Position numbers and translations under genes: made by a program. Shown here piece after piece: positions 1-64,000 of a stretch of 64,000 nucleotides of DNA. The notes under the pieces are model-generated. The model saw only the letters and a list, made by a program, of their open reading frames with translations, made no database searches and had not been told where the DNA came from. Each line of letters opens with the position of its first letter. Positions within the stretch are counted from its first letter, which is position 1. Origin of the DNA: Candidatus Kaelpia imicola. Its GTDB lineage: Bacteria; Omnitrophota; Gorgyraeia; Kaelpiales; Kaelpiaceae. The stretch is taken from contig JAVCCL010000004.1 in NCBI GenBank assembly GCA_030765505.1, forward strand, positions 35,933-99,932, in the 5' to 3' direction.

Positions 1-35
1 TTTAGGCACCCTAGCATTACTAAAATGATGTATTT

Positions 36-1778
36 ATGACAAGCAGTAATTTTTTTAAATTAGAAGCAGCAGACTTAAAGAAAAGTTTTCTTGATTTAGA
101 TAGCATTCAAGATTTGGCTGCTCTTTTAGATGTAAGATGTAGCTTAGTAACATACTATGCTTTTATTCTGCCCGACAAAATAAAATATAAAAAGTTTACT
201 ATTCCTAAAAAATCTGGAGGTCAAAGAGAGATTAATGCTCCGATATTGCCATTAAAAGCAATTCAAAATAGATTAAATTTTATTCTACAAAATATTTACA
301 CCCCAAAGTCTTATGTGCATGGTTTTGTTAAAAAAAGAAGTATCCTTACTAATGCACGAAACCATGTATCTAAAAGTTTTGTTGGCAATATTGATTTAAA
401 AGATTTTTTCCCTTCTATTAATTTTGGTAGAGTTAGGGGGGTGTTCATAGCAGCTCCTTTTGAATTTAACAATAAAGTAGCAACAGCATTAGCACGTATT
501 GCATGTTTTGATAATTATTTACCGCAAGGAGCTCCGACTTCGCCTATAATTTCCAATCTCATTTGCGTTAAACTAGATAGTAGACTATCACAGCTTGCAA
601 GAAAATATGATTGTTTTTACACTCGATATGCAGATGATTTGACTTTCTCTACGTTGTCTAGTGTTTTCCCTGAAGCAATTTTAAAAAAGGAAGTAGTTAA
701 TGGTAGAGAAGATATTGTAATTGGAGAAGAATTAAAAAACACAGTGATAGATAATGGATTTAAAATAAATAAAAAGAAATTAAGATTAAAAGACAAAAGA
801 CAACGGCAAGAAGTTACAGGATTAACCACAAATGTTTTTCCAAATGTAAACAGGAAGTTTATTAGGCAGGTTTGGACGATGATTCATATGTGGTATAAGC
901 ATGGTTTAGCCTCTGCTGAGAAAGAGTATTTTAATCGCATAGACGATAAGTTTAGAAATCCGAAACATAAACGTCCGTCATTTAAAGAAATACTTGTTGG
1001 CAAGATAGATTTTATCGGGCAGATAAGGGGAAGGCAGGATAGGATTTATTTAAATTTATGTAGAACGTTTAGGAAGCTTTGTCCGAAGAAAAAATTCTAT
1101 GTTGATTATGATGATGAAAGTTTACCATTGATTATAACAGAGGGTAGTACCGATAGAATACATCTTAAGGCTGCCTTAAGAACGTTATATTCTAAAAGGT
1201 TGTATAGGTATCTAGATGTACGTTTTAATGAATATACACAAAGCATGGGTTCTGGTGCTTTGTCTAAATTATGTAAAGAGATGTGTAAAGTGCAACAACC
1301 AGTAAAAACAATATTTATTTTTGATAGTGACGAAGAGGAGTATATTGTATTTGCAAATGAGGGAGGTAGATGCGGTGCCCCTAGATATTGGGGCAATAAT
1401 GTGTTTTCCTTTTCATTGCCGATACCTCCCCACAGGCAAAAACAATCTTATATTAGTATAGAGCATTATTATAAAGATGATGAGATTAAGAGATTGGATA
1501 GTAACGGGTGTAGATTATTTTTTAAGAATGAATTTGACTGGAATACTAAGGAGCATCTTTCTGAGAATTTGAAAATAAAAGAAGACAAAAAGATAAAAGG
1601 AACAAAGCTTACCTCAATAATTGACCATAATATTGTTAGCAGTAGTAATGATGCTAATATGGTATTGTCAAAATCTCTGTTTGCAAAAAATGTGTTACAC
1701 AAAGAAAACAATTTTCACGATTTTAATTTCGATGAATTTACTAGAATCTTTGATTTAATTAATGAAATATTAAGATAA
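36..1778 (+). CDS. Retron-type reverse transcriptase fused to a C-terminal TOPRIM-like nuclease domain (Retron-Eco2/Ec67-like architecture)
   Basis: 580-aa ORF. RT motifs: IPKKSGGQREINAP, NIDLKDFFPSINFGRVRG block (characteristic of retron RTs as I recall them), LPQGAPTSPIISNL, catalytic YADD box (aa 198-201), retron-typical VTG motif (RQEVTGL, aa 258-264). C-terminal aa ~364-485 shows TOPRIM-type acidic motifs IITEGSTDRIHLKAAL (conserved Glu) and FIFDSDEEE (DxD) about 60 aa apart. Confidence 0.8.
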   Translation: MTSSNFFKLEAADLKKSFLDLDSIQDLAALLDVRCSLVTYYAFILPDKIKYKKFTIPKKSGGQREINAPILPLKAIQNRLNFILQNIYTPKSYVHGFVKKRSILTNARNHVSKSFVGNIDLKDFFPSINFGRVRGVFIAAPFEFNNKVATALARIACFDNYLPQGAPTSPIISNLICVKLDSRLSQLARKYDCFYTRYADDLTFSTLSSVFPEAILKKEVVNGREDIVIGEELKNTVIDNGFKINKKKLRLKDKRQRQEVTGLTTNVFPNVNRKFIRQVWTMIHMWYKHGLASAEKEYFNRIDDKFRNPKHKRPSFKEILVGKIDFIGQIRGRQDRIYLNLCRTFRKLCPKKKFYVDYDDESLPLIITEGSTDRIHLKAALRTLYSKRLYRYLDVRFNEYTQSMGSGALSKLCKEMCKVQQPVKTIFIFDSDEEEYIVFANEGGRCGAPRYWGNNVFSFSLPIPPHRQKQSYISIEHYYKDDEIKRLDSNGCRLFFKNEFDWNTKEHLSENLKIKEDKKIKGTKLTSIIDHNIVSSSNDANMVLSKSLFAKNVLHKENNFHDFNFDEFTRIFDLINEILR

Positions 1779-2051
1779 TTTAATTAAAAATCCAACTTCA
1801 ATATGCTGTTTATGGAGTAAGTGCATATATTTTTTAAAATTTTTCAATAATCTGTACTAGATTACCTTAATATTGTTGCTTGTTCCTTTATGTGCCTAGT
1901 AAAACTGTAGATTAATTTAGAAAGGTAAGTAATATATGAACGGGATATTAAACGGACAAGAATCGGTATTTTATAAATTATTTCGGTATATTTTTTTGCT
2001 AATTTCGAGAGATATTTCTAAGGAAACCACCTTGAAAAGCTTATGATTTTG

Positions 2052-2060
2052 TGGTATAAT
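2052..2060 (+). promoter_or_regulatory. Extended -10 promoter element (TGgTATAAT) in the long RT-downstream intergenic region
   Basis: Sequence tgTGGTATAAT; perfect TATAAT with TGn extension; no coding ORF follows for ~460 bp. Confidence 0.4.
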
Positions 2061-2112
2061 TTAAAAGTTAAGTAAGAGTTCCTTTAAAATGTTTATTTAG
2101 CAAAGAAAAGAT

Positions 2113-2141
2113 TTAGACGAATTAGAGATTCGTGGTATAAT
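2113..2141 (+). promoter_or_regulatory. Sigma70-like promoter (TTAGAC -17- TGgTATAAT)
   Basis: Second copy of the same gTGGTATAAT element with a -35-like TTAGAC at 17-nt spacing; transcription would run toward the 2523 ORF through a ~380-nt leader. Confidence 0.45.
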
Positions 2142-2522
2142 GTATCCGATAGTTCGAGAATCAATCTAAAAAATATTCCATCTAGCAGGGAAGATTAAAT
2201 TTCGGTATTTTATTCAATGTAGTATTGTCGATTAATTTAGATGTTAGTTTATAAAAAAGTTTTTTCCAATATATGGATGGATGGGGGAGCGTAGTATTGA
2301 TAAATTTTAATAACTTACGAGGAGGTGATGTCTATGAGAAATTGATATGGTAGTATTTTGTTGGTTGTTTGGGGTAGCGTAGGTCTAAGGCATTCTAAAG
2401 GAAGAAATTCCACCGTAGAGCTTATATAGAAATAATAATACATTTTCTATGAATTATTCTCCCTGAGCATTAGTCGAGGTTAAATAAAATGTTAACTTTA
2501 ACAATGTTTAAGGAGAATAATT

Positions 2523-3776
2523 ATGTATGCAGAAAACAGCAAAATTAACGTAGTATTAGTAGAGCTAGAAGTAAAAAAACATTTCCCCAAACTTTGGAAG
2601 GCTACCGAAGCTTCTTTAGCAACAGTTGCAACGCTCCTGTTGAAAAATAATGCTAACCCCACATCTTTAGTGTTGATAGGTCCAGTCTCATCTGGAAAAT
2701 CAACAGTACTAAGTTTTTTCCAAGGGTTAGAAAAGATTACTTACTGTACCGATTATTTTACAGCTAAAGCACTTGTTACTCATTATGCAAATAAAGATAA
2801 AAAGGAGCTAGATGATTTAGACCTACTTAAAAGAATCAAAGGTAAAAGTATGGTCGTTTCTGATTTAGGATGCATTTTTGGCTCCAAGAAAGATAATCTA
2901 AGAGAAACCCTAGGTATATTTACTAGAGCTTTAGATGGAGAAGGTCTTCTTACTGATTCTGGAGTTCATGGTAGGCGAGGGATTAAGGGGAGTTGTATGT
3001 TTGCAATGCTTGGAGGTACTACTCCATTTAAGTATAAAATATGGGATGAAATGGGGCGATTTGGCTCTAGGATGTTGTTTATTACAATGCCTTTTCTAGA
3101 GGATGAGACTAATGAAGATATCAAAAATGATTTTAAAGGTGAATTATCGTATTTAGAAAAAAGACAATTTTGCGGAGGGGAGGTCAATCAATATTTAAAA
3201 GATTTATGGGAAGAAACTGGCGGATTTCAATCTATCGATTGGGATGATAGTAGTACTTCAAGTGAGATTATGGATTTTATAATTGAATCTGCCAGATTGT
3301 TATCTAAGCTCAGAGGGTTAGTCCCGATATGGAACAGTAGCGATGGAGAATTCCAGTATCAACAACCTACAATAGAAGCTCCTCATAGAGCTATCTCTTT
3401 ATTTCTTAACTTAGCAAAGGGTAGGGCAATCATTAATGGAAGAAGGCAAATATGTATAAATGATATGGCTCTAGTGCTTGATGTGGCACTTAGTTCATGC
3501 CCGTCAGATAGAGGGAAGATATTTAAGGCACTGGTTAAATCGGAAAATGGTACTTTAAATACTCAAGAAGTATGCGAAGTACTCAATGTTAGTACTAAAA
3601 TAGCTTTAAGAGCTATGGAGAATTTTAGTATATTAAAAATAGTAGAGCATTACGATAGAAAGGAAGGAGTAGGTAGGCCTGGTTGTGTTATTCGCTTAAG
3701 AAAGGAAATAAAGGAGTGGACTGAAACTTCTAATTTTAAGCAATACTTTGCCGAAAACGAGAGTGATATAGGGTAA
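2523..3776 (+). CDS. P-loop NTPase with C-terminal winged-helix/HTH-like domain (possible replication-initiator or helicase-like ATPase of a mobile element)
   Basis: 417 aa. Walker A GPVSSGKST; candidate Walker B MVVSDLG; C-terminal segment TQEVCEVLNVSTKIALRAMENFSILKIVEH resembles a wHTH DNA-binding fold. Family assignment is not possible by eye. Confidence 0.5.
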   Translation: MYAENSKINVVLVELEVKKHFPKLWKATEASLATVATLLLKNNANPTSLVLIGPVSSGKSTVLSFFQGLEKITYCTDYFTAKALVTHYANKDKKELDDLDLLKRIKGKSMVVSDLGCIFGSKKDNLRETLGIFTRALDGEGLLTDSGVHGRRGIKGSCMFAMLGGTTPFKYKIWDEMGRFGSRMLFITMPFLEDETNEDIKNDFKGELSYLEKRQFCGGEVNQYLKDLWEETGGFQSIDWDDSSTSSEIMDFIIESARLLSKLRGLVPIWNSSDGEFQYQQPTIEAPHRAISLFLNLAKGRAIINGRRQICINDMALVLDVALSSCPSDRGKIFKALVKSENGTLNTQEVCEVLNVSTKIALRAMENFSILKIVEHYDRKEGVGRPGCVIRLRKEIKEWTETSNFKQYFAENESDIG

Positions 3777-3883
3777 TATATACAATACTTTATTATATAT
3801 ATATATAGTTATTGTTGTTATGTATCACTTAGTAAAAAGTAAAAAAACTACTAAAGAAACTACTAAAAAATGCTAGAGAAAAT

Positions 3884-3942
3884 GAACGATAAGTATGTTT
3901 TTTGTACTTATCGTTCAAGGGGGAACTATTTGGTTCCCCCTT
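3884..3942 (+). other. Two consecutive stem-loops between the NTPase and HTH genes (12-bp AT-rich stem, then 11-bp GC-rich stem aagggggaac/ggttccccctt)
   Basis: Perfect inverted repeats gaacgataagta...tacttatcgttc and aagggggaac-tattt-ggttccccctt. No U-tract follows either, so not a canonical intrinsic terminator. Confidence 0.4.
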
Positions 3943-4019
3943 CAGTATAACTAAGAACTTAATGCTTTACTCTATGCTACTATTCAGCTATAATATGTTA
4001 TAAGATGTTCTAATATACT

Positions 4020-4208
4020 ATGAATATAATAAAAGAACTTAAAGATTACCGATTAAAGAACAAAATTACTCAACAAGAATTAGCTAAGATGCTAGAAGTA
4101 TCATTTGCTACTGTAAATAGGTGGTTTAATGGACATACTAAGCCTAGTGAAATACAGGAGTATCATATAAAAGAACTACTAAAAAAGGAGGAGATAAAGG
4201 CTAAATAA
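4020..4208 (+). CDS. Small HTH DNA-binding protein, excisionase/AlpA-like (HTH_17-type)
   Basis: 62 aa; ITQQELAKMLEVSFATVNRW is a classic HTH signature. A -10-like TATAAT lies at ~3988-3993. The gene's 3' end is embedded in the first att-like repeat. Confidence 0.6.
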   Translation: MNIIKELKDYRLKNKITQQELAKMLEVSFATVNRWFNGHTKPSEIQEYHIKELLKKEEIKAK

Positions 4209-4290
4209 GAAAGCACTAGAAACAAGGTTTTTACAGGCTCATACCCGTATTGTCAGTGGTTCGAGTCCACTCACCGCCATTTCTAATCCT
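4186..4290 (+). repeat. att-like repeat copy A with tRNA-like 3' terminus (cagtggttcgagtccactcaccgcca)
   Basis: Contains a T-arm-like GGTTCGAGTCC plus an acceptor-like strand. Shares the HTH-gene 3' end plus the gaaagcactagaa...ggctcatacccgtattgtcagtgg block with copies B, C and D. Confidence 0.6.
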
Positions 4291-4451
4291 ACCTAATAAA
4301 TACATGCAATTTTAAAAAACTTATAAAGTAATTTGACAACACGAAATTATATGGTATAAATATATTGGAAATAAATTGCTCTTAGGGTGGGGAGCTTGAA
4401 ATAGATGAGATGAGAATAAAAGGTGTGAAAAGTAAAAAAGGAGGTTAGAAG

Positions 4452-5072
4452 ATGAAGAATTTAATAGTAATTGCGGCAATGGGGTTTTTAGGAATAACAA
4501 TGTTTAGTTTACCAAGTTTTGCTGTACCTTGGGAACAAGAAAAGATGCCTATAGATTGTGAGTACATACAACAAGAAAATCAACCAGCAATTGTCGGCAG
4601 TTTAGAAAAAATGGAATACGTCGACTTTAAGAAAGGGGCTGCTAAAGATATTGCATACTCATTAGAAGATGTTGATATGGATAGTTTAAATAAGGCCTTA
4701 GAAGTCATAGATAAAGCTTTATGTTCTTCATTGGTAGGTGGTGCATGTGTATTACCTATAGATGTTGAGAAGATAACTAGGCAACTAATGGCCATTGTAG
4801 GTGTATATTCAAAACAAGAAATGGATATTGAAGCTGAAACTGAATCTTTTACTAAAAGAATAGACGAATTTATCACGTTTAAATATCCTGATATACAAGA
4901 TTTTGCAATCGATGGCTACGTTCTGGGTATCCTTTTGAATATTTATAGTTGTGATTTAAGAAATATTTCATTTGAATGGCATGACTATAACGAAAGAGCT
5001 CTTAATGATTTAAGCAGAACTCCATTTGAATGGCATAACTATAACGAAAGAGCTTCTGATGAAGACAATTAA
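4452..5072 (+). CDS. Secreted hypothetical protein with C-terminal tandem repeat
   Basis: 206 aa; N-terminal signal peptide (MKNLIVIAAMGFLGITMFSLPSFA). A 33-bp DNA direct repeat (4969-5060) encodes FEWH(D/N)YNERA twice. Confidence 0.55.
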   Translation: MKNLIVIAAMGFLGITMFSLPSFAVPWEQEKMPIDCEYIQQENQPAIVGSLEKMEYVDFKKGAAKDIAYSLEDVDMDSLNKALEVIDKALCSSLVGGACVLPIDVEKITRQLMAIVGVYSKQEMDIEAETESFTKRIDEFITFKYPDIQDFAIDGYVLGILLNIYSCDLRNISFEWHDYNERALNDLSRTPFEWHNYNERASDEDN

Positions 5073-5095
5073 TCTTTGATTACGATCTAGATTAG

Positions 5096-5130
5096 AAAGC
5101 CCGTCATTAATTTGACGGGCTTTTCTTTTT
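5096..5130 (+). terminator. Rho-independent terminator
   Basis: aaagcccgtca-ttaatt-tgacgggcttt followed by ttttcttttt. Confidence 0.8.
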
Positions 5131-5185
5131 GTATATTCCTATTTAATTCCGTAGTAAAATAATACTATAAATACTAACCGCTTAA

Positions 5186-5360
5186 CCCCAAAAGGAGGCG
5201 ATGGAGGCTAAGCAGGGAAGTACTAGTAGTCAGTAGGGTCAAAACGTTAGTTTTCTGGCGTTAGCCGTGGCTCATACCCGTATTGTCAGTGGTTTAGTGG
5301 AGCATCCCGAGATAAAATATCTATAGTTGAATTTCAACGGGGCGAGTCCATCCACCGCCA
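5186..5360 (+). repeat. att-like repeat copy B (long form) with tRNA-like 3' end split by a 48-nt segment carrying a 13-bp palindrome
   Basis: ccaaaaggaggcgatggaggctaag...ttagccgtggctcatacccgtattgtcagtggtt[48 nt]cgagtccatccaccgcca; ~80% identical to copy D over ~170 nt. Confidence 0.6.
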
Positions 5361-5475
5361 AAGTCTCTTCTTTTGATTGGCTTGTTTTTTCTTTTGCAAT
5401 AGAATATTTTTGGATTAAAATATAATACAAAAGATAAAATTTGTTATTTTAACACTGTTTATTTCTGCCTGTATC

Positions 5476-5706
5476 TTGCCTGTTAATATTTTATATTCTC
5501 AAGAATATGGTGGTCTCACGGATTGGGAGTGGCAGGTGGTTAATGAGCTTGAGGATAGATTAGATGCTTTGGGGGATTGGCCAGATTGGGAAGATACAGA
5601 CAGAGTGGTTATGGAAGTAGCAAATAAGTATAGGCTTACTAAAGATGAACTGTATGATCTTGATGAAATAGCATTTTATTTACGGATATATTTGGGGGAT
5701 TTTTAA
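5476..5706 (+). CDS. Small acidic Trp-rich hypothetical protein (TTG start)
   Basis: 76-aa ORF, only non-ATG start in frame; very acidic (DWEWQVVNELEDRLDALGDWPDWEDTD). Coding status uncertain. Confidence 0.3.
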   Translation: MPVNILYSQEYGGLTDWEWQVVNELEDRLDALGDWPDWEDTDRVVMEVANKYRLTKDELYDLDEIAFYLRIYLGDF

Positions 5707-5729
5707 AATAAAAGTTGATTTGTAATTTA

Positions 5730-5795
5730 GGTGGTTTAATGGACATACTAAACCTAGCGAGATACAAGAGTATTATATAAAAGAACTACTAAAAA
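5730..5795 (+). pseudogene. Fragment of a second excisionase-like HTH gene (3' end only)
   Basis: ~90% identical to 4120-4190 (ggtggtttaatggacatactaa...aaagaactactaaaaa); no 5' part or start codon. Confidence 0.6.
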
Positions 5796-6017
5796 CCCCA
5801 AAAGGAGGAGATAAGGGCTAAATAAGAAAGCACTAGAAGTAAAGTTTTCTGGCATTAGCCGTGGCTCATACTTGTAATATTGGTGGTTCAAATCTACTCA
5901 TTGCTATATCTACATTTTACCGTGGTTAATTTATGTTAAATCGGTAGATTAGCGAAGCATCTCGAATGAAAAGCATCGTAGAGTAACTTCATTTGGGGCA
6001 AATTTACTTCCCGGCAT
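5796..6017 (+). repeat. att-like repeat copy C (degenerate)
   Basis: ccaaaaggaggagataagggctaaataagaaagcactagaag...ttagccgtggctcatacttg...tggtggttcaaatctactcattgc, plus a degenerate version of the 48-nt segment (tagcgaagcatctcgaatg...ggggcaaatttacttcccggca). Confidence 0.5.
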
Positions 6018-6191
6018 TATAACTTCAGCTGATAATCGATAATAAGCAGTGAAAATTTTATACCTCGGCAAAAATTCTATCCCAACTACGAAGTGGTTTT
6101 TTGTTTTTAGCTTATAGCCAATAGTCAAAAATATCCTGCCGTAATTTGTAAAGCACTTAAATATAAGTTATATTTATTATGAGAGGTAAGA

Positions 6192-7079
6192 ATGAAAGAT
6201 TATAAATTTAAGGTTTTTGGATTAATCTATTTAGCATTAATGAGTTGTATTTTGTTTTGCACTGACTCTGCTTATGGAAGGAGAGTTAAAGAGAGTGTTA
6301 TACAAAGAAATTTCAGTTTGATCGAAGACAGATTCAGTGAAAATATCGCTAATAAATTGTTAAACCTCAAGTTAAATGGGAGGGAGATAGGTAGAGAAGT
6401 ATTGGCAAGAGGAACTTTAATAGGAGGCCTTGAACCCGTATTAATACTTAGAGCTGTATTGGAAGATAATTTTGAAAATACTCTATTTGGTCAAGAACCA
6501 AATTGGGATGAAATTGCCAGCGAAATAAGCTTTTTTTTCGATATGGATATTGAGCAGTCCAAAAGACAATGGATTAATAAAGAAGATGTAATTGGTTGTA
6601 TGGGATATGTGTATCCCAATATATCCAAAGGAACAATAGTAAGCGTAAAGAGTATTTTTAATTATAACTATACTCACTCTGTTGCAGAATGTTTAGCAAT
6701 AAGTTTATATGATAAGGATTCAGGAATAATTGCACTAGTACATTTAAAACCCAATTTGTTTTTTTCAGAACAAGAAAAAGTTAAACTCTGGATGGAAGTA
6801 ATCAATGATACTCTATATAGGTTAAAAGACAGAGGTGCTGATTTAGGAAATTTGGAGGCAAGAATTATTGGGGGGAGCGTATATATTCTTGAAACCGGCA
6901 CATATATTTTTAAAACTGAAGAAGAAAAGATTGCTGCTGTGAAGAGAATTCTTAAAGTTTATCAAGTACTTATAAGTTTAAATATCCCGATTGTTGAAAG
7001 AGATATCTTGAGAACAGAGCGTTCTAATGATTTAATAGTCTCTGCCTATGACGGGTTATTCTATAATGTGCGCCCATAG
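6192..7079 (+). CDS. Hypothetical exported/membrane protein with C-terminal CheD-like (chemoreceptor glutamine deamidase-like) domain
   Basis: 295 aa; N-terminal hydrophobic segment. ECLAISLYDKDSGIIALVHLKPN and RLKDRGADLGNLEARIIGGS resemble the CheD motifs around the catalytic Cys and His and the GG loop, as recalled from B. subtilis CheD. Confidence 0.4.
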   Translation: MKDYKFKVFGLIYLALMSCILFCTDSAYGRRVKESVIQRNFSLIEDRFSENIANKLLNLKLNGREIGREVLARGTLIGGLEPVLILRAVLEDNFENTLFGQEPNWDEIASEISFFFDMDIEQSKRQWINKEDVIGCMGYVYPNISKGTIVSVKSIFNYNYTHSVAECLAISLYDKDSGIIALVHLKPNLFFSEQEKVKLWMEVINDTLYRLKDRGADLGNLEARIIGGSVYILETGTYIFKTEEEKIAAVKRILKVYQVLISLNIPIVERDILRTERSNDLIVSAYDGLFYNVRP

Positions 7080-7277
7080 TATAGGGAGAGTTTGGTAATT
7101 AGTTTAATTTTGCAAAATAACAAAGAAATATAGACAAAATTAGCAAGGAAAGAACAGATAGTTAATAATTTACCAAATCCGGTGGGCTTTTCTTTTTATA
7201 TCTTTCCACCTCATTTCATAGTAAAATAATAGCAATTGCGGATGTTTTCTCCCGAATTTTAATCCAAGGATTAAATA

Positions 7278-7745
7278 ATGCAAATAGAGCAAGTTGTAAT
7301 TGATGATTTGTCAGAGATTTTAAGCTTACAGAAGTTAGCATTTCAAAATGAAGCTGAAATCTATTCTGACTGTAAAATTCCGCCTTTAACCCAAAGCTTG
7401 GAAGATATAAAAGAAGAATTTCAACAGAAAGTTTTTTTAAAAGCTGCGGTAAATAGTGAAATAATCGGTTCTGTGAGAGCATTTAAAGAAAAGAGGTCTT
7501 GTTATATTGGAAAACTTATAGTACACCCTGATTTTCAGAATCAGGGTGTCGGTACAAGGTTAATACAGGAAGTAGAGGGGATCTTTAGAGATGCTGAATA
7601 TTTTGTATTATGGACAGGACATAAAAGTGAAAAAAGTATTTGTTTTTATCAGAAGTTGGGCTATAAAGCAGTTAAGGCTACATTCGATATTAGAGATAAT
7701 AAATTTTTACGCTTAGAAAAAAGAAAATATAGAGTAACTGAGTAG
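7278..7745 (+). CDS. GNAT family N-acetyltransferase
   Basis: 155 aa; acetyl-CoA binding motif A VHPDFQNQGVGTRLI. Confidence 0.8.
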   Translation: MQIEQVVIDDLSEILSLQKLAFQNEAEIYSDCKIPPLTQSLEDIKEEFQQKVFLKAAVNSEIIGSVRAFKEKRSCYIGKLIVHPDFQNQGVGTRLIQEVEGIFRDAEYFVLWTGHKSEKSICFYQKLGYKAVKATFDIRDNKFLRLEKRKYRVTE

Positions 7746-7808
7746 GTATATATTTCTTTTATCCCGTTTCAGATGTTGTTGAAAGAAGGGAATAAGCTAC
7801 TAAAAATA

Positions 7809-7969
7809 TCCAAAAGGAGGCGATGGAAGCTAAGACAGAGAAGCATTAGTAGCCGGTTTTCTGATGATAGCCGTGGCTTATACCTATAGTGCCGGTAGTT
7901 TAGCGGAGCATCTCGAGATAAATATCTATAGTTGAATTTCAACGGGGCAAGCCTACTCACAGTCAGTAG
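7809..7969 (+). repeat. att-like repeat copy D (long form); probable right boundary of the accessory region
   Basis: ccaaaaggaggcgatggaagctaag...atagccgtggcttatacc...tttagcggagcatctcgagataaatatctatagttgaatttcaacggggcaagcctactcacagtcag; homologous to copy B including the 13-bp palindrome. Confidence 0.6.
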
Positions 7970-8020
7970 TTTTGGAGTTTTTTTATTGATTCTTTTTAAA
8001 TAAGGTGTAACTTAAATACT

Positions 8021-8368
8021 ATGATTGAGCGTCGTAAATATCCAAGATTAGATAATTTTCTTAGTGTTAATTATAAGGTATTAGGTATAGACGATTCTCT
8101 GGTTAATACCGTATGTAAGAATATCAGCGCAGGAGGGATATGTTTTCCTGTTAAAGAAGATATACAACAGGAGACTCTATTGGAAATAGATATCTATATC
8201 AGAGAGATAAAGAAAGGTATCCAAGCTAAAGGCAGGGTCGTCTGGTTAAAAAGAAGAGAGGATAAATGTTATCCTTATATTGTAGGTGTTGAATTTACCG
8301 AGATTGAAGATGGTGAGCGTGATTTTATTCTTCATTATGTTTGGGAAAAATTGAGGGAAAAAGAATAA
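8021..8368 (+). CDS. PilZ domain protein (c-di-GMP binding)
   Basis: RRKYPR (RxxxR) and NISAGG (D/NxSxxG) motifs. Confidence 0.75.
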   Translation: MIERRKYPRLDNFLSVNYKVLGIDDSLVNTVCKNISAGGICFPVKEDIQQETLLEIDIYIREIKKGIQAKGRVVWLKRREDKCYPYIVGVEFTEIEDGERDFILHYVWEKLREKE

Positions 8369-8492
8369 TCCAGACCGTTAATAGTTTCATTACTATCATT
8401 ACTTAATAAACTTGGCTGTATCTGTAGTGCAAAATGAGTATTCTTTATCAGCTTTATTTTCTCAGGAATTCTAGTAAAATAATTTCTGTTAT

Positions 8493-9482
8493 ATGAAGTT
8501 AAAAAATGAGGTTAGAGATACTATATCTGAATATTTTCTCATAAAGAGAGGAGAGAATATCTTGCTATCAGTATCGGGTGGACCCGATTCTGTTGCTATG
8601 GTTTATATCCTAAATGAGTTAAGATCTGAAATAGGATTTAATATGGCTCTGGGTTATTTTCATCATGGGATAAGGAAAGATTCTGATAAAGAACAGAAAT
8701 ACGTAGAAGGACTTGCTGCTGTTTTTAAAATTGATTTTTATACTAAAAGATCTGATATACCTCTTATTTCAAAAAAAGAGAAGAGTTCTCTTGAGGATAC
8801 TGCAAGAAGAGAGAGATATAAGTTTTTAATATCAACAGCTAAAAGGAGAGAGTTTGATAAGATAGCCGTTGCTCATAATAGCGATGATCAGGCTGAGACT
8901 ATATTGCAAAGATTGATGCGGGGCTCAGGGTTAAGAGGTTTTAGAGGTATCTCTTTCAAGATGGATATGGATGGAGTAGAGATAGTAAGACCGTTACTTT
9001 CCTCTTCAAGGAAAGAGATAGAGAGATATTTAGAGAAGAATAAGATATCTCCATGCATAGATAAGAGTAATTTTGATACTAAATTTAATCGTAATAAGGT
9101 TAGACATGAGTTGATACCTTATATAGAAAAGGAATTTAATCCAAACATCAAAGAGCTTCTCTGTAAAACAGCCTCCAACATGTCGCAGCTGCATAGTTTT
9201 ATAGAGGCTGAAGTTGAAGATGTTTTTAAAAGGTGTGTGAAAAAGGAATCTTCTTATGTTAAGATAAAGACCGATAGATTAAAAAGATTCCATTCTTATA
9301 TTATGGCGGAGCTTGTGAGAAAAGCAGTTGAGGTGGTTAAAGGAGATCTAAAGAGGTTTGAATATTCTCACTGGAAAGAGATAGAGTCATTAATTTATGA
9401 ACGTCCGGATAATTCCGTAGTAGATTTACCTGGAGGGATAAAGGTTAGGAAAGCGAAATCTTGGATAACTATAGGGAGGTAG
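8493..9482 (+). CDS. tilS: tRNA(Ile)-lysidine synthetase
   Basis: PP-loop SVSGGPDSVAM; ~330 aa; conserved position upstream of ftsH. Confidence 0.85.
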   Translation: MKLKNEVRDTISEYFLIKRGENILLSVSGGPDSVAMVYILNELRSEIGFNMALGYFHHGIRKDSDKEQKYVEGLAAVFKIDFYTKRSDIPLISKKEKSSLEDTARRERYKFLISTAKRREFDKIAVAHNSDDQAETILQRLMRGSGLRGFRGISFKMDMDGVEIVRPLLSSSRKEIERYLEKNKISPCIDKSNFDTKFNRNKVRHELIPYIEKEFNPNIKELLCKTASNMSQLHSFIEAEVEDVFKRCVKKESSYVKIKTDRLKRFHSYIMAELVRKAVEVVKGDLKRFEYSHWKEIESLIYERPDNSVVDLPGGIKVRKAKSWITIGR

Positions 9483-9488
9483 ATAAAT

Positions 9489-11351
9489 ATGGAGAAGAAG
9501 AAAAAAGATAAAAAGAGAGAATATCGCAATAGGAGTCTTTTAATTTGGCTTCTGGTTATGGTTTTGTTCTATATGTTTTGGCAGAGTAATGTAGATCAGG
9601 GGTTAAGCCAGATAGAGCTTAAATACTCAGAGTTTTACAAAATGTTAAAAGAGAGTCCTGATGATATAAGATCGGTTGTTAAGACCGAAAATTTAATAAG
9701 AGGTGAATTGAAAGACGGGACTGAATTTAGAGTGATGATTCCTAATGAAGACAGGGATTTCATAGTTCTTATGCGGAATAATATATCTGATTTTAGAGTA
9801 GAACCTCCTAAAACATTGCTATTACAGGTTCTTTTCTCCGTTGGACCAATTTTGCTCTTCATTGCTTTTCTTTGGTTCTTGCACCGTGGTTCAAAAGGGG
9901 GAGCAGGCAGGATATTCTCGTTTGGAAAGATGAAGACTAAGTTTGGCTTGGATGGACAGGGCAAGGTTACCTTTGATGATGTTGCCGGGGTTGCAGAAGC
10001 AAAGGAAGAGTTAAAAGAGATAATAGATTTTCTTACAGATCCAAAGAAATTTCAGCGCTTAGGAGGAAAGATTCCAAGAGGTGTTCTTTTAACAGGACCT
10101 CCTGGAACAGGTAAGACACTTCTTGCAAAGGCTGTAAGTGGAGAGGCTGGAGTTCTCTTTTCATCTCTATCGGGATCAGATTTTGTTGAGATGTTTGTTG
10201 GCGTAGGTGCTGCAAGAGTTAGAGACTTATTTGAGCAATCTAAGCGCCACACTCGTAATACCGGTAAGGGCTGTATTATATTTATAGATGAGATAGATGC
10301 TGTTGGTCGTCAGAGGTTTGCAGGTATAGGCGGAGGGCACGACGAGAGAGAGCAGACTTTAAATGCTCTTTTAGCTGAGATGGACGGCTTTGGTACTGAT
10401 GAGAGTGTTATAGTTATTGCAGCAACCAATAGACCGGATGTATTAGACCCGGCACTGCTTAGACCGGGTAGATTTGATAGAATTATTATTGTTGGTAGCC
10501 CTGATGTAAAGGGAAGAGAGGACATTCTTAAGGTCCATGTAAGGAATAAGAAAGTTGCAAAAAGAGTAGATTTAAATAAGATTGCGCGTCAGACTTCAGG
10601 GTTCTCAGGTGCCGATCTTGCCAATCTATGCAACGAGTCAGCTCTTTTGGCTGCAAGGCGCGGTAAAGATGAGATTACAATGGATGAAATGGATGAATCG
10701 ATAGATAGAGTTATGGCAGGTCCGCAGAGAAAGTCAAGAGTGATGAGTGAACATGAGAAAAAGCTTACCGCTTTCCATGAGGCTGGACATGCCTTAGTAT
10801 CGCTGCTTTTGCCCAATGTTGAGCCGCTACATAAGGTCTCTATTATTCCTCGCGGTATGATGGGGGGGTATACGAAGTTTTTAGAAGAAGATAAAGAATA
10901 TCAGACAAAAAATGAGATATTAGATAAAATTACTGTTGGTTTAGCAGGACGAGCGGCGGAGGAACTTGCTTTGGGTGAGATCTCAACAGGTGCTAGCCAT
11001 GATATTGAGATTGTGACTAAATTCGCGCGTAATATGGTCTGTGTTTTTGGTATGAGTGAGAAACTGGGTAATGTATCTTTGGATAAGCATTCAGGGCCTG
11101 TCTTTTTAGGTAGAGATCTTGTTGCAGAGAAACATTATAGTGAGAAGACGGCTGAAGAGATCGATAAAGAGATAAAGACTATAATAGATCAGTGCTATCA
11201 CACTGCAAAACAGCTGCTTGGAAAGAACCGTGAAAAGTTATATCTCCTGGCCAATACTCTTCTTGATAAGGAGACTTTGGAGGGGGATAGAGTAAGAAAG
11301 CTCTTGGGTATCAAAGATAAGAAGAGAGATGAGCAAAATAAGAGTTCTTGA
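9489..11351 (+). CDS. ftsH: ATP-dependent zinc metalloprotease FtsH
   Basis: TM N-terminus; AAA Walker A GPPGTGKT; second region of homology; zinc motif HEAGHA. Confidence 0.95.
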
Positions 11352-12522
11352 TTTAAATTTCAATGAACTCAAGAGTGAGTTTGATAGGCTTAATGTAGAT
11401 ATCTATGGCTCTAAGGTTATGCTTCCTAAGGGTAGTTTTCGCATTGTTAAGATAGAGAGCATTGCTTCGGTCTCTGCAAATGTGATAAAGCAGCAGATGT
11501 TATCTAATGGGGGAGATGCTGCAGTCAGCAGAAGTTCTATTGATGGAAGCAAGAAGAGAACAGGTTGCATAATTATGGGCACAGAGAAGCAGTACCAGGA
11601 GTTGATAAAAAAGCTAAGGCTTCAGCCTTGGGGATTATCTGAAGTTTCAGATAAAATTAAAGAATCTTTAAGTAGGTTTAATAGTAAGATGTCCAATATA
11701 AGTTTAGGGAGTAGTAAAATATCTTTTGGTAAGAGAACCAGGATTATGGGTATTGTTAATATTACTCCCGATTCTTTCAGCAATGGAGGTAAGTTCTTAA
11801 ACTCCAGCAGCGCTGCTGAACAGATATATAGATTGGTAGATCAGGGAGCTGATATTATCGATATAGGCGGTGAGTCTTCAAGGCCTGGATCCGGTAATGT
11901 TAGAACAGATGAGGAGCTTAAGAGGGTTATTCCTGTAATAAAGAGAGTGCGTAAAAAGATTAAAGTGCCTATATCGATTGACACCCGTAAGTCAGAAGTT
12001 GCAAGGAAGGCTCTTGAGTCTGGGGCTGACATTGTAAATGATATCTCCTCATTCGGTTATGATCCTAAGATGGCCAAAGTTTTAGCAGAGTATAAGGTCC
12101 CGGTTATTCTTATGCATATGAAAGGAACTCCTAAGACAATGCAGAGAGCTCCGGAGTATAGAGACGTAATATCTGAGATCTATGAATATCTTGAGAAAAA
12201 GATTTCTTTAGCTGCTGAAAAAGGTATCAGTAGGGATAAGATCATAATAGATCCCGGCATAGGTTTTGGTAAGGGAGTGGAGGATAATATAGAGATAATC
12301 GGGCGTTTGAGAGAGTTTAGATCCTTAGGCAGACCTGTTCTGATAGGATTATCCAGAAAGTCTTTTATAGGCGGTATTTTAAAAAAATCTGTTGACGGGA
12401 GATTATATGGTTCACTAGGCAGCTATGCTTGTGCTATTATAAATGGAGCGGATATTTTGAGAGTCCATGATGTTCGTGAAACAAGAGATTTGGTAAGAGT
12501 AATAGATAGAATTAAAAGATGA
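11329..12522 (+). CDS. folP: Dihydropteroate synthase with ~120-aa N-terminal extension (alternative start at 11689)
   Basis: RTRIMGIVNITPDSFSNGG and downstream DHPS motifs. The ORF begins 23 nt before the ftsH stop; an internal ATG at 11689 would give a canonical-length DHPS. Confidence 0.8.
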   Translation: MSKIRVLDLNFNELKSEFDRLNVDIYGSKVMLPKGSFRIVKIESIASVSANVIKQQMLSNGGDAAVSRSSIDGSKKRTGCIIMGTEKQYQELIKKLRLQPWGLSEVSDKIKESLSRFNSKMSNISLGSSKISFGKRTRIMGIVNITPDSFSNGGKFLNSSSAAEQIYRLVDQGADIIDIGGESSRPGSGNVRTDEELKRVIPVIKRVRKKIKVPISIDTRKSEVARKALESGADIVNDISSFGYDPKMAKVLAEYKVPVILMHMKGTPKTMQRAPEYRDVISEIYEYLEKKISLAAEKGISRDKIIIDPGIGFGKGVEDNIEIIGRLREFRSLGRPVLIGLSRKSFIGGILKKSVDGRLYGSLGSYACAIINGADILRVHDVRETRDLVRVIDRIKR

Positions 12523-13319
12523 AATTTATATCGCCTCTAATAGTTTTTTTAATTGAAATTGCTGTGTTATGGTTTATTTACTATAAGGTTCTTCGTTTCA
12601 TAGAGACAACGCGCGGTAAGCAAGTTCTTAAAGGATTATTATTGGTCTTGATACTTTTTTTGGTTTCACAGCTATTCAACCTGGAGGTTATGCATTGGCT
12701 TCTAACAAAGCTTTTTACTATCTCCATTCTGGCATTTATAGTGATATTTCAACCCGAACTTAGACGTGGTTTGGCAAGGTTGGGTGAGTATTCACCTTTT
12801 ACTCTTGCCGTGAGAGAAGAGAGAGTAGTAGATGAAATAGTAATAGCATCTTATACTCTGGCAAAGAGAAATATCGGTGCACTTATTGCAATACAACGCC
12901 AGGTAAATCTAGACCCTTTTATAGAGTCTGGCATCTTCATAGATAGTACTATAAGCGCAGAGTTATTAGTGGCTATTTTTACCCCGTATAACCCCTTACA
13001 TGATGGAGGAGTTATTATTGAGTCTAATAAAATCAAAACAGCATCCTGTCTTTTTCCTTTGACTCAAAATCAAAATCTACCTAAAAGAATAGGCACTCGT
13101 CACAGGTCCGCTATCGGTTTAAGCGAGGAGACTGATGCGGTTATTGTGATTGTCTCTGAAGAGACCGGGGATGTATCTATAGCATTAAGAGGAGAGTTGT
13201 ACCAGAATCTAAGTGCTGAAGAATTAGGCAGTAAGTTGCTGGTTCTATGTAGTAGGAAAATAACAAGAGAAGAAGAGGGGAGAATAGCGTCTTTAGATGA
13301 AGCTGATAGCAGCAATTAA
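12519..13319 (+). CDS. cdaA: Diadenylate cyclase CdaA (DisA_N domain, membrane-anchored)
   Basis: N-terminal TM helices; DAC motifs HDGGVII and TRHRSAIGLSEETDAVIVIVSEETG. Confidence 0.9.
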   Translation: MKFISPLIVFLIEIAVLWFIYYKVLRFIETTRGKQVLKGLLLVLILFLVSQLFNLEVMHWLLTKLFTISILAFIVIFQPELRRGLARLGEYSPFTLAVREERVVDEIVIASYTLAKRNIGALIAIQRQVNLDPFIESGIFIDSTISAELLVAIFTPYNPLHDGGVIIESNKIKTASCLFPLTQNQNLPKRIGTRHRSAIGLSEETDAVIVIVSEETGDVSIALRGELYQNLSAEELGSKLLVLCSRKITREEEGRIASLDEADSSN

Positions 13320-13719
13320 AAGTAATTTTGGATATAAGCTGATAGCTCTACTGCTCGCCATAACTACCTATCTCTATGTTCAGGGAGAGATAGGTATTAA
13401 AGGTATTGGTTTGGGGGAGAAGTGGCTTTTAGAAGATGTAATCTCAAAAGTAGTTCCGACTAAGGTCTCTATAAAAGGAGAACCTCCTGAAGGATATGAG
13501 GTTTTAAAATCGAATATAATCCTCGCCCCAGAGAGAGTGATAATCATGGGCAGGAAAGATGATATTATGAATATTTCAGAGGTTGCGACTCAAGAGATAG
13601 ATGTGCGAAAATTTACTCATACCCAGGTGTTATCCGTTTCGCTTCTGGCTTTAGAGAATGCTATTATAATGAGCTCTAAGACAGTGACTGTAGAGATCCC
13701 TATTATGTCATTACGGTAA
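13297..13719 (+). CDS. YbbR-like domain protein (short CdaR-like regulator of CdaA)
   Basis: Immediately downstream of and overlapping cdaA; N-terminal TM; 140 aa, single YbbR-like unit. Confidence 0.5.
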   Translation: MKLIAAIKSNFGYKLIALLLAITTYLYVQGEIGIKGIGLGEKWLLEDVISKVVPTKVSIKGEPPEGYEVLKSNIILAPERVIIMGRKDDIMNISEVATQEIDVRKFTHTQVLSVSLLALENAIIMSSKTVTVEIPIMSLR

Positions 13720-13724
13720 AATCA

Positions 13725-14435
13725 ATGAGGTTAGGTTTAAATATAGATCATGTTGCAACAGTGAGAGAGGCGCGGGGAGGAGACGAACCAAACCCTATTG
13801 AGGCTCTTCTGGCAGCTGAGGAAGCTGGCTGTGATTCTATAGTAGCACATTTAAGAGAAGACCGAAGGCATATCAACGACTCTGATGTAAGAGAGATAAG
13901 AACTAGCGTTAAGACAGCTTTCAATATGGAGATGTCAATTGCAGAAGATATCGTCAGGGTAGCTTTAGATGTTAAGCCTGATGAAGTGACTTTTGTTCCT
14001 GAGAAGAGAGAAGAGTTAACAACAGAGGGAGGACTTGATGTTTTAACTTACCAAAATAGGCTTGTCGATGTTATTCCGGAATTTAAGAAAAACAATATAA
14101 AAGTAACTCTTTTTATAGATTCGGACAGAGAACAGATAGAGGCTTCATCCAAGGTTGGTGCTGATTGTATAGAGATTCATACCGGCTCTTTTGCCGAGGC
14201 TTTTAAGAAAGGTCTTTATAGGGAAGAGTTGGATAAGATAATAGAAGGAGTTGACATGGCAAGATCGCTCAACCTCAGAGTCAATGCCGGACACGGCCTT
14301 AACTATGAAAATGTTTCTGAGATTGTTAAGATAGAAGGAATTGAATCTTTAAATATAGGACATTCAATAATATCAAGAGCAGTCTTTTCAGGAATTGAAT
14401 CTGCGGTAAAGAAGATGCTTAAACTTATAAAATGA
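13725..14435 (+). CDS. pdxJ: Pyridoxine 5'-phosphate synthase
   Basis: LGLNIDHVATVREARGG...PNP; TIM-barrel PdxJ signature. Confidence 0.9.
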   Translation: MRLGLNIDHVATVREARGGDEPNPIEALLAAEEAGCDSIVAHLREDRRHINDSDVREIRTSVKTAFNMEMSIAEDIVRVALDVKPDEVTFVPEKREELTTEGGLDVLTYQNRLVDVIPEFKKNNIKVTLFIDSDREQIEASSKVGADCIEIHTGSFAEAFKKGLYREELDKIIEGVDMARSLNLRVNAGHGLNYENVSEIVKIEGIESLNIGHSIISRAVFSGIESAVKKMLKLIK

Positions 14436-14806
14436 AGATATTGGCTACCGGAATAGATATAATTGAAGTTAAGAGAGTAAAGAATATCTATTTGAAATTT
14501 AAAGATAGGTTTCTAAACAAAATATTAACTTTAGAAGAGGCTGGTGAACTGGAGAGTAAAGGTAAGAGTTACTATCAATCTCTTGCAGCCAGAGTTGCAG
14601 CAAAAGAAGCAATATATAAGGCTTTAAATTCCTATGACCATAGAATCACTCCTAAGTGGAAGGATATCTCAATATATAATCAGGAGAATGGTTCCCCTGG
14701 TGTGAGGTTAAATTTTAACCTTGATCTTGGAGCAGCGATAGTACTCAGTATCTCCCATACAGACAATTATGCAGTTGCCAATGCTATATTGTTGCAGGAA
14801 GGCTGA
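14432..14806 (+). CDS. acpS: Holo-[acyl-carrier-protein] synthase
   Basis: 124 aa; GIDIIEV N-terminus; conserved pdxJ-acpS linkage. Confidence 0.85.
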   Translation: MKILATGIDIIEVKRVKNIYLKFKDRFLNKILTLEEAGELESKGKSYYQSLAARVAAKEAIYKALNSYDHRITPKWKDISIYNQENGSPGVRLNFNLDLGAAIVLSISHTDNYAVANAILLQEG

Positions 14807-15681
14807 TGCAGGATAAGATATTAAGTTATTTCAAGAAGATATATCCCAGAGAGAAAGATAGCCATAAGGGCGATTACGGCAGAGTCTTTATTCTTGCAGG
14901 TTCGGCTGGAATGAGTGGCGCAGCAATCTTAGCATCGCTGGCATCTTTAAGATCTGGAGCTGGACTTGTCTATCTGGGTATACCGCAAGGATTAAGCAAT
15001 ATAGTTCAAGAAAAACTGACAGAGGTTATAACAATTCCTTTAAAAGAGACTAAGAGCGGTAGCATTAGTCTCTCTGCATTAAGACAGATAAGACCATTAT
15101 TAAAAAAGGCTGATTTAGTATTGGTCGGCCCGGGCTTATCGCAGAATAAGCAGACTAAGAACCTAGTGCGGAGATTGATAGCTGAAGTTAAGAAACCTAT
15201 CATACTTGATGCAGATGGTATCAGCTCTTTTAAAAGAAAAGCTAGGTTGTTAAAAAAGAGAAAAGCAACCTCTCTTATATTAACGCCACATCTCGGTGAG
15301 TTTTCAACTATTTCAAAGATAAAGATAGATAAAATAAAAAAAGATAGAGAGGGCATTGCTAAAGATTTTGCCAAAAAATTTAATCTTACACTTGTTCTTA
15401 AGGGTCATAATACGCTTGTTGTCAGCCCTTACGGTGATAGCTATATAAACGATAGCGGTAATCCTGGCATGGCAACAGCAGGTAGCGGTGATGTTTTATC
15501 AGGAGTAATAGCATCTTTAAGAGCTCAAGGTCTCTCTGATTATGAGGCTTCTTCTTTAGGGGTCTATATTCATGGGCGTGCAGGGGATTTAGCTCAGGAG
15601 AAGAAGACAAGTCTATCGTTGATTGCTTCAGACATCATCTATTTCTTAACCTCTGTATTTAAAGAGCTTATAGCAGGTTAA
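14806..15681 (+). CDS. nnrD: ADP-dependent (S)-NAD(P)H-hydrate dehydratase (YjeF C-terminal domain)
   Basis: GDYGRVFILAGSAGMSGAAILA and TAGSGDVLSGVIA motifs. Confidence 0.8.
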   Translation: MQDKILSYFKKIYPREKDSHKGDYGRVFILAGSAGMSGAAILASLASLRSGAGLVYLGIPQGLSNIVQEKLTEVITIPLKETKSGSISLSALRQIRPLLKKADLVLVGPGLSQNKQTKNLVRRLIAEVKKPIILDADGISSFKRKARLLKKRKATSLILTPHLGEFSTISKIKIDKIKKDREGIAKDFAKKFNLTLVLKGHNTLVVSPYGDSYINDSGNPGMATAGSGDVLSGVIASLRAQGLSDYEASSLGVYIHGRAGDLAQEKKTSLSLIASDIIYFLTSVFKELIAG

Positions 15682-15720
15682 ACCCACCTTATTTGTATCT
15701 CCATGTGATATATGGTATAA

Positions 15721-16692
15721 ATGTTAAAAATGAAGACTTTTATAAAGATAGTATTAATATCGGTATGTATTGCTGTATGTTTTCAGCCTTTCTCTGAGAG
15801 CCAAAATGCTTGCAGAAGGATTAAATCTCTCGATAAAGAGATAACTCCACCTCTAGGTGTAAATACAGAGGCTTTATTTAGAAATATTTGGACATTTTTG
15901 GAAATTTTTGATAGCCCTCAAGTCCTCGCTCAAGCGTATCCAGAACTTTCTTCTCTTTGTTTTAAAAGCTTTTCAAACCGTAAAATGACCAAGGCGGAAT
16001 ACAATGAAGTCATTAGTCATATCTCAGGCATTTCGGGTATAGCTATAGAAGAAATTTCCGGATATGAAGATTATTCCCGGCAATACGAATATACGAAAGT
16101 GTATGATATGCTAACTTCTTTTGAGCAGGAGTTTTTGTCGGTATTGAATAAAAGCGGGAATATGGAGTCTGTATTTAGGATGGTTAAATCTTTGAGCTTT
16201 GCTGATTATGTGGCAACGCAAGCAAGGCATGTTTTAAATGAAGAGATACCGAATCGTCAGCAGATGCTGAATCTATATAACTGGATTTTATCTGGCAATG
16301 AAAATATTTCAAAAATCAGTAGGAGCCAAAATGTTATTTTGGAGAATAAAGATTTTATCGTTGAAAATGGTGAAGAAATTGTAGCATATTCATTGGTTAT
16401 ATTATTTGATAAAAGTCAGCAAATGATAGATGGTTGTAATATAAAATTGGAAGGGCTGAAAGATAAGGGATTAAGAGAAAAGCAATATAATGATGATGTG
16501 CAAGTTATTGAAAACACTATGAAAGAAGAAAGGTTTCTGAGAATATTTCATGCAGCATTAATATATAATTTAATAGACAGGCCTTATCTCCAGGAAAAAT
16601 TACAGACAGTTAGAGCAATTATTGAAAACATGGTTATTGATCAAAATATTAAAAGCAAAGTACTCAGTCATTTCGGAATCTCCTTTCCTTAA
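15721..16692 (+). CDS. Hypothetical secreted protein
   Basis: 323 aa; N-terminal signal-like hydrophobic segment; no recognisable motifs. Confidence 0.5.
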   Translation: MLKMKTFIKIVLISVCIAVCFQPFSESQNACRRIKSLDKEITPPLGVNTEALFRNIWTFLEIFDSPQVLAQAYPELSSLCFKSFSNRKMTKAEYNEVISHISGISGIAIEEISGYEDYSRQYEYTKVYDMLTSFEQEFLSVLNKSGNMESVFRMVKSLSFADYVATQARHVLNEEIPNRQQMLNLYNWILSGNENISKISRSQNVILENKDFIVENGEEIVAYSLVILFDKSQQMIDGCNIKLEGLKDKGLREKQYNDDVQVIENTMKEERFLRIFHAALIYNLIDRPYLQEKLQTVRAIIENMVIDQNIKSKVLSHFGISFP

Positions 16693-16728
16693 AATTTAAA
16701 ATATTTTCTTTTCATTCCTTGACAAAAA

Positions 16729-16757
16729 CACCCCCTTTTTATACCATTTATTATAAT
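16729..16757 (+). promoter_or_regulatory. Consensus sigma70 promoter (TTGACA -17- TATAAT) for the EF-G paralog
   Basis: Perfect hexamers with 17-nt spacer; AGGAGG RBS at 16781-16786. Confidence 0.75.
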
Positions 16758-16792
16758 TATCTAACTAATCAAATCTAGAAGGAGGATAAGGT

Positions 16793-18832
16793 ATGCAGGA
16801 AGTCAAGGATATTAGAAACATCGCTATTTTAGGTCACTCTTCATCGGGTAAATCTACATTAGTTGAAGCTATGCTCTATAAAAATGGAGCCATAAGCAGG
16901 TTTGGGCGTATAGAAGATGGTAATACCAGTAGTGATTTTGCTTTTGATGAGATTAAAAAGGGAATATCTATAAATACCTCCGTCTTTAATATTGTCCAGG
17001 ATTCTAAGCTCATAAACATTCTTGATGCTCCTGGTTATGCTGATTTTGCAGGTGATGCATTAGCTGCTTTAAGTGCGGCTGATTCAGTCATACTTACAAT
17101 AGGGGCTCATTCAGGTGTTGAGGTTGGCACTGAGAGGAGCTTTAAAGCTGCTAGAGTAAGCAATAAGTCTGTTATTATTTTTGTCAACAAATGTGATAAA
17201 GAGGATACAGATTTAGATGTTCTTATAAATGAGATAAAAGAGAGGTTTGGTTCAAACTGTATACCATTCAATCTTCCTGATGCTACAGGATCTGGTTTGA
17301 CAGAAATACATAGTATATTTAATTCTGCCGATGCTCCAGAGCCTATTAAATCTAAGCTGGATGAAATCTATAAGGGTATCATTGACTTTGCTGCAGAATC
17401 AGATGATGCACTTCTTGAGAAATATCTTGAAGGAGGAGAGCTGACAGAAGAAGAGGTATCTCAGGGACTTAAAAAGGCTGTTAGAGCAGGAACTTTAATT
17501 CCAGTTTTCTTTGGTTCTGCTTCAAAAGATCAGATTGGAGTAGAGGTTTTAACTAAGGCTGTTGTCAATCTTCTTCCTTCACCTGATGAATTAGGTGCTT
17601 TAGTAGGCAAGAAGCCTGGCAGCGATGAGGAGATGGAGAGAAGAGCGGATATTGGTGAACCTTTCAGTGCCTTTGTATTTAAAACTATATACGATGCCTA
17701 CGTAGGTCAGCTTACTGTTTTTAGAATATTTTCTGGAAAACTTGACTCCGATTCTTCGTTTTTTAATTCTAGCGATGGGTCCAAAGAAAAGATAACTAAG
17801 ATTTTAAGAATCCAGGGTAAGGAGCAGAGTGCTGTTGCATCTGCAAACTGCGGAGAGATAGTTGCGGTTGCAAAACTTAAAAACACAAAGACTGGCGATA
17901 CTATCTGTGACGAGAAAGAGAAGATTATATTTGATTTAATAAATTATCCTGCTTCACCAATGTGTTCTTCAATAAAGCCTAAGTCTAGAGAAGACGAAGA
18001 GAAGATAATGGAAGCATTACATAAGCTTAGTTTTGAAGACCCAACCTTTAAAGTCTCTCGAGAAGAACAGACAAAAGAGCTCCTGATATCAGGGTTAGGT
18101 GACCTACATTTAGATGTTATGGTCGGTAGATTAAGCGAGAGATTTGGTGTTGATGTTGAGTTAAGTGCTCCTAAAGTGCCTTATCGTGAGACTATGACTA
18201 AGGTCTCAGAAGCACAAGGTAGATATAAGAGGCAGACGGGTGGTCGTGGTCAATATGGTGATGCTTGGCTTAGACTAGAGCCTTTAGAGAGAGATAAAGG
18301 GTTTGAGTTTGTCAATGCTATTGTAGGCGGCGTTATCCCTAAATCCTATATACCTGCAGTAGAGAAAGGTGTTAAAAAAGCTATGAAAGAGGGTGTCTTT
18401 ACAGGATGTCCTGTTGTAGACGTTAGAGCTACGCTTTATGATGGTTCTTATCATCCAGTAGACTCATCTGATATGGCGTTTCAGATTGCAGGGTCTATGG
18501 CTTTTAAAAGCGCTGCTAAGAATTCCGGGATGGTTTTGCTTGAACCTATAATGGATATTGAGATAGCTATACCTGATGAGTTTATGGGGCAGATTAGCGG
18601 TGATATCAGTTCAAAGAGAGGAAGGGTTGCAGGAGTTGAGGCTAAAGGTGGTATGGAGAATATAAAGGCGCAGATTCCTATGGCTGAGATGTTTAAGTTT
18701 GGCTCCGAATTACGTTCTATTACTGGTGGGCAAGGTTATTATACTATGGAGTTTTCTCATTATGAGATCGTACCTCAGAGAGAGGCTGAAAAAATAGTTC
18801 AGAAGTCTAAAGTTGGTGAGAGAGAAGAATAA
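16793..18832 (+). CDS. Elongation factor G paralog (EF-G2-like translational GTPase)
   Basis: 679 aa; G-domain GHSSSGKSTL, DAPGYADF; EF-G domains III-V (RYKRQTGGRGQYG). Confidence 0.8.
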   Translation: MQEVKDIRNIAILGHSSSGKSTLVEAMLYKNGAISRFGRIEDGNTSSDFAFDEIKKGISINTSVFNIVQDSKLINILDAPGYADFAGDALAALSAADSVILTIGAHSGVEVGTERSFKAARVSNKSVIIFVNKCDKEDTDLDVLINEIKERFGSNCIPFNLPDATGSGLTEIHSIFNSADAPEPIKSKLDEIYKGIIDFAAESDDALLEKYLEGGELTEEEVSQGLKKAVRAGTLIPVFFGSASKDQIGVEVLTKAVVNLLPSPDELGALVGKKPGSDEEMERRADIGEPFSAFVFKTIYDAYVGQLTVFRIFSGKLDSDSSFFNSSDGSKEKITKILRIQGKEQSAVASANCGEIVAVAKLKNTKTGDTICDEKEKIIFDLINYPASPMCSSIKPKSREDEEKIMEALHKLSFEDPTFKVSREEQTKELLISGLGDLHLDVMVGRLSERFGVDVELSAPKVPYRETMTKVSEAQGRYKRQTGGRGQYGDAWLRLEPLERDKGFEFVNAIVGGVIPKSYIPAVEKGVKKAMKEGVFTGCPVVDVRATLYDGSYHPVDSSDMAFQIAGSMAFKSAAKNSGMVLLEPIMDIEIAIPDEFMGQISGDISSKRGRVAGVEAKGGMENIKAQIPMAEMFKFGSELRSITGGQGYYTMEFSHYEIVPQREAEKIVQKSKVGEREE

Positions 18833-18858
18833 GATATGTTGCTTCTTGATATTTCGGT

Positions 18859-18867
18859 TGATATAAT
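18859..18867 (+). promoter_or_regulatory. Extended -10 (TGaTATAAT) upstream of yebC within a conserved 26-nt motif
   Basis: ttcttgatatttcggttgatataatt; a near copy lies upstream of the DUF2905 gene at 22354-22379. Confidence 0.4.
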
Positions 18868-18896
18868 TTACCTATATTTATGAAGGAGAGAGAGTA

Positions 18897-19661
18897 ATGT
18901 CCGGACATTCTAAATGGGCGAATATAAAGCATAAAAAAGGTGCTGCTGATGCTAAGAAGGGTAAAATCTTTAGCAAGATTGCAAAAGAGATTACTGTAGC
19001 AGCCAAAGACGGCGGCGGAGATCCAGGTGCTAATCCTCATCTGAGACAAGCAATGGATAAAGCTAAAGAAGCCAATATGCCCAATGATAATGTTGAGAGG
19101 GCGATTAAGAGAGGAACAGGGGAGTTGCCCGGGGTAAGTTATGAGCAGGTACAGTATGAAGGGTACGGATCTGCTGGGGTTGCTATTCTTGTTGAAGCGT
19201 TGACCGATAATAAGAATAGGACTACGTCTGACGTTAGGAATATATTTAGCAAGCGCGGCGGAAATATGGCCGGAGCCGGTTCTGTAGCCTGGATTTTTGC
19301 GAGGAAAGGTTTAATAATAATTTCTAAAGATGCTATGGGCGAAGATGCTCTTTTAAGTATGGTTATAGATACCGGAGCAGAGGACATGAAGACGGAGGAT
19401 GGTAATTATGAGATTACTACTTCTGTAGATAAATTTGAAGATATTAAAAATAAGCTTAAGGATAATAATATTGATTATATCTCTGCTGGAATTACGATGA
19501 TTCCTTCCAATACTATTAGGTTGACTGGTCAAGATGCAAAGCAGGTATTATTGCTAATGGAGGAGCTAGAGTCCCATGATGATGTTCAGGATGTTCACGC
19601 TAATTTTGATATACCGGATAAGATCATAGAAGAGGTCGTTGGTGAAGATACTGGGAGTTGA
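18897..19661 (+). CDS. yebC: YebC/PmpR family DNA-binding transcriptional regulator
   Basis: MSGHSKWANIKHKKG N-terminus; conserved linkage to ruvCAB. Confidence 0.9.
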   Translation: MSGHSKWANIKHKKGAADAKKGKIFSKIAKEITVAAKDGGGDPGANPHLRQAMDKAKEANMPNDNVERAIKRGTGELPGVSYEQVQYEGYGSAGVAILVEALTDNKNRTTSDVRNIFSKRGGNMAGAGSVAWIFARKGLIIISKDAMGEDALLSMVIDTGAEDMKTEDGNYEITTSVDKFEDIKNKLKDNNIDYISAGITMIPSNTIRLTGQDAKQVLLLMEELESHDDVQDVHANFDIPDKIIEEVVGEDTGS

Positions 19662-20154
19662 CCCTGGGTTGGATAGTAGTGGATATGCTTTGATTGAATC
19701 CAGCAAAGGTTGTGATTTATCCAATCTTAAAGATGGCGTCAATATTTTAAATTTCAGCACTATAGCTCCTGATTCTAAGAAACCTCTCGAAGAGCGGCTT
19801 AAATATATACATTCAAAATTCAAGAAGCTTCTATCCGAGCTAGAGCCCGACGTCGTTGTTGTTGAAGATATATATTCCAACTCTTCTTATCCCCAGGCAG
19901 GTTTAAAGATGGCCAGTGTAAAGGGAGTTGTGGAGCTTGCGGTATCTCAGAAAAATATAAAGATAGTCAACATAGCAGCAACAAAAGTGAAGAAAACTAT
20001 TATAGGGCGCGGCAATGCTAAAAAAGAGCAGGTTGCAAAAATGATGGAAGAGGGCTTTAATTTGAAAGGGGCAGGCAACTTGCACGAGTCTGATGCTTTA
20101 GCTGTAGCTTTGGCTTATCTCCTGATAACGACAAGAAAGGTTCAAGTTTTATGA
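19639..20154 (+). CDS. ruvC: Holliday junction resolvase RuvC
   Basis: ILGVDPGLDSSGYALIE catalytic N-terminus. Confidence 0.9.
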   Translation: MVKILGVDPGLDSSGYALIESSKGCDLSNLKDGVNILNFSTIAPDSKKPLEERLKYIHSKFKKLLSELEPDVVVVEDIYSNSSYPQAGLKMASVKGVVELAVSQKNIKIVNIAATKVKKTIIGRGNAKKEQVAKMMEEGFNLKGAGNLHESDALAVALAYLLITTRKVQVL

Positions 20155-20765
20155 TCTCGAGACTTCAAGGAGCTATAAGAGATATTAGAGAGAGCAGTAT
20201 CATTGTATCAAGCGGTGCTTTTGGTTATGAGATTTTGATTCCGGATTCTGTTCTGCAGGGTTTAGAGAGAGACCAGGAGATAGATCTTGTCATATATAGT
20301 TATTACCAGAGTGAAGGCAATAAGATGGTTCCTGTTTTAATAGGCTTCAGGAATTATGTAGAGAGAGAGTTTTTTGAAAATCTTATCAAGATATCGGGTA
20401 TCGGTGCTAAGGTTGCAATTAGAGCGCTTAAATATCCTGTCTCTCAGCTTGCTATTGCAATTGATAGAGGAGATGAGAAATTCTTAAGTTCTCTTCCTGG
20501 AATAGGGCAGCAGAAAGCAAGGCTGATTATAGCAAGATTACAGGGTAAGGTAGGTAAGTATGCCTTGGTTCAAGAAGGTGCTAAAAAGTTATTAAAAGTA
20601 GATTCGGGTATTAGAGACGAGGCTCTCGATGTATTGCTCCAGCTGCAGTATAAGAAGAGTGAAGCTGAAGAGATGATAGATAAAGCATTTCTTAGAAATT
20701 TAGAGCCCAAGAATGTAGAAGAGCTGCTCAATGAGATATATAGAGTGAGGATAACGAATAGATGA
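20151..20765 (+). CDS. ruvA: Holliday junction branch migration protein RuvA
   Basis: 204 aa; HhH motifs GIGAKVA/GIGQQKA; position between ruvC and ruvB. Confidence 0.9.
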   Translation: MISRLQGAIRDIRESSIIVSSGAFGYEILIPDSVLQGLERDQEIDLVIYSYYQSEGNKMVPVLIGFRNYVEREFFENLIKISGIGAKVAIRALKYPVSQLAIAIDRGDEKFLSSLPGIGQQKARLIIARLQGKVGKYALVQEGAKKLLKVDSGIRDEALDVLLQLQYKKSEAEEMIDKAFLRNLEPKNVEELLNEIYRVRITNR

Positions 20766-21769
20766 AAGAGGAGAATATAAATAAAAATATTCAGGATGAG
20801 GAACAGATACTGAATATATCCTTAAGGCCTAAGAGATTAGGTGAGTTCGTAGGTCAGAGGCGAGTTACAGATGGTTTAAGTATAGGTGTTAAGGCTGCCT
20901 TAAAGAGGGAAGAACCGATAGACCATATTCTTTTCTCAGGTCCTCAAGGGTTAGGTAAGACTACCCTTGCTCATGTTATGGCCCACGAGATGGATTCAAA
21001 TATTATTACTACTTCTGGTCCCAGTATTGATAGAGCCGGAGATCTGGTCGGTATACTTACCAATCTTAATGAAGGTGATATATTCTTCATAGATGAGATT
21101 CACAGATTATCTAAAACCGTTGAGGAGTTTCTCTATTCAGCAATGGAGAATTTTAAGATCGATTTCATTATAGATAAAGGGCCGTATGCAAGGACGATAA
21201 AGTTTCATCTTAAACATTTTACTCTTGTCGGGGCGACTACGCGTTCAGGATTATTATCTGCTCCTTTAAGGGCTAGATTCGGTATATACTACCATCTTGA
21301 CTTTTATCAGCCTGATGAACTCTCTTACATTATAAAGCGTTCTGCGAGCCTGCTGGATATTCCAATTGAAGAAAAAGCGGCTTTAATGATAGCGAAGTGC
21401 TCTCGCGGTACACCGCGTATAGCCAACAGGATTTTACGTAGAGTACGCGATTATACCCAGGTTAAATCTGATGGTAGTATTACCCCCTCAATCGTATCTA
21501 TTGCGCTGGAGAAAGAAGGGATTGACGATCTAGGTTTAAGCCATGTTGATAGAAGGGTACTTTCAACAATAATAGAGCAGTATAAAGGCGGTCCTGTAGG
21601 AATAGATGCACTGGTTGCAGCCCTCAATGAAGAGCCGGATACGATAATAGATGTTGTTGAGCCTTACCTCTTGAAGGCCGGATTTTTAAAGAGAACCCGT
21701 AAGGGGAGAGAGGTAACTAAACTTGCTTATAAACATTTAAAGTCTAATAAAGGTAAAGCATTTTTTTAG
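20762..21769 (+). CDS. ruvB: Holliday junction branch migration helicase RuvB
   Basis: GPQGLGKTTLA Walker A; RuvB-type AAA+ followed by winged helix. Confidence 0.95.
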   Translation: MKEENINKNIQDEEQILNISLRPKRLGEFVGQRRVTDGLSIGVKAALKREEPIDHILFSGPQGLGKTTLAHVMAHEMDSNIITTSGPSIDRAGDLVGILTNLNEGDIFFIDEIHRLSKTVEEFLYSAMENFKIDFIIDKGPYARTIKFHLKHFTLVGATTRSGLLSAPLRARFGIYYHLDFYQPDELSYIIKRSASLLDIPIEEKAALMIAKCSRGTPRIANRILRRVRDYTQVKSDGSITPSIVSIALEKEGIDDLGLSHVDRRVLSTIIEQYKGGPVGIDALVAALNEEPDTIIDVVEPYLLKAGFLKRTRKGREVTKLAYKHLKSNKGKAFF

Positions 21770-21778
21770 TCTATCTCT

Positions 21779-22339
21779 ATGAGTAGCATCTTAATTCATA
21801 TCTGCTGTGCGCCATGCGCAATTGAAGTAGTCAATGAATCCAGGAGAATGGGTTTTGATAATATTCTTGGCTATTATGCCAATCCCAATATCCATCCTTA
21901 TTCAGAGTTTAAGAAAAGAGAAAAGACTCTTTTTGAATATTGTAAGTTATCTGGTTTAAGCTGTGAGTATTTAGATTGTAATCCTTATTCTTTCTTCAAA
22001 GCTCTGGCTGCTGAATATCAAAGCCCTAAGAGGTGCTGGAGATGTTGGGAGCTTAGGCTCAAATTAACGGCTAAGTTTGCAAAAGATAGAAAGATCGATA
22101 GTTTTACTACTACATTATTGATAAGTCCTTATCAGTCTCAAGAGAAGATAATTGAGATAGGCGAAGAAGCGGGCCGGGAATACGGACTTAATTTTATATC
22201 TTTGAATTTCAGAAAATTTTATTCAGAAGGTAGGCGTAGGGCGAAAGAACTTGATCTCTACAGACAAAACTACTGCGGGTGTATCTTCAGTGAGTTCGAT
22301 AGAGAAGAGAGGATTAAATCTAAGAAGCAGAATACCTGA
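21779..22339 (+). CDS. queH: Epoxyqueuosine reductase QueH (DUF208)
   Basis: LIHICCAPCA and CxxCxxxR; C-terminal YCGC. Confidence 0.8.
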   Translation: MSSILIHICCAPCAIEVVNESRRMGFDNILGYYANPNIHPYSEFKKREKTLFEYCKLSGLSCEYLDCNPYSFFKALAAEYQSPKRCWRCWELRLKLTAKFAKDRKIDSFTTTLLISPYQSQEKIIEIGEEAGREYGLNFISLNFRKFYSEGRRRAKELDLYRQNYCGCIFSEFDREERIKSKKQNT

Positions 22340-22408
22340 GCTGTACTATCTGTTCTTGATATTTCTGTTTAGAATATTTATCATGTCATTGTTTCAAGGA
22401 GATGTATT

Positions 22409-22615
22409 TTGGCTAAAATTTTAATTATTACAGGTCTATTAATGGTTGTTGTGGGAGGCTTTATTTTGGTCTTTGGAAAAATTCCATATTTCGGTAAGCT
22501 GCCTGGTGATATTGTAATTAAAAGAGGCAGTCTGACATTCTATCTTCCTTTTACAACATTGATAATACTAAGTATTGCTTTATCTATTATTATGAGATTT
22601 TTAATCAGAAAATGA
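22409..22615 (+). CDS. DUF2905 family small membrane protein (TTG start)
   Basis: 68 aa; two TM segments; GKIPYFGKLPGDI motif. Confidence 0.6.
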   Translation: MAKILIITGLLMVVVGGFILVFGKIPYFGKLPGDIVIKRGSLTFYLPFTTLIILSIALSIIMRFLIRK

Positions 22616-23748
22616 AAAAGATATTACCTTTCCTTATCTTTGGATTATTCTTATTTTCCAAAAATGGTTTTTCTTTAGACGACTCTTTGAGAGTAGTTAT
22701 TAAAAAAAATATCAAGAGCTGCCATCTTCTGGTTAAGGGAGATTACAGAGTACAGCTCCCTTTTACAGGGGAAGAGTTGGATAGAGGCAGGAATCTAAGG
22801 GTAGATATATCCGTAGATAATGGTAAAGGTATAAAGATTGGAGGAAGTTATTATAATGTTTTTGCAGTTGAAGTTTTACCGCAAAGAGATGGAGCTATCT
22901 ACCTAGACTCCAGGCCCTATCGCGGAAAAGCGAGGTTTATAAGGGAAGATAATAGCCTGACTGTTATCAACATTGTATCGCTTGAAGACTATTTAAAGGG
23001 AGTTTTAGAGTATGAAGTTGCACATTGGTGGCCGATGGAAGCGCTCAGAGCTCAAGCTGTAGCTGCCCGCAGCTATGCATTATATATGAAAGAGATGAAT
23101 AGGAATAAGAATTATGATTTAACATCCGATGTTCTATCTCAAGTTTACGGGGGCAAACTTGGTGAGCGTTGGCGTATAAAGAGAGCTGTCTTATCTACTA
23201 AAGGGTTAATATTGATCTATAACGGCAAGATTCTTCCTGCTTTTTACCATTCAACATGCGGCGGACATACGGATAATGTAAAACACCTCTGGAAGATGGA
23301 GACTCCTCCTCTTAGCGGGGTGAGCTGCGATTTCTGCCGTTACTCCAAGCATTACCGCTGGAATAAGAAGATAAAGGTCAAAGATTTCAAAGCTGCTCTT
23401 AGTAAGGCTGAATATAGTTTGAATAATATAGAGAGAGTTCTTGTTAAAGAGCGTTACGGGAGCGGTTACGTAAAGGAGATAGAGATCTTTGCAGATGGTA
23501 AGGAGTATCTTATCTTAGCTAAAGAGTTTAGGAGTATTCTAGGAGCAAATATTATAAGAAGCAGGAGATTTATACTTGAGAAGATAGACGGTGTTATAGA
23601 TATTAAGGGTTACGGCTGGGGCCATGGTATTGGACTATGTCAGTGGGGTGCCTATGGTATGGCTAGAAAAGGATATGACTTTCGTGAGATCTTAGAGCAT
23701 TACTATCCTGGTTCTGAAATAAAAAAGATTGTTTGGGATGAGAACTAG
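22612..23748 (+). CDS. SpoIID/LytB domain protein (amidase enhancer-like)
   Basis: C-terminal CQWGAYGMA; signal peptide. Confidence 0.8.
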   Translation: MKKILPFLIFGLFLFSKNGFSLDDSLRVVIKKNIKSCHLLVKGDYRVQLPFTGEELDRGRNLRVDISVDNGKGIKIGGSYYNVFAVEVLPQRDGAIYLDSRPYRGKARFIREDNSLTVINIVSLEDYLKGVLEYEVAHWWPMEALRAQAVAARSYALYMKEMNRNKNYDLTSDVLSQVYGGKLGERWRIKRAVLSTKGLILIYNGKILPAFYHSTCGGHTDNVKHLWKMETPPLSGVSCDFCRYSKHYRWNKKIKVKDFKAALSKAEYSLNNIERVLVKERYGSGYVKEIEIFADGKEYLILAKEFRSILGANIIRSRRFILEKIDGVIDIKGYGWGHGIGLCQWGAYGMARKGYDFREILEHYYPGSEIKKIVWDEN

Positions 23749-24778
23749 AATAGATTTAGAAGATTACAATTACAACTTAGATAGAGAGTTGATTGCATAT
23801 TACCCAACTCAAAAAAGAGAAGAGTCTCGCCTTATGGTTTTAGATCGCAAGAGGGAAGGTATCGAAATTAAAATCTTTAAAGATATGCTAATCTATTTTA
23901 AGAAAGGAGATGTTTTAGTCAGAAATGTTTCGAAGGTGATTCCGGCTCGCCTGTTTGCAAATAGAGATATGGGAGGAAGAATAGAGATTCTTTTTCTCGG
24001 CCAGCCGATTAAAGGTGAAAATATTGTTTTAATGAAGTTAAGAGGTAGATTGAGGATGAATGAAGAGATATATCTTCCCGGAGATAAGAGAGCAATCTAT
24101 ATAGGCAGGCAAGACGGTTTTAATGTGATAAGACTTCTGTTTGATCCTGGATTTGACTATCTTCTGGAGTATGGGAATATGCCTCTTCCTCCTTACATAA
24201 AGAGAGAAGCCGAAGCATTGGATAGGGAGCGTTATCAGACAGTATATGCTAAGAATCCAGGTTCGGTTGCTGCTCCTACTGCAGGCCTCCATTTTAGCTT
24301 GGAATTGATCTCTAAGATAGAGTCTATCGGTGTAGATATTGTGGATCTCCTGCTGCATGTTAGCTATGCGACCTTCAAGCCTTTAGATAAGGTAGGTCTT
24401 GGCAGAGATAGGCTTCATGAAGAGCATTACGAAATGTCAGAGAAGAGCGCTTCTAAAATCAATAAAGCCAAAAAGGATGGCCGAAGGATTATAGCTGTTG
24501 GCACTACAACGGTTAGAGTTTTAGAATCGCAGGCATACTGTGAGGATGGAGATTTAGGGGTTAAACCTGGTGAAGGTATGACAGACATATTTATTAAACC
24601 GGGATATAAGTTCAAAATCATAGATGCTTTAATAACTAATTTTCACTTGCCTAGAACAAGTCTCCTGCTCTTAGTCTCAGCTTTTGCCGGGCGGGATCTT
24701 CTTTTCTCCGGATATAAGAAGGCGGTAGAAAGGAGGTTCCGGTTCTATTCTTATGGGGATGCCATGTTTATTGTCTAA
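23729..24778 (+). CDS. queA: S-adenosylmethionine:tRNA ribosyltransferase-isomerase
   Basis: LDDYNYNLDRELIAYYP N-terminus; GTTTVRVLES. Confidence 0.9.
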   Translation: MFGMRTRIDLEDYNYNLDRELIAYYPTQKREESRLMVLDRKREGIEIKIFKDMLIYFKKGDVLVRNVSKVIPARLFANRDMGGRIEILFLGQPIKGENIVLMKLRGRLRMNEEIYLPGDKRAIYIGRQDGFNVIRLLFDPGFDYLLEYGNMPLPPYIKREAEALDRERYQTVYAKNPGSVAAPTAGLHFSLELISKIESIGVDIVDLLLHVSYATFKPLDKVGLGRDRLHEEHYEMSEKSASKINKAKKDGRRIIAVGTTTVRVLESQAYCEDGDLGVKPGEGMTDIFIKPGYKFKIIDALITNFHLPRTSLLLLVSAFAGRDLLFSGYKKAVERRFRFYSYGDAMFIV

Positions 24779-24866
24779 TCTGATTCTATGGTTTTAAGAG
24801 AGCGAATATCAGAGCATCTCGACTTTAAATTAAAAAAGTTGATTTTTTTCTTTTTTGCTGTACAAT

Positions 24867-24895
24867 TTCATAAATTGCGAAGTTCTTTATATAAT
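24867..24895 (+). promoter_or_regulatory. Putative promoter for the tRNA-Thr/tRNA-Tyr pair (TTCATA -17- TATAAT)
   Basis: -10 TATAAT 7 nt upstream of the mature tRNA 5' end; weak -35. Confidence 0.35.
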
Positions 24896-24902
24896 ATAAG
24901 AT

Positions 24903-24974
24903 GCTGGCGTAGCTCAGTGGTAGAGCTGGGGTTTTGTAAACCTCAGGTCGGGGGTTCGAATCCCTCCGCCAGCT
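24903..24974 (+). tRNA. tRNA-Thr (anticodon TGT)
   Basis: Cloverleaf read by eye: acceptor GCTGGCG/CGCCAGC, D-arm GCTCAGTGGTAGAGC, anticodon loop TTTGTAA, T-arm GGGGGTTCGAATCCCTC. Confidence 0.9.
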
Positions 24975-24998
24975 TTTTGAAGAGATATTAAAATTTAT

Positions 24999-25080
24999 GG
25001 GCAGGTACCCAAGTGGACAACGGGGGCAGACTGTAAATCTGCTGCCAACGGCTTCGGAGGTTCAAATCCTTCCCTGCCCA
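24999..25080 (+). tRNA. tRNA-Tyr (anticodon GTA), long variable arm
   Basis: Acceptor GGGCAGG/CCTGCCC, anticodon loop CTGTAAA, long extra arm, T-arm GGAGGTTCAAATCCTTC. Confidence 0.9.
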
Positions 25081-25160
25081 TTCTTTTAATCTCTACTTAG
25101 AATTTTGTGTCCCTATCTATCCAATTGAAGTAATTAAAAAAGTCTGTTAATATTTTCTCT

Positions 25161-26276
25161 ATGAAAGAAGAGTATAAGTCAGCACTGGATCAGATACGCC
25201 AGAAGTATGACGAGATTCTCTCTAAGCTATCTCAAGTTGAGATTTCTTCCAATTATGAGATCTGTCAGGAGTATGCTAAAGAGAGAGCTCGTTATGATAA
25301 TGTTGTCGTTGCGGCTGAATTATTAGAGGATAGAGAGTTGGAATTGAAAGGGATAACGGAGATGTTAAATCAGAATGGTGTAGCTCAGGACATGAAAGAA
25401 TTGGCAGAGGAGGAGAGAGAAAGAATTAGTACTGAGATAGAGGGTATCAACGTGAAGTTAGAGAGATTAATACTGAACACTTTTATATCACCTGAAGTCT
25501 ATAAGAATATAATTTTCGAGATACGTGCAGGAACAGGAGGAAATGAAGCCGGACTTTTTGTTGCGGATCTATATAAGATGTATAGCCGGTTTGCTCAGAA
25601 ACAGGGCTGGAGATTAGAAGTTATGGATTCAAATCCTACTTCTCTGGGCGGTTTTAAAGAACTGATATTTTCTATTTCAGGTAGAGATGTTTATCAGTAT
25701 ATGAAGTATGAGAGCGGGGTCCATAGGGTTCAACGTGTACCTTTAACTGAGACAGGGGGGCGAATTCATACTTCGGCAGTCTCTGTTGTTGTTTTGCCTG
25801 AACCGGAAGAGGTTGAAGTTAAGATAGATACTAAGGATTTAAAGATAGATACTTATAGAGCATCTGGGGCAGGAGGACAACATGTTAACGTGACTGATTC
25901 TGCGGTTAGAATTACCCATCTTCCATCAGGTATTGTTGTTGCCTGCCAAGATGAGCGTTCACAGATAAAAAACAGACAGAAGGCGATGAGAATCTTAAAA
26001 GCGCGATTATTAGATTTTCAGATAAGAACTCAGGAGAGAGAACGCGATGAGAAGAGACGTGTATCTGTTGGGACAGGAGATAGAAGCGAGAAGATAAGGA
26101 CCTATAATTTTCCCGACAATAGAGTTACGGACCATAGAATAAACCTGACCCTGTATAAACTTGAAGGGATATTAAACGGAGATCTTGATGAGATTGTCGA
26201 ATCTCTGATGATAGAAGAGAGAAAGAAGATGCTTAAAAAATTAAAGTTTAAGGGAAGCATAGATGAGAGCGGTTGA
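25161..26276 (+). CDS. prfA: Peptide chain release factor 1
   Basis: GGQ motif (GAGGQHVNV); PxT-type codon recognition motif PLT. Confidence 0.9.
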
Positions 26277-27072
26277 TATTGTAAGCAGGTATAGCAGTGA
26301 GATTTCAAAGAGAGAAGCAGAGGAGATAATGCTTTCCGTTTTAAACTTTAAATGCCGAAGCGAGCTCTATATGGCTGAAATTAAAGATCTCCCTCTATAT
26401 GAGATGGATTATTTTCTAAGCCAGAGAAAGAGAGGCATACCTTTACAGTATTTAACATCGAATGTTAATTTTTACGGCTTTGATTTCAACGTAGAAGAGG
26501 GTCTCTTTATCCCGCGTCCGGAAACAGAAGTCGTTGTTGATTATATAGCTAAAGAGTATTCTGGACATAAAAATCTGAAGATACTGGAGATAGGTACAGG
26601 GACCGGTGTAATAGCTATATGTTTGACAAAGTTATTTGACGATTGTAGAATTGTTGCCACCGATATCAGCTCTAATGCTATTCGTGTTGCATCAGAGAAT
26701 GCAGTTTTAAATAGTTCTGCATTGAATATTTTGTTTGTAAAGGGCGATTCGATTGGATTTATTAAAAGGGAGAGATTTTTTGACCTTCTGGTTTCAAATC
26801 CTCCTTATATAGCATTTTCTCAAGAGAGTGTTTTACCTCCTGAGGTAAAGAGGGAACCCAGAGAGGCTCTCTTTGGAGGAGAGAATGGTTATGAGTTTAC
26901 TCTTCAGCTGATAGCCGAAGCCTCTGCTGTTATAAAAAAAGGCGGTAGAATGATTATAGAGATAGACCCTGAGCATAAATTTATATATGAGAGTAGACTA
27001 ATTAGGGTTAAAAAGTTGGATTTTATAGAGGATCTGGAACATAAAGAGAGAGTAATGGTTATAAGTTTTTAA
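26263..27072 (+). CDS. prmC: Release factor glutamine N5-methyltransferase PrmC/HemK
   Basis: NPPY motif (VSNPPYI); SAM-binding LEIGTGTG. Confidence 0.9.
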
Positions 27073-27073
27073 A

Positions 27074-28336
27074 ATGGACAAGATAAAGATAAGAGGTGTC
27101 AACAAGCTGGTTGGCAGCGTGGATATATCGGGAGCAAAGAACTCCCTGCTCCCGATTCTTGCTGCAACATTGCTTAGTGATGAAGAGTGCATTATAGATA
27201 ATATATCCAATCTAAAAGATGTTAAGACTATGGTCCAGATTTTAGGGTGTCTGGGAGTATTGGTTAGAGAGGAAGGTAAGAGATTCTATGTAGAGCCAAG
27301 AGAATTTTTAGGCAATGAGGCATCTTATGAATTGGTTAAAACCATGAGAGCATCAATATGCATCTTGGGTCCTCTTCTGGCTAGAAAGAGAGAGGCGCGT
27401 GTCTCTTTTCCCGGAGGCTGCATTATAGGGCGAAGACCGATAGATTTACACCTTAAAGGATTAAAATCTTTGGGGGCAAAGATAGAGTGCAAACATGGCT
27501 ATATTAATGCTGAAGCCAGTTCTCTTAAAGGCAGGCGTTTATATTTGGGCGGTCCTTTTGGTTCTTCTGTTCTTGCGACCGCAAACGTTATGATGGCTGC
27601 AACTCTAGCTGAAGGTGAGACTTATATAGAGGCTGCTGCCTCAGAGCCCGAGATTGCTGATCTGGCCGATTTTTTAAATAAGATGGGGGCTAAGATTGAA
27701 GGGGCTGGTTCTCCTATGGTAAAGATAGAGGGTGTTAAAAAGCTGCATGGAGCAAAGCATAGTGTTATACCTGACAGGATTGAAGCAGGTACCTATATGG
27801 TTGCAGCTGCTATAACAGGGGGTGATGTTTTTATAAAGAATGCCCGCGTAGAGCATCTCGGTGCTGTTATAGATACTCTTGATAGCATAGGTTGCATTGT
27901 TAACATAAAAGAGGATGGTATAGGGGTCAAATTTAATGGTAGCTTGAGTTCGTCTGAGATAACAACATTACCTTACCCAGGTTTTCCTACTGATATGCAG
28001 GCTCAGTTTATGTCGCTTCTTGCAGTCTCCGATGGAGTTAGTGTTATAACCGAGAAAGTTTTTCCTGAAAGATTTATTCATGTAGGGGAGTTAAATAGGA
28101 TGGGAGCGGATATAAGCTTAGAGGGTCCTACCGCTATAATTAAAGGAGTAAGCAGTTTAAGCGCTGCTGATGTAATGGCTTCAGATTTGAGGGCTTCAGC
28201 GGCATTAATCTTAGCTGGATTGGTTGCAGAGGGTGATACTGTAATATCTAGAGTCTATCATTTAGATAGAGGTTATGAGAGAATAGTGGAGAAACTTAGA
28301 AGTCTGGGTGCCCAGATAGAGAGGGTAAAAGAATAA
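27074..28336 (+). CDS. murA: UDP-N-acetylglucosamine 1-carboxyvinyltransferase
   Basis: 420 aa EPSP-synthase fold; MDKIKIRG...GAKNSLLPIL. Confidence 0.9.
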   Translation: MDKIKIRGVNKLVGSVDISGAKNSLLPILAATLLSDEECIIDNISNLKDVKTMVQILGCLGVLVREEGKRFYVEPREFLGNEASYELVKTMRASICILGPLLARKREARVSFPGGCIIGRRPIDLHLKGLKSLGAKIECKHGYINAEASSLKGRRLYLGGPFGSSVLATANVMMAATLAEGETYIEAAASEPEIADLADFLNKMGAKIEGAGSPMVKIEGVKKLHGAKHSVIPDRIEAGTYMVAAAITGGDVFIKNARVEHLGAVIDTLDSIGCIVNIKEDGIGVKFNGSLSSSEITTLPYPGFPTDMQAQFMSLLAVSDGVSVITEKVFPERFIHVGELNRMGADISLEGPTAIIKGVSSLSAADVMASDLRASAALILAGLVAEGDTVISRVYHLDRGYERIVEKLRSLGAQIERVKE

Positions 28337-28378
28337 AACGTATTAGTGCAGTAAATTTAAATTCTAAGGAGGTAGGAG

Positions 28379-28657
28379 ATGGCTGTTAAGATCAGGTTAA
28401 GAAGAATGGGTAAGAAGAAAGCTCCTCATTACAGGATAGTTGTAGTTGACTCTAGAGCTGCAAGAGACGGTAGGTTTATAGAACAGATTGGATCTTATGA
28501 TCCCAGAAAAGAGGCTACTCAAGCCAAGATTGACAGGGAGAAGGCTATGGAGTGGATTAAGAAGGGTGCTCAGCTAAGTGAGACCGTTAAGTCTTTGATG
28601 AAAAAAAACGGCATGGATCCAGACGAGTTTAAAAAAGCGATAAAGAAGAAAAAGTAA
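28379..28657 (+). CDS. rpsP: 30S ribosomal protein S16
   Basis: [22 protein letters not shown]. Confidence 0.95.
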
Positions 28658-28658
28658 G

Positions 28659-29351
28659 ATGGTCATAGATGTTTTGACTCTCTTCCCAAGCATGTTTAAG
28701 TCGGTAATCTCTGAGTCTATATTAAAACGAGCTCAGGAAAAAGAGCTGGTAGACATAAACCTTCACGATTTAAGAGGCTGGACATCTGATAAGAGAGGTA
28801 CTGTAGATGATAGACCGTTTGGCGGAGGACCGGGGATGGTCTTAAAGCCAGAGCCTATTTTTAAAGCTTTAAATGAGCTAAGAAGAGAGGATTCCTATGT
28901 TATTCTTCTTGGCCCTTCCGGGAAGAGGTTAGAGCAGAGCTATCTGGTAAAGTTAAGGTCTAGAAATCATATTATTTTGATCTGCGGTCATTATGAAGAT
29001 GTGGATGAGAGGGTTAAAAAATATTTAATAGACCAGGAAGTATCTGTGGGGGATTATATATTGACTTGCGGGGAGTTGCCTGCAATGATAGTCATAGATT
29101 CCCTCGTACGTCTTCTGCCTGACGTTTTAGGCAATAAAGATGCAAATGAGCGGGAGTCTTTTAATAGAGGGTTGTTAGAGTACCCTCAATATACAAGACC
29201 GGCTGGTTTTAATGGTTGGAGTGTTCCGGATGTTCTTTTAAGTGGTGACCATAAAGAGATAGAACAGTGGAGATTTGAAAAGTCGTTGGAGAAAACAGAG
29301 AGATTGCGGCCGGATTTATACGATAATTTTAAAAAGAACAATAAAATATAA
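28659..29351 (+). CDS. trmD: tRNA (guanine37-N1)-methyltransferase
   Basis: MVIDVLTLFPSMF N-terminus; rpsP-trmD-rplS linkage. Confidence 0.9.
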   Translation: MVIDVLTLFPSMFKSVISESILKRAQEKELVDINLHDLRGWTSDKRGTVDDRPFGGGPGMVLKPEPIFKALNELRREDSYVILLGPSGKRLEQSYLVKLRSRNHIILICGHYEDVDERVKKYLIDQEVSVGDYILTCGELPAMIVIDSLVRLLPDVLGNKDANERESFNRGLLEYPQYTRPAGFNGWSVPDVLLSGDHKEIEQWRFEKSLEKTERLRPDLYDNFKKNNKI

Positions 29352-29361
29352 GGAGGAGAAG

Positions 29362-29742
29362 ATGTCCGATATTATCAGAGAAGTAGAGCAGAAGTATAGT
29401 AAAGAAAAATTACCTGAATTTAATGTGGGAGATATTGTTAAGGTCTATATTAAAATACAGGAGGGAGAGAGAAGTAGGAAGCAGATCTTTGAGGGTATAG
29501 TTATCTCTATAAGGGGATCAGGTATAAGAAGGTCTTTTACTGTAAGAAAGATAAGCTATGGCGAAGGTGTAGAGAAGGTTTTTCCGCTGCATTCACCTGC
29601 CGTTGAAAAGGTAGCTGTTGTAAGAAGGGGAGATGTTAAAAAAGCAAAGCTTTACTATTTAAGAGAGAGAGTAGGTAAAAAGGCAACAAGAGTCAAAGAG
29701 AAGATAGGCGGTTCAAAAAGAGCAGCCAAGGAGAAAAAATAG
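29362..29742 (+). CDS. rplS: 50S ribosomal protein L19
   Basis: Start moved to the ATG at 29362, preceded by AGGAGG; MSDIIREVEQ...FNVGDIVKV. Confidence 0.9.
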   Translation: MSDIIREVEQKYSKEKLPEFNVGDIVKVYIKIQEGERSRKQIFEGIVISIRGSGIRRSFTVRKISYGEGVEKVFPLHSPAVEKVAVVRRGDVKKAKLYYLRERVGKKATRVKEKIGGSKRAAKEKK

Positions 29743-29771
29743 AAAAGAGTTTTATAGAAAAAGGGTTCTCC

Positions 29772-30353
29772 TTGATTGCAGGGGTAGATGAAGTAGGGCG
29801 CGGAGCGCTTGCCGGTCCTGTTGTAGCAGCTGCAGTATCGTTTGGCAGGGAGGTATTAAAGAATAGAAGCAGCATCTTTAAAGGCGAGATAAAAGATTCT
29901 AAACTTTTAAGTGCTCGTAAGAGGGAAGAGTTGTTTTTTAAAATCTCTAAATTTGCTAAAGTTGCGACCTATAGTATCTCTCATCAGAAGATTGATGAGG
30001 TAAATATTCTGGAAGCTACAAAACTTGCTATGAAGGAAGCCATTCTCTCCCTGAGTCTAAAACCTGACTTAGTGCTTATAGACGGGAATATAACTCTGGA
30101 TTTAAAGCTGGCTCAGGTTCCAATACCGGGAGGGGATAGAGTATGTTTCTCTATTTCAGCCGCCTCTATTATAGCCAAAGTGACAAGAGATAGGTATATG
30201 GTAGAGATGGATAATAAGTATGGCAATTATAATTTTGTTCAAAATAAAGGATATGGTACGAAAGAGCATATGGAATTACTTCGTCTTCATGGCCCATCTC
30301 CGATACATAGAAAGACATTTGCACCTCTAAAGAATAGAGCTTTTAAAGTATAG
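29772..30353 (+). CDS. rnhB: Ribonuclease HII
   Basis: IAGVDEVGRGALAGPVVAAAV catalytic N-terminus. Confidence 0.9.
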   Translation: MIAGVDEVGRGALAGPVVAAAVSFGREVLKNRSSIFKGEIKDSKLLSARKREELFFKISKFAKVATYSISHQKIDEVNILEATKLAMKEAILSLSLKPDLVLIDGNITLDLKLAQVPIPGGDRVCFSISAASIIAKVTRDRYMVEMDNKYGNYNFVQNKGYGTKEHMELLRLHGPSPIHRKTFAPLKNRAFKV

Positions 30354-30469
30354 TGGTAAATTTTTCAGATTCTATTAATAAATAGAGAATTTAGGCAAAG
30401 AATATATTTATGCTGTAACTCTCTATTCCTATTGAGATAGCCAATGCCTGTCTACCGATAGGCAGAGTA

Positions 30470-30510
30470 CTTGTCTCCGGTAGGGTAGAGCGCGGGACTG
30501 AAAATCCAAT
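30470..30510 (+). other. tRNA-Phe-like relic (D-arm 3' half through anticodon loop only)
   Basis: ccggtagggtagagcgcgggactgaaaatcc matches the GGTAGAGC-AGGGGAtTGAAAATCC segment of bacterial tRNA-Phe(GAA), 23/25 nt by my recall. The 3' anticodon-stem strand, T-arm and acceptor are absent or unpaired. Confidence 0.4.
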
Positions 30511-30754
30511 TCAGGAAAATTCTGTAACTTCCATAAAATTAAAAAATTAGATATAACTACTTCATAAATCAAGCAACTATTATCATGAATTCTTCACTTT
30601 ATCATCTGTTTGGCTGTATTCTGGTCACATTTTGGTTGCAACCCCCTTCAATATGTTACACTACTTTTTACAGATTAAGATTCCAAAATTAGTAATATTG
30701 TTATATCCTATTGTATAGTTATATTTTAACTATATTTTTAAACCGGGATATTTT

Positions 30755-32395
30755 ATGAAAGTTAAAAAGATTACAGATGTTGCAGATAGGATTGGATTAA
30801 GCAGCAAAGACTACTTGGCTTACGGGGATTTTAAAGCCAAGGTCAGATTATCTATTCGAGAGAAGGTCAAAAATAGAGAAGAAGGTAAGCTTATATTTGT
30901 AACCTCTATAAATCCTACTCCTTCAGGAGAAGGTAAGACAACAACATCTATAGGATTAACCCAGAGTTTAAATAGAATGGGTAGAAAGACCCTGCTCTGT
31001 TTGCGTCAGCCTTCGTTGGGTCCTGTCTTTGGTAGAAAAGGAGGAGCAGCGGGAGGTGGAAAAGCCTCTCTCTATCCGTTCTCCGATATAAATCTTCACT
31101 TAACAGGTGATTTTCATGCCATAGCTGTTGCTCATAACCTTTTGGCGGCTGTTATAGATAATCATATTTACTGGGGAAATAAGCTGGGCATCGATAGAGA
31201 TAGAGTACTTTGGAATAGAGTTTTAGATGTAAACGATAGAACCTTAAGAGGAGTTTCTATTGGTCTGGGTTTGAAAGGTGAAAACTATCCTAGGAATAGC
31301 GGTTTTAAGATTACATCTGCGTCTGAGCTGATGGCTATACTTGCTCTTTTTAAAAACAGAAGAGATATCGAAAAAATGATATCCCGTATTATGATTGCTT
31401 ACGATAAAGATGGTTCTCCTGTTTATGCCAGAGACCTAAAAGTTGTACCTGCAATATCACTTCTTTTAAAAGATGCTATGATGCCTAATCTTGTTCAGAC
31501 CCAGGAAGGCGACCCTGTCTTTGTACATACCGGACCATTTGCTAATATAGCCCATGGTAACTCTAGCCTTGTAGCTACTGAGATGGCTTTAAAACTTGCA
31601 GATTATGTTATAACAGAAGGAGGTTTCGGTTCTGATTTAGGGTTTGAAAAATTTATAGATATTGTAGCCAGAAAGGGTAGTTTTAAAATATCCTCAGTTG
31701 TACTTGTAGTCTCTTTGCGAGCCTTAAAATATCATGGCGGGCTTAGTTTGGAAAAGATTAACAGAGCCAATAGTGCTGCCTTAAAAAAGGGATTGGTCAA
31801 TCTTGCGCATCATGTTGGAATTGTACGCAGGTTCAATCTTGAGCCTATTGTCTGTATAAATAGGTTTAAGCAGGATAAAGATAGTGAGATCGAATCTTTA
31901 AAGAGGTATTGCTTCGGAGTTCTAGGGGTTGAAGTTGCAGTCTCTGATGTATATGCTAAAGGTTCTAGAGGCGGATATGAGTTGGCAGAGAAGGTTTTAT
32001 CAGGTATCTCTTACAAAAAGAGTAAGATGAAAGTGCTTTATGGTTTGAACCAGACTCTTAAGGATAAAATTTTAAAAATAGCAGAAAATATCTATGGAGC
32101 TTCTGGAGTTGATTATACAGAAGAGGCAGAGAGGAAGATAGATTCATTTCAGAGCCTCGGTTACGGAAGACTTCCCGTGAGTATAGCCAAGACCCAGTTC
32201 TCTTTAACTCATAATCCGCGAATTAAAGGAGTTAAAAAGGATTGGAAGTTACTGATAAAAGATATTGTTATCTCAAGCGGTGCAGGTTTCTTGATACCGA
32301 TTACAGGAGATATGCTTCTTCTGCCTGGACTGCCCGAACATCCGGTACTTGAGAACATAAAATTTTCTAAAGGTGAATATGAGGGACTTTTTTAA
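30755..32395 (+). CDS. fhs: Formate--tetrahydrofolate ligase
   Basis: P-loop-like PTPSGEGKTTTSIGL; 546 aa. Confidence 0.95.
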   Translation: MKVKKITDVADRIGLSSKDYLAYGDFKAKVRLSIREKVKNREEGKLIFVTSINPTPSGEGKTTTSIGLTQSLNRMGRKTLLCLRQPSLGPVFGRKGGAAGGGKASLYPFSDINLHLTGDFHAIAVAHNLLAAVIDNHIYWGNKLGIDRDRVLWNRVLDVNDRTLRGVSIGLGLKGENYPRNSGFKITSASELMAILALFKNRRDIEKMISRIMIAYDKDGSPVYARDLKVVPAISLLLKDAMMPNLVQTQEGDPVFVHTGPFANIAHGNSSLVATEMALKLADYVITEGGFGSDLGFEKFIDIVARKGSFKISSVVLVVSLRALKYHGGLSLEKINRANSAALKKGLVNLAHHVGIVRRFNLEPIVCINRFKQDKDSEIESLKRYCFGVLGVEVAVSDVYAKGSRGGYELAEKVLSGISYKKSKMKVLYGLNQTLKDKILKIAENIYGASGVDYTEEAERKIDSFQSLGYGRLPVSIAKTQFSLTHNPRIKGVKKDWKLLIKDIVISSGAGFLIPITGDMLLLPGLPEHPVLENIKFSKGEYEGLF

Positions 32396-32982
32396 TGGAT
32401 AGAGTGATAGACGGTAGTTTAAAGGAGTATTTAGCAGGTTTAGGAGAGAAGATTCCGGCTCCGGGCGGAGGCAGCGCTACTGCTGCCGTGCTCTGTTGCG
32501 GGATATCTCTGCATAAGAAATGTTTGTTATACAGTTCTAGTAATTTCGAAAAAGAGAGTTTTAAAAATATAAAGTTATCTTTAGACCAGGCTATAGAGAA
32601 GGCCTTAGCTCTAATTGATAGAGATAGAGAGGTCTATCTAAAGTTAAATGATTTGATTAAAGATAGATCAGCCAATAAAGATGAGATTCAGGAAGCTTAT
32701 CGTGATGCAGCATCTGTTCCTCTTGAGATGATCAGAATAGTCATAACTGTTCTTGATCTGATAAATAGATCTATAGGTAAGATTAAAATGATATTTGTTT
32801 CAGATATTATGGCTGCAATGAGTTTTTTAGAAGCTGTTTTTGATTCTGCTTTAATTTTCGTTGAAATAAATTTAAAATCTATCGATGTGAGTTTTAAGGA
32901 ATTTTCGGGTTTTGATGAAGAAGAGATTAAAAAGCTGAGAGAAGATTTTAAAAGAATTGGTATAGAGCTAGAGAATGAATAA
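32395..32982 (+). CDS. fchA: Methenyltetrahydrofolate cyclohydrolase (FchA, cyclodeaminase-domain family)
   Basis: IPAPGGGSATAAV motif of the formiminotransferase-cyclodeaminase C-domain; ~195 aa. Confidence 0.6.
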   Translation: MDRVIDGSLKEYLAGLGEKIPAPGGGSATAAVLCCGISLHKKCLLYSSSNFEKESFKNIKLSLDQAIEKALALIDRDREVYLKLNDLIKDRSANKDEIQEAYRDAASVPLEMIRIVITVLDLINRSIGKIKMIFVSDIMAAMSFLEAVFDSALIFVEINLKSIDVSFKEFSGFDEEEIKKLREDFKRIGIELENE

Positions 32983-33841
32983 TATAATAGATGGCAAAAA
33001 TATAGCTTCGGTTTTAGCCGAAGGATTAAAAAAAGAATTCTCTTTACTGAAAGAGTCTTGTGATGTTAAAGCAAAGATGGCAGCTTTCTGCTTCAGCGAT
33101 GATTCAGCTTCAGATATATACATAAAAGCCCAAGCTAAGATAGCAACTTATTTAGGGGTTGAATATCAGCTCTTTAAATTGGGACAGGATTTGAGTCTAA
33201 CTGCTTTAAAACAGAAGTTTACTAATTCAAATGGCGATTCTGATTTAGATGGTATTATTATTATGCAGCCTCTATCGGATTCTCTTGATTACAGGTCATT
33301 GCTTTTGGATATGGATCCAGCTAAAGATATTGAAGGTGTCCATCCTGTAAATCTTGGTAATCTTATCTCTTCTGATTCAGTGTTGATACCGCCTACAGCT
33401 GCAGCTGTTATGAATATTTTAGATAGCTGTGTTGAAGATTATGTTGGTTCTGAGGTTGTAGTAATTGGACATAGTTATATAGTGGGTAAACCGTTGACTA
33501 TGCTGCTTGCAGACAAGCTTGCAACTGTTACCCTCTGTCATATTGGTACCTCAAAGGTTAATAGATTAGAGGAACATGTTAAGAGAGCAGATATTCTTAT
33601 TGCAGCCGTTGGTAAGCCTGGACTTATAAAAGGTGAATGGATAAAAGAGGGTGCTGTTGTTGTAGATGTAGGCATAAATAAGGTTGGTGCTGATATTGTA
33701 GGAGATGTTGAGTTTGAAAAAGCGAGAAAGAGGGCTAGCTATATTACTCCTGTTCCAGCGGGAGTAGGCCCCCTGACAACAGTTATGCTGATGAGGAATC
33801 TATTGTTGGCTCTTAAAAAGAGACGTAACATTAAAATCTAA
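32975..33841 (+). CDS. folD: Bifunctional methylene-THF dehydrogenase / methenyl-THF cyclohydrolase
   Basis: IIDGKNIA start; NADP-binding GHSYIVGKP; PVPAGVGPLT. Confidence 0.9.
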   Translation: MNNIIDGKNIASVLAEGLKKEFSLLKESCDVKAKMAAFCFSDDSASDIYIKAQAKIATYLGVEYQLFKLGQDLSLTALKQKFTNSNGDSDLDGIIIMQPLSDSLDYRSLLLDMDPAKDIEGVHPVNLGNLISSDSVLIPPTAAAVMNILDSCVEDYVGSEVVVIGHSYIVGKPLTMLLADKLATVTLCHIGTSKVNRLEEHVKRADILIAAVGKPGLIKGEWIKEGAVVVDVGINKVGADIVGDVEFEKARKRASYITPVPAGVGPLTTVMLMRNLLLALKKRRNIKI

Positions 33842-33850
33842 TCTATTCAA

Positions 33851-34294
33851 ATGCAGATGAAATATCTTTTGGTTCTATTGCTTTTGGTAGCCAATAAACT
33901 TTATGCTCAAGATCTCTCCGTAAAATATTCTATGGATAGAGAGAGCATCTCTTTGGATGAGGTTTTAAAATACAGGATTTTAGTAACAGGAAGTTTTAAA
34001 ACAACTCCGGCTTTACATGTTCCTGAGCTTCAGAATTTTAAGATTATCTCAAACAGGAAGATGAGCAAGGTTAGTATCTCTGCTGGAGAGATAGTATCTT
34101 CTGTAGAGTTTATCTTTATGCTCTCTCCGCTTAAAGAGGGGTTTTTTGAAATGTCCGGATTTAAAGTAGAAGCAGGAGACGTAGAGTATGAGGTTGAAGC
34201 TATAAAGATAAAGGTTAGTGGGAGTAAAGATAGCATCTTACCTAAAGAAGATAATGACGGCTCAGAGAATAGTGAAGAAAAAATTTGGCTATGA
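33851..34294 (+). CDS. Hypothetical secreted protein
   Basis: Signal peptide MQMKYLLVLLLLVANKLYAQ; 147 aa. Confidence 0.5.
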   Translation: MQMKYLLVLLLLVANKLYAQDLSVKYSMDRESISLDEVLKYRILVTGSFKTTPALHVPELQNFKIISNRKMSKVSISAGEIVSSVEFIFMLSPLKEGFFEMSGFKVEAGDVEYEVEAIKIKVSGSKDSILPKEDNDGSENSEEKIWL

Positions 34295-35214
34295 AAAACA
34301 TTGCTTTCCTAAAAAATGTACTGTTTAATTCTATGGGACTTAAGAGAGGGGAAAACCTTCTCTTTATAACGGATAGACTGCTTTATCCAATAGCCGAACT
34401 CTTCTACAGCAACTCTTTAAAGTTGGGATCTGAATCCCTTCTCGTTAAGATACCCGATATGGAAATAGATGGTCAGGAGCCTTCATCTGTAGTGGCTAAA
34501 ATCCTTAAGACTGCAGATGTTGCTTTGCTTATGACTTCAAAATCACTCTCACATACCAGAGCCAGAAAAGAGGCTTCTAAATCAGGAGTTAGAATTGCTT
34601 CTATGCCTGGGATAAGTTATGAGGTTGTAATGCGCAGTTTAAATCTGGACTATAGAGAGATTAAGCGTTCAGTCAAGAGAGTATCCGATAGGCTCTCTAA
34701 AGCCAGGAGGGCCAGGGTTTTGACATCCAAAGGTACCGACATATCTTTTTCAATAGAGAGTAGGGTTGGACTTGGAGATTACGGTATTTATAAAAAAAAG
34801 GGTGACTTTGGCAACCTTCCTGCAGGTGAGGCTTTTATAGCCCCTCTTGAAAGTTCAGCTAACGGTATCGTGGTCTTTGATGGTTCTATTGCTGGTTTTG
34901 GTAAATTGAGTAAAGATATAAAGGTCTGGATTGAGAGAGGTAAGCTTGTAAAGAGTAAGCCTGGTAAGTTTATGAATTCTATCTCTAGTTTTGGCGATAA
35001 GGCTTTAAACTTAGCAGAGTTTGGAATAGGTTTAAATCCCAAAGCTAAGGTTACAGGTAATGTATTAGAAGATGAGAAAACTCTTAATACAGCCCACTTT
35101 GCATTTGGAACCAATAAAAGTTTTGGCGGTAGAGTAAATGCCGGGATACATATCGATGCGGTTTTCTTTGACCCTCAGATATATTTAGATTCCAAGAGAT
35201 TGAATATTTCTTAG
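34285..35214 (+). CDS. Aminopeptidase-like protein (peptidase M29/AmpS-like, short form)
   Basis: GEAFIAPLE and GTNKSFGG...IHIDAVF metal-binding-like motifs. Confidence 0.45.
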   Translation: MAMKNIAFLKNVLFNSMGLKRGENLLFITDRLLYPIAELFYSNSLKLGSESLLVKIPDMEIDGQEPSSVVAKILKTADVALLMTSKSLSHTRARKEASKSGVRIASMPGISYEVVMRSLNLDYREIKRSVKRVSDRLSKARRARVLTSKGTDISFSIESRVGLGDYGIYKKKGDFGNLPAGEAFIAPLESSANGIVVFDGSIAGFGKLSKDIKVWIERGKLVKSKPGKFMNSISSFGDKALNLAEFGIGLNPKAKVTGNVLEDEKTLNTAHFAFGTNKSFGGRVNAGIHIDAVFFDPQIYLDSKRLNIS

Positions 35215-35280
35215 CCTAACTCAAAATAGAAATGACAGGAGTTGTTAAAGTTTCTTCTCTATGCTAAAATCTCATCTATT

Positions 35281-36183
35281 ATGAAGATATTAATTATAGG
35301 CGTAGGTAATGTTGGTGCTCACATAGGATACCTTATGCTATTTACCGATTTTATTGATGAGGTATTGATATATGATATTCAGAAAGATATTTTAAAAGGT
35401 AAGGTTTTAGACCTCTCTCATGCCGGGGGTGTATTAAAAAAAGATATTAGGTTTACGGCAGTTGAAGATCTAAATACGGTAGAGGCAGATATTGTAATTA
35501 TAACAGCCGGTATGCCGCGCAAAGAAGGAATGAGTAGGTTTGACCTTCTTGAGGTTAATACCAAGATATTAGATCAGGTAATAGGCGGTATGAATAGACG
35601 TCTTATTGACGAATCTATATTTGTGATAGTCTCTAATCCGGTCGATGTTCTAACATATTGTTTTCATAATAAGACTGCTATTGATAGAAAAAGGCTTATT
35701 GGTATGGCTGGTGCTTTAGATAAGGGTAGATTTAGGTATTATTTGAGTAAGAATACAGGAAAGAATATTACAGAGCTTGAACCTCAGGTTATAGGTTCAC
35801 ATAGTAAAGATATGCTCTGCATCTTTGATACTAATGGTGAAGAGATAGAGCTTTCTAAAAGAGAGACAAAAGAGGCAGGGGCTACAATTGTCTCTTACTA
35901 TAAGGGCGGCAGCGCTTATTTTGCCCCAGCCGCTGGAGTTAAAGTTGTATTAGATGTTATATTAAGCGATAGAAAAGAGATAGTTCCTTCTGTAGCTATT
36001 TTAGATGGGGAATATGGCTATAGCGATATAGCATTTGGTGTTCCAGTTGAAATATCGTCAAATGGAATCGAGAAGATTATTGAATTAGATTTAGATCAGT
36101 TTCAGAAAGAAGATTTAGATAAATCAATAAAAGGGATCAAAGAATCCTTGAGTTTTCTTAAAAAAAGAGGGATTTTGAGTTGA
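35281..36183 (+). CDS. mdh: Malate dehydrogenase (LDH-like family)
   Basis: Rossmann MKILIIGVGNVGAHIG; substrate-specificity GMPRKEGMSRFDLL has the MDH-type Arg; start moved to the ATG at 35281. Confidence 0.75.
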   Translation: MKILIIGVGNVGAHIGYLMLFTDFIDEVLIYDIQKDILKGKVLDLSHAGGVLKKDIRFTAVEDLNTVEADIVIITAGMPRKEGMSRFDLLEVNTKILDQVIGGMNRRLIDESIFVIVSNPVDVLTYCFHNKTAIDRKRLIGMAGALDKGRFRYYLSKNTGKNITELEPQVIGSHSKDMLCIFDTNGEEIELSKRETKEAGATIVSYYKGGSAYFAPAAGVKVVLDVILSDRKEIVPSVAILDGEYGYSDIAFGVPVEISSNGIEKIIELDLDQFQKEDLDKSIKGIKESLSFLKKRGILS

Positions 36184-36184
36184 T

Positions 36185-37558
36185 ATGAGAAACGTAGAGC
36201 TTGCGGTAATCGGTGCAGGTCCCGGAGGTTATCAGGCTGCTCTTCTTGCCGCCGCTTCTGGTATAGAGACTCTATTAATTGAGAAACAGTATCTTGGAGG
36301 GGTCTGTCTTAATTGGGGTTGTATTCCAACAAAGTATTTTCTAAATCAAAGCGAAAAGTATCTCCAGATAAAAAAGTCTAGAAACTTTGGCTTAAAAGAG
36401 AATTCTTTAAATCTAGACTATAAGTTGCTTAAAAAAGAAAAAGACTTATTAGTAAAATCTTTACGAGATGGTATTAAGTTTTTATTGGATAAGAGAGGTG
36501 TGGATTTAATATTTAAAGAGGCAGAGGTCTTATCATCAAGCCGTATTCTGATCAAAGATGGAGATAGCTCTGAAGAGATAGAAGCAGGGAATATAATAGT
36601 TGCGACAGGTTCACGGCCTAAACCTCTTAAAGGTATAGAGTTTGACAATAAGAGAGCATTCTCATCTGATACAATATTAGACTTAGATTATATCCCAAAA
36701 TCAATCACAATAATAGGGGCCGGAGTAATTGGGGTTGAATTTGCTTCTCACTTCTCCCGGTTAGGTAGCGAGGTAAGTTTGATTGAAGCTATGGATAGTA
36801 TCTTGCCTAATGTGGAGAGAGAGCTTTCAAAGGTAATAGAGTCTCGACTTATCAAGCAGGGTGTTAAGATGTATAGTTCTTCTGAGGTGGTTGATCTTAA
36901 AAAGAGAGAAGAATCTATAGAGTTAAATCTTTCTTCAGGGGATAGACTATCGTCACAGATTGTACTTGTTGCTGCATCCAGAGAGCCTAACGTAGAAGTT
37001 TTAGATAATACCGGTGTTGATTTAAAAAATAAGTTTGTTACCGTCCGTTCTAATACAGAATCATCCCTTAAAAATCTTTATGCTATAGGGGACTTAATTG
37101 GCGGGTCTATGCTGGCCCATAGTGCAAGCTATGGGGCTCATGTAGCAGTCTCAAATATAGCTGGGATCAAAAAAGAGCTGGACTATTCCTCTATACCTAA
37201 TTGCATCTATACGGATCCGGAGATTGCCTACATAGGTTTAAAAGAGAGAGAGGCTAAAGAACGAGGTTTTAAGGTAAAGATTGCGAAGTTCCCTTTTAAG
37301 GCACTAGGTAAGGCAAGGGCGGTATCAAAGACAGAAGGTTTTGTTAAAATCATTGCGGATGAGAGCAGCAAGGTGATATTAGGAGCAGGGCTTGCCGGAT
37401 CTTCTGTTACAGAACTGATAACAGAACTGACCATGGCTATAAAGTTTAAGATTCCTTATTCTGAACTTATAGACGTTGTGCATCCGCATCCTACACTAAG
37501 TGAGGCTATTGGTGAAGCTTTGGCGATTTTAAACGATAAAGCTATACACTATATATAA
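36185..37558 (+). CDS. lpd: Dihydrolipoyl dehydrogenase
   Basis: Redox-active disulfide GGVCLNWGCIPTK; two Rossmann folds; C-terminal dimerisation HPHPTLSE. Confidence 0.85.
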   Translation: MRNVELAVIGAGPGGYQAALLAAASGIETLLIEKQYLGGVCLNWGCIPTKYFLNQSEKYLQIKKSRNFGLKENSLNLDYKLLKKEKDLLVKSLRDGIKFLLDKRGVDLIFKEAEVLSSSRILIKDGDSSEEIEAGNIIVATGSRPKPLKGIEFDNKRAFSSDTILDLDYIPKSITIIGAGVIGVEFASHFSRLGSEVSLIEAMDSILPNVERELSKVIESRLIKQGVKMYSSSEVVDLKKREESIELNLSSGDRLSSQIVLVAASREPNVEVLDNTGVDLKNKFVTVRSNTESSLKNLYAIGDLIGGSMLAHSASYGAHVAVSNIAGIKKELDYSSIPNCIYTDPEIAYIGLKEREAKERGFKVKIAKFPFKALGKARAVSKTEGFVKIIADESSKVILGAGLAGSSVTELITELTMAIKFKIPYSELIDVVHPHPTLSEAIGEALAILNDKAIHYI

Positions 37559-37602
37559 ATATTAGCTTGATTTAATTTAAGAGTTACCTTTAAAATCTAA
37601 AT

Positions 37603-39291
37603 ATGAAATCTTTAAGAGTTGCCATTGCGCAGACCAATCCTTTGGTTGGAGATTTAAAGGGGAATAGTCGGGAGATAGCAAAATATATAAAAAAGGCGGC
37701 TGTTAGTGAGCCTGATATTGTAATCTTTCCGGAGCTTGCTCTCTGCGGCTACCCTCCTGAAGACTTGATTTTAAAACTCCACTTTAGAAAAGATTGTAAA
37801 GATACCCTTAAGAAGCTAATCAAAAATAATAATTTTAAAGGTCTGGTATTCCTCGGCTATATTGAAGAGAGTAGAGGCAGTATTTATAATAGTGTTGCTG
37901 TTATAAAGGGCAAGAGAGTAGTTGCAAATTATAGAAAGATCTGCTTGCCGAACTATGGAGTCTTTGATGAGAGAAGATATTTCTCCGGAGGTAATAACTC
38001 TATGGTTATATCACTTAGCGGGATAAAGGTTGCAATTACGATATGTGAGGATATCTGGGCCGATAATAGTTTTAATTATAGAGATATTTGGAGCGGAGTA
38101 GATGTGATAATAAATGTTTCGGCTTCCCCATATCATATGGGTAAATTTAATCAGCGCAAGAGGCTGCTTGAGAAAATATCTATAGAGTGTAAAGTCAAGA
38201 TTATATATGTAAATCAAGTTGGAGCTCAAGATGAGCTTGTTTTTGATGGTGCCAGCATGGTTGTCGATGATGGGTCTTTAAGGGTTATGGCCAGACAGTT
38301 TAAGGAAGATATGGTTTTTATAGACTTAGATTTTAAAAGTCTTAAGAGAAAAAAGTCTTCAAAGAATTGTAATTTTATTGGTTTAGATTTAAGTTCAAAA
38401 AGAAGAAAGACTATTTTACCAAGATTAAAAGAGAAGCCAATGGATGAACTAAAAGAGGTTTATTCAGCTCTTGAGATAGGTGTTAAGGACTATGTCAGAA
38501 AGAATGGTTTTTCAAAGGTGGTTATAGGTTTATCAGGAGGGATTGACTCTTCTCTTGTTGCGGCTATAGCAAAAGATGGTCTGGGTTCATCTTCTGTTTT
38601 GGGGGTTATAATGCCGTCAGCATATTCGTCTAAGTCGTCAATTAAAGATGCGCAGAGATTGGCAATGAATCTAGGAATCAAATCCATAGAAGTTCCTATA
38701 GGCGGTATATACGGTTCTTACATTAAGACTATGAAGCCATTTTTTAAAGGTTTAAAGTTTGATAAAGCAGAAGAGAATATTCAGGCTAGGATAAGAGGCA
38801 ACATTCTTATGGCCCTATCTAATAAGTTCGGCTACCTTGTCTTGACAACCGGTAATAAGTCTGAAGTCTCTGTTGGCTATTGTACTCTCTATGGTGATAT
38901 GGCTGGCGGTTTTGCTGTAATTAAAGACCTTACAAAGACCTTAGAGTATAAGCTGGCTAAATGGAGAAACAGTTTGGAGAAAATACCTCTAATACCGCTT
39001 AATGTTATAAAGAAAGCACCTTCTGCGGAATTACGTCCCAACCAGAAAGATCAAGATACGCTCCCTCCTTATAGTATGCTTGATGATATAGTCTTAAGGT
39101 ATATTGAAGAGGATATGAGTTTTGATGATATGGTAAGAGATGGATTTAATAAACATGTAGTCAAGAGGGTGATTAAAATGATAGACGACAATGAATATAA
39201 GCGCCGTCAATCCCCGCCTGGTATCAAGATTACACCCAAATCTTTTGGTAAGGATAGAAGAATGCCTATAACGAGCGGGTATAGGATATAA
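37603..39291 (+). CDS. nadE: Glutamine-dependent NAD+ synthetase (N-terminal CN-hydrolase domain)
   Basis: 562 aa; nitrilase-type N-domain; PP-loop GLSGGIDSS. Confidence 0.9.
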   Translation: MKSLRVAIAQTNPLVGDLKGNSREIAKYIKKAAVSEPDIVIFPELALCGYPPEDLILKLHFRKDCKDTLKKLIKNNNFKGLVFLGYIEESRGSIYNSVAVIKGKRVVANYRKICLPNYGVFDERRYFSGGNNSMVISLSGIKVAITICEDIWADNSFNYRDIWSGVDVIINVSASPYHMGKFNQRKRLLEKISIECKVKIIYVNQVGAQDELVFDGASMVVDDGSLRVMARQFKEDMVFIDLDFKSLKRKKSSKNCNFIGLDLSSKRRKTILPRLKEKPMDELKEVYSALEIGVKDYVRKNGFSKVVIGLSGGIDSSLVAAIAKDGLGSSSVLGVIMPSAYSSKSSIKDAQRLAMNLGIKSIEVPIGGIYGSYIKTMKPFFKGLKFDKAEENIQARIRGNILMALSNKFGYLVLTTGNKSEVSVGYCTLYGDMAGGFAVIKDLTKTLEYKLAKWRNSLEKIPLIPLNVIKKAPSAELRPNQKDQDTLPPYSMLDDIVLRYIEEDMSFDDMVRDGFNKHVVKRVIKMIDDNEYKRRQSPPGIKITPKSFGKDRRMPITSGYRI

Positions 39292-39336
39292 CCACTCTGT
39301 TCTATATCTTGCAACTTGTTTTTCTTAATTAGCCTT

Positions 39337-39378
39337 CATTGATACATTCATTGATGCATTATTTGATTTCATTATAAT
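39337..39378 (+). promoter_or_regulatory. Three tandem 12-13-bp direct repeats (tcattgatacat / tcattgatgcat / tatttgatttcat) abutting a TATAAT -10
   Basis: Operator-like iterated motif directly upstream of the giant ORF. Confidence 0.4.
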
Positions 39379-39488
39379 TGTATGGTATATATAAAAAGAG
39401 AGTTTCATTACGAGAGGGGAGGAACTAAAAAGTGTCTGAATAGTATATCTTTATTATGATATTTAACAATATAAGGTTGTAAAAATAT

Positions 39489-42400
39489 ATGGTAAATGTG
39501 ATGAGCAAAATAAAGTTTTTCATATTTGGAGTAGTGATTTTATTCTCTATAAATGGAAATATTCTGTCTACTTATCGTTATAATAACGTACGCAGGACTA
39601 AAAGCATAACTGCTGTATCTGAGGAAGGTATCCATTCTATTATTGAAATAATTCTCCAGGCTGTTGATTTTGAAAGTGAAGGTGATATTCTTATTTCTCA
39701 GAAGGGTATCTTCCTAAATGGAAATTGTATATCTCCTTCACCCAACCTTGGTTCTATCGGAGAACAAAGTTTCCAACTTCCCCAACCGTTTAAAGAACTG
39801 GCAATTCGAATAATAGGAGTCTATTCAGGTCTTTCTCAAGGCGAATTGCAGGAGGTTATGAGAAGCTGGAATAAACATTACGCTTTGGCAGCTCTTGGCA
39901 CAGAGGAAGCTGTTCGGACTATTTTCAGGTCAGTACCGTATCTAACAAGCAGTGCTGTATCAACAATTGAACATATAATAAAAAATGACTTTGGTTTTAG
40001 AGATGCAGCAGCATCTCTTTTGAAGCGCCCTGATTTAAATGAAGAAGGGGTAATTGCATTGCGTAAAGCTGTCGAATGTGAAGATTTAGAGCTTGAAACC
40101 CGTGTTTGTGCCATTGCATGTTTAACAAAACTGTTAAACTTAGGAGCTAGAATATCTGCTTTAGATAATTTACGCAGTGAGACAATTCAATGGCTTAATG
40201 ACTGTAAAGAAAAGTATGCGTCTTCGGAGCTGGTGAATTCATTTAAAGTTGCATTGAGCGGTATTTATGCGGTCTCTTTAGAGGAAGGTTTGGATTTAGA
40301 TTGTTTTGGCCCCGGCATAGTAGAATTTAGTTCGGAAAGAGAGCTTAATTTATATGATAAAGGACCTGTGTATGCTGAAAGAATTATTCAAGCTTTAGTT
40401 ACTCAAAAAAAGTATGATTTAATGTTAGAGGTCTTAAAAAATAATAGTAGTTATATAGAAAATAGGATTACTGTATTGGATCCTATTGCATCAGGAATAA
40501 CTGAAATGCCGGATTCAGTTTGCAACCGGATTATAGACTTTATAATTGCAAATGTTTCTGATGTTACAGATAAGAATGCGCTGGTTACTTTATTACATAT
40601 CGCTGCTCCTGATGTAGAAAAGGCGCAAAAGCTTATTCAGTACCTTATTACAAGATATGAAAATTTAGCAGAAGTACCTGTGTTTAGTTTTAATAGCCCT
40701 GAACTATTACAGGCTCTTAAAGAGCTTCTTTACAGCCCCACAATCTCTGCAGTATGGGAAGATGTTACGCATCTAATTAAAGTTATTCCGCATCCGTTTA
40801 CTCCCTATATTACAAGAGAACCTTTTTTTGGCTCAGGAGAAGCTACATCTTCAAACTCTGATACTTTGGTAATGGTTTCAAGAAACTTGGATGATACTTA
40901 TAAAACCCCTCTTATGAGTTATCAAAGGATTATGCTTCATGGGCACAAGAATTATGTTTCTCCTTCTAATATGAATGTAGCAATTGTAGAGGGGGTTTTA
41001 AATTTTTGGTTAACCGGTGATATCGAATGTATAAGAAATCTGCCTCACATAGAAAGTGAAGGAACTATTAAAAATATTATGGATGATAATTTGGATACAT
41101 ATGTTTCTACTCATCAGGAAGTTCTACAGGGACTTTTTCATACGCTTCAAATTGATAATGTCCAGGACTTACAAAAATTCAGTATCGAGGAAATAGCGGC
41201 TGCTTGTACAGAAGGAAAAGTTTTAGAAGAGATAAAACTGTATTTTAAGGTATTGAATAAATATCAGGGCGGGGTGGCTGCTAATGTACGTAAGGATTTA
41301 CAAAGCATAGAAATGCAGGGTTTAGTATGGGATGATTATCCTCCTCAGATACATCAGCTTTTTAATGATTTTATTGCATCCTGGGAATCTGCAGAAGATT
41401 CAGAAAGCCTTATTGCCGCAGCAGATAGACTCCAGCGTCTTATGTTGTCTGTGCAGGAATTTTGTGTTTCTGAAATTGAACCTGCAAAGAATCCTTTTGT
41501 AAAAATAGTAGTTCATAAAGATTTAGAACGGCTGGAGTTCAAAGACCCTAAATTTACTATGTTAAATGTATTGTACTATAAGCTTATTCTAGCTCAAGAA
41601 TCTATATATTCAAAAGTGTGGAATTCATTAGCAAGTCTGGAATCATTAAACAGAGAAGGATTAAGCTCTGCATTGGGATTTTTGAAATCTTTAACGGACA
41701 GCCTTGAAGAGCAGGGGTATATTAATGATTCTGTAATACAGGGTGTCGTGGAGGCAATTACTGAGGATATGCCGTACAGTATGTTGATAGACCATATTAT
41801 GTGGTGCAAACAGAATATTTATAACCCTTTATATAGTATGTTCTTAAAGAATGTTTTACAGATTGACGGTTTGAGTGATGATTATCTGCGGGACAGGGAA
41901 ATAGCAGTTCCTTGCTTAGAATATTTTAGGAAAGTTCTTGGTTATCTTCATGATGGGTTAAGTAATTCTCAGATATTAAAAGCAGAGCTTTTAGGTAATT
42001 TGGCTCCGGAGTTTGTGTTAATTCAGCAAAGCAAATCATTGTCACCGCTGGATATCGGTAATAAAGCATGGTCGTTAAATTATCTGAATCAAAACGGTTT
42101 CCAGGCTCCGGAAGCTGCAGTAATTACTAAAGAAGTTATCATGAATTGGGAAAATATGTCTGAGGTAGAAAGGCATGATATCATAGGTAAAATTGTATTG
42201 GAACTGGAACAGCGTACGGGGAAAGAATTCGGCCGCAATTTGCTTTTTTCTGTGCGAAGTTCTCCGGTTATACCGCATCCAGGGGTGCTTTTGACAATGC
42301 TTGATGTCGGTATGAATGAATCAGTTGTGGAAAATCTTATAGCAGAAATACAGGATGAAAGATTTGCCTGGGAAAATTATCGTGTTGCTGAATATATGTG

Positions 42401-43580
42401 GGCAGTAGAATATTTAGGAATTAAAGACGAAAATTTAAGGCAGGTAATAAATAGGGTAAAAGAAGCGCATGGAGTTGAAACTAAAAAGCAATTAAATGTT
42501 GATGCCATAAAAGAAGTCATCTATGAGTATGGGCAGTTGATAGATCAAGTTAGAGAGGATAGTCTTAGTAGTGGAAGTTTAGAGATAGGAGAGGACCCTA
42601 TGAGCATGAGTTCTTACGAACAGCTGTATCTTGCAGTTGTTCTTGCTGTTAAGTCCTATAATTCAGAAGCTGCTCAGTCGTATCGAAGGAGTGTTGGTAT
42701 TCCTGAGGACAGCGGTATGGGTATTATTATACAGGCTATGAGTTTCGGGAATTATTCTCAATCCTTATCCGGCGCTGGAACAGTGAATGTTACTGCCGAT
42801 GGTGAAATAAGAGGAACTTTTAACGAGTGTTCTTTGGGGGTAGACATAATGTCTGGTCTTTCCCGGGCAGGTATTCCTGTCAGCAATATGGGGACCGGCG
42901 ATGCTTCAACATCGACACTGGAATTTCTTTATCCGGATGTTTATAAAGAACTTTATACCGCATTGTTTGGAGATCCGGATACCGCAAAGGTAGGTATTTT
43001 TGACCTTTTTGGAAGGCAGCCTATACAGTATGAGTTTGTTATTGAACAAAATAAGATTGTTTCTCTTCAGGTTAGGACTTTAGCTGAAGAAGAGATATAT
43101 GATAGGAAACAGCTTAATTATGTAGAAATACCTTCAAGTGTTCCGGCATTAGGCAGAGGTATTTTTATCGGAAACAGGGCTGTAAAGGGTTATGTCATTA
43201 CAATAGATGATTATCTTGATCAGGGCAAACGTGCAGAGTTAATTGCGAAGGTAGATTCTGACCCTGACATTGACGGGCTGATTTTAGCAACAAGTGAGAT
43301 TAAAACTGCAGTCTTAGGGCCAATTTTACAGGATGCTTATATTTTAGGGTTCTTTAGCAACGTAGGGTATGAGGTTTCTCATGGAATTTCTTTGGCAATA
43401 CGTTATCATATATCCGCATTATTAGGTGTCCGGAATTTAAGTCACGATTTTACAACAGATGAATATACTTTTAAAGTAGGGAGTCAGCAAATAGTGCTTA
43501 AATCAGGTGATATAGTTACTATTGATACAGATGGTAAGTTATATCAGGGTGCCTATCCAATATATCCAATCGAGCAATAA
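39489..43580 (+). CDS. Giant membrane-anchored protein with C-terminal PPDK/PEP-synthase-like ATP-grasp plus phosphohistidine (PEP-utilizing mobile) domains
   Basis: 1363 aa; N-terminal hydrophobic anchor. IIIQAMSFGNYSQSLSGAGTVNV...GEIRGTFNECSLGVDIMSG resembles the V.VQ.MVFGN...SGV.FTR.P.TGE...GE.L.NAQGEDVVAG nucleotide-binding block of pyruvate phosphate dikinase. VSHGISLAIRYHISALLGV resembles the TSHAAI.ARE.GIPAVVG swivelling-His domain. Confidence 0.55.
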   Translation: MVNVMSKIKFFIFGVVILFSINGNILSTYRYNNVRRTKSITAVSEEGIHSIIEIILQAVDFESEGDILISQKGIFLNGNCISPSPNLGSIGEQSFQLPQPFKELAIRIIGVYSGLSQGELQEVMRSWNKHYALAALGTEEAVRTIFRSVPYLTSSAVSTIEHIIKNDFGFRDAAASLLKRPDLNEEGVIALRKAVECEDLELETRVCAIACLTKLLNLGARISALDNLRSETIQWLNDCKEKYASSELVNSFKVALSGIYAVSLEEGLDLDCFGPGIVEFSSERELNLYDKGPVYAERIIQALVTQKKYDLMLEVLKNNSSYIENRITVLDPIASGITEMPDSVCNRIIDFIIANVSDVTDKNALVTLLHIAAPDVEKAQKLIQYLITRYENLAEVPVFSFNSPELLQALKELLYSPTISAVWEDVTHLIKVIPHPFTPYITREPFFGSGEATSSNSDTLVMVSRNLDDTYKTPLMSYQRIMLHGHKNYVSPSNMNVAIVEGVLNFWLTGDIECIRNLPHIESEGTIKNIMDDNLDTYVSTHQEVLQGLFHTLQIDNVQDLQKFSIEEIAAACTEGKVLEEIKLYFKVLNKYQGGVAANVRKDLQSIEMQGLVWDDYPPQIHQLFNDFIASWESAEDSESLIAAADRLQRLMLSVQEFCVSEIEPAKNPFVKIVVHKDLERLEFKDPKFTMLNVLYYKLILAQESIYSKVWNSLASLESLNREGLSSALGFLKSLTDSLEEQGYINDSVIQGVVEAITEDMPYSMLIDHIMWCKQNIYNPLYSMFLKNVLQIDGLSDDYLRDREIAVPCLEYFRKVLGYLHDGLSNSQILKAELLGNLAPEFVLIQQSKSLSPLDIGNKAWSLNYLNQNGFQAPEAAVITKEVIMNWENMSEVERHDIIGKIVLELEQRTGKEFGRNLLFSVRSSPVIPHPGVLLTMLDVGMNESVVENLIAEIQDERFAWENYRVAEYMWAVEYLGIKDENLRQVINRVKEAHGVETKKQLNVDAIKEVIYEYGQLIDQVREDSLSSGSLEIGEDPMSMSSYEQLYLAVVLAVKSYNSEAAQSYRRSVGIPEDSGMGIIIQAMSFGNYSQSLSGAGTVNVTADGEIRGTFNECSLGVDIMSGLSRAGIPVSNMGTGDASTSTLEFLYPDVYKELYTALFGDPDTAKVGIFDLFGRQPIQYEFVIEQNKIVSLQVRTLAEEEIYDRKQLNYVEIPSSVPALGRGIFIGNRAVKGYVITIDDYLDQGKRAELIAKVDSDPDIDGLILATSEIKTAVLGPILQDAYILGFFSNVGYEVSHGISLAIRYHISALLGVRNLSHDFTTDEYTFKVGSQQIVLKSGDIVTIDTDGKLYQGAYPIYPIEQ

Positions 43581-43596
43581 TATTTTCTTAATCAAC

Positions 43597-43626
43597 CTTG
43601 ACAACTTAAGGAGTTCGTGCTATAAA
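43597..43626 (+). promoter_or_regulatory. pyr operon promoter (TTGACA -18- TATAAA)
   Basis: Consensus -35 with good -10. Confidence 0.6.
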
Positions 43627-43640
43627 TCTCTAGACCTTTA

Positions 43641-43661
43641 AACTGGTTCGGTGAGACCGGG
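43641..43661 (+). promoter_or_regulatory. Putative PyrR-binding loop in the pyr leader
   Basis: aactggTTCGGTGAGAccggg approximates the UCCnGnGAGG PyrR recognition motif within a potential hairpin. Confidence 0.35.
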
Positions 43662-43705
43662 AAGGTGAAAGAGATGAATAAGAATATAAGTTTCAATGAT
43701 GAAAA

Positions 43706-43734
43706 GAGGCCCTTCAAAGAGGGTTTATTTTTTT
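43706..43734 (+). terminator. pyr leader attenuator (short hairpin plus U-tract ending at the pyrR start codon)
   Basis: gaggccctt-caaa-gagggttt followed by atttttttt, ending 1 nt before the ATG at 43735. Confidence 0.45.
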
Positions 43735-44292
43735 ATGTCTAAGAAAATCATAGAACGTTCGAAGGTTTTAGATTCAAAACAACTCTATAAGACTGTCTGC
43801 CGTATAAGTCATGAAATAATAGAGAGAAATAAGTCTTTATCGAATATAGCTATTGTAGGCATAAGGACAAGAGGTGTCTATTTAGCAGATAGAATAGTAA
43901 ATAATATTTTTGAGATTGAGGGTGTAAAGATTCCGTCAGGAGTACTTGATATTACGCTCTACAGAGATGATCTTACTTTGATAGCAGAACAGCCTCTGGT
44001 TAAGGAGACAGAGCTTAACTTCGATATCAATGGTAAGCTGATAATAATAGTAGACGATGTGTTATTTACAGGCAGGACTGTTAGGTGCGCAATGGATGCT
44101 TTGATTGATTTTGGTAGACCCAGAGCTATTCAGCTTGCTGTTTTGGTTGACCGGGGTCACCGTGAACTTCCAGTAAGAGCAGATTATGTAGGTAAGAATG
44201 TACCGACCTCTCTTAGTGAATCTATAGAGGTAAGATTAAAAGAGGTTGATAAGAAAGATGAGGTTGTGATGTTGGAGGTAGTTGATGGCTGA
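43735..44292 (+). CDS. pyrR: Bifunctional pyr mRNA-binding attenuation regulator / uracil phosphoribosyltransferase
   Basis: MSKKIIE...[14 protein letters not shown]...DITLYRDDL...[12 protein letters not shown]. Confidence 0.9.
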
Positions 44293-45274
44293 GGATATTG
44301 TTGAAAGAGATATCAAGTGGAGTAAGAAGCATCTTCTTGGCATTGAAGATCTAACCGTAGAGGAGATAGGTTATATATTACAGCTTGCCAAATCTTTTAA
44401 GGAGATCTCAACCCGGCAGGTCAAGAAGGTCCCTGCTTTAAGAGGTAAAACAGTTGCTTTTCTATTCTTTGAACCCTCAACAAGAACCAGGATATCTTTT
44501 GAGCTTGCAGCTAAAAGGCTCTCAGCTGATACTGTGAGTTTCTCAGTCTCGACATCCAGTGTACAGAAAGGGGAGAATCTTAAGGATACAGCCCGCAATA
44601 TAGAGGCTATGAATGTTGATATTATAGTCTTAAGGCACCCAGCTTCCGGAGCTGCCCATTATCTCTCCGGGGTTGTATCGGCCGGTGTTATAAATGCCGG
44701 AGATGGGACACATGAACATCCAACTCAGGCTCTGCTTGATGTCTTTACCATCCAGGAGCAGAAAAAAAACATTGCAGGGTTAAGAATTGCTATCTTGGGT
44801 GATGTCTCTCATTCAAGGGTGGCAAGGTCTAATATATTTGCTCTTAAAAAATTAGGTGCTGAGGTTACACTCTGTGCGCCGCCAACAATGATTTTGCCTG
44901 AGTTTAAAGAGCTGGGCGTAGAGGTTTCATATGATCTTAAGGATGTTTTGGCCAAAGCCGATGTTTTAAATATCTTGAGGATACAGAGAGAGCGCATCAA
45001 TGAAAACCTGATTCCTTCAATAGCTGAATACAGAGAGTTTTTCGGTGTAGATAGAGCTAAGCTTTTAAAATATGCAAAGCCGGGATTACTAATTCTTCAT
45101 CCGGGTCCGGTAAATAGAGGAATTGAGCTAAGCCCTGACGTGCTTGACGAGGGATTGCTGGAGAAGAATATCTGCAGCGTTGTTTTAAATCAGGTTACAA
45201 ATGGCCTGGCGATCAGAATGGCGATACTCTATCTTATTGCAGGTATGGGAGGCAGCGTTGAAGTTACTGATTAA
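44282..45274 (+). CDS. pyrB: Aspartate carbamoyltransferase catalytic subunit
   Basis: STRTR motif ([11 protein letters not shown]); HPTQ. Confidence 0.95.
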
Positions 45275-46556
45275 AAATGGTTCGGTTATTGATTTAGAGA
45301 AAAAAGTTTTTAAAAAAAATGATATCTTGGTTCAAAATAAGAGAATCTCTAAGATAGCTAAAAATATAAAAGAGAAGGCGAATTTAGTAGTTGATGCTGG
45401 AGGATGCTATATCTTTCCAGGACTTATTGATATCCATGCTCATCTAAGAGAGCCAGGCCGGGAAGATGAGGAGAATATAGAGTCCGGTTCTCGTGCGGCT
45501 TTAAGAGGGGGTTTTACAACACTCTGCTGCATGCCCAATACAGATCCTGCTATAGATAGTGCCGGTCTGGTAAGATTTTTAAGAGAACGTTCTAAGAGCG
45601 TAGGCCTGGTAGATATTTATCCAGTGGGAGCTATTACAAAAGGAAGGGCTGGCTTGGAACTATCTGAGATGATTAAGATGAGAGAGGCAGGAGCTGTTGG
45701 TTTTTCAGACGATGGCAGCTGGGTTAATAGCCCGCTTCTTATGCGTAGAGCTATGGAGTATTCTGTTCTCTCCGGCTTACCTCTAATTATCCACGCCGAA
45801 GACGAGAGACTCTCTATCGGCGGCCTGATGAATGAAGGTATATTTTCTCTTAAGATGGGACTAAAAGGGTATACCGCGGGAGTCTGAGATAGTAGCCATT
45901 GCAAGAGATATAGAGCTCACTAGGCTAACAGGAGCCAGGATTCACTTTACGCATATAAGCTGTAGGGAATCTGTAGAGCTTATAAGAAAAGCTAAGAAAG
46001 ATAAGTTGATGGTTACTGCGGATGTTACTCCTCACCATCTAACTTTAACTGAAGACTCTGTTAGGGATTATAATACTTTTTCTAAGGTCAATCCCCTATA
46101 AGGACAGAGAAGGATAGGGGAGCTTTAATCAATGGATTAAAAAATAATACTATAGATATAATTGCTACTGACCATGCTCCGCATTCAAGCGAAGAGAAAG
46201 ATTGTAATTTCTCCGAGGCAAGTTTCGGTACTATAGGACTGGAGACAGCATTATCTTTAGGTCTAAAGTTAGTCAACGAAGGTAAGATAGATATCTTTTC
46301 TTTAATAGAGAAGCTTACTTCCAATCCCGCCAGGATATTCTCCTTTAAAGATAGAGGGAATATCTTAGAGAACTATTTGGCTGATATCATAGTAGTAGAT
46401 CCAGATCTAAAGTGGAAGTTTAGTCAGGAAGATATTGAATCTAAAAGTAAGAATTCCCCATTTTTAAATATGGAGTTGAAGGGAAGAGCTAGAACTGTTG
46501 TTTCAAAAGGCAGGGTTTTGGTTGATGACTTTAAATTGATTGGAGATTGTTTATGA
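45258..46556 (+). pseudogene. pyrC: Dihydroorotase, disrupted by two compensating 1-nt frameshifts as given
   Basis: Three collinear DHOase segments: frame 0 to 45887 (...DIHAHLREPG...KGYTAGV*), frame +1 from 45886 (EIVAIARDIELTRLTGARIHFTHIS...), back to frame 0 from 46098 (IRTEKDRGALINGL...DHAPHS...). The second shift lies in a C homopolymer (aatcccctata versus the expected N-P-P-I codons). Confidence 0.6.
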
Positions 46557-46651
46557 GGTTTTCTAAGGTGGTTTTACCGTCAGGGGGTTAATATTTTAGA
46601 CACGACTCCTCAGGCCAGAGAGATGTTGAAGGAGTCTCAATTAAATGAGTA

Positions 46652-47107
46652 ATGAAGTTTATACTCAGCCCTGAATTGGGAAGGTTGACCAAGTGGTTAA
46701 GGATTTTAAGTTATGACTCTTATTATTTTAAAGGCAGCAGCAGAGCTCTTATTCTGAAAGCTCTAAAAGAGGATAGAGTTGTTTTAACTTCTATAGTCTC
46801 TTTGGCTGATGAGCTCAAGGCAAAAGTCTTTATAATTAAATCTCAAGATTTAAGAACTCAACTTAAAGAACTTGAAGAGAGTTTTGGTTTAGAAATCGAT
46901 AGCAGTAATATGTTTTCACGCTGTATCAGGTGTAATTTAGAGTTAAAAGAATTAACCAGAGAACAAGCCGAAGAGAAGGTCCCCGTATCTATCTATCAAA
47001 GCAGGGTGAGTTTTTACAAATGTTCTAAATGCAAAAAAATATTCTGGACTGGCAGCCATTGGAAGTTGGCTAAGGAATATTTAGAGAGTATCAATGATAA
47101 TAGCTGA
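46652..47107 (+). CDS. Mut7-C RNase domain protein (PIN-like N-terminus plus Zn-ribbon)
   Basis: LGRLTKWLRILSYD N-terminal motif; C-terminal CIRCN...CSKCKKIFWTGSHW. Confidence 0.6.
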   Translation: MKFILSPELGRLTKWLRILSYDSYYFKGSSRALILKALKEDRVVLTSIVSLADELKAKVFIIKSQDLRTQLKELEESFGLEIDSSNMFSRCIRCNLELKELTREQAEEKVPVSIYQSRVSFYKCSKCKKIFWTGSHWKLAKEYLESINDNS

Positions 47108-48323
47108 TATACATATCCATTCTAAGTATAGCCGTGCAGCAAGCAAAAATATGGATCTGGATAATTTAAGTGAGTTTGCCAAGATTAAAGGAGTAGACCT
47201 CTTAGGTAGCGGCGACTTTACCCATTTCTTATGGCTGCAAGAGTTAAAGACGAAATTAAAAGAAGCTGGCTATGGAGTATATAAATATAAAGGAATTAAC
47301 TATATATTAACCGTTGAAGTGTCAAATATCTATTCTTATAAAGGGAGAGTTAGAAAGATTCATAATCTTATTATTGCGCCTGACTTTACCGCAGTTGATA
47401 AGATAAACAGAGAACTTGCTAAATATGGGAGTTTAACTGCGGATGGCAGGCCTACGCTAAGTTTGGATGTCAGGAGCCTTATGGAGATCGTTCTCTCTGC
47501 TAATAGCGACTGTTTTTTGATACCTTGTCATATCTGGACTCCATGGTTCGGCCTCTTTGGTGCCAATTCGGGTTTTGATTCTATAGAAGAGTGTTTTGGT
47601 CCTTACGTAAAAGATATCTATGCTTTGGAGACCGGTCTCTCAAGTGATCCAGCTATGAATTGGCGGATATCGGATTTAGATAGATATACCCTTGTATCTA
47701 ATTCCGATAGTCATTCTCCTTCAAAGATAGGGCGGGAAGCAAACGTTTTAAATATAAGTATGGATTATAGAGAACTTCTGGAGGCATTGAAAAACAGAGA
47801 CTCCGGAAAATTTGCCTATACAATAGAGTTTTATCCTCAGGAGGGGAAGTATCACTTGGATGGTCATAGAGGTTGCGGGCTTTCGTTTAGCCCTAAAGAG
47901 TCTATGCGTTTGAACAATATATGTCCCAAATGCAGCAAACCATTAACTATTGGGGTGATGCATAGAGTAGAGGAGCTTGCAGACAGGGAGGATGGATTTA
48001 TGCCTAAAGGGGCAGTTGGTTTCAAGAGCTTGGTACCGTTGGATGAGATTATCGCAGAGTTAAAAGGTGTTCAGAAAACAGCCAAGGCGGTAATAGTAGA
48101 ATATCATAGCTTGATTCAAAGCTATGGTCCGGAATTAAAAATATTAAGTGAGCTTGATGAGAAATTTCTAAAGAATAATCTGCCTGTAAAGATAGCCAAA
48201 AGTATTATAGCCGTTAGAGAGGGCAGGGTTAAGATTAAACCGGGTTTTGACGGTCTTTACGGTAATGTCAAAGTCTTTGATGATAAGAAAATGAAGAGCG
48301 AGAAGCAGTTAACCTTTTTTTAA
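47094..48323 (+). CDS. Endonuclease Q-like PHP-domain nuclease (TIGR00375 family)
   Basis: ADIHIHSKYSRAASKNM, GKYHLDGHRGC and Zn-finger CPKCSKPLTIGVMHRVEELAD align with my recollection of archaeal EndoQ motifs. Confidence 0.75.
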   Translation: MIIADIHIHSKYSRAASKNMDLDNLSEFAKIKGVDLLGSGDFTHFLWLQELKTKLKEAGYGVYKYKGINYILTVEVSNIYSYKGRVRKIHNLIIAPDFTAVDKINRELAKYGSLTADGRPTLSLDVRSLMEIVLSANSDCFLIPCHIWTPWFGLFGANSGFDSIEECFGPYVKDIYALETGLSSDPAMNWRISDLDRYTLVSNSDSHSPSKIGREANVLNISMDYRELLEALKNRDSGKFAYTIEFYPQEGKYHLDGHRGCGLSFSPKESMRLNNICPKCSKPLTIGVMHRVEELADREDGFMPKGAVGFKSLVPLDEIIAELKGVQKTAKAVIVEYHSLIQSYGPELKILSELDEKFLKNNLPVKIAKSIIAVREGRVKIKPGFDGLYGNVKVFDDKKMKSEKQLTFF

Positions 48324-48419
48324 AAATAACTCTTCTTGTTTTGTTTCTTTTTTTGTGATATAAAGACGAAACTTAATAAATGGTAGCTTGAAAGAGAATA
48401 TATAAGAAGGGAGTGAGGT

Positions 48420-49223
48420 ATGCCTGAGTTGCCGGAAGTTGAGACAATACGCAGAGAGTTAAGAAGCTTGATTCAGAAGAAAAAGATCACGGATTTTGAG
48501 GTTAGAGACAAGATCTTTCTTAAAAAGCCTAAAACAGTCTCTTCCTGGAAAAAGATACTCTCTTCCAAGATAAAGGATGTAGAGAGAAAGGGTAAGTTTC
48601 TGATCTTTAAACTTAGCAATGGGCTGAAGATAGTTGTGCACCTTAGAATGACAGGTCAGATAATATATGGCAATAATCATGATGCCAAAATTAAAATTGT
48701 ATTTTCAGATTTAAGTACCCTTAGTTATTATGATAGAAGAAGATTCGGTGAGTGGTTTTTGGTAAAAGATATAAAAGATGTGCCTCTGCTTGGAGCCATA
48801 GGTATTGATCCTACAAGTGAAGAGTTTACTCCTGAAGTTTTGAGTGAGATATTAAAAAATAAGAGTACTAAGGTCTACAATCTTCTTTTAGACCAAAAAG
48901 TTATATCTGGAATAGGCAATATATATGTAAATGAGATACTGTATCGCTCCAAAATAAGCCCTTTCAGAAAGACCAGGGATATTACCGAGCCTGAGATTAA
49001 AGAGCTCTGTTTCTCTATAAGAGATATACTTCTCAAAGCGCTTAAAGCCAGAGGTTCTTCAATAGATACCTATTTGGATATTTGGGGTAACCCGGGTAAA
49101 TATGCCTATCAGCATCTTGTTTACGGAAAAGATGGCCATTTTTGTGAACACTGTCCTAATAAGATTATGAAGAGCAAGATGAACTCTAGATCGATCTATT
49201 ATTGTCCGGGATGTCAACAGTAA
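48420..49223 (+). CDS. mutM: Formamidopyrimidine-DNA glycosylase
   Basis: MPELPEVE N-terminal catalytic Pro; C-terminal zinc finger CEHCPNK...YYCPGCQ. Confidence 0.9.
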   Translation: MPELPEVETIRRELRSLIQKKKITDFEVRDKIFLKKPKTVSSWKKILSSKIKDVERKGKFLIFKLSNGLKIVVHLRMTGQIIYGNNHDAKIKIVFSDLSTLSYYDRRRFGEWFLVKDIKDVPLLGAIGIDPTSEEFTPEVLSEILKNKSTKVYNLLLDQKVISGIGNIYVNEILYRSKISPFRKTRDITEPEIKELCFSIRDILLKALKARGSSIDTYLDIWGNPGKYAYQHLVYGKDGHFCEHCPNKIMKSKMNSRSIYYCPGCQQ

Positions 49224-49987
49224 CTAAAGATTTTAGAAAAGTAAAAATATTTTCTAATTCCGAGTTTTATCCCGGATATTTTCTACTCTCTTTTGAAACC
49301 CCGGAAGTTTTTTCTGTTAATCCGGGGCAGTTTCTTCAATTACGATTAGTAGAGAAGGGTCAGTTTTTGAGGAGACCTTTTGGAGTCTTTGACCAGAGAG
49401 ATAACCGTATTGAGATTCTTTACAAAGTAAGAGGGGATATAACTCAGAAGATGTCTTTACTTAAAACAGGAGATGAGCTGGATATTATATGTCCTCTAGG
49501 TAACGGGTTTAAAGAGCCGAACCGAAAGAGGCCGATTATTGTAAGCGGCGGTACAGGCTTTGCTCCGCTTGGTTTTCTTGCAAGGAGTCTCTCCTCTAAG
49601 GCTGAAGATAGAGGGATATTTATTATTGGAAGTGCAGGGGCTGAGAGTGAAAAATTTGCTGAATCTATAAGCTCTTTGGATATAGACTCTTTAGTTGTCT
49701 CTGAAGACGGCAGTGTAGGAAAGAGAGGAGTGGCGACCGATTATCTGGCTGGTATTATTAAGCCTGGTTCTGTTCTGTTTTCGGCTGGCCCCGTTGAGAT
49801 GTTGAAAAATATTTATAAAATAGCTGAAGATAAAGAGATTGAGACTCAATTTTCTTTTGAATCTCACTTTGCCTGCGGTATGGGTTTCTGTTGGGGCTGC
49901 GCTTTAAAGACCAGGAATGGAACTTTAAGAGTATGTAAGGATGGTCCTGTTTTTAAAGGAGAAGATATTCTATGGGAAGAGTTATGA
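49202..49987 (+). CDS. pyrK: Dihydroorotate dehydrogenase electron-transfer subunit
   Basis: FAD/NAD ferredoxin-reductase fold; 2Fe-2S cysteines CGMGFCWGC...C. Confidence 0.85.
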   Translation: MSGMSTVTKDFRKVKIFSNSEFYPGYFLLSFETPEVFSVNPGQFLQLRLVEKGQFLRRPFGVFDQRDNRIEILYKVRGDITQKMSLLKTGDELDIICPLGNGFKEPNRKRPIIVSGGTGFAPLGFLARSLSSKAEDRGIFIIGSAGAESEKFAESISSLDIDSLVVSEDGSVGKRGVATDYLAGIIKPGSVLFSAGPVEMLKNIYKIAEDKEIETQFSFESHFACGMGFCWGCALKTRNGTLRVCKDGPVFKGEDILWEEL

Positions 49988-50904
49988 TTCCGGTTGAGAT
50001 TGCTTCTTTAAAACTAAGAAGTCCTGTTGTCCTCTCTTCAGGTTGTGTGGAGTATAGCCCCTCTGTGAGTGATATCGTTCCGTTTAGTAAGATCGGTGCC
50101 ATTATAACAAAGACAGTTACTCTTAGAGAATGTCCCGGCAATCCTATGCCCAGAACATCCGAGGTAGATTTTGGGTTAATAAATTCTATAGGTTTGCAAA
50201 ATAAAGGTCTGGATGATTATCTTGGTAGGATTTTACCGCAAATAAGAGAATCGCTTGATTGCCGAATCATTACCAGCATATCTGGTTTTACAATTGAAGA
50301 GTTTGCTAATATTGCTGCTGCTGTAGATAAAGAGGATGCGGTCTCTGCTATTGAGGTTAATATATCCTGTCCAAACCTTGAAAAAGATAGCGAGGGCGGG
50401 TCGGCTATCTTTGCCCAGGATGAACATATGAGTTATGGTGTTATAAAGGCTGTCAGGGAGTCATCGTCTAAACCTGTAATAGCTAAGCTCTCTCCCGATG
50501 TTACAGATATACGTTCTGTTGCTCAGGCTGTCTCTGATGCCGGAGCTGATGCAATAACCGTTGCGAATACCTATTCAGCTATGGCTATAGATATATATAC
50601 GAGAAAACCGAAAATAGCTAAGGTATCAGGGGGATTGAGCGGCCCTGCTATTAGACCCCTGACATTAAAGAGGGTCTGGGATGTATATAATACCGTAGAT
50701 CTGCCAATCATTGCCTCCGGCGGTATCATGGATTATAAGGACGGTTTGGAGTATATTATTGCGGGTGCGGCCCTTTTAAGTATAGGTACTGCTAATTTCA
50801 TAAACCCCGGCGTTGCGGAAGAGGTAGCCGAAGGTATAGAGAGTTATCTTAGAGAGAGAGGGATAGAGTATAAAGATTTAATTGGGAGTCTTAAAATTGG
50901 ATAA
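49972..50904 (+). CDS. pyrD: Dihydroorotate dehydrogenase (class 1B catalytic subunit)
   Basis: TIM-barrel DHODH; SNTY-like TVANTY; GGI. Confidence 0.9.
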   Translation: MGRVMIPVEIASLKLRSPVVLSSGCVEYSPSVSDIVPFSKIGAIITKTVTLRECPGNPMPRTSEVDFGLINSIGLQNKGLDDYLGRILPQIRESLDCRIITSISGFTIEEFANIAAAVDKEDAVSAIEVNISCPNLEKDSEGGSAIFAQDEHMSYGVIKAVRESSSKPVIAKLSPDVTDIRSVAQAVSDAGADAITVANTYSAMAIDIYTRKPKIAKVSGGLSGPAIRPLTLKRVWDVYNTVDLPIIASGGIMDYKDGLEYIIAGAALLSIGTANFINPGVAEEVAEGIESYLRERGIEYKDLIGSLKIG

Positions 50905-51592
50905 GAGAAAAAAGATAATAATTGCGCTTGACGTAGATAGCATCGATGATTTGCGTTACTATCTTGATATGTTAGCCCCCTATGTGAAAACTTTTAAAAT
51001 AGGACCTCGCCTCTTTATTCCTTATGGTAGAGAGGTGGTAGACCTTATAAAGGGCTATGGTTCAGATGTCTTTTTAGACCTTAAGCTGCATGATATTCCT
51101 ACTCAGGTTGCAGAGAGCGTGAAAAAGATTGGAGATTTGGGAGTTAAGATGTTTACAGTTCATGCTTTTGGCGGTAAGGTTATGATAGAAAATTCAAGAG
51201 AGGCTCTAGATAGTTTTGATGAAAAAGAGAGACCGTTGATGCTTGCAGTAACCCTTCTTACCAGCATTGACGAAAATGACTTGCATTTTTTAGGTTTTAA
51301 AAATAAAATTAATAACATGGTTTATAAACTTGCTGAATTAGCTTTAACTTCCGGAGCTGATGGTGTTGTCTCTTCCGCGGCAGAGGTCAGAAGGTTAAAA
51401 GAAGGGATAAGCCGGAGCTTTATATCAGTTGTTCCGGGTATAAAGATAGGCGTTGCGAATAGAGACCAGAAGAGGAGCGGTTCGCCGCAAGAGGCATTTG
51501 ACAATGGAGCCGATTATATTGTTATCGGCAGATCTATACTTAATGCAGATAATCCTGTAAAGATAGTTAAGGAGGTATTAGATGAACGATAA
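50882..51592 (+). CDS. pyrF: Orotidine 5'-phosphate decarboxylase
   Basis: ALDVD...DLKLHDIPTQV catalytic Lys motif. Confidence 0.9.
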   Translation: MGVLKLDKRKKIIIALDVDSIDDLRYYLDMLAPYVKTFKIGPRLFIPYGREVVDLIKGYGSDVFLDLKLHDIPTQVAESVKKIGDLGVKMFTVHAFGGKVMIENSREALDSFDEKERPLMLAVTLLTSIDENDLHFLGFKNKINNMVYKLAELALTSGADGVVSSAAEVRRLKEGISRSFISVVPGIKIGVANRDQKRSGSPQEAFDNGADYIVIGRSILNADNPVKIVKEVLDER

Positions 51593-52163
51593 AGAACTTA
51601 TGGGAATTTTAAATGAGACAGGGGCTATTCAAGGTGGACACTTCTTATTATCCAGCGGTTTACATTCGGAGCAGTATATCCAGCTGGCTCGTATTTTTCA
51701 ATATCCTAAACATACTTCACGTATAGCCAATGCATTAGTAGAAGATTTTAGGTTCGAAAGACCTGCCGTTATAATTGGCATTGCACATGGGGGTACTATT
51801 TTGGCTTATGAAGTTGCAAGAGCTATAGGTGCAAGGGCAATGTTTGCAGAGCGCTTTAAAGGAGAACTCTGTTTGAAGAGGGGTTTTGAGATTAAAAATA
51901 GGGAGAGAGTTTTGATAGTTGAAGATGTGCTTACAACAGGGAAATCAGTTTTGGAATTAAAATCGCTGCTTAAGAATTTTCAGCCGCTGATTGTAGGAGT
52001 CGCTTCTGTTATAGACCGTTTTGATGGAGAGTTTAAGATAAGAAATAAATATTCATCTCTTATGAAATATGCCCTCCCGGTGTACTCTAAAGAGGAGTGC
52101 CCTCTATGTAAAAAGGATATACCGCTGCTTAAACCCGGGAGCAGGGAGATTGTGAACGCATAA
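51582..52163 (+). CDS. pyrE: Orotate phosphoribosyltransferase
   Basis: PRPP-binding VLIVEDVLTTGKS. Confidence 0.85.
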   Translation: MNDKELMGILNETGAIQGGHFLLSSGLHSEQYIQLARIFQYPKHTSRIANALVEDFRFERPAVIIGIAHGGTILAYEVARAIGARAMFAERFKGELCLKRGFEIKNRERVLIVEDVLTTGKSVLELKSLLKNFQPLIVGVASVIDRFDGEFKIRNKYSSLMKYALPVYSKEECPLCKKDIPLLKPGSREIVNA

Positions 52164-52216
52164 TCGTTCTTACTTCTGCTATAATTTAGAAGCAAAAAAA
52201 TGACCGGAGGATTAAT

Positions 52217-52828
52217 ATGGAAGTTAGATTAGATGGACTAATTGAAAAGATAAAAAAAGAGGGTGTTCAAGAAGCTAAAAACGAAGCCGGTAAAATTGTA
52301 GCCAAAGCCGAAGAAGAGGCTGTCCGCATCTTGCAAGAAGCAAAGTCTAAATCCGAGGTTGTTATTCAAGATTCAAAATCTCAGTCTGATAAATATAAAG
52401 ATGCAGCTAAAATCGCAATAGAACAAGCAGCGAGAGATTCAATTATAAGCTTAAGAGAGAAGATAGTAGCTGTATTTGACGATCTCTTAAAGAGAGATGT
52501 TTCAAATTCCCTTAGTCCTCAGGCAGTTAAGGATATGATTACCCGGATTTTATCTAATTGGAAGCCGGGGAAAGATGACTCTATTGAGATTTTAACTTCA
52601 AAAAGAGATAGGGACTCTTTAAGAGATTTGCTGATTGATGAATTTAAGGAGAAAATAGCAGCTGGTTTTGAGGTTAAGATTCACCCGGGGTTAAAGAAGG
52701 GTTTTAGAATCGGGATAAGAGGCGAAGATATGCATTATGATTTTTCAGATCAGGGTATAGCTGATACTATTGCTCTCTTTCTCAATGAAGAGATAAGAGA
52801 GATAGTGAATAAAAGTTTAAATGGATAG
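52217..52828 (+). CDS. atpE: V-type ATPase subunit E
   Basis: Long charged coiled-coil N-terminus; position at the head of the V-ATPase operon. Confidence 0.7.
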   Translation: MEVRLDGLIEKIKKEGVQEAKNEAGKIVAKAEEEAVRILQEAKSKSEVVIQDSKSQSDKYKDAAKIAIEQAARDSIISLREKIVAVFDDLLKRDVSNSLSPQAVKDMITRILSNWKPGKDDSIEILTSKRDRDSLRDLLIDEFKEKIAAGFEVKIHPGLKKGFRIGIRGEDMHYDFSDQGIADTIALFLNEEIREIVNKSLNG

Positions 52829-53330
52829 GTACTATTATCTGATATCCCAGCTTCCTCTATTGGATTTTGATGGTAAGAATTATATCAGCAGTGACTACTT
52901 TTTAGAGCAGGCAGCCAAGTGGTTGAGCCCTGCAGATTTCAAGGTTTTAAAAAAAGCGAATATAGATGATATCTATGTTAGCGATAGCGATAAAGGTATC
53001 GTAAGAGAGTATAAGAGTTTTGAATACAATTTAAGAGATAATATTGTTAAATTCAGGGAAGGCAGTTTAGAATCTATAGTTGATGAAAACTTGAAAGCGG
53101 TTTTAGTTAATACAGATCCTCTTAAAATTGAGCTGGAGATATTCTATCTGAGGTGGAGTTTCATTGACCAAATTGGATCATATCATCATTTTGATTTAGA
53201 GAGTACAGTGGTTTACTTCTATAAGCTTCAGATTTTAGATAAGATTTCCCAGTTTGATAAAGAGAGAGGGAAAAAGTTATTTAACAGCAGTTCAAACATT
53301 AGTTACGAGGCGGTAGTCTATGAAAGTTAA
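52821..53330 (+). CDS. Hypothetical protein in the V-ATPase operon (DUF2764-like, as in chlamydial E-x-A-B-D-I-K operons)
   Basis: 169 aa; positional equivalence with the hypothetical gene between atpE and atpA in Chlamydia-type V-ATPase operons. Confidence 0.4.
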   Translation: MDRYYYLISQLPLLDFDGKNYISSDYFLEQAAKWLSPADFKVLKKANIDDIYVSDSDKGIVREYKSFEYNLRDNIVKFREGSLESIVDENLKAVLVNTDPLKIELEIFYLRWSFIDQIGSYHHFDLESTVVYFYKLQILDKISQFDKERGKKLFNSSSNISYEAVVYES

Positions 53331-55080
53331 TAGAGGCAGCATTCTATCTATAAGCGGGAACATGATAACTGTAAAACCGCAAAGTCATATCATGCAGAAT
53401 GAGTTGGGCTATGTTTTAAAAGGAGAGCAGCGTCTTAAAGCCGAGGTTATTAAGATCAGAGGAGAGGCAGCGTATATGCAGGTTTTTGAGGATACCAAAG
53501 GTCTTAGAGTAGGAGATGAGGTTGAATTCAGCAATCAGCTTCTTTCGGTTGAACTTGGACCGGGTCTTCTGGGCAGTATATACGACGGTTTGCAGAATCC
53601 TTTAAATATTCTTGCTGATGAGTATGGATTTTTTTTACCTCGAGGAGTCGATATAGCAGCTTTGGATCTTAAAAAGAGATGGCATTTTACCCCTCTTGCT
53701 AAGGAAGGAGATCTATTGTTGGCCGGAAACTATATTGGTTATGTAGAAGAAGAGATTTTTAAGCATTATATAATGGTGCCTTTTGATCTTAGCGGAGAGC
53801 ATCTTCTTGAGAGTCTGAAGCCTGAGGGTAATTACAGTGTTAAAGATACTATAGCTACGGTAAAAGACAGATCAGGCAATAGTGTTGATATCACCATGTC
53901 TTTTCGCTGGCCTATAAGAGTGCCTATTACTTCATACAGGAAGAGGCTTCAGGCTATTGAGCCGTTAACTACGCGTATTAGGATAATTGATACTTTCTTT
54001 CCTGTGGCTAAGGGGGGGACTTATTGTATTCCCGGTCCTTTTGGGGCTGGGAAAACAGTATTGCAGCAGTTGACTTCAAGATATGCTGAGGTTGATATTG
54101 TAATTATTGCTGCCTGCGGTGAGAGGGCAGGTGAGGTCGTTGAGACGTTAAGAGAGTTTCCAAAACTTAAAGATGATAGGACTGGTAAGTCTCTGATGGC
54201 GAGGACAATAATCATCTGTAATACCTCTTCTATGCCTGTTGCTGCCAGAGATGCTTCGGTATATACTGCGGCAACTCTCGGGGAATACTATAGACAGATG
54301 GGTTTGGATGTACTGCTTCTGGCTGACTCTACTTCACGTTGGGCTCAGGCGATGAGAGAGGTTTCAGGCAGGCTGGAGGAGATCCCGGGCGAAGAGGCTT
54401 TTCCGGCTTATTTGGAATCGCGTATAGCTGCTTTCTATGAAAGGTCTGGCGTGGTTGAACTTTTAAACGGAGAGAGCGGGTCTCTTACAATAGGAGGAAC
54501 AGTATCCCCGGCTGGCGGTAATTTCGAAGAACCTGTTACCCAATCAACATTAAAGGTTGTCGGAGCTTTCCATGGCTTATCCCGCGAGAGGTCTGATGCC
54601 AGAAAGTACCCTTCTATATCCCCTCTGGAGAGTTGGTCCAAATATAGGAGCTTTATTGTAGAGGATATAGTAGCTTATGCCAAAGAAGTGATATTTAAAG
54701 GCGATGAGGTTTTTCAGATGATGAAGGTTGTTGGCGAAGAAGGTGTGGCAGATGAGGACTTCTTAATATATCTGAAATCCGAGTTTTTAGATTATGTCTA
54801 TTTACAGCAGAATGGTTATGATAGAGTGGATGCTGCTACGCCTCTAGAGCGCCAGGATTATGTTTTTTCAAAGGCTGACTATATCCTTAGATCTAAAGTT
54901 AATTTAGAAACAAAAGATGAATTAAGAGCTATCTTTTTTAAATTACGTCAGATGTTTCTGGACTGGAATTATACCAAGTGGAATTCTTCGGAATTCAAAA
55001 GCAAAGAAAAAGAGATAGATGAATTTATTAAAAGAGAGGTTTTAAAGAAAGATGAAGAAGCTGTACAGCAAGATAGATAG
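53320..55080 (+). CDS. atpA: V-type ATPase catalytic subunit A
   Basis: Walker [10 protein letters not shown]; 586 aa. Confidence 0.95.
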
Positions 55081-56344
55081 TATTGTAGGAGATGTTATCA
55101 CTGTAAAAGCTAAAGGTATTAGTTATCATGAGCTGGCCGAGGTGAACACTAAAAAGGGAAAGTCTTTTGCTCAGGTTATAAGTTTAGATAGAGAGAATGT
55201 CTCTCTTCAGGTTTTTTCGGGAAGCCGAGGCATATCTACTGCTGATGAAGTTAGTTTTCTATCTCATCCTATGCAGGTTCCTTTTTCGGAGGATATGCTT
55301 GGAAGAGTCTTTGACGGCAGCTGCAGGCCAAAGGATGGAGGGCCTGCTATAATCGGAAACAATATTGAGATAGGCGGTTCTACAGTCAATCCTGCAAAGA
55401 GGAAGATACCAGACCGCATGATAAGAACCAATATACCTATGATAGATATTTTTAATTCTCTAGTTGTTTCTCAGAAGCTTCCTATATTTTCAGTCTCTGG
55501 CGAACCTTACAATGAGCTTTTAGCTCGAATTGCAATACAGGCTCAGGTTGATATAATCATTTTAGGCGGTATAGGTCTGAAGTTCGATCAGTATATGTTT
55601 TTTAAGAATAGACTGCAGAGTAGCGGTGCTTTAAGCAGGTCAATATTTTTCGTGCATACCGCTTCTGAACCAGTAGTAGAGAGCATTATGATACCGGATA
55701 TATCTTTGGCTGTAGCTGAGAAGTTTGCTTTATCGGGTAAGGATGTGCTGGTTCTACTTACAGATATGACTAACTTTGCCGATGCGCTTAAAGAGATTGC
55801 CATTACTATGGAGCAGGTTCCTTCAAATAGAGGTTATCCTGGAGATCTCTATAGTCAATTAGCAGCCAGATATGAGAAGGCTGTGGATTTTGAAGATAGC
55901 GGTTCTATTACAATACTTGCAGTTACAACCATGCCGGGTGATGATGTTACCCACCCGGTTCCGGATAATACAGGTTATATTACCGAGGGCCAGTTCTATC
56001 TTCGTAATGGCAGAATAGAACCCTTCGGCTCTTTAAGCCGGCTGAAGCAGCAGGTCAATGATAAAACTCGTGTTGATCACAGGGCTATTATGAATGGCAT
56101 GATACAACTATATGCTGATTATAAGGAGACAGAAGAAAAAAGAGACATGGGTTTTAAGATGAGTGTTTGGGATCAAAAACTTCTTAAGTATGGAGCTGTC
56201 TTTGAAAAGGAGCTGATGGATCTATCTGTGAATATACCTTTGGAGACTGCCCTGGATAAAGGATGGCAGATTCTCTCGGGATGTTTCCAGCCTGAAGAGG
56301 TTCCATTTCGGACTGAATTGATCAAAGAGTTTTGGCGAGGCTGA
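55052..56344 (+). CDS. atpB: V-type ATPase subunit B
   Basis: Non-catalytic alpha/beta fold; 430 aa. Confidence 0.9.
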
Positions 56345-56958
56345 TTGTGGGAAAGTTAAGATTGACGAAGAACGAATTAAAGAAACAGAAAGAGACGCTT
56401 AAACGTTTCAACAAATATCTTCCCATGCTGCAGCTTAAGAAGCAGCAACTACAGCTTGAGGTAATTAAAAACCATCAGGATTTAAATAGGATTAAAGAAG
56501 ATATAGAGTCTTTTTTAAGATCGATAGATGTTTGGATAGATGTTTTCGGGGAAGATGTTGGGATTGAGAATCTATTTAAAGTCGATAGAATAATTGTAAC
56601 CGCAAGCAATATAGCCGGCATGGATATTCCGATTTTTGAGAATATAAAGTTCAAGGAACGCAGCTACGATCTATATCTAACGCCTCTTTGGGTAGATAGA
56701 GCTATAGAGGTTTTAAGAGGCCTTCTCACTTTAAAGGCAAAGAGCTTGGTCTTAGAAAGGGCGAGAGAGGTTTTAAAAGAGGAGCTTAGAATTACAACTC
56801 AGCGTGTCAATCTTTTTGAGAAGATCAAGATTCCTGAAGCAACAAAAAACATAAAGAAAATAAATATCTTTTTGGGCGATCTGTCTACATCTGAAGTTGT
56901 AAGAGGTAAGATTGCAAAATCTAAATTGAGAATCAGAGACGATAGAATAGAGGTTTAA
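56332..56958 (+). CDS. atpD: V-type ATPase subunit D
   Basis: 208 aa coiled-coil; conserved position. Confidence 0.8.
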
Positions 56959-56960
56959 GA

Positions 56961-58733
56961 ATGATAGTTAAGATGAAGCAGGTAACTCTGCTGGTTTCAA
57001 ATAGAGAGAGAGAGAGAGCTCTTGAGAGGTTGAGGTCGCTGGGTGTTATGCATATAAAGGGAAGAAAGTCTCTCTCTTCCGGGGAGATATCTTTTCTGGA
57101 AGACAAGATATCTATCTTTGAGAGAGCTATAGAGTTGATATCTGATTTTAATACTGAGAGCGATAAAGATTGCCCCGGAAGCAAAATCCCTGCCTTTATA
57201 GAGGAGATAAATTTTCTGGGTAGAGATAGAGACGATTTGCAGAATAGATTAGCTGCAGTAAGAAGAGATCTATATTGGTATGGAGATTGGGGTATCTTTT
57301 CGTTAGATTCTCTGTCTAAAATCAGAGAGCATGGAATAAATCTGGAGCTATACATTGTAGGCAAAAAAGAGTTTAAAGAGATAATTGTGAAGCAAAATGC
57401 TTACTTAATTAAAAAAGATAAATCCAGATTCTATGTTGCTTTAGTCGCTAATAATAAAAATCCTCTCTCTGCTGCCCCTCAGCAGATTCCAAGCAGGGAA
57501 TACAGCATGCTTGAGAGGGAGAGGTCTGATACAGAGAAACAGATTCAAGAGATAGATAAGAGAGCGATATATCTCTCTAGTTTCAAAAATTGCTTTAATA
57601 GATATAAATCTACTTTAGGTAAAGAGCTTGAGTTTGCTCAGGTTAATTCAGAGATGAATACCTGTGAAGGTTTTAGTTTCTTAGAAGGATTTATTCCAGT
57701 TGATACAGCTGAAAGATTAAATACTCTATCGGAAGAGGAGGGCTGGGGATTGCTCTTGAAGGATCCAGGCAATCCTGATGAAGTTCCTACTTTGATACGT
57801 AATCCTAGCTGGTTAAGGATAATAGATCCTGTGTTTAAGCTTATGGATACTATACCTGGATATGAGGAGTATGATATTAGTTTCTGGTTCCTTATCTTCT
57901 TCGGTATGTTCTTTGCTATGATTATAGGTGATGCAGGTTATGGGCTTATTTTTTTAATAACCGCTTTTTTAATCCAAATTAAAAATAAAAATATATCTAA
58001 ACAGATTACGCGGCTTATTTACTATCTTAGTTCTGCTACCGTTATCTGGGGAGCTATAACAGGAAATTGGTTTGGAATAGAGAGGTTTTCTCAGCTGCCA
58101 TTCTTTAATATCTTTATAATACCCGGTCTTAATAATTTTGTTGATGCCAATCAAAATAATTTTATCTATCTCTGTTTTATTTTAGGATTTTCTCATCTTG
58201 CTATTGCTCATCTTGTGGCAGCTCTGCGCTTTGTGAACTCTATTAAATTTTTTAGTCATTTAGGTTGGATTGCTATAGGATGGTCCATGTTTCTGTTGAC
58301 TCGAGGCGTAGTTTTGAATTTGCAGATTCCACAAACAATGACTTTCTTTGTTATTCTTGGAGCTCTTATGGTAATGATATTTTCAAAGCCTGAAACTAGT
58401 ATTTTAAAAAGAATAACATCATCATTATTAGATCTTCCTTTTGGTATCATAAACTTCTTTGCCGACATACTATCTTATCTGCGCCTTTTTGCTGTTGGCT
58501 ATGCTACCGTAATGATTGCAGTTACTTTTAACAATATGGCTAGAGATATAGGTTTTAATAGTGTTCCTGCTATTATATCGTCTGTAGTAATTATCTTACT
58601 GGGACACTCTCTAAATATAATTTTGGGTTTAATGTCTGTCCTTGTTCATGGGGTGAGATTGAATGTTCTTGAGTTTCCAACCCATCTTAGTTTGGAATGG
58701 AAAGGAAATAGTTATAAACCGTTTAAGGAGTAA
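56961..58733 (+). CDS. atpI: V-type ATPase subunit I (a-subunit)
   Basis: 590 aa; cytoplasmic N-domain plus C-terminal multi-TM domain with conserved Arg (LSYLRLFA). Confidence 0.85.
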   Translation: MIVKMKQVTLLVSNRERERALERLRSLGVMHIKGRKSLSSGEISFLEDKISIFERAIELISDFNTESDKDCPGSKIPAFIEEINFLGRDRDDLQNRLAAVRRDLYWYGDWGIFSLDSLSKIREHGINLELYIVGKKEFKEIIVKQNAYLIKKDKSRFYVALVANNKNPLSAAPQQIPSREYSMLERERSDTEKQIQEIDKRAIYLSSFKNCFNRYKSTLGKELEFAQVNSEMNTCEGFSFLEGFIPVDTAERLNTLSEEEGWGLLLKDPGNPDEVPTLIRNPSWLRIIDPVFKLMDTIPGYEEYDISFWFLIFFGMFFAMIIGDAGYGLIFLITAFLIQIKNKNISKQITRLIYYLSSATVIWGAITGNWFGIERFSQLPFFNIFIIPGLNNFVDANQNNFIYLCFILGFSHLAIAHLVAALRFVNSIKFFSHLGWIAIGWSMFLLTRGVVLNLQIPQTMTFFVILGALMVMIFSKPETSILKRITSSLLDLPFGIINFFADILSYLRLFAVGYATVMIAVTFNNMARDIGFNSVPAIISSVVIILLGHSLNIILGLMSVLVHGVRLNVLEFPTHLSLEWKGNSYKPFKE

Positions 58734-58747
58734 AGGAGGGTAAAGAG

Positions 58748-59191
58748 ATGATAGAGGGTTTAGGGGATTTAAATGCTTCGCTGGGACTTACAGCTATAGG
58801 CTCTGCCTTGGGTATAGGCGTAGCTGGTATGGCAGCTATAGGAGCTTGGAAGAAGGCGTTCTCTCAGAATAAAACAGCTCCTTTTATGATGATAGCTTTT
58901 GTGGGTGCGCCGTTAACTCAGATATTTTACGGTTTTATATTAAGAAACAAAATTCAGGCTGCCAATTTACCTTACGATTCAGTGTCAACGATAATGCAGA
59001 TGACAATAGGATTAATGGCTGGATTAGCGATGGGATCTTCGGCCTATATGCAGGGTAAAGCTGCTGCGCGGGCTTGTGATGCTCTTGCTGAAACAGGGAA
59101 AGGATTTGCTAATTATATGCTTGTTTTGGGAATCATAGAGACAGTTGCATTGTTTGTTATGATATTCTCTATGATAGCGTTACCTGGTTGA
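58748..59191 (+). CDS. atpK: V-type ATPase proteolipid subunit K
   Basis: 147 aa; 4-TM c-type proteolipid; conserved Glu in IIETVALFV. Confidence 0.85.
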   Translation: MIEGLGDLNASLGLTAIGSALGIGVAGMAAIGAWKKAFSQNKTAPFMMIAFVGAPLTQIFYGFILRNKIQAANLPYDSVSTIMQMTIGLMAGLAMGSSAYMQGKAAARACDALAETGKGFANYMLVLGIIETVALFVMIFSMIALPG

Positions 59192-59249
59192 TAAAAGAAT
59201 TGACATAGATGTTTAAAGAGAGTAGATTTTTAAAAAAGGAGGTGTAGAT

Positions 59250-59765
59250 ATGATACGGAGCATGGTAGTTTTTCTTATGGTTTTCTGCATAGCTGTTTCT
59301 TTTGCTTTCGAAAAGTATGGTTTCAATGGGCAGGAAGAGAGCGGATATGGTGTTTGGACTTCAAACCCTGAAGATAAAGCTCTCATAGCTACCGGTTCGG
59401 TTGTTACTACGGATAAGGTTGGTTTTTCCGGAGGCTGCTTTGAATTTAAATATAATTTAGGGTCACCGGATGGTGGTTTTGCCGGGTTTTATATCGAATT
59501 TGGTTCTATTGATCTATCGAAATATTCTCAGCTGGTTTTTTGGATAAAAGGAGATAAAAAGTCTGGTTTTTCGGAGAAAGCAGTTGTAAACTTCTCAGGC
59601 GGTTCTCAGTTTATCAATATTACTCCGAATTGGCAGAAGATAGTAATAGGTTTAAAAGGTTTTACAAAGAAGAATGCTGGTAGCGAATTCAGTCTTACAT
59701 TTGAGAGCGGGTGGGCAACTGAGAAGAAGGGTACAGTCTATATCGACGAAGTAACATTAAAGTAG
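59250..59765 (+). CDS. Secreted beta-sandwich (CBM/CIA30-like) hypothetical protein
   Basis: Signal peptide; C-terminal GTVYIDEVTL typical of carbohydrate-binding-module-like folds. Confidence 0.4.
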   Translation: MIRSMVVFLMVFCIAVSFAFEKYGFNGQEESGYGVWTSNPEDKALIATGSVVTTDKVGFSGGCFEFKYNLGSPDGGFAGFYIEFGSIDLSKYSQLVFWIKGDKKSGFSEKAVVNFSGGSQFINITPNWQKIVIGLKGFTKKNAGSEFSLTFESGWATEKKGTVYIDEVTLK

Positions 59766-59869
59766 AAAAATAACGTTGTAATTTCTAAGATAAACCATTA
59801 TTATCTCTTAACGGTAGTATCCCTGGTATATTAATTGTTTTTTGATATTTGGTGCTCTTATACTTTAAA

Positions 59870-59944
59870 GGGCGAGTAGTTCAGTGGGAGAACGCCTCGC
59901 TTACAACGAGGAGGTCGGAGGTTCAATCCCTCTCTCGCCCACCA
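59870..59944 (+). tRNA. tRNA-Val (anticodon TAC), CCA encoded
   Basis: Acceptor GGGCGAG/CTCGCCC, anticodon loop CTTACAA, T-arm GGAGGTTCAATCCCTCT, 3' ACCA. Confidence 0.9.
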
Positions 59945-60006
59945 ACCCCTCTATAATCTTATAAATATCTTGTATTTATGGTAATATTGGATTAAAATAT
60001 AAAAAA

Positions 60007-60663
60007 ATGAAACTAAAATTTCTATCTATAACTATGGTAACTTTATTTATAAGCGTTGCTTTTGCTCAGGAACTTAGCAGCGGAATATCTAAGGAGAGTG
60101 TTGAGTCTATTTTAGGCAAGCCGGATATAGTAACAACAAGAGAGGACTTACAGGCTCAGATATTTCCTATAGCTATAGAGGGGGATAGGTACGATGAGGA
60201 GTTTGAATTCTGGGTGTATTATCAATATCCAGATGGTAAAAAAAAATGGGGTTTTGTTGAGTTTAACGTAGATAGTAAAGTAGTTGATTTTTCAATCTAT
60301 ACTCCAGGGAAGAAGAGTAAATATCCTTTAAAGATAAGCTTTCCCGATGCTGAGGTCTTTAAAAAGATAGGACACTATAACGGTGATGATTGGAGTCTTA
60401 TGCCTGACAAAAGTAAGACGCTTTTAATTATTGAGATAATGGATAATTTAAGAGGGAAAAATGTTTTTATAAAGAGACATCCGTTTTACTACCTGGAAGA
60501 GTTAGACTCTTTTTTTAAGGAAGATGCCCATAGGCATTTTACTGTGATTAATACACTATATACTTTTGCGTTATTGAATAGAGATTGGAATGATGGTCTG
60601 GATAAAGATGAAAGAATTAAACGGACTTTGCCTACTGATATTTGGAGTGATTTTATAAGATGA
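60007..60663 (+). CDS. Hypothetical secreted protein
   Basis: Signal peptide MKLKFLSITMVTLFISVAFA. Confidence 0.5.
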   Translation: MKLKFLSITMVTLFISVAFAQELSSGISKESVESILGKPDIVTTREDLQAQIFPIAIEGDRYDEEFEFWVYYQYPDGKKKWGFVEFNVDSKVVDFSIYTPGKKSKYPLKISFPDAEVFKKIGHYNGDDWSLMPDKSKTLLIIEIMDNLRGKNVFIKRHPFYYLEELDSFFKEDAHRHFTVINTLYTFALLNRDWNDGLDKDERIKRTLPTDIWSDFIR

Positions 60664-61142
60664 TACCGATTGAGATACGTAAATTCGTTAAGAAGCTTTC
60701 TTATGGTTTTTTGGGGACATCTGATGAGGAAGGTAAACCGAATATATCAATAAAAGGTGTTGTATCAGTAGACTCTCGAAGTCTCTATTTCTGCGATCTA
60801 TTTATGGCTAAGACAAAGAAAAATCTGGAAGTTAATTCACGGATCTCATTTTTTGTAATTGACTGGAATAGCTTTGTAGGGTTTCAGTTTAAAGGCAGAG
60901 CAAAGGTTGAATTCAAAGGAGAGTTATTCGAGAAATATATAAGTAACTGGGAAAGGAAGCGTAATGATTTTATAATATCAAGGATGATTGAGAATCTAAA
61001 GAGTGAGAAAATTGTAAAGAGACACGATCTCTACCTTTTAAAACCTGAGTATCTGATTGTAATGGATGTAGAAGAGATATATGATTTAGTCGAGCCCATT
61101 AAGATGCTCGTTAAAACACATCTTGACAAGGTAAAAAGTTGA
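60660..61142 (+). CDS. Pyridoxamine 5'-phosphate oxidase-like FMN-binding split-barrel protein
   Basis: 160 aa; GFLGTSDEEGKPNISIKG pattern typical of PNPOx-like/general stress 26 family. Confidence 0.45.
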   Translation: MIPIEIRKFVKKLSYGFLGTSDEEGKPNISIKGVVSVDSRSLYFCDLFMAKTKKNLEVNSRISFFVIDWNSFVGFQFKGRAKVEFKGELFEKYISNWERKRNDFIISRMIENLKSEKIVKRHDLYLLKPEYLIVMDVEEIYDLVEPIKMLVKTHLDKVKS

Positions 61143-61182
61143 GGCTATATTATCGAAGAATAACAACTGAAGGAATGGGAAT

Positions 61183-61437
61183 ATGGAAAAAGAGAAAATA
61201 ATAGAGAAGTTTTCTATCCATGATAAAGATACGGGTTCACCCGAAGTCCAAATCGCTATCTTAACAAACAAAATTGCTTATCTTAATCAGCATTTGAAAC
61301 AACATAAGAAAGACCACCATTCAAGGCAGGGTCTTCTAATTATGGTGAGTAAGAGAAAGAAGCTTCTCAACTACTTAAAAAGGAAAGATCAAAAGAGATA
61401 TTTAGAGCTTGTGGAGAAGCTTAATTTACGTAAGTAA
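61183..61437 (+). CDS. rpsO: 30S ribosomal protein S15
   Basis: 84 aa; [13 protein letters not shown]...[14 protein letters not shown]. Confidence 0.95.
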
Positions 61438-61480
61438 CTCTCCACATGCGAATCCTACCTTTTAATGACAAGGAGTTATA

Positions 61481-63547
61481 ATGAAAGAAGAAGTAAGAGT
61501 TAAAATTGGTGAAGAAGATATTGTAATAACTACAGGAGAGATGGCCAGGCAGGCTAACGGTTCTGTGAGAGTGCAATGCGGAGAGACTATCGTTCTGGTC
61601 AATGCAGTTATGTCTACCGAAGTCAGAGAAGGAATAGATTTTCTTCCTCTTATGGTTGATTATAGAGAGAGGACTTATGCAGCCGGTAAGATACCTGGAG
61701 GGTTTTTCAAAAGAGAGGGGAGACCTACAGATAAGGAGATATTAACATCCCGTCTAATTGATAGACCGATACGGCCTCTATTCCCCGAAGGTTTAAGAAA
61801 TGAAGTTCAGATTACAGCTATAGTACTATCGAGCGATGGTAAGTATGATCCAGATGTTCTAGCTATTATTGGGACTTCTGCGGCGCTCTATATCTCTGAT
61901 ATCCCGTTTGAGTCTCCAATAGCAGGAATTAAGCTTGCCATGGTCAATGGTGAGTCTGTTTTAAGCCCAGAGTATAAGCAGGTAGAAGAGTCTGATCTAA
62001 CTATTACTTTGGTCGGAGATGGAGAGGGTATCATTATGCTGGAGGGAGAAGCCAGAGAGATGAGTGAGGAAGATGTTTTTAATGCTATTAGTTTTGCTCA
62101 AAAATACCTTCCCTCTATTATAGAAGCTCAGAATGAATTGAGAAAAAAATGCGGAAAGGAAAAATTTAAGCCCGAGCTTTTTAAAGTAAGCAGCGATACG
62201 ATTAATGCCATAAAGAAAGATGCAGGGGTTAAAATTGCAGAGATCAGCATTACAAAAGATAGAGAAGAGAGAGCTGACTTGCTATCTTCCCTTAAGAGTG
62301 AATTGATAGAGAGATATCAGGAAGTCTATTCAGAGGAAGATATTAAAGAGGCTGTCTATGCAGTGCAGAAAAGTTCTATTAGGGAGTATGCTATCAAAAA
62401 CAAAAAAAGAGTAGATGGCAGATCGTTAACAGAGCTTAGAGATATAAGCTGTTCGGTTGAGGTATTACCTCGCACTCATGGTTCCGCATTGTTTACCAGA
62501 GGTCAGACTCAGAGTCTGGCTGTTACGACTTTGGGTACAACTAGCGATGAGCAGACTATAGAATCATTAGAAGGAAGATCGTCTAAAAAATTTATGCTTC
62601 ACTATAATTTCCCTTCTTTTAGCGTAGGAGAGGTACGTCCTATGAGAGGACCAGGCAGGCGGGAGATAGGTCACGGTGCTTTGGCTGAGAAAGCTTTAAA
62701 AGCGGTAATGCCTCAGAATGAAGAGTTTCCTTACACCGTTAGGCTGGTTTCAGATATTTTAGAATCTAATGGTTCCTCATCTATGGCTACGGTATCTGCC
62801 GGATCTTTGTCGATGATGGATGCCGGTGTTCCTTTAAAATCATCTGTTGCAGGTATAGCCTTGGGTCTATTTAAAGAGGGCGATGATGAGTTGATACTAA
62901 CAGATATTGCTGGTGCGGAAGACAATTTTGGAGATATGGATTTTAAGATTGCTGGAACTAGAGCTGGGATTACTGCTATACAGTTAGATTTAAAGATAGC
63001 CGGAATCAAAATTGATTTAATATCAAAGATTCTAAAGCAATCTCAGGAGGCTAGGATCAAGATCTTAGATATAATGGATAAGGTTATGAGTCAGGCCAGA
63101 ACATCTGTATCAGTTTATGCGCCTCGATTGACATCCTTTAAGTTAGAATCTGAGAAGATAGCTATAATTATTGGCCCTGGTGGAAAGACAATAAGAAAGC
63201 TTACAAGTGATACTGGGGCAAGGTTTGATATTGATGATGATGGTGTTGTGCATATAGCTGCTGATGACGACGAACAATTGCAGTATGCTCTCAAAAGAGT
63301 TGAGGAGTTGATAAAAGATGTCAAGGTTGGAGAGCTCTACGATGGTAAGGTGGTCAAGGTTGTTAATTTTGGAGCTTTTTGCGAAATAGCTCCGGGTAAA
63401 GAAGGTTTGGTTCATGTATCTGAGATTTCCAACGATTATGTTGCCAACGTTGAAGATGTTATTAAAAAAGGAGATGAAGTTAAAGTCAAAGTTATCGGTA
63501 TAGATGATACCGGTAAGATAAAGTTGAGCATGAAGCAAGTCGAATGA
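61481..63547 (+). CDS. pnp: Polynucleotide phosphorylase
   Basis: 688 aa; two RNase PH domains, KH and S1; rpsO-pnp linkage. Confidence 0.95.
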   Translation: MKEEVRVKIGEEDIVITTGEMARQANGSVRVQCGETIVLVNAVMSTEVREGIDFLPLMVDYRERTYAAGKIPGGFFKREGRPTDKEILTSRLIDRPIRPLFPEGLRNEVQITAIVLSSDGKYDPDVLAIIGTSAALYISDIPFESPIAGIKLAMVNGESVLSPEYKQVEESDLTITLVGDGEGIIMLEGEAREMSEEDVFNAISFAQKYLPSIIEAQNELRKKCGKEKFKPELFKVSSDTINAIKKDAGVKIAEISITKDREERADLLSSLKSELIERYQEVYSEEDIKEAVYAVQKSSIREYAIKNKKRVDGRSLTELRDISCSVEVLPRTHGSALFTRGQTQSLAVTTLGTTSDEQTIESLEGRSSKKFMLHYNFPSFSVGEVRPMRGPGRREIGHGALAEKALKAVMPQNEEFPYTVRLVSDILESNGSSSMATVSAGSLSMMDAGVPLKSSVAGIALGLFKEGDDELILTDIAGAEDNFGDMDFKIAGTRAGITAIQLDLKIAGIKIDLISKILKQSQEARIKILDIMDKVMSQARTSVSVYAPRLTSFKLESEKIAIIIGPGGKTIRKLTSDTGARFDIDDDGVVHIAADDDEQLQYALKRVEELIKDVKVGELYDGKVVKVVNFGAFCEIAPGKEGLVHVSEISNDYVANVEDVIKKGDEVKVKVIGIDDTGKIKLSMKQVE

Positions 63548-63563
63548 TTTTGTTGGGAGATTT

Positions 63564-64000
63564 ATGAAAAAGGAGATTCTCTGCCTGCTTGGGGCAGCAA
63601 TAGGCCTATATCTTTTTTTAGCAATTATCTTTTTTTCGCCATTATCTCATCCAGAGCTTAGTTTCTATGGGATTGAAGGGGGAAGCTTTTTCAGGAATAT
63701 TACTGTTCTCTCGGGTTATTTTTTACGTAGTTATTTTGGATGGACAGGTATTATAATTCCTGCTGTTATTTTTTTCTGGACATATATGTTTTATTTCTAT
63801 GAAGAGGATTTTAAGCATTTCAGACTTAAGCTATTCTCTTTTTTTCTTCTTATCTGTTCACTAAGCTGTTCTGTTGCGCTCTTGAGTCATTTCAATAAGG
63901 AGATTAGTTTTAATCTTTCCGGTATTGCCGGGTTTTATTTTTTAGATTATACCAGAAAGTATTTTGGTTATTCCGGGGCGATATTGGTAAGTTTTTTTGT
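63564..64000 (+). CDS. ftsK: DNA translocase FtsK, N-terminal 4TM region (partial, runs off window)
   Basis: TM-rich N-terminus with FGYSGAIL motif typical of FtsK_4TM; conserved position after pnp. Confidence 0.5.
   Translation, partial: MKKEILCLLGAAIGLYLFLAIIFFSPLSHPELSFYGIEGGSFFRNITVLSGYFLRSYFGWTGIIIPAVIFFWTYMFYFYEEDFKHFRLKLFSFFLLICSLSCSVALLSHFNKEISFNLSGIAGFYFLDYTRKYFGYSGAILVSFF

Follow-up and report, generated by a model that had tools for sequence, protein, structure and literature searches.

Gene structure and coding status

What is a phosphotransfer module doing at the end of a very long protein that begins with a hydrophobic segment and continues through helical sequence with no assignable domain? 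The question is raised by a gene of Candidatus Kaelpia imicola, an Omnitrophota bacterium from an Antarctic lake, which we analysed within the window, a stretch of 64,000 nucleotides (Table 1). The single 1363-aa ORF described in an earlier note on this DNA was borne out and corresponds to MDP8215865.1 (NCBI, 1359 aa), which starts at Met5 (39501), derives from the Candidatus Kaelpia imicola MAG and is named "PEP/pyruvate-binding domain-containing protein". A stop in the same frame precedes the ORF by 6 nt, and the only alternative starts (codons 4, 5 and 16) all keep the hydrophobic segment at least partly. Since the 4.1-kb frame runs without interruption through a region of ~36% GC, with GC content and GC skew like those of its neighbours, it seems to be a maintained native gene. 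The protein is a singleton, with no orthologue found among the 15 billion proteins searched.

Table 1 Coordinates of the gene, its encoded domains and its flanking elements
Feature	Position	Strand	Basis or remark
12-nt tandem direct repeat TTCATTGATACA/TTCATTGATGCA	39335..39358	+	Overlaps -35 of promoter-like match; two copies, perhaps chance
Sigma-70-like promoter match, TTGATG / 16 nt spacer / TATAAT	39351..39378	+	Consensus match only
Whole ORF, 1363 aa and stop	39489..43580	+	Single ORF; 100% identical to MDP8215865.1
Hydrophobic segment, aa 8-27, IKFFIFGVVILFSINGNILS	39510..39569	+	Kyte-Doolittle maximum 1.96
Alpha-helical N-terminal region, aa 28-845	39570..42023	+	No assignable domain
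N-terminal part collinear with ~1400-aa Nitrospirota/Desulfobacterota family, aa 402-845	40692..42023	+	hhalign, BLASTP
PPDK-type ATP-grasp nucleotide-binding domain, aa 846-1201	42024..43091	+	Pfam, TIGR01828, PDB sequence match, AF2 model
Short ATP-grasp-to-His linker, start	43092..43130	+	Alignment with P0002-P0004 and PPDKs
Swivelling phospho-histidine carrier domain, aa 1215-1360	43131..43568	+	Family HMM, Foldseek
Terminator-like hairpin, then T-run	43707..43726	+	127 nt past stop codon

A PPDK-type module at the C-terminus

The protein ends in a dikinase module of ~510 aa (residues ~846-1360), in which a PPDK-type ATP-grasp domain is immediately followed by a swivelling phospho-His domain. 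The earlier note had recognized a PEP-utilising-type module of this kind, and Pfam, TIGR01828, the family HMM described below and Foldseek all agreed; the motifs quoted there are present as well, namely IIIQAMSFGN (1079-1088), SGAGTVNV (1094-1101), GVDIMSG (1117-1123), GYVITIDDY (1234-1242) and VSHGISLAIRYHISALLGV (1296-1314). Its extent, however, had been underestimated: the module starts at aa 846-856 rather than occupying the last ~300 residues, and the unassigned helical sequence amounts to ~820 aa instead of ~1000.

In the ATP-grasp domain, matches were obtained to PPDK_N (Pfam; E 5e-9), to TIGR01828 (aa 856-1197; E 6e-37, 127 bits) and to the sequence of C. symbiosum PPDK (E 1e-18). The AlphaFold (AF2) model of aa 840-1363 (pLDDT 75.6, pTM 0.77) superposed on C. 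symbiosum PPDK (EC 2.7.9.1; 1KBL/1DIK), the closest solved structure for aa 856-1360, with a TM of 0.73 and an E of 5e-28 in Foldseek, central His domain included. By the same measure PEP synthase (8e-8) and rifampin phosphotransferase (RPH; 9e-7), which the earlier note had named alongside PPDK, are clearly more distant. In the His domain, the catalytic pair Ser1297-His1298 (His codon 43380-43382) sits within GYEVSHGISLAIR, whose PPDK counterpart is GGMTSHAAVVAR. Foldseek matched the PPDK phosphoryl-carrier domain 2fm4 (E 4e-5, TMt 0.67), while the Pfam PEP-utilizers match to this domain alone fell under the curated cutoff (E 0.034). AF2 confidence was weak near the His loop, with pLDDT <50 at module residues 416-446 and 454-457.

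The TIGR01828 E-value, and the name "pyruvate, phosphate dikinase" among the automatic names of members of the ~1400-aa family described below, might suggest a true PPDK or PEP synthase of central carbon metabolism, but this reading is scarcely credible and is refuted already by domain content. The PEP/pyruvate TIM barrel (PEP-utilizers_C, PF02896) is absent from the protein, which stops ~65 residues past the catalytic His, and the TIGR01828 match covers only profile positions 18-335 of 865 at a score far below the curated cutoff of 843 bits.

Relation to a widespread ~1400-aa family

The best database matches of the C-terminal module are members of a family of ~1400-aa proteins (1385-1450 aa; e.g. 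Thermosulfurimonas dismutans WP_068671754.1; P0002) that occur in Nitrospirota and Desulfobacterota, where no fewer than 333 species genomes encode one. Its members resemble the 1363-aa protein in length, in the order of helical N-terminus, ATP-grasp, short linker and His domain, and in having no TIM barrel. On the family HMM the module scored 180.9 bits as one domain (854-1359, His domain included), compared with 128.3 bits, split, on the PPDK HMM. Full-length hhalign placed aa 402-1361 on family columns 447-1402 in one alignment (probability 99.95%, E 1e-38), and the N-terminus alone aligned over aa 402-679 (probability 83%, E 9e-6); BLASTP to P0002 gave a match from aa 487. A direct search with the N-terminal region, by comparison, returned no homologue among 1.84 billion representative proteins. 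Additionally, ~38 residues separate Arg1196 from Gly1234, as in the family and ~35 fewer than in true PPDKs, and this linker deletion (alignment columns about 1281-1345) is common to our protein and P0002-P0004 relative to 14 PPDKs.

The earlier view that this is not a standard architecture is right in that no characterised enzyme has it, but the collinear family shows that it is not a one-off. The architecture itself is genuine and still uncharacterised, though other proteins share it; the family is widespread yet unstudied, and NCBI already lists it under a generic name.

The protein comes from another phylum, Omnitrophota, is only 25-27% identical to the family and has a first ~400 aa that cannot be aligned with it. 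It kept 23/91 family-invariant positions in the N-terminal part and 55/107 in the C-terminal part, and the 68 N-terminal positions lost include the signature motifs DTDLFQKDI, LRKQSHVESS and KRHIAADIPSMYGRYHERKFDA. In the distance tree it forms a very long branch. The family gene lies inside a gap-pgk-tpi operon, adjoining a long GAPDH paralogue, and some members are near glycogen phosphorylase or glycogen synthase genes; the protein has neither neighbourhood, and the gap/pgk/tpi synteny was not found in the window. From these alignments, the protein appears to be a very divergent offshoot of the family.

Conservation and change at the catalytic site

The reading that we favour, with slightly better than even confidence, is that of a cytoplasm-facing, probably membrane-tethered PPDK-derived phosphotransfer protein, a divergent and lineage-specific offshoot of the ~1400-aa family and most likely a His-autophosphorylating dikinase-type enzyme or regulator. 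The P-loop-like Lys859 (codon 42063-42065), Arg923 (42255-42257) and the catalytic His1298 are in place. Together with Arg965, Asp1119, Glu1182, Gln1194, Arg1196 and Ser1297, they occupy columns invariant across 18 aligned PPDK-type sequences, both residues of the catalytic pair being found in 18/18, and the equivalents of PPDK Lys22, Arg92, Glu323, Gln335, Arg337 and His455 are all kept. In RPH and in VadK (Rv1127c of Mycobacterium tuberculosis), the counterparts of Lys22, the Arg and the catalytic His are essential (PMC4844700; PMC13400623).

Other positions differ from PPDK. The equivalents of Met102/103 are Val/Leu, those of Arg135, Glu279 and Asp321 are Val966, Val1118 and Gln1180, that of Thr453 in the His loop is Val, and a Gly before the SH dyad has become Tyr. 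Where PPDKs and the family show conservation of at least 90%, PGMMDT reads PGVLLT, YRR reads YRV, WGTAV reads SGMGI, GED reads GVD, QD/E-x-EF reads IQYEF and GG-x-TSH reads GYEVSH.

The main rival starts from these changes and sees in the protein a degenerate pseudo-enzyme, or a scaffold and nothing more: a copy of the family protein, decaying or neofunctionalised, that has ceased to transfer phosphate and in which the helical part and an inactive dikinase fold would do no more than form a membrane-associated binding platform. The losses at Glu279, Arg135, Asp321, Thr453 and the Gly before the SH dyad, the retention of only 25% (N-terminal) and 51% (C-terminal) of family-invariant positions, the very long branch, the lost gap-operon context and the missing orthologue all speak for it. 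Still, we hold it to be unlikely, although it deserves serious weight: the best-documented essential residues are all kept, RPH tolerates Glu-to-Ala at the Mg-ligand position (PMC4844700), and 1363 codons staying open in an AT-rich genome argue for selection on the whole protein. The changed near-invariant positions, low retention, lost synteny, absent orthologue and low-confidence His loop also count against the phosphotransfer reading.

The N-terminal region and membrane topology

The N-terminal ~845 aa are all-helical and gave no Pfam or PDB match, nor any similarity to the RIF-binding domain. The stretch of aa 28-845 is probably a HEAT/ARM-like solenoid and putatively the part that binds an acceptor or partner; that its fold is left unassigned by structure is a further point against the favoured reading. 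The N-terminal hydrophobic segment that had been noticed earlier is the only strongly hydrophobic one, every other Kyte-Doolittle window being <=1.6. It is missing from 64/64 family homologues examined, which suggests a lineage-specific gain. Judged by its sequence, it could be either a signal-anchor or a signal peptide, and the flanking charges (K7 and K9 before, +2; R30, R35, R36 and K38 after, +4) favour a cytoplasmic protein body, with the segment as a possible tether.

Cleavage of the segment as a signal peptide would instead imply export, which is hard to reconcile with a mechanism that depends on ATP. We regard as quite improbable an exported or surface kinase or effector that acts outside by way of a cleavable Sec signal peptide, for example on or inside a host or prey cell of a possibly host-dependent Omnitrophota, even though the N-terminus is signal-peptide-like (MSKIK, a 12-residue hydrophobic core, then polar NGNILS) and the hydrophobic segment is found in none of the family homologues. 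The ATP-grasp/phospho-His mechanism requires ATP, and neither periplasm nor medium offers any; the positive-inside rule would favour a C-terminal body in the cytoplasm; and mdh, lpd, nadE and pyr genes surround the gene, with no secretion-system or effector genes nearby. The "surface-exposed scaffold" proposed earlier is unlikely on the same grounds of ATP dependence and charge.

Comparison with characterised dikinases

Among characterised proteins, VadK is a truncated PPDK without the PEP/pyruvate domain. With Mg-ATP it phosphorylates its own His, and metabolic enzymes are among its interaction partners (PMC13400623). It shares with our protein the PPDK-derived ATP-grasp and phospho-His domains, the catalytic His and the ATP-site Arg, and offers a precedent for the favoured phosphotransfer reading: a TIM-barrel-less PPDK that works on or with metabolic enzymes. 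With VadK as a precedent, the protein partner suggested in the earlier note is a viable candidate for the acceptor (PMC13400623). VadK is, however, ~490 aa long with no N-terminal extension or membrane segment, whereas our protein has ~845 N-terminal residues more. PPDK likewise has the ATP-grasp domain before the swivelling His domain, but differs in its TIM barrel, its longer linker and its lack of the large N-terminal addition.

RPH and the two-component aromatic dikinases HpeHI also have a C-terminal His swivel domain and an acceptor site other than a TIM barrel, and carry out dikinase chemistry, ATP -> AMP + Pi (PMC4844700; PMC12167813). Both RPH and HpeI appear in the Foldseek list (E 1e-6 to 1e-4), as would be expected if the protein phosphorylated small molecules in the manner of RPH or the flavonoid or phenol dikinases, its N-terminal region binding an antibiotic or aromatic compound for inactivation or activation. 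We consider this very improbable. The RPH ATP-grasp is PEPS-like and distant from ours (Foldseek E about 1e-6), and the module is far nearer PPDK (E 5e-28) than PEPS, RPH or HpeI. RPH carries its RIF-binding domain between ATP-grasp and His, where our protein has ~38 residues and no domain of that kind, its extra mass being N-terminal to the ATP-grasp and unlike the RIF-binding domain or any Pfam/PDB family; resistance or catabolic genes are absent from the context. Since the ATP-grasp and His domains have no substrate-binding domain between them, the earlier idea of an Rph-like antibiotic-modifying enzyme finds no specific support.

The plant and algal glucan, water dikinase (GWD) is of comparable size (~1400 aa, ~1000 of them non-catalytic and N-terminal), and these residues position the polymeric substrate for the His domain (PMC13553574). 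The glycogen genes beside some members of the bacterial family are a further parallel. Yet GWD has CBM45 modules and a His domain preceding the ATP domain, whereas our protein has no detectable CBM and the reverse order.

A possible reaction scheme

The domains and their order, the kept key residues, the missing TIM barrel and the collinearity with the family are observed, and on them we infer an activity, a fate of the phosphoryl group, a role of the N-terminal region and a cytoplasmic orientation with a membrane tether. In the favoured phosphotransfer reading, Mg-ATP would be held in the ATP-grasp cleft by Lys859, Arg923, Glu1182, Gln1194 and Arg1196. His1298 of the mobile domain would attack the beta-phosphate, giving pyrophosphoryl-His, followed by phospho-His, with AMP leaving, and the gamma-phosphate would pass to water or Pi. 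The His domain might then swing off on its short linker and hand the phosphoryl group to an acceptor at the ~820-aa helical N-terminal region; candidates are a partner protein bound there or a metabolite.

Flanking elements

The gene stands among housekeeping genes (mdh, lpd, nadE, pyrR-pyrB), which is at odds with the earlier impression of a specialised system. The "operator-like repeats" do exist, but amount to one 12-nt tandem pair overlapping the promoter-like -35 and one 14-nt pair. The gene has its own promoter-like site upstream, an observation in keeping with the favoured reading. Downstream, the hairpin had no match in Rfam and, from its sequence, is a possible terminator of the 1363-aa gene or attenuator of the pyr operon. 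It falls within the first part of the pyrR ORF as mechanically called, and homology to PyrR begins only at aa 19-24 of that ORF.

A PPDK-type ATP-grasp and phosphohistidine module at the C-terminus

The gene at 39489-43580 (+) is a single reading frame of 1363 codons, with an in-frame stop 6 nt upstream and the only other possible starts at codons 4, 5 and 16. Its product is 100% identical to NCBI MDP8215865.1, 'PEP/pyruvate-binding domain-containing protein [Candidatus Kaelpia imicola]', a 1359-aa entry annotated from Met5.

Profile searches matched the C-terminal part of this protein to pyruvate phosphate dikinase (PPDK). The Pfam model PPDK_N (PF01326) matches aa 899-1097 with an E-value of 5e-9, and the mobile His domain (PEP-utilizers, PF00391) appears at aa 1264-1347 with a sub-threshold E-value of 0.034. 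The NCBIfam PPDK profile TIGR01828 aligns through its positions 18-335 with aa 856-1197 (E 6e-37), at 127 bits and thus short of its curated equivalog cutoff of 843.45 bits; NF004531, the NCBIfam model of short 534-position 'PPDK' proteins, matches aa 843-1158 (E 1e-32), far under its cutoff. Among PDB sequences, C. symbiosum PPDK (1dik) comes closest, its residues 19-292 aligning with aa 856-1132 (E 1e-18). An AlphaFold2 model of aa 840-1363, calculated from an 18-sequence alignment (pLDDT 75.6, pTM 0.77), was matched by Foldseek to PPDK over the nucleotide-binding and central domains (1kbl, TM 0.73, E 5e-28) and to the isolated PPDK phosphoryl-carrier domain 2fm4 (E 4e-5). The same model gave far weaker matches to PEP synthase (PEPS; E 8e-8), to HpeI of the two-component aromatic dikinase HpeHI (E 8e-5) and to structures of rifampin phosphotransferase (RPH; E 9e-7 to 5e-4, TM 0.15-0.29). 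With these matches, the identity of the module as a PPDK-type ATP-grasp plus phosphohistidine domain is certain, as the earlier note had proposed from its motifs. That note was largely right about the protein, and its boundaries need revision: the module occupies not the last ~300 residues but ~510 aa starting near residue 846-856, and the preceding part, indeed without recognisable domains, ends at ~845 instead of extending over ~1000 residues.

We compared residues in an alignment of the window protein with three members of the ~1400-aa family described below and 14 PPDKs. The protein keeps the invariant Gly-x-Lys (Lys859), Arg923, Arg965, the Q..M.FGN block, Asp1119, Glu1182-Phe, Gln1194, Arg1196 and the Ser1297-His1298 dyad, whose PPDK equivalents are Lys22, Arg92, Arg134, Asp280, Glu323, Gln335, Arg337 and Ser454-His455. 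The ATP-grasp lysine and the catalytic histidine, which the earlier note had marked for checking, are thereby both in place; Ser1297-His1298 align with the invariant S-H of the PPDK TSH motif, the Thr of which is replaced by Val1296. Several positions conserved in at least 90% of the aligned sequences are changed, namely PGMMDT to PGVLLT, YRR to YRV, WGTAV to SGMGI, GED to GVD, D/E321 to Gln and GG-x-TSH to GYEVSH. Conservation in the alignment suggests roles for PPDK Arg135, Glu279 and Asp321. Changes at such positions could be expected of a catalytically dead scaffold, which we consider unlikely but worth serious attention; the ATP-site Lys and Arg and the catalytic His, all retained here, are essential by experiment in RPH and in VadK, the truncated PPDK Rv1127c of Mycobacterium tuberculosis (PMC4844700; PMC13400623).

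Domain layout separates the protein from the characterised dikinases. It has both the N-terminal ATP-grasp (PF01326) and the central phosphohistidine domain of PPDK, but the C-terminal PEP/pyruvate-binding TIM barrel is absent: PF02896 found no match in the window protein, which ends 65 residues past the catalytic His. A genuine PPDK or PEPS, to which the profile matches might otherwise point, is therefore excluded by domain content. In RPH, a PEPS-like ATP-grasp is followed by a ~430-aa rifampin-binding domain and then by the C-terminal His swivel domain, whereas the window protein has a linker of ~38 residues instead of the rifampin-binding domain and shares with RPH only the placement of the His domain at the C-terminus. 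Because this layout is wrong and the Foldseek similarity weak, the antibiotic-modifying role raised in the earlier note does not survive as an RPH-like resistance enzyme, and an RPH-like small-molecule kinase of any sort appears highly improbable. Glucan, water dikinase (GWD) carries N-terminal CBM45 modules and has its His domain before the nucleotide-binding domain; in the window protein, by contrast, no CBM was detected and the ATP-grasp precedes the His domain. VadK likewise combines PPDK-derived ATP-grasp and His domains and lacks a TIM barrel, but it is a stand-alone protein of ~490 aa and the window protein has 1363 aa. VadK, despite lacking the barrel, keeps Mg-ATP-dependent autophosphorylation on His and acts through metabolic enzyme partners (PMC13400623), and in RPH, HpeHI and GWD the same module serves other acceptor domains (PMC4844700; PMC12167813; PMC13553574).

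Relation to a widespread ~1400-residue family

The sole full-length-type database relative, P0002 (1387 aa), aligns with residues 487-1356 at 25% identity, and P0003 and P0004, which rank first in searches with the C-terminal module, are fragments of this same ~1400-aa family truncated at the N-terminus. A census, in which one genome per GTDB species was scanned with a family-specific N-terminal motif region, returned 333 relatives, mainly from Thermodesulfovibrionales/Nitrospirota and Desulfobacterota and including the isolate Thermosulfurimonas dismutans S95; their source names are generic only. Complete family ORFs in the fetched loci measure uniformly ~1385-1450 aa and consist of a ~890-aa helical N-terminus, the ATP-grasp, a short linker and the C-terminal His domain. 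The window protein has the same order and the same linker deletion of ~35 residues relative to PPDKs. Its architecture is non-standard among characterised enzymes, as the earlier note had remarked, yet it is not a one-off, since a widespread, generically annotated family shares it. Our literature search found no paper on this family.

Aligned by hhalign, a 24-member family profile and the window protein gave one collinear piece (family columns 447-1402 to residues 402-1361) of 873 columns, with 27% identity, a probability of 99.95% and an E-value of 1e-38. The C-terminal module scored 180.9 bits as a single domain on the family HMM versus 128.3 bits, split, on the PPDK HMM. We used these scores and the linker deletion for placement because, in a neighbour-joining tree of C-terminal modules, the protein is a long branch at the midpoint root, where its position is uninformative. 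The collinear alignment, the gap in HMM scores and the shared linker deletion lead us to regard the window protein as a very divergent relative of the ~1400-aa family, predicted by its sequence to belong to it or derive from it. The divergence is strongest towards the N-terminus: 23 of 91 family-invariant positions are retained there, compared with 55 of 107 in the C-terminal part, and the family motifs DTDLFQKDI, LRKQSHVESS and KRH..IPSMYG.Y.E.KFDA are essentially gone, leaving fragments such as K672, K688-F689 and W507.

Neither Pfam nor NCBIfam assigned a domain to aa 1-845, and the stretch lacks internal sequence repeats. In direct searches the N-terminal region recovered only itself, both by word index against a 5.8-billion-cluster database (N-terminal 854 aa) and by exhaustive phmmer against 1.84 billion representatives (aa 1-854), the latter with no family member; no close relative turned up in JGI metagenome contigs. 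For the homologue search advised in the earlier note, profile comparison gave a tentative match, in which the family aligned without its C-terminal module to aa 402-679 only (probability 83%, E 9e-6) and aa 1-401 could not be aligned. A structure model of the region from a 4-row alignment reached a pLDDT of only 43, and the family N-terminus profile gave nothing under E 0.3 against PDB and only scattered sub-threshold HEAT matches against Pfam.

The sole strongly hydrophobic stretch, aa 8-27, is missing from all 64 family proteins examined; we regard the window protein as a strongly diverged singleton of the family that has gained a hydrophobic N-terminus. The charges around this segment (Lys7 and Lys9 before; Arg30, Arg35, Arg36 and Lys38 after) would fit a tether with its N-terminus outside and its C-terminus inside, so that the ATP-using body stays in the cytoplasm. 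The same segment might be sought in an exported effector, a reading to which we give decidedly less weight than to a dead scaffold.

The family gene in a lower-glycolysis operon

In loci L004-L083, fetched around family genes, the family gene lies in a lower-glycolysis operon, an arrangement conserved across two phyla. GAPDH genes flank it on the same strand in 69 of 80 loci. A canonical gap (334-335 aa) is directly upstream in 26 loci, and a long GAPDH paralogue (412-441 aa), scoring 322-340 bits on the type I GAPDH model TIGR01534 and barely under its cutoff, is directly downstream in 49 of the 80. Many Desulfobacterota show the order gap, family gene, (long gap), pgk, tpi, secG, and Desulfobulbaceae loci have a glycogen-synthase-like gene two genes upstream. 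Upstream of the family gene, Nitrospirota loci have genes for an alpha-glucan phosphorylase and a divergent radical-SAM protein.

A link of the family to lower glycolysis is likely. It cannot simply be carried over to the window protein, because both the N-terminal motifs and the gap synteny have been lost; tblastn of the whole 64-kb window found no match for GAPDH, PGK, TPI, GlgP or GS.

Proposed activity and meaning

PPDK-type ATP-grasp and swivelling-His modules have been reused with varied acceptors, including pyruvate, rifampin, phenols, flavonoids and starch, and in VadK probably proteins. To our knowledge, every new acceptor domain on such modules has opened new biology. The reading we favour, with slightly better than an even chance of being right, makes the window protein a tethered and active PPDK derivative that autophosphorylates on His and transfers the phosphoryl group. 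ATP would bind in the ATP-grasp cleft and His1298 would take the beta-phosphate, with release of AMP; water or Pi would receive the gamma-phosphate. Movement of the His domain would then bring the phosphoryl group to an acceptor displayed by the helical N-terminal region.

More speculatively, and with rather low expectation, we propose that the helical N-terminus of the window protein and the family is an unrecognised acceptor- or partner-binding domain that would set apart a new class of dikinases or His-kinases descended from PPDK. Nitrospirota and Desulfobacterota members would act on or with triose-phosphate glycolysis, as suggested by their location within gap-pgk-tpi and by the long GAPDH paralogue dedicated to them, and the Kaelpia copy would have been re-tooled as a membrane-tethered form with a different target.

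Following this locus brought to light a large family, present in at least 333 species genomes, that fuses the module to a ~890-aa helical region. Neither the family enzyme nor its pairing with the long GAPDH was found in the searchable literature. If active, the family would add a so far unrecognised reaction or point of control to central carbon metabolism in sulfate reducers and Nitrospirota. This family-level finding, a dikinase-like giant in a gap operon with its own GAPDH paralogue, outranks the Kaelpia copy in interest; the latter, being a divergent singleton, is the least informative member, and its value lies in exemplifying scaffold drift and pointing to the family.

The gene and its surroundings

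The MAG of Ca. Kaelpia imicola (Omnitrophota) comes from Ace Lake, Antarctica (PMC8542988). Upstream of the gene lie malate dehydrogenase, dihydrolipoyl dehydrogenase and NAD+ synthase genes, and downstream pyrR-pyrB-pyrC; the wider surroundings are housekeeping genes (prfA, murA, trmD, rplS, fhs, folD, pyrKDFE, V-type ATPase), and on this ground we rejected a mobile-element or defence-island context. Among these genes, two ORFs of 409 and 203 aa had no Pfam match at E 1e-5.

Features around the gene and representative family loci (positions in the window)
Feature	Position	Strand	Description
12-nt tandem direct repeat	39335-39358	+	TTCATTGATACA / TTCATTGATGCA; overlaps -35 of best promoter-like match 5' of the gene
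Called pyrR ORF	43696-43760 region		begins at 43696
Terminator-like hairpin with T-run	43707-43726	+	127 nt 3' of the gene; inside first codons of called pyrR ORF
pyrC (dihydroorotase)	45201-46556		looks interrupted
pyrC N-terminal ORF	45201-45887		228 aa
pyrC C-terminus-like ORF	46377-46556		59 aa
ORF without Pfam match	47094-48323		409 aa
ORF without Pfam match	52217-52828		203 aa
Loci L049, L061, L076			gap, family gene, long gap, pgk, tpi, secG
Locus L001			glgP + radical-SAM upstream, family gene, long gap

The 197-nt spacer 5' of the gene holds the promoter-like match and, over its -35 element, the tandem repeat, a possible operator of two copies only. Downstream, the hairpin may serve as a terminator or as a pyr attenuator. 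The called pyrR ORF matches PyrR only from residue 19-24 onwards, and the true pyrR start probably lies downstream of 43696. An Rfam scan of the whole window gave three tRNAs only; neither a riboswitch nor a PyrR element was detected near the gene, and the hairpin had no match. Between the two pyrC pieces (45887-46377) there is no + strand ORF of at least 100 aa; the split may reflect a frameshift, a pseudogene or a MAG assembly error.

GC content is ~36-40% across the window with constant GC skew, and the composition of the gene equals that of its flanks, for which reason we rejected recent horizontal transfer. All gene-like ORFs of at least 100 aa in the 64-kb window are on the + strand and the GC skew is uniformly positive (0.14-0.36); the co-orientation of the genes with the presumed leading strand is unusually strict.

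Follow-up and report, generated by a model that had tools for sequence, protein, structure and literature searches.

Our analysis of a 64,000-nt stretch of DNA (the window) from Candidatus Kaelpia imicola, an uncultured member of the Omnitrophota from an Antarctic lake, indicates that three intact plus-strand genes at 46652-49223, encoding a Mut7-C domain protein, an endonuclease Q (EndoQ)-like protein, and MutM/Fpg, occupy the pyrC-pyrK interval of a compacted form of the kind of pyr 'super-operon' usual in the phylum, an explanation to which, taken whole, we assign a probability of about 0.7. In particular, a single PyrR-binding leader would govern the plus-strand run pyrR-pyrB-pyrC-guest slot-pyrK-pyrD-pyrF-pyrE. 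In the proposed Omnitrophota layout, EndoQ regularly follows pyrC directly, in many cases with a dedicated Mut7-C in front of it, and the rest of the guest slot comprises flavodoxin-like, SLOG, carA, carB, and YjbQ genes, followed by MutM immediately before pyrK. Mut7-C, EndoQ, and MutM would thus be adjacent in Kaelpia because the middle genes of the slot (carA/carB, flavodoxin-like, SLOG) are missing.

RESULTS

Organization of the pyr locus

The three genes are preceded by pyrR, pyrB, and pyrC, and followed by pyrK, pyrD, pyrF, and pyrE. The preliminary description of this DNA, which had placed three tightly spaced same-strand genes between pyrC and pyrK inside a pyr operon, was exact in its coordinates and right about the setting. 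The features of the locus are as follows.

43631-43735, plus strand: putative PyrR-binding leader RNA (attenuator); RF00515, 36.5 bits, E = 0.036; hairpin and T-run
43735-44292, plus strand: pyrR, regulator/uracil phosphoribosyltransferase family; Pribosyltran, E = 1.7e-22
44282-45274, plus strand: pyrB, aspartate carbamoyltransferase; ORF, orthologous to OTCace-domain genes of relatives
45201-46556, plus strand: pyrC, dihydroorotase; split by two indels, a +1 insertion (45870) and a -1 deletion (46094)
46557-46651, plus strand: spacer, 95 nt; from about 46582, the junction where the LolA-like gene of relatives is missing
46652-47107, plus strand: Mut7-C domain protein, 151 aa, Thr/Ser-x-Glu subfamily, with C4 zinc ribbon; PF01927, E = 1.6e-36; probable EndoQ accessory
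47094-48323, plus strand: endonuclease Q family protein, 409 aa; PHP catalytic, HCCC zinc, and C-terminal helical domains; C-terminal QLTFF clamp-binding-type motif
48324-48419, plus strand: endoQ-mutM spacer, 96 nt; conserved in K. aquatica in an alignment
48420-49223, plus strand: MutM/Fpg, formamidopyrimidine-DNA glycosylase/AP lyase, 267 aa; TIGR00577; Fapy_DNA_glyco and H2TH domains; 1TDZ
49202-49987, plus strand: pyrK; ORF, pyrK family matches, orthologous order in relatives
49972-50904, plus strand: pyrD; ORF overlapping pyrK and pyrF, orthologous order in relatives
50882-51592, plus strand: pyrF; ORF overlapping pyrD and pyrE, orthologous order in relatives
51582-52163, plus strand: pyrE; ORF overlapping pyrF, orthologous order in relatives

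The putative leader is the sole Rfam match in 43000-52500, scores below the RF00515 gathering threshold (36.5 versus 54 bits), and contains a terminator-like hairpin (43707-43726) followed by the T-run ATTTTTTTAT. RF00515 matches the orthologous site just upstream of pyrR in four of four relatives, at 46-51 bits, and is the sole Rfam match in each. The longest pyrR ORF begins at 43696; the likely start is 43735, as supported by the 185-aa length of the K. aquatica orthologue and by the overlap of the leader RNA with the longer ORF.

The Mut7-C and EndoQ-like ORFs overlap by 14 nt, and mutM and pyrK overlap by 22 nt, which suggests translational coupling. Spacer 46557-46651 contains no terminator-like site, and spacer 48324-48419 contains neither a terminator-like nor a scored promoter-like site; a -10-like element of the TGATATAAA type in the latter was spotted by eye only, and there may be promoters within the operon. 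All three genes would be read from the pyr transcript, and their levels would then be expected to track the sensing of UMP/UTP by PyrR, making co-regulation of the trio with pyrimidine supply plausible. In an alignment with relative L087, window position 46582 abuts L087 position 9931, with L087 9278-9930 skipped; LolA-like/DUF2092 genes are present in L087 and in two further relatives (L083 and L084). A recent horizontal insertion of the trio was rejected, since neither GC content nor skew stands out in this region and the layout is ancestral within the Omnitrophota.

The Bacillus subtilis-type operon has the order pyrR-pyrP-pyrB-pyrC-pyrAA-pyrAB-pyrK-pyrD-pyrF-pyrE and is attenuated by PyrR. 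The window operon shares with it the order pyrR, pyrB, pyrC, (carA and carB in relatives), pyrK, pyrD, pyrF, pyrE, and has a putative PyrR-binding leader with a terminator-like hairpin. The B. subtilis pyr operon has three attenuators, whereas a single leader was detected in the window. Further differences of the window operon are the lack of pyrP, carA, and carB, the frameshifted pyrC, and the presence of repair and other guest genes inside the operon.

The pyrC gene stands where the preliminary description had put it, immediately upstream of the trio, but in this assembly it is not intact. Positioned against the intact pyrC of K. aquatica, the two indels divide it into three collinear pieces in two frames (tblastn), NCBIfam dihydroorotase models cover the N-terminal half only, and the truncated product has no matching record. 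An identical EndoQ occurs on two other contigs, both too short for comparison of pyrC. Neither carA nor carB was found within the 64-kb window, and the window does not hold a full working de novo set (pyrB, pyrC, carA, carB, pyrK/D, pyrF, pyrE). With pyrC frameshifted and carA/carB absent from the window, the operon may therefore be non-functional as a pyrimidine pathway in K. imicola.

The PHP protein belongs to the endonuclease Q family

The EndoQ-like protein matches Pyrococcus furiosus EndoQ over its full length (5ZB8; phmmer against PDB, E = 1.4e-53, query residues 3-397 on chain residues 4-385). The possibility that it is instead a histidinol phosphatase or Pol X PHP protein was rejected: there is no Pfam PHP match, and its only PDB relatives are EndoQ chains, over all three domains. 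The identical NCBI protein is named 'endonuclease Q family protein'. The score on TIGR00375 is 177.5 bits, under the trusted cut-off of 326.6, with a match spanning the whole profile; profile assignment, proposed as a check in the preliminary description, thus succeeded for Mut7-C and fell short for this protein. The motifs claimed there are all present in the form given, specifically IHIHSKYSRA (residues 6-15), GKYHLDGHRGC (residues 251-261), and CPKC...HRVEELAD.

Alignment with P. furiosus EndoQ accounts for each functional site. The PHP metal ligands His8, His10, Glu76, His84, His139, Asp193, and His195 correspond to H7, H9, E75, H90, H146, D205, and H207, and all seven are invariant in 81 relatives. 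The lesion-pocket residues Thr142, Glu167, Gly169, Leu170, and Asn191 correspond to T149, E179, G181, L182, and N203 and are nearly invariant in the same set, and the wedge residue Trp144 corresponds to W151 and is replaced by His in 15 bacterial sequences. The zinc ligands Cys249, Cys252, Cys268, and Cys271 align with H258, C261, C277, and C280, a candidate HCCC site with all four positions filled, and the first position is His in 81 of 81 relatives. The protein ends in ...EKQLTFF; a terminal Qxx[LFM][FLIV] is found in 65 of 74 bacterial relatives, and 6 archaeal relatives have PIP-like motifs. The clamp-binding motif of bacterial EndoQ homologues had already been noted by Shiraishi et al. 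2016 (PMC4858679), and we make no claim of novelty for it.

The Kaelpia protein is collinear with the EndoQ proteins of P. furiosus and Thermococcus kodakarensis (5ZB8, 7K30) and of Bacillus pumilus, at about 33% identity, and shares with them the three-domain layout, all PHP metal ligands, the lesion pocket, the wedge Trp, and a clamp-binding-type motif at the extreme C-terminus. It differs in the His at the first zinc-ligand position, in its sub-threshold TIGR00375 score, in having a bacterial beta-clamp-type QLTFF tail rather than a PIP box, and in the location of its gene within a pyr operon beside a Mut7-C gene. By homology, the protein would nick DNA 5' of dU, dI, dX, or abasic sites, and it is probably tethered to the beta clamp through QLTFF. 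A bacterial EndoQ, that of B. pumilus, reportedly nicks dU/dI/AP DNA, according to a citation in PMC6202378.

MutM is a canonical Fpg

On TIGR00577, MutM reaches 272 bits against an equivalog cut-off of 203, and its match to 1TDZ (E = 6.9e-47) aligns both PELPEVE at the N-terminus and CxxC...CxxC at the C-terminus, which bears out its earlier identification. PELPEVE, H2TH, and C4 zinc finger are shared with the Fpg proteins of Lactococcus lactis, Geobacillus, and E. coli, from which Kaelpia MutM differs only in the position of its gene, overlapping the start of pyrK within a pyr operon. By homology, MutM would remove oxidised purines, and would do so independently.

A Mut7-C subfamily is almost always paired with EndoQ

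The Mut7-C protein scores 126 bits on PF01927 (gathering score 23.3). Like stand-alone PF01927 proteins, it has an N-terminal alpha/beta domain followed by a C4 zinc ribbon, and it retains the conserved residues R17, D22, R42, T46, Q70, N95, and H136. Across 153 family members, the zinc-ribbon residues C91, C94, C124, and C127 vary little or not at all. It differs from other PF01927 proteins in the tight linkage of its gene to EndoQ and in having Thr/Ser-x-Glu in place of the usual Asp-x-Met after strand 1. Specifically, the family active-site Asp, present in 121 of the 153 members, is Ser6 in Kaelpia, and position 8 covaries with it, being acidic in all 21 members with Thr/Ser6 (Glu in 20, Asp in 1). 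The first active-site Asp is the only active-site residue conserved across the Mut7-C family (PMC5499597), and no activity has been demonstrated for any prokaryotic Mut7-C (PMC11347159, PMC5499597). The earlier label 'PIN-like nuclease' is accordingly uncertain: the PF01927 match holds, but the family Asp is Ser, with a Glu two residues later. Sequence comparison with PDB gave no match, and a Foldseek search of PDB with an AF2 model (pLDDT 74.9) gave only generic Rossmann-like folds (best E 0.09).

EndoQ lies directly downstream of Mut7-C in 63 of 67 metagenomic loci of the Thr/Ser-x-Glu subfamily, counting loci with at least 450 bp of downstream sequence, with inferred gaps that for the most part fall between -10 and +50 nt. 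Outside the Omnitrophota, about 55 loci showed no Mut7-C beside EndoQ. We found no earlier report of this subfamily or of its near-constant pairing with EndoQ. Linkage to repair has a precedent in Haloferax, where the Mut7-C gene lies downstream of Pol X (PMC5499597). In C. elegans MUT-7 and human EXD3, the MUT7-C domain is attached to a DEDD exonuclease and binds RNA. Most likely, the Kaelpia protein serves EndoQ specifically as an accessory, whether as a nucleic-acid-binding helper or as a nuclease that trims the lesion-bearing 5' end. The partnership is not obligate, because many Omnitrophota have EndoQ without Mut7-C, and because Mut7-C persists without endoQ in the sister species K. aquatica, where endoQ alone has been cleanly deleted and MutM is also kept, and on a second Kaelpia-like contig that has lost endoQ.

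EndoQ within pyr operons across the Omnitrophota

About 20 Omnitrophota-type genome loci and dozens of metagenomic loci have EndoQ in the pyrC-pyrK interval, in surveys seeded on EndoQ or Mut7-C rather than on pyr operons. The embedding, previously described as unusual, is therefore shared, and synteny across relatives makes the arrangement largely, if not wholly, general in the lineage. The order pyrC-EndoQ-...-pyrK also occurs in closer relatives of Kaelpia. The contents of the slot include carA, carB, flavodoxin-like, SLOG4, YjbQ, and PEMT genes. MutM is often just before pyrK in Omnitrophota operons that carry EndoQ. On one Omnitrophota chromosome, the same run includes a dCTP-deaminase-like gene.

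EndoQ had also been described as patchy in bacteria, and the literature confines it to Euryarchaeota and a few bacteria (PMC8438529). Confirmed relatives instead occur widely, in at least 596 species genomes among the matches listed; outside the Omnitrophota they are not pyr-linked.

Alternative explanations

It had been proposed that the trio is a single module for the processing of damaged bases, placed within the pyr operon to couple pyrimidine supply with repair. All three proteins act, or could act, on nucleic acids, their genes lie behind the putative PyrR leader and are also contiguous in one relative (L112), and the dCTP-deaminase-like gene mentioned above would fit such a module. We nevertheless consider a single module quite unlikely. 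A stretch of 2-5 kb containing carA/carB and unrelated genes separates EndoQ from MutM in most relatives, EndoQ occurs in many operons that lack MutM or lack Mut7-C, the sister species deleted endoQ alone, and loss of intervening genes explains the adjacency in the window; in relatives, MutM is anchored to pyrK. It is possible, though on balance somewhat unlikely, that the repair genes are pure passengers, fixed by descent in a long stable operon, with positions of no regulatory or functional meaning. The slot also holds LolA-like, PEMT-like, flavodoxin-like, and YjbQ genes, guests unrelated to repair that weaken a functional reading of the embedding; EndoQ lacks pyr linkage outside the phylum; and endoQ was lost from K. 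aquatica without other change. Against this, the pyrC-EndoQ junction persists across genomes whose EndoQ identity is only about 50-60%, and the MutM/pyrK overlap and the overlap or abutment of Mut7-C and EndoQ point to translational coupling. The passenger explanation concerns the meaning of the position only, and is compatible with most of the compacted super-operon explanation.

Two further alternatives concern the proteins themselves. Mut7-C in the genus Kaelpia could be a decaying remnant that no longer works with EndoQ: it carries substitutions at positions that hardly vary in the family (G20S, R47S, D/N48I), has the highest dN/dS (0.23) among 11 genes compared, and is only 43% identical to its L112 counterpart, compared with 72% for EndoQ, and the sister species has lost endoQ. 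We regard decay as unlikely, since both species and a third Kaelpia-like contig have an intact ORF, purifying selection is still evident from the dN/dS of 0.23, and the zinc Cys residues, E8, D22, R42, T46, Q70, N95, and H136 are retained. A role of Mut7-C and/or the EndoQ-like protein outside DNA repair, with RNA or nucleotides as substrates, for example in pyr mRNA processing or in nucleotide salvage by a PHP phosphoesterase, would suit a nucleotide-metabolism operon. The animal MUT7-C domain binds RNA (PMC11347159), Pfam calls the Mut7-C family an RNase domain, and in structure the EndoQ PHP domain comes closest to a nucleotide phosphoesterase (PMC5961232), but the reported nicking of dU/dI/AP DNA by B. 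pumilus EndoQ argues the other way, and we judge this explanation very improbable.

DISCUSSION

The proposed compacted pyr super-operon places three known families in a setting shared across a phylum; we found no paper linking EndoQ to the Omnitrophota or to pyr operons. If the position is merely inherited gene order, the result amounts to ordinary annotation of three known families. At the other extreme stands a proposal that we consider doubtful: that the Omnitrophota have deliberately placed incision of DNA at uracil and hypoxanthine under the PyrR UMP/UTP sensor, tuning EndoQ repair to the pyrimidine pool, with the Thr/Ser-x-Glu Mut7-C as a dedicated second enzyme that removes the lesion-bearing 5' end left by EndoQ. 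Were it true, it would provide the first assigned function for a prokaryotic Mut7-C and a bacterial two-protein alternative excision repair system.

EndoQ emerges here as an invariant His-Cys3 variant with a wide distribution among uncultured bacterial lineages and DPANN. For prokaryotic Mut7-C, the near-obligate pairing with EndoQ is the first concrete functional lead that can be tested. The retention of EndoQ and MutM in a putatively PyrR-controlled operon across the phylum raises the question of whether repair and pyrimidine supply may be co-regulated in these very small cells.

The repair genes lie in a co-oriented pyr operon

Genes for a Mut7-C protein, an endonuclease Q (EndoQ)-like protein, and MutM lie between pyrC and pyrK. 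The open reading frames (ORFs) of the run are as follows:

43696/43735–44292, +, pyrR
44282–45274, +, pyrB
45201–46556, +, pyrC
46652–47107, +, Mut7-C
47094–48323, +, EndoQ-like
48420–49223, +, MutM
49202–49987, +, pyrK
49972–50904, +, pyrD
50882–51592, +, pyrF
51582–52163, +, pyrE

The coordinates and motifs given for the three genes in a preliminary description agree with the window ORFs. The Mut7-C and EndoQ-like ORFs overlap by 14 nt, the MutM and pyrK ORFs overlap by 22 nt, and the sole gaps in the run are those between pyrC and Mut7-C (95 nt) and between EndoQ-like and MutM (96 nt); V-type ATPase genes are located downstream. The window belongs to an Omnitrophota MAG, Candidatus Kaelpia imicola; Ace Lake in Antarctica is the site from which the genus was described (PMC8542988). 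All 54 window ORFs of ≥150 aa lie on the + strand, and each bin profiled (40000–56000) has a positive GC skew, suggesting a long leading-strand stretch of uniform gene orientation. Directly 5′ of the pyr leader, a 1363-aa ORF (39489–43580) has only a weak match, to PPDK_N (ATP-binding domain); in the sister species, Ca. Kaelpia aquatica, this position is taken by a 316-aa HMGL-like gene, with both flanks 84–86% identical.

Compared with the intact K. aquatica gene, pyrC contains a +1 insertion at 45870 and a −1 deletion at 46094, 224 nt apart, and the out-of-frame stretch between them runs into a stop at 45885–45887. The remainder of the gene is well conserved and other decay is absent; the frameshifts may be an assembly artefact or may mark a very recent pseudogene.

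The EndoQ-like protein represents a separate EndoQ-family clade

The 409-aa EndoQ-like protein is 100% identical to a K. imicola NCBI entry named 'endonuclease Q family protein', and a Pfam search of it yielded no PHP match. The only solved relatives in a PDB search are Pyrococcus furiosus (Pfu) EndoQ chains (E = 1.4e-53, residues 3–397, ~33% identity). Mapping on Pfu EndoQ, based on the residues of functional importance reported by Miyazono et al. (PMC5961232), reveals that all metal ligands (H7, H9, E75, H90, H146, D205, and H207), pocket residues T149, E179, G181, L182, and N203, and the wedge Trp (Trp151) are kept. The only systematic difference is in the zinc site, where Pfu Cys249 corresponds to His258 in the window protein. 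This first zinc ligand is His in 81/81 relatives examined (bacterial and DPANN; loci L003–L082), so these relatives make up an HCCC clade separate from the C4 enzyme that was crystallised. The score on the curated model TIGR00375 (177.5) is below the cut-off (326.6), so the protein falls in a distinct EndoQ-family clade and is not closely orthologous to its archaeal counterparts. The gene identities proposed earlier are largely right: Mut7-C matches PF01927 (E = 1.6e-36), and MutM passes the Fpg equivalog model (272 bits; cut-off 203 bits) and can be aligned over its whole length with solved Fpg structures, N-terminal PELPEVE and C-terminal zinc finger included.

The EndoQ-like protein ends in QLTFF (window 48306–48320). 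A C-terminal Qxx[LFM][FLIV] motif of the beta-clamp type is present in 65 of the 74 bacterial-labelled relatives in L003–L082, and the 6 DPANN archaeal relatives have a C-terminal PIP-like motif, QxxLxxF[FL]. The bacterial clamp motif was already remarked by Shiraishi et al. 2016 (PMC4858679) for a few bacteria, an observation that our sequence survey extends. Separately, two Omnitrophota loci (L090 2157–4478 and L091 1854–4175) encode 773-aa EndoQ products with a LAGLIDADG_3 match, and split matches occur in L111 and L153, probably reflecting an intein within EndoQ.

EndoQ in the pyr operon is typical of Omnitrophota

When an EndoQ alignment was used to search a single genome of each GTDB species, at least 596 encoded relatives were identified; those listed span Omnitrophota, Patescibacteria, WOR-3, Aminicenantes, Nitrospirota, Thermodesulfobacteriota, DPANN archaea, and other lineages. 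Among the best 80 of these, about 20 Omnitrophota-type loci (some with records bearing other taxonomic labels) have EndoQ between pyrC and pyrK, in the order pyrR-pyrB-pyrC-EndoQ-...-pyrK-pyrD-pyrF-pyrE; the non-Omnitrophota loci among the best 80 have no pyr neighbours and instead have HIT, Pol X, or SLOG genes. By gene order, embedding in the pyr operon appears to be the rule in Omnitrophota.

In relatives, the stretch from EndoQ to pyrK holds flavodoxin-like, SLOG cluster-4, carA, carB, YjbQ, and MutM genes, and sometimes one for a PEMT-like membrane protein; carA and carB separate EndoQ from MutM in most of the Omnitrophota relatives. EndoQ and MutM occupy two separate positions in the operon, and it is the loss of the genes between them that makes them neighbours in the window; carA and carB were found neither in the whole 64-kb window nor in the corresponding K. 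aquatica slot (L087 10457–10644). The three genes are likewise contiguous in one relative, L112 (EndoQ 72% identical). Since the layout appears to be a compacted form of the phylum-typical arrangement, the earlier readings of an unusual insertion and of a single damaged-base module are not borne out.

The genes are also not a fixed unit within Kaelpia. The K. aquatica pyr operon, represented by independent assemblies (L087 from NCBI; L088 and L089 from two JGI samples), has 81–88% nucleotide identity to the window, and in all three Mut7-C is followed directly by MutM. The equivalent of window 47142–48269 is missing (alignment to L087 10440–10660), with ~48 nt of endoQ left at its 5′ end and ~54 nt at its 3′ end: a clean, recent internal deletion that retained Mut7-C and MutM. 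The same arrangement is present in L092–L094, of which L094 is a further Kaelpia-like contig. Conversely, K. aquatica (L087 9278–9930), L083, L084, and L112 have a LolA-like (DUF2092) gene between pyrC and Mut7-C that is absent from the window (junction at 46582).

Other neighbours of EndoQ recur. SLOG cluster-4 (LOG-like) genes, often after a flavodoxin-like gene, occur near EndoQ in L006, L008–L012, L015, L026, L029, L040, L065, and L080, and in most of L101–L171; their presence in Omnitrophota and some Patescibacteria means that the association may be broader than the pyr context. In non-pyr contexts, a HIT-family gene lies directly 5′ of EndoQ in six loci (L030, L037, L044, L054, L079, and L081), and a Pol X gene with a PHP domain lies within ~3.5 kb in six, mostly Patescibacteria (L031, L036, L047, L053, L059, and L060). 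In L026 (Omnitrophota chromosome CP070807), a dCTP-deaminase/dUTPase-like gene (15843–16376) shares a run with Mut7-C, EndoQ, carB, YjbQ, and MutM.

A Mut7-C subfamily is linked to EndoQ

Across the Mut7-C family a single active-site residue is conserved, the Asp after strand 1 (position 6; PMC5499597). Of the window protein and 152 homologues, mostly top representative matches (n = 153), 121 have Asp at position 6 and 103 have Met at position 8. Thr/Ser occupies position 6 in 21 of the 153, the window protein among them, and in all 21 position 8 is acidic (Glu 20, Asp 1). This perfect covariation suggests that the active-site carboxylate has been relocated, not lost.

Scanning metagenome contigs with the subfamily-specific pattern ELG[RK]Lx[KR]WLR yielded 287 confirmed relatives. 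Among the best 80 loci, 67 extend ≥450 bp 3′ of Mut7-C, and 63 of these 67 have EndoQ downstream, usually spaced by −10 to +50 nt; the four exceptions include three contigs from Kaelpia. Where sequence reaches upstream, pyrC is nearly always present. Conversely, many Omnitrophota EndoQ genes lack Mut7-C, and no EndoQ locus examined outside Omnitrophota adjoins one. The one-sided association suggests that the subfamily has an accessory role alongside EndoQ. In eukaryotes, MUT7-C is an RNA-binding domain that assists a neighbouring exonuclease (PMC11347159); an AF2 model of the window protein gave no informative structural neighbours. Kaelpia Mut7-C deviates at near-invariant positions (G20S, R47S, and D/N48I), and its dN/dS of 0.23, the highest among 11 genes compared (others 0.05–0.18), still indicates purifying selection. 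Our literature search found no reports of the linkage between this Mut7-C subfamily and EndoQ.

A probable PyrR leader precedes the operon

The single Rfam match in 43000–52500 is a PyrR-binding site (43631–43735; 36.5 bits, below the gathering score) containing a hairpin and T-run (43707–43726). In four relatives the same family is the sole match at the same place, just 5′ of pyrR (46–51 bits), which supports the window match as real. The longest pyrR ORF (start 43696) begins inside the leader and terminator; the true start is probably the ATG at 43735, giving 185 aa as in K. aquatica. The two internal spacers (pyrC–Mut7-C and EndoQ–MutM) contain no terminator-like sites, from which we infer that pyrR through pyrE are likely on one transcript. 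In Bacillus, UMP/UTP-bound PyrR promotes termination; if this rule holds here, the three repair-type genes would be expressed more under pyrimidine nucleotide scarcity. With their functional meaning taken as a hypothesis, two observations are worth keeping: the strong linkage of Thr/Ser-x-Glu Mut7-C to EndoQ, and the conserved position, behind a PyrR leader, of two genes for base-damage repair.
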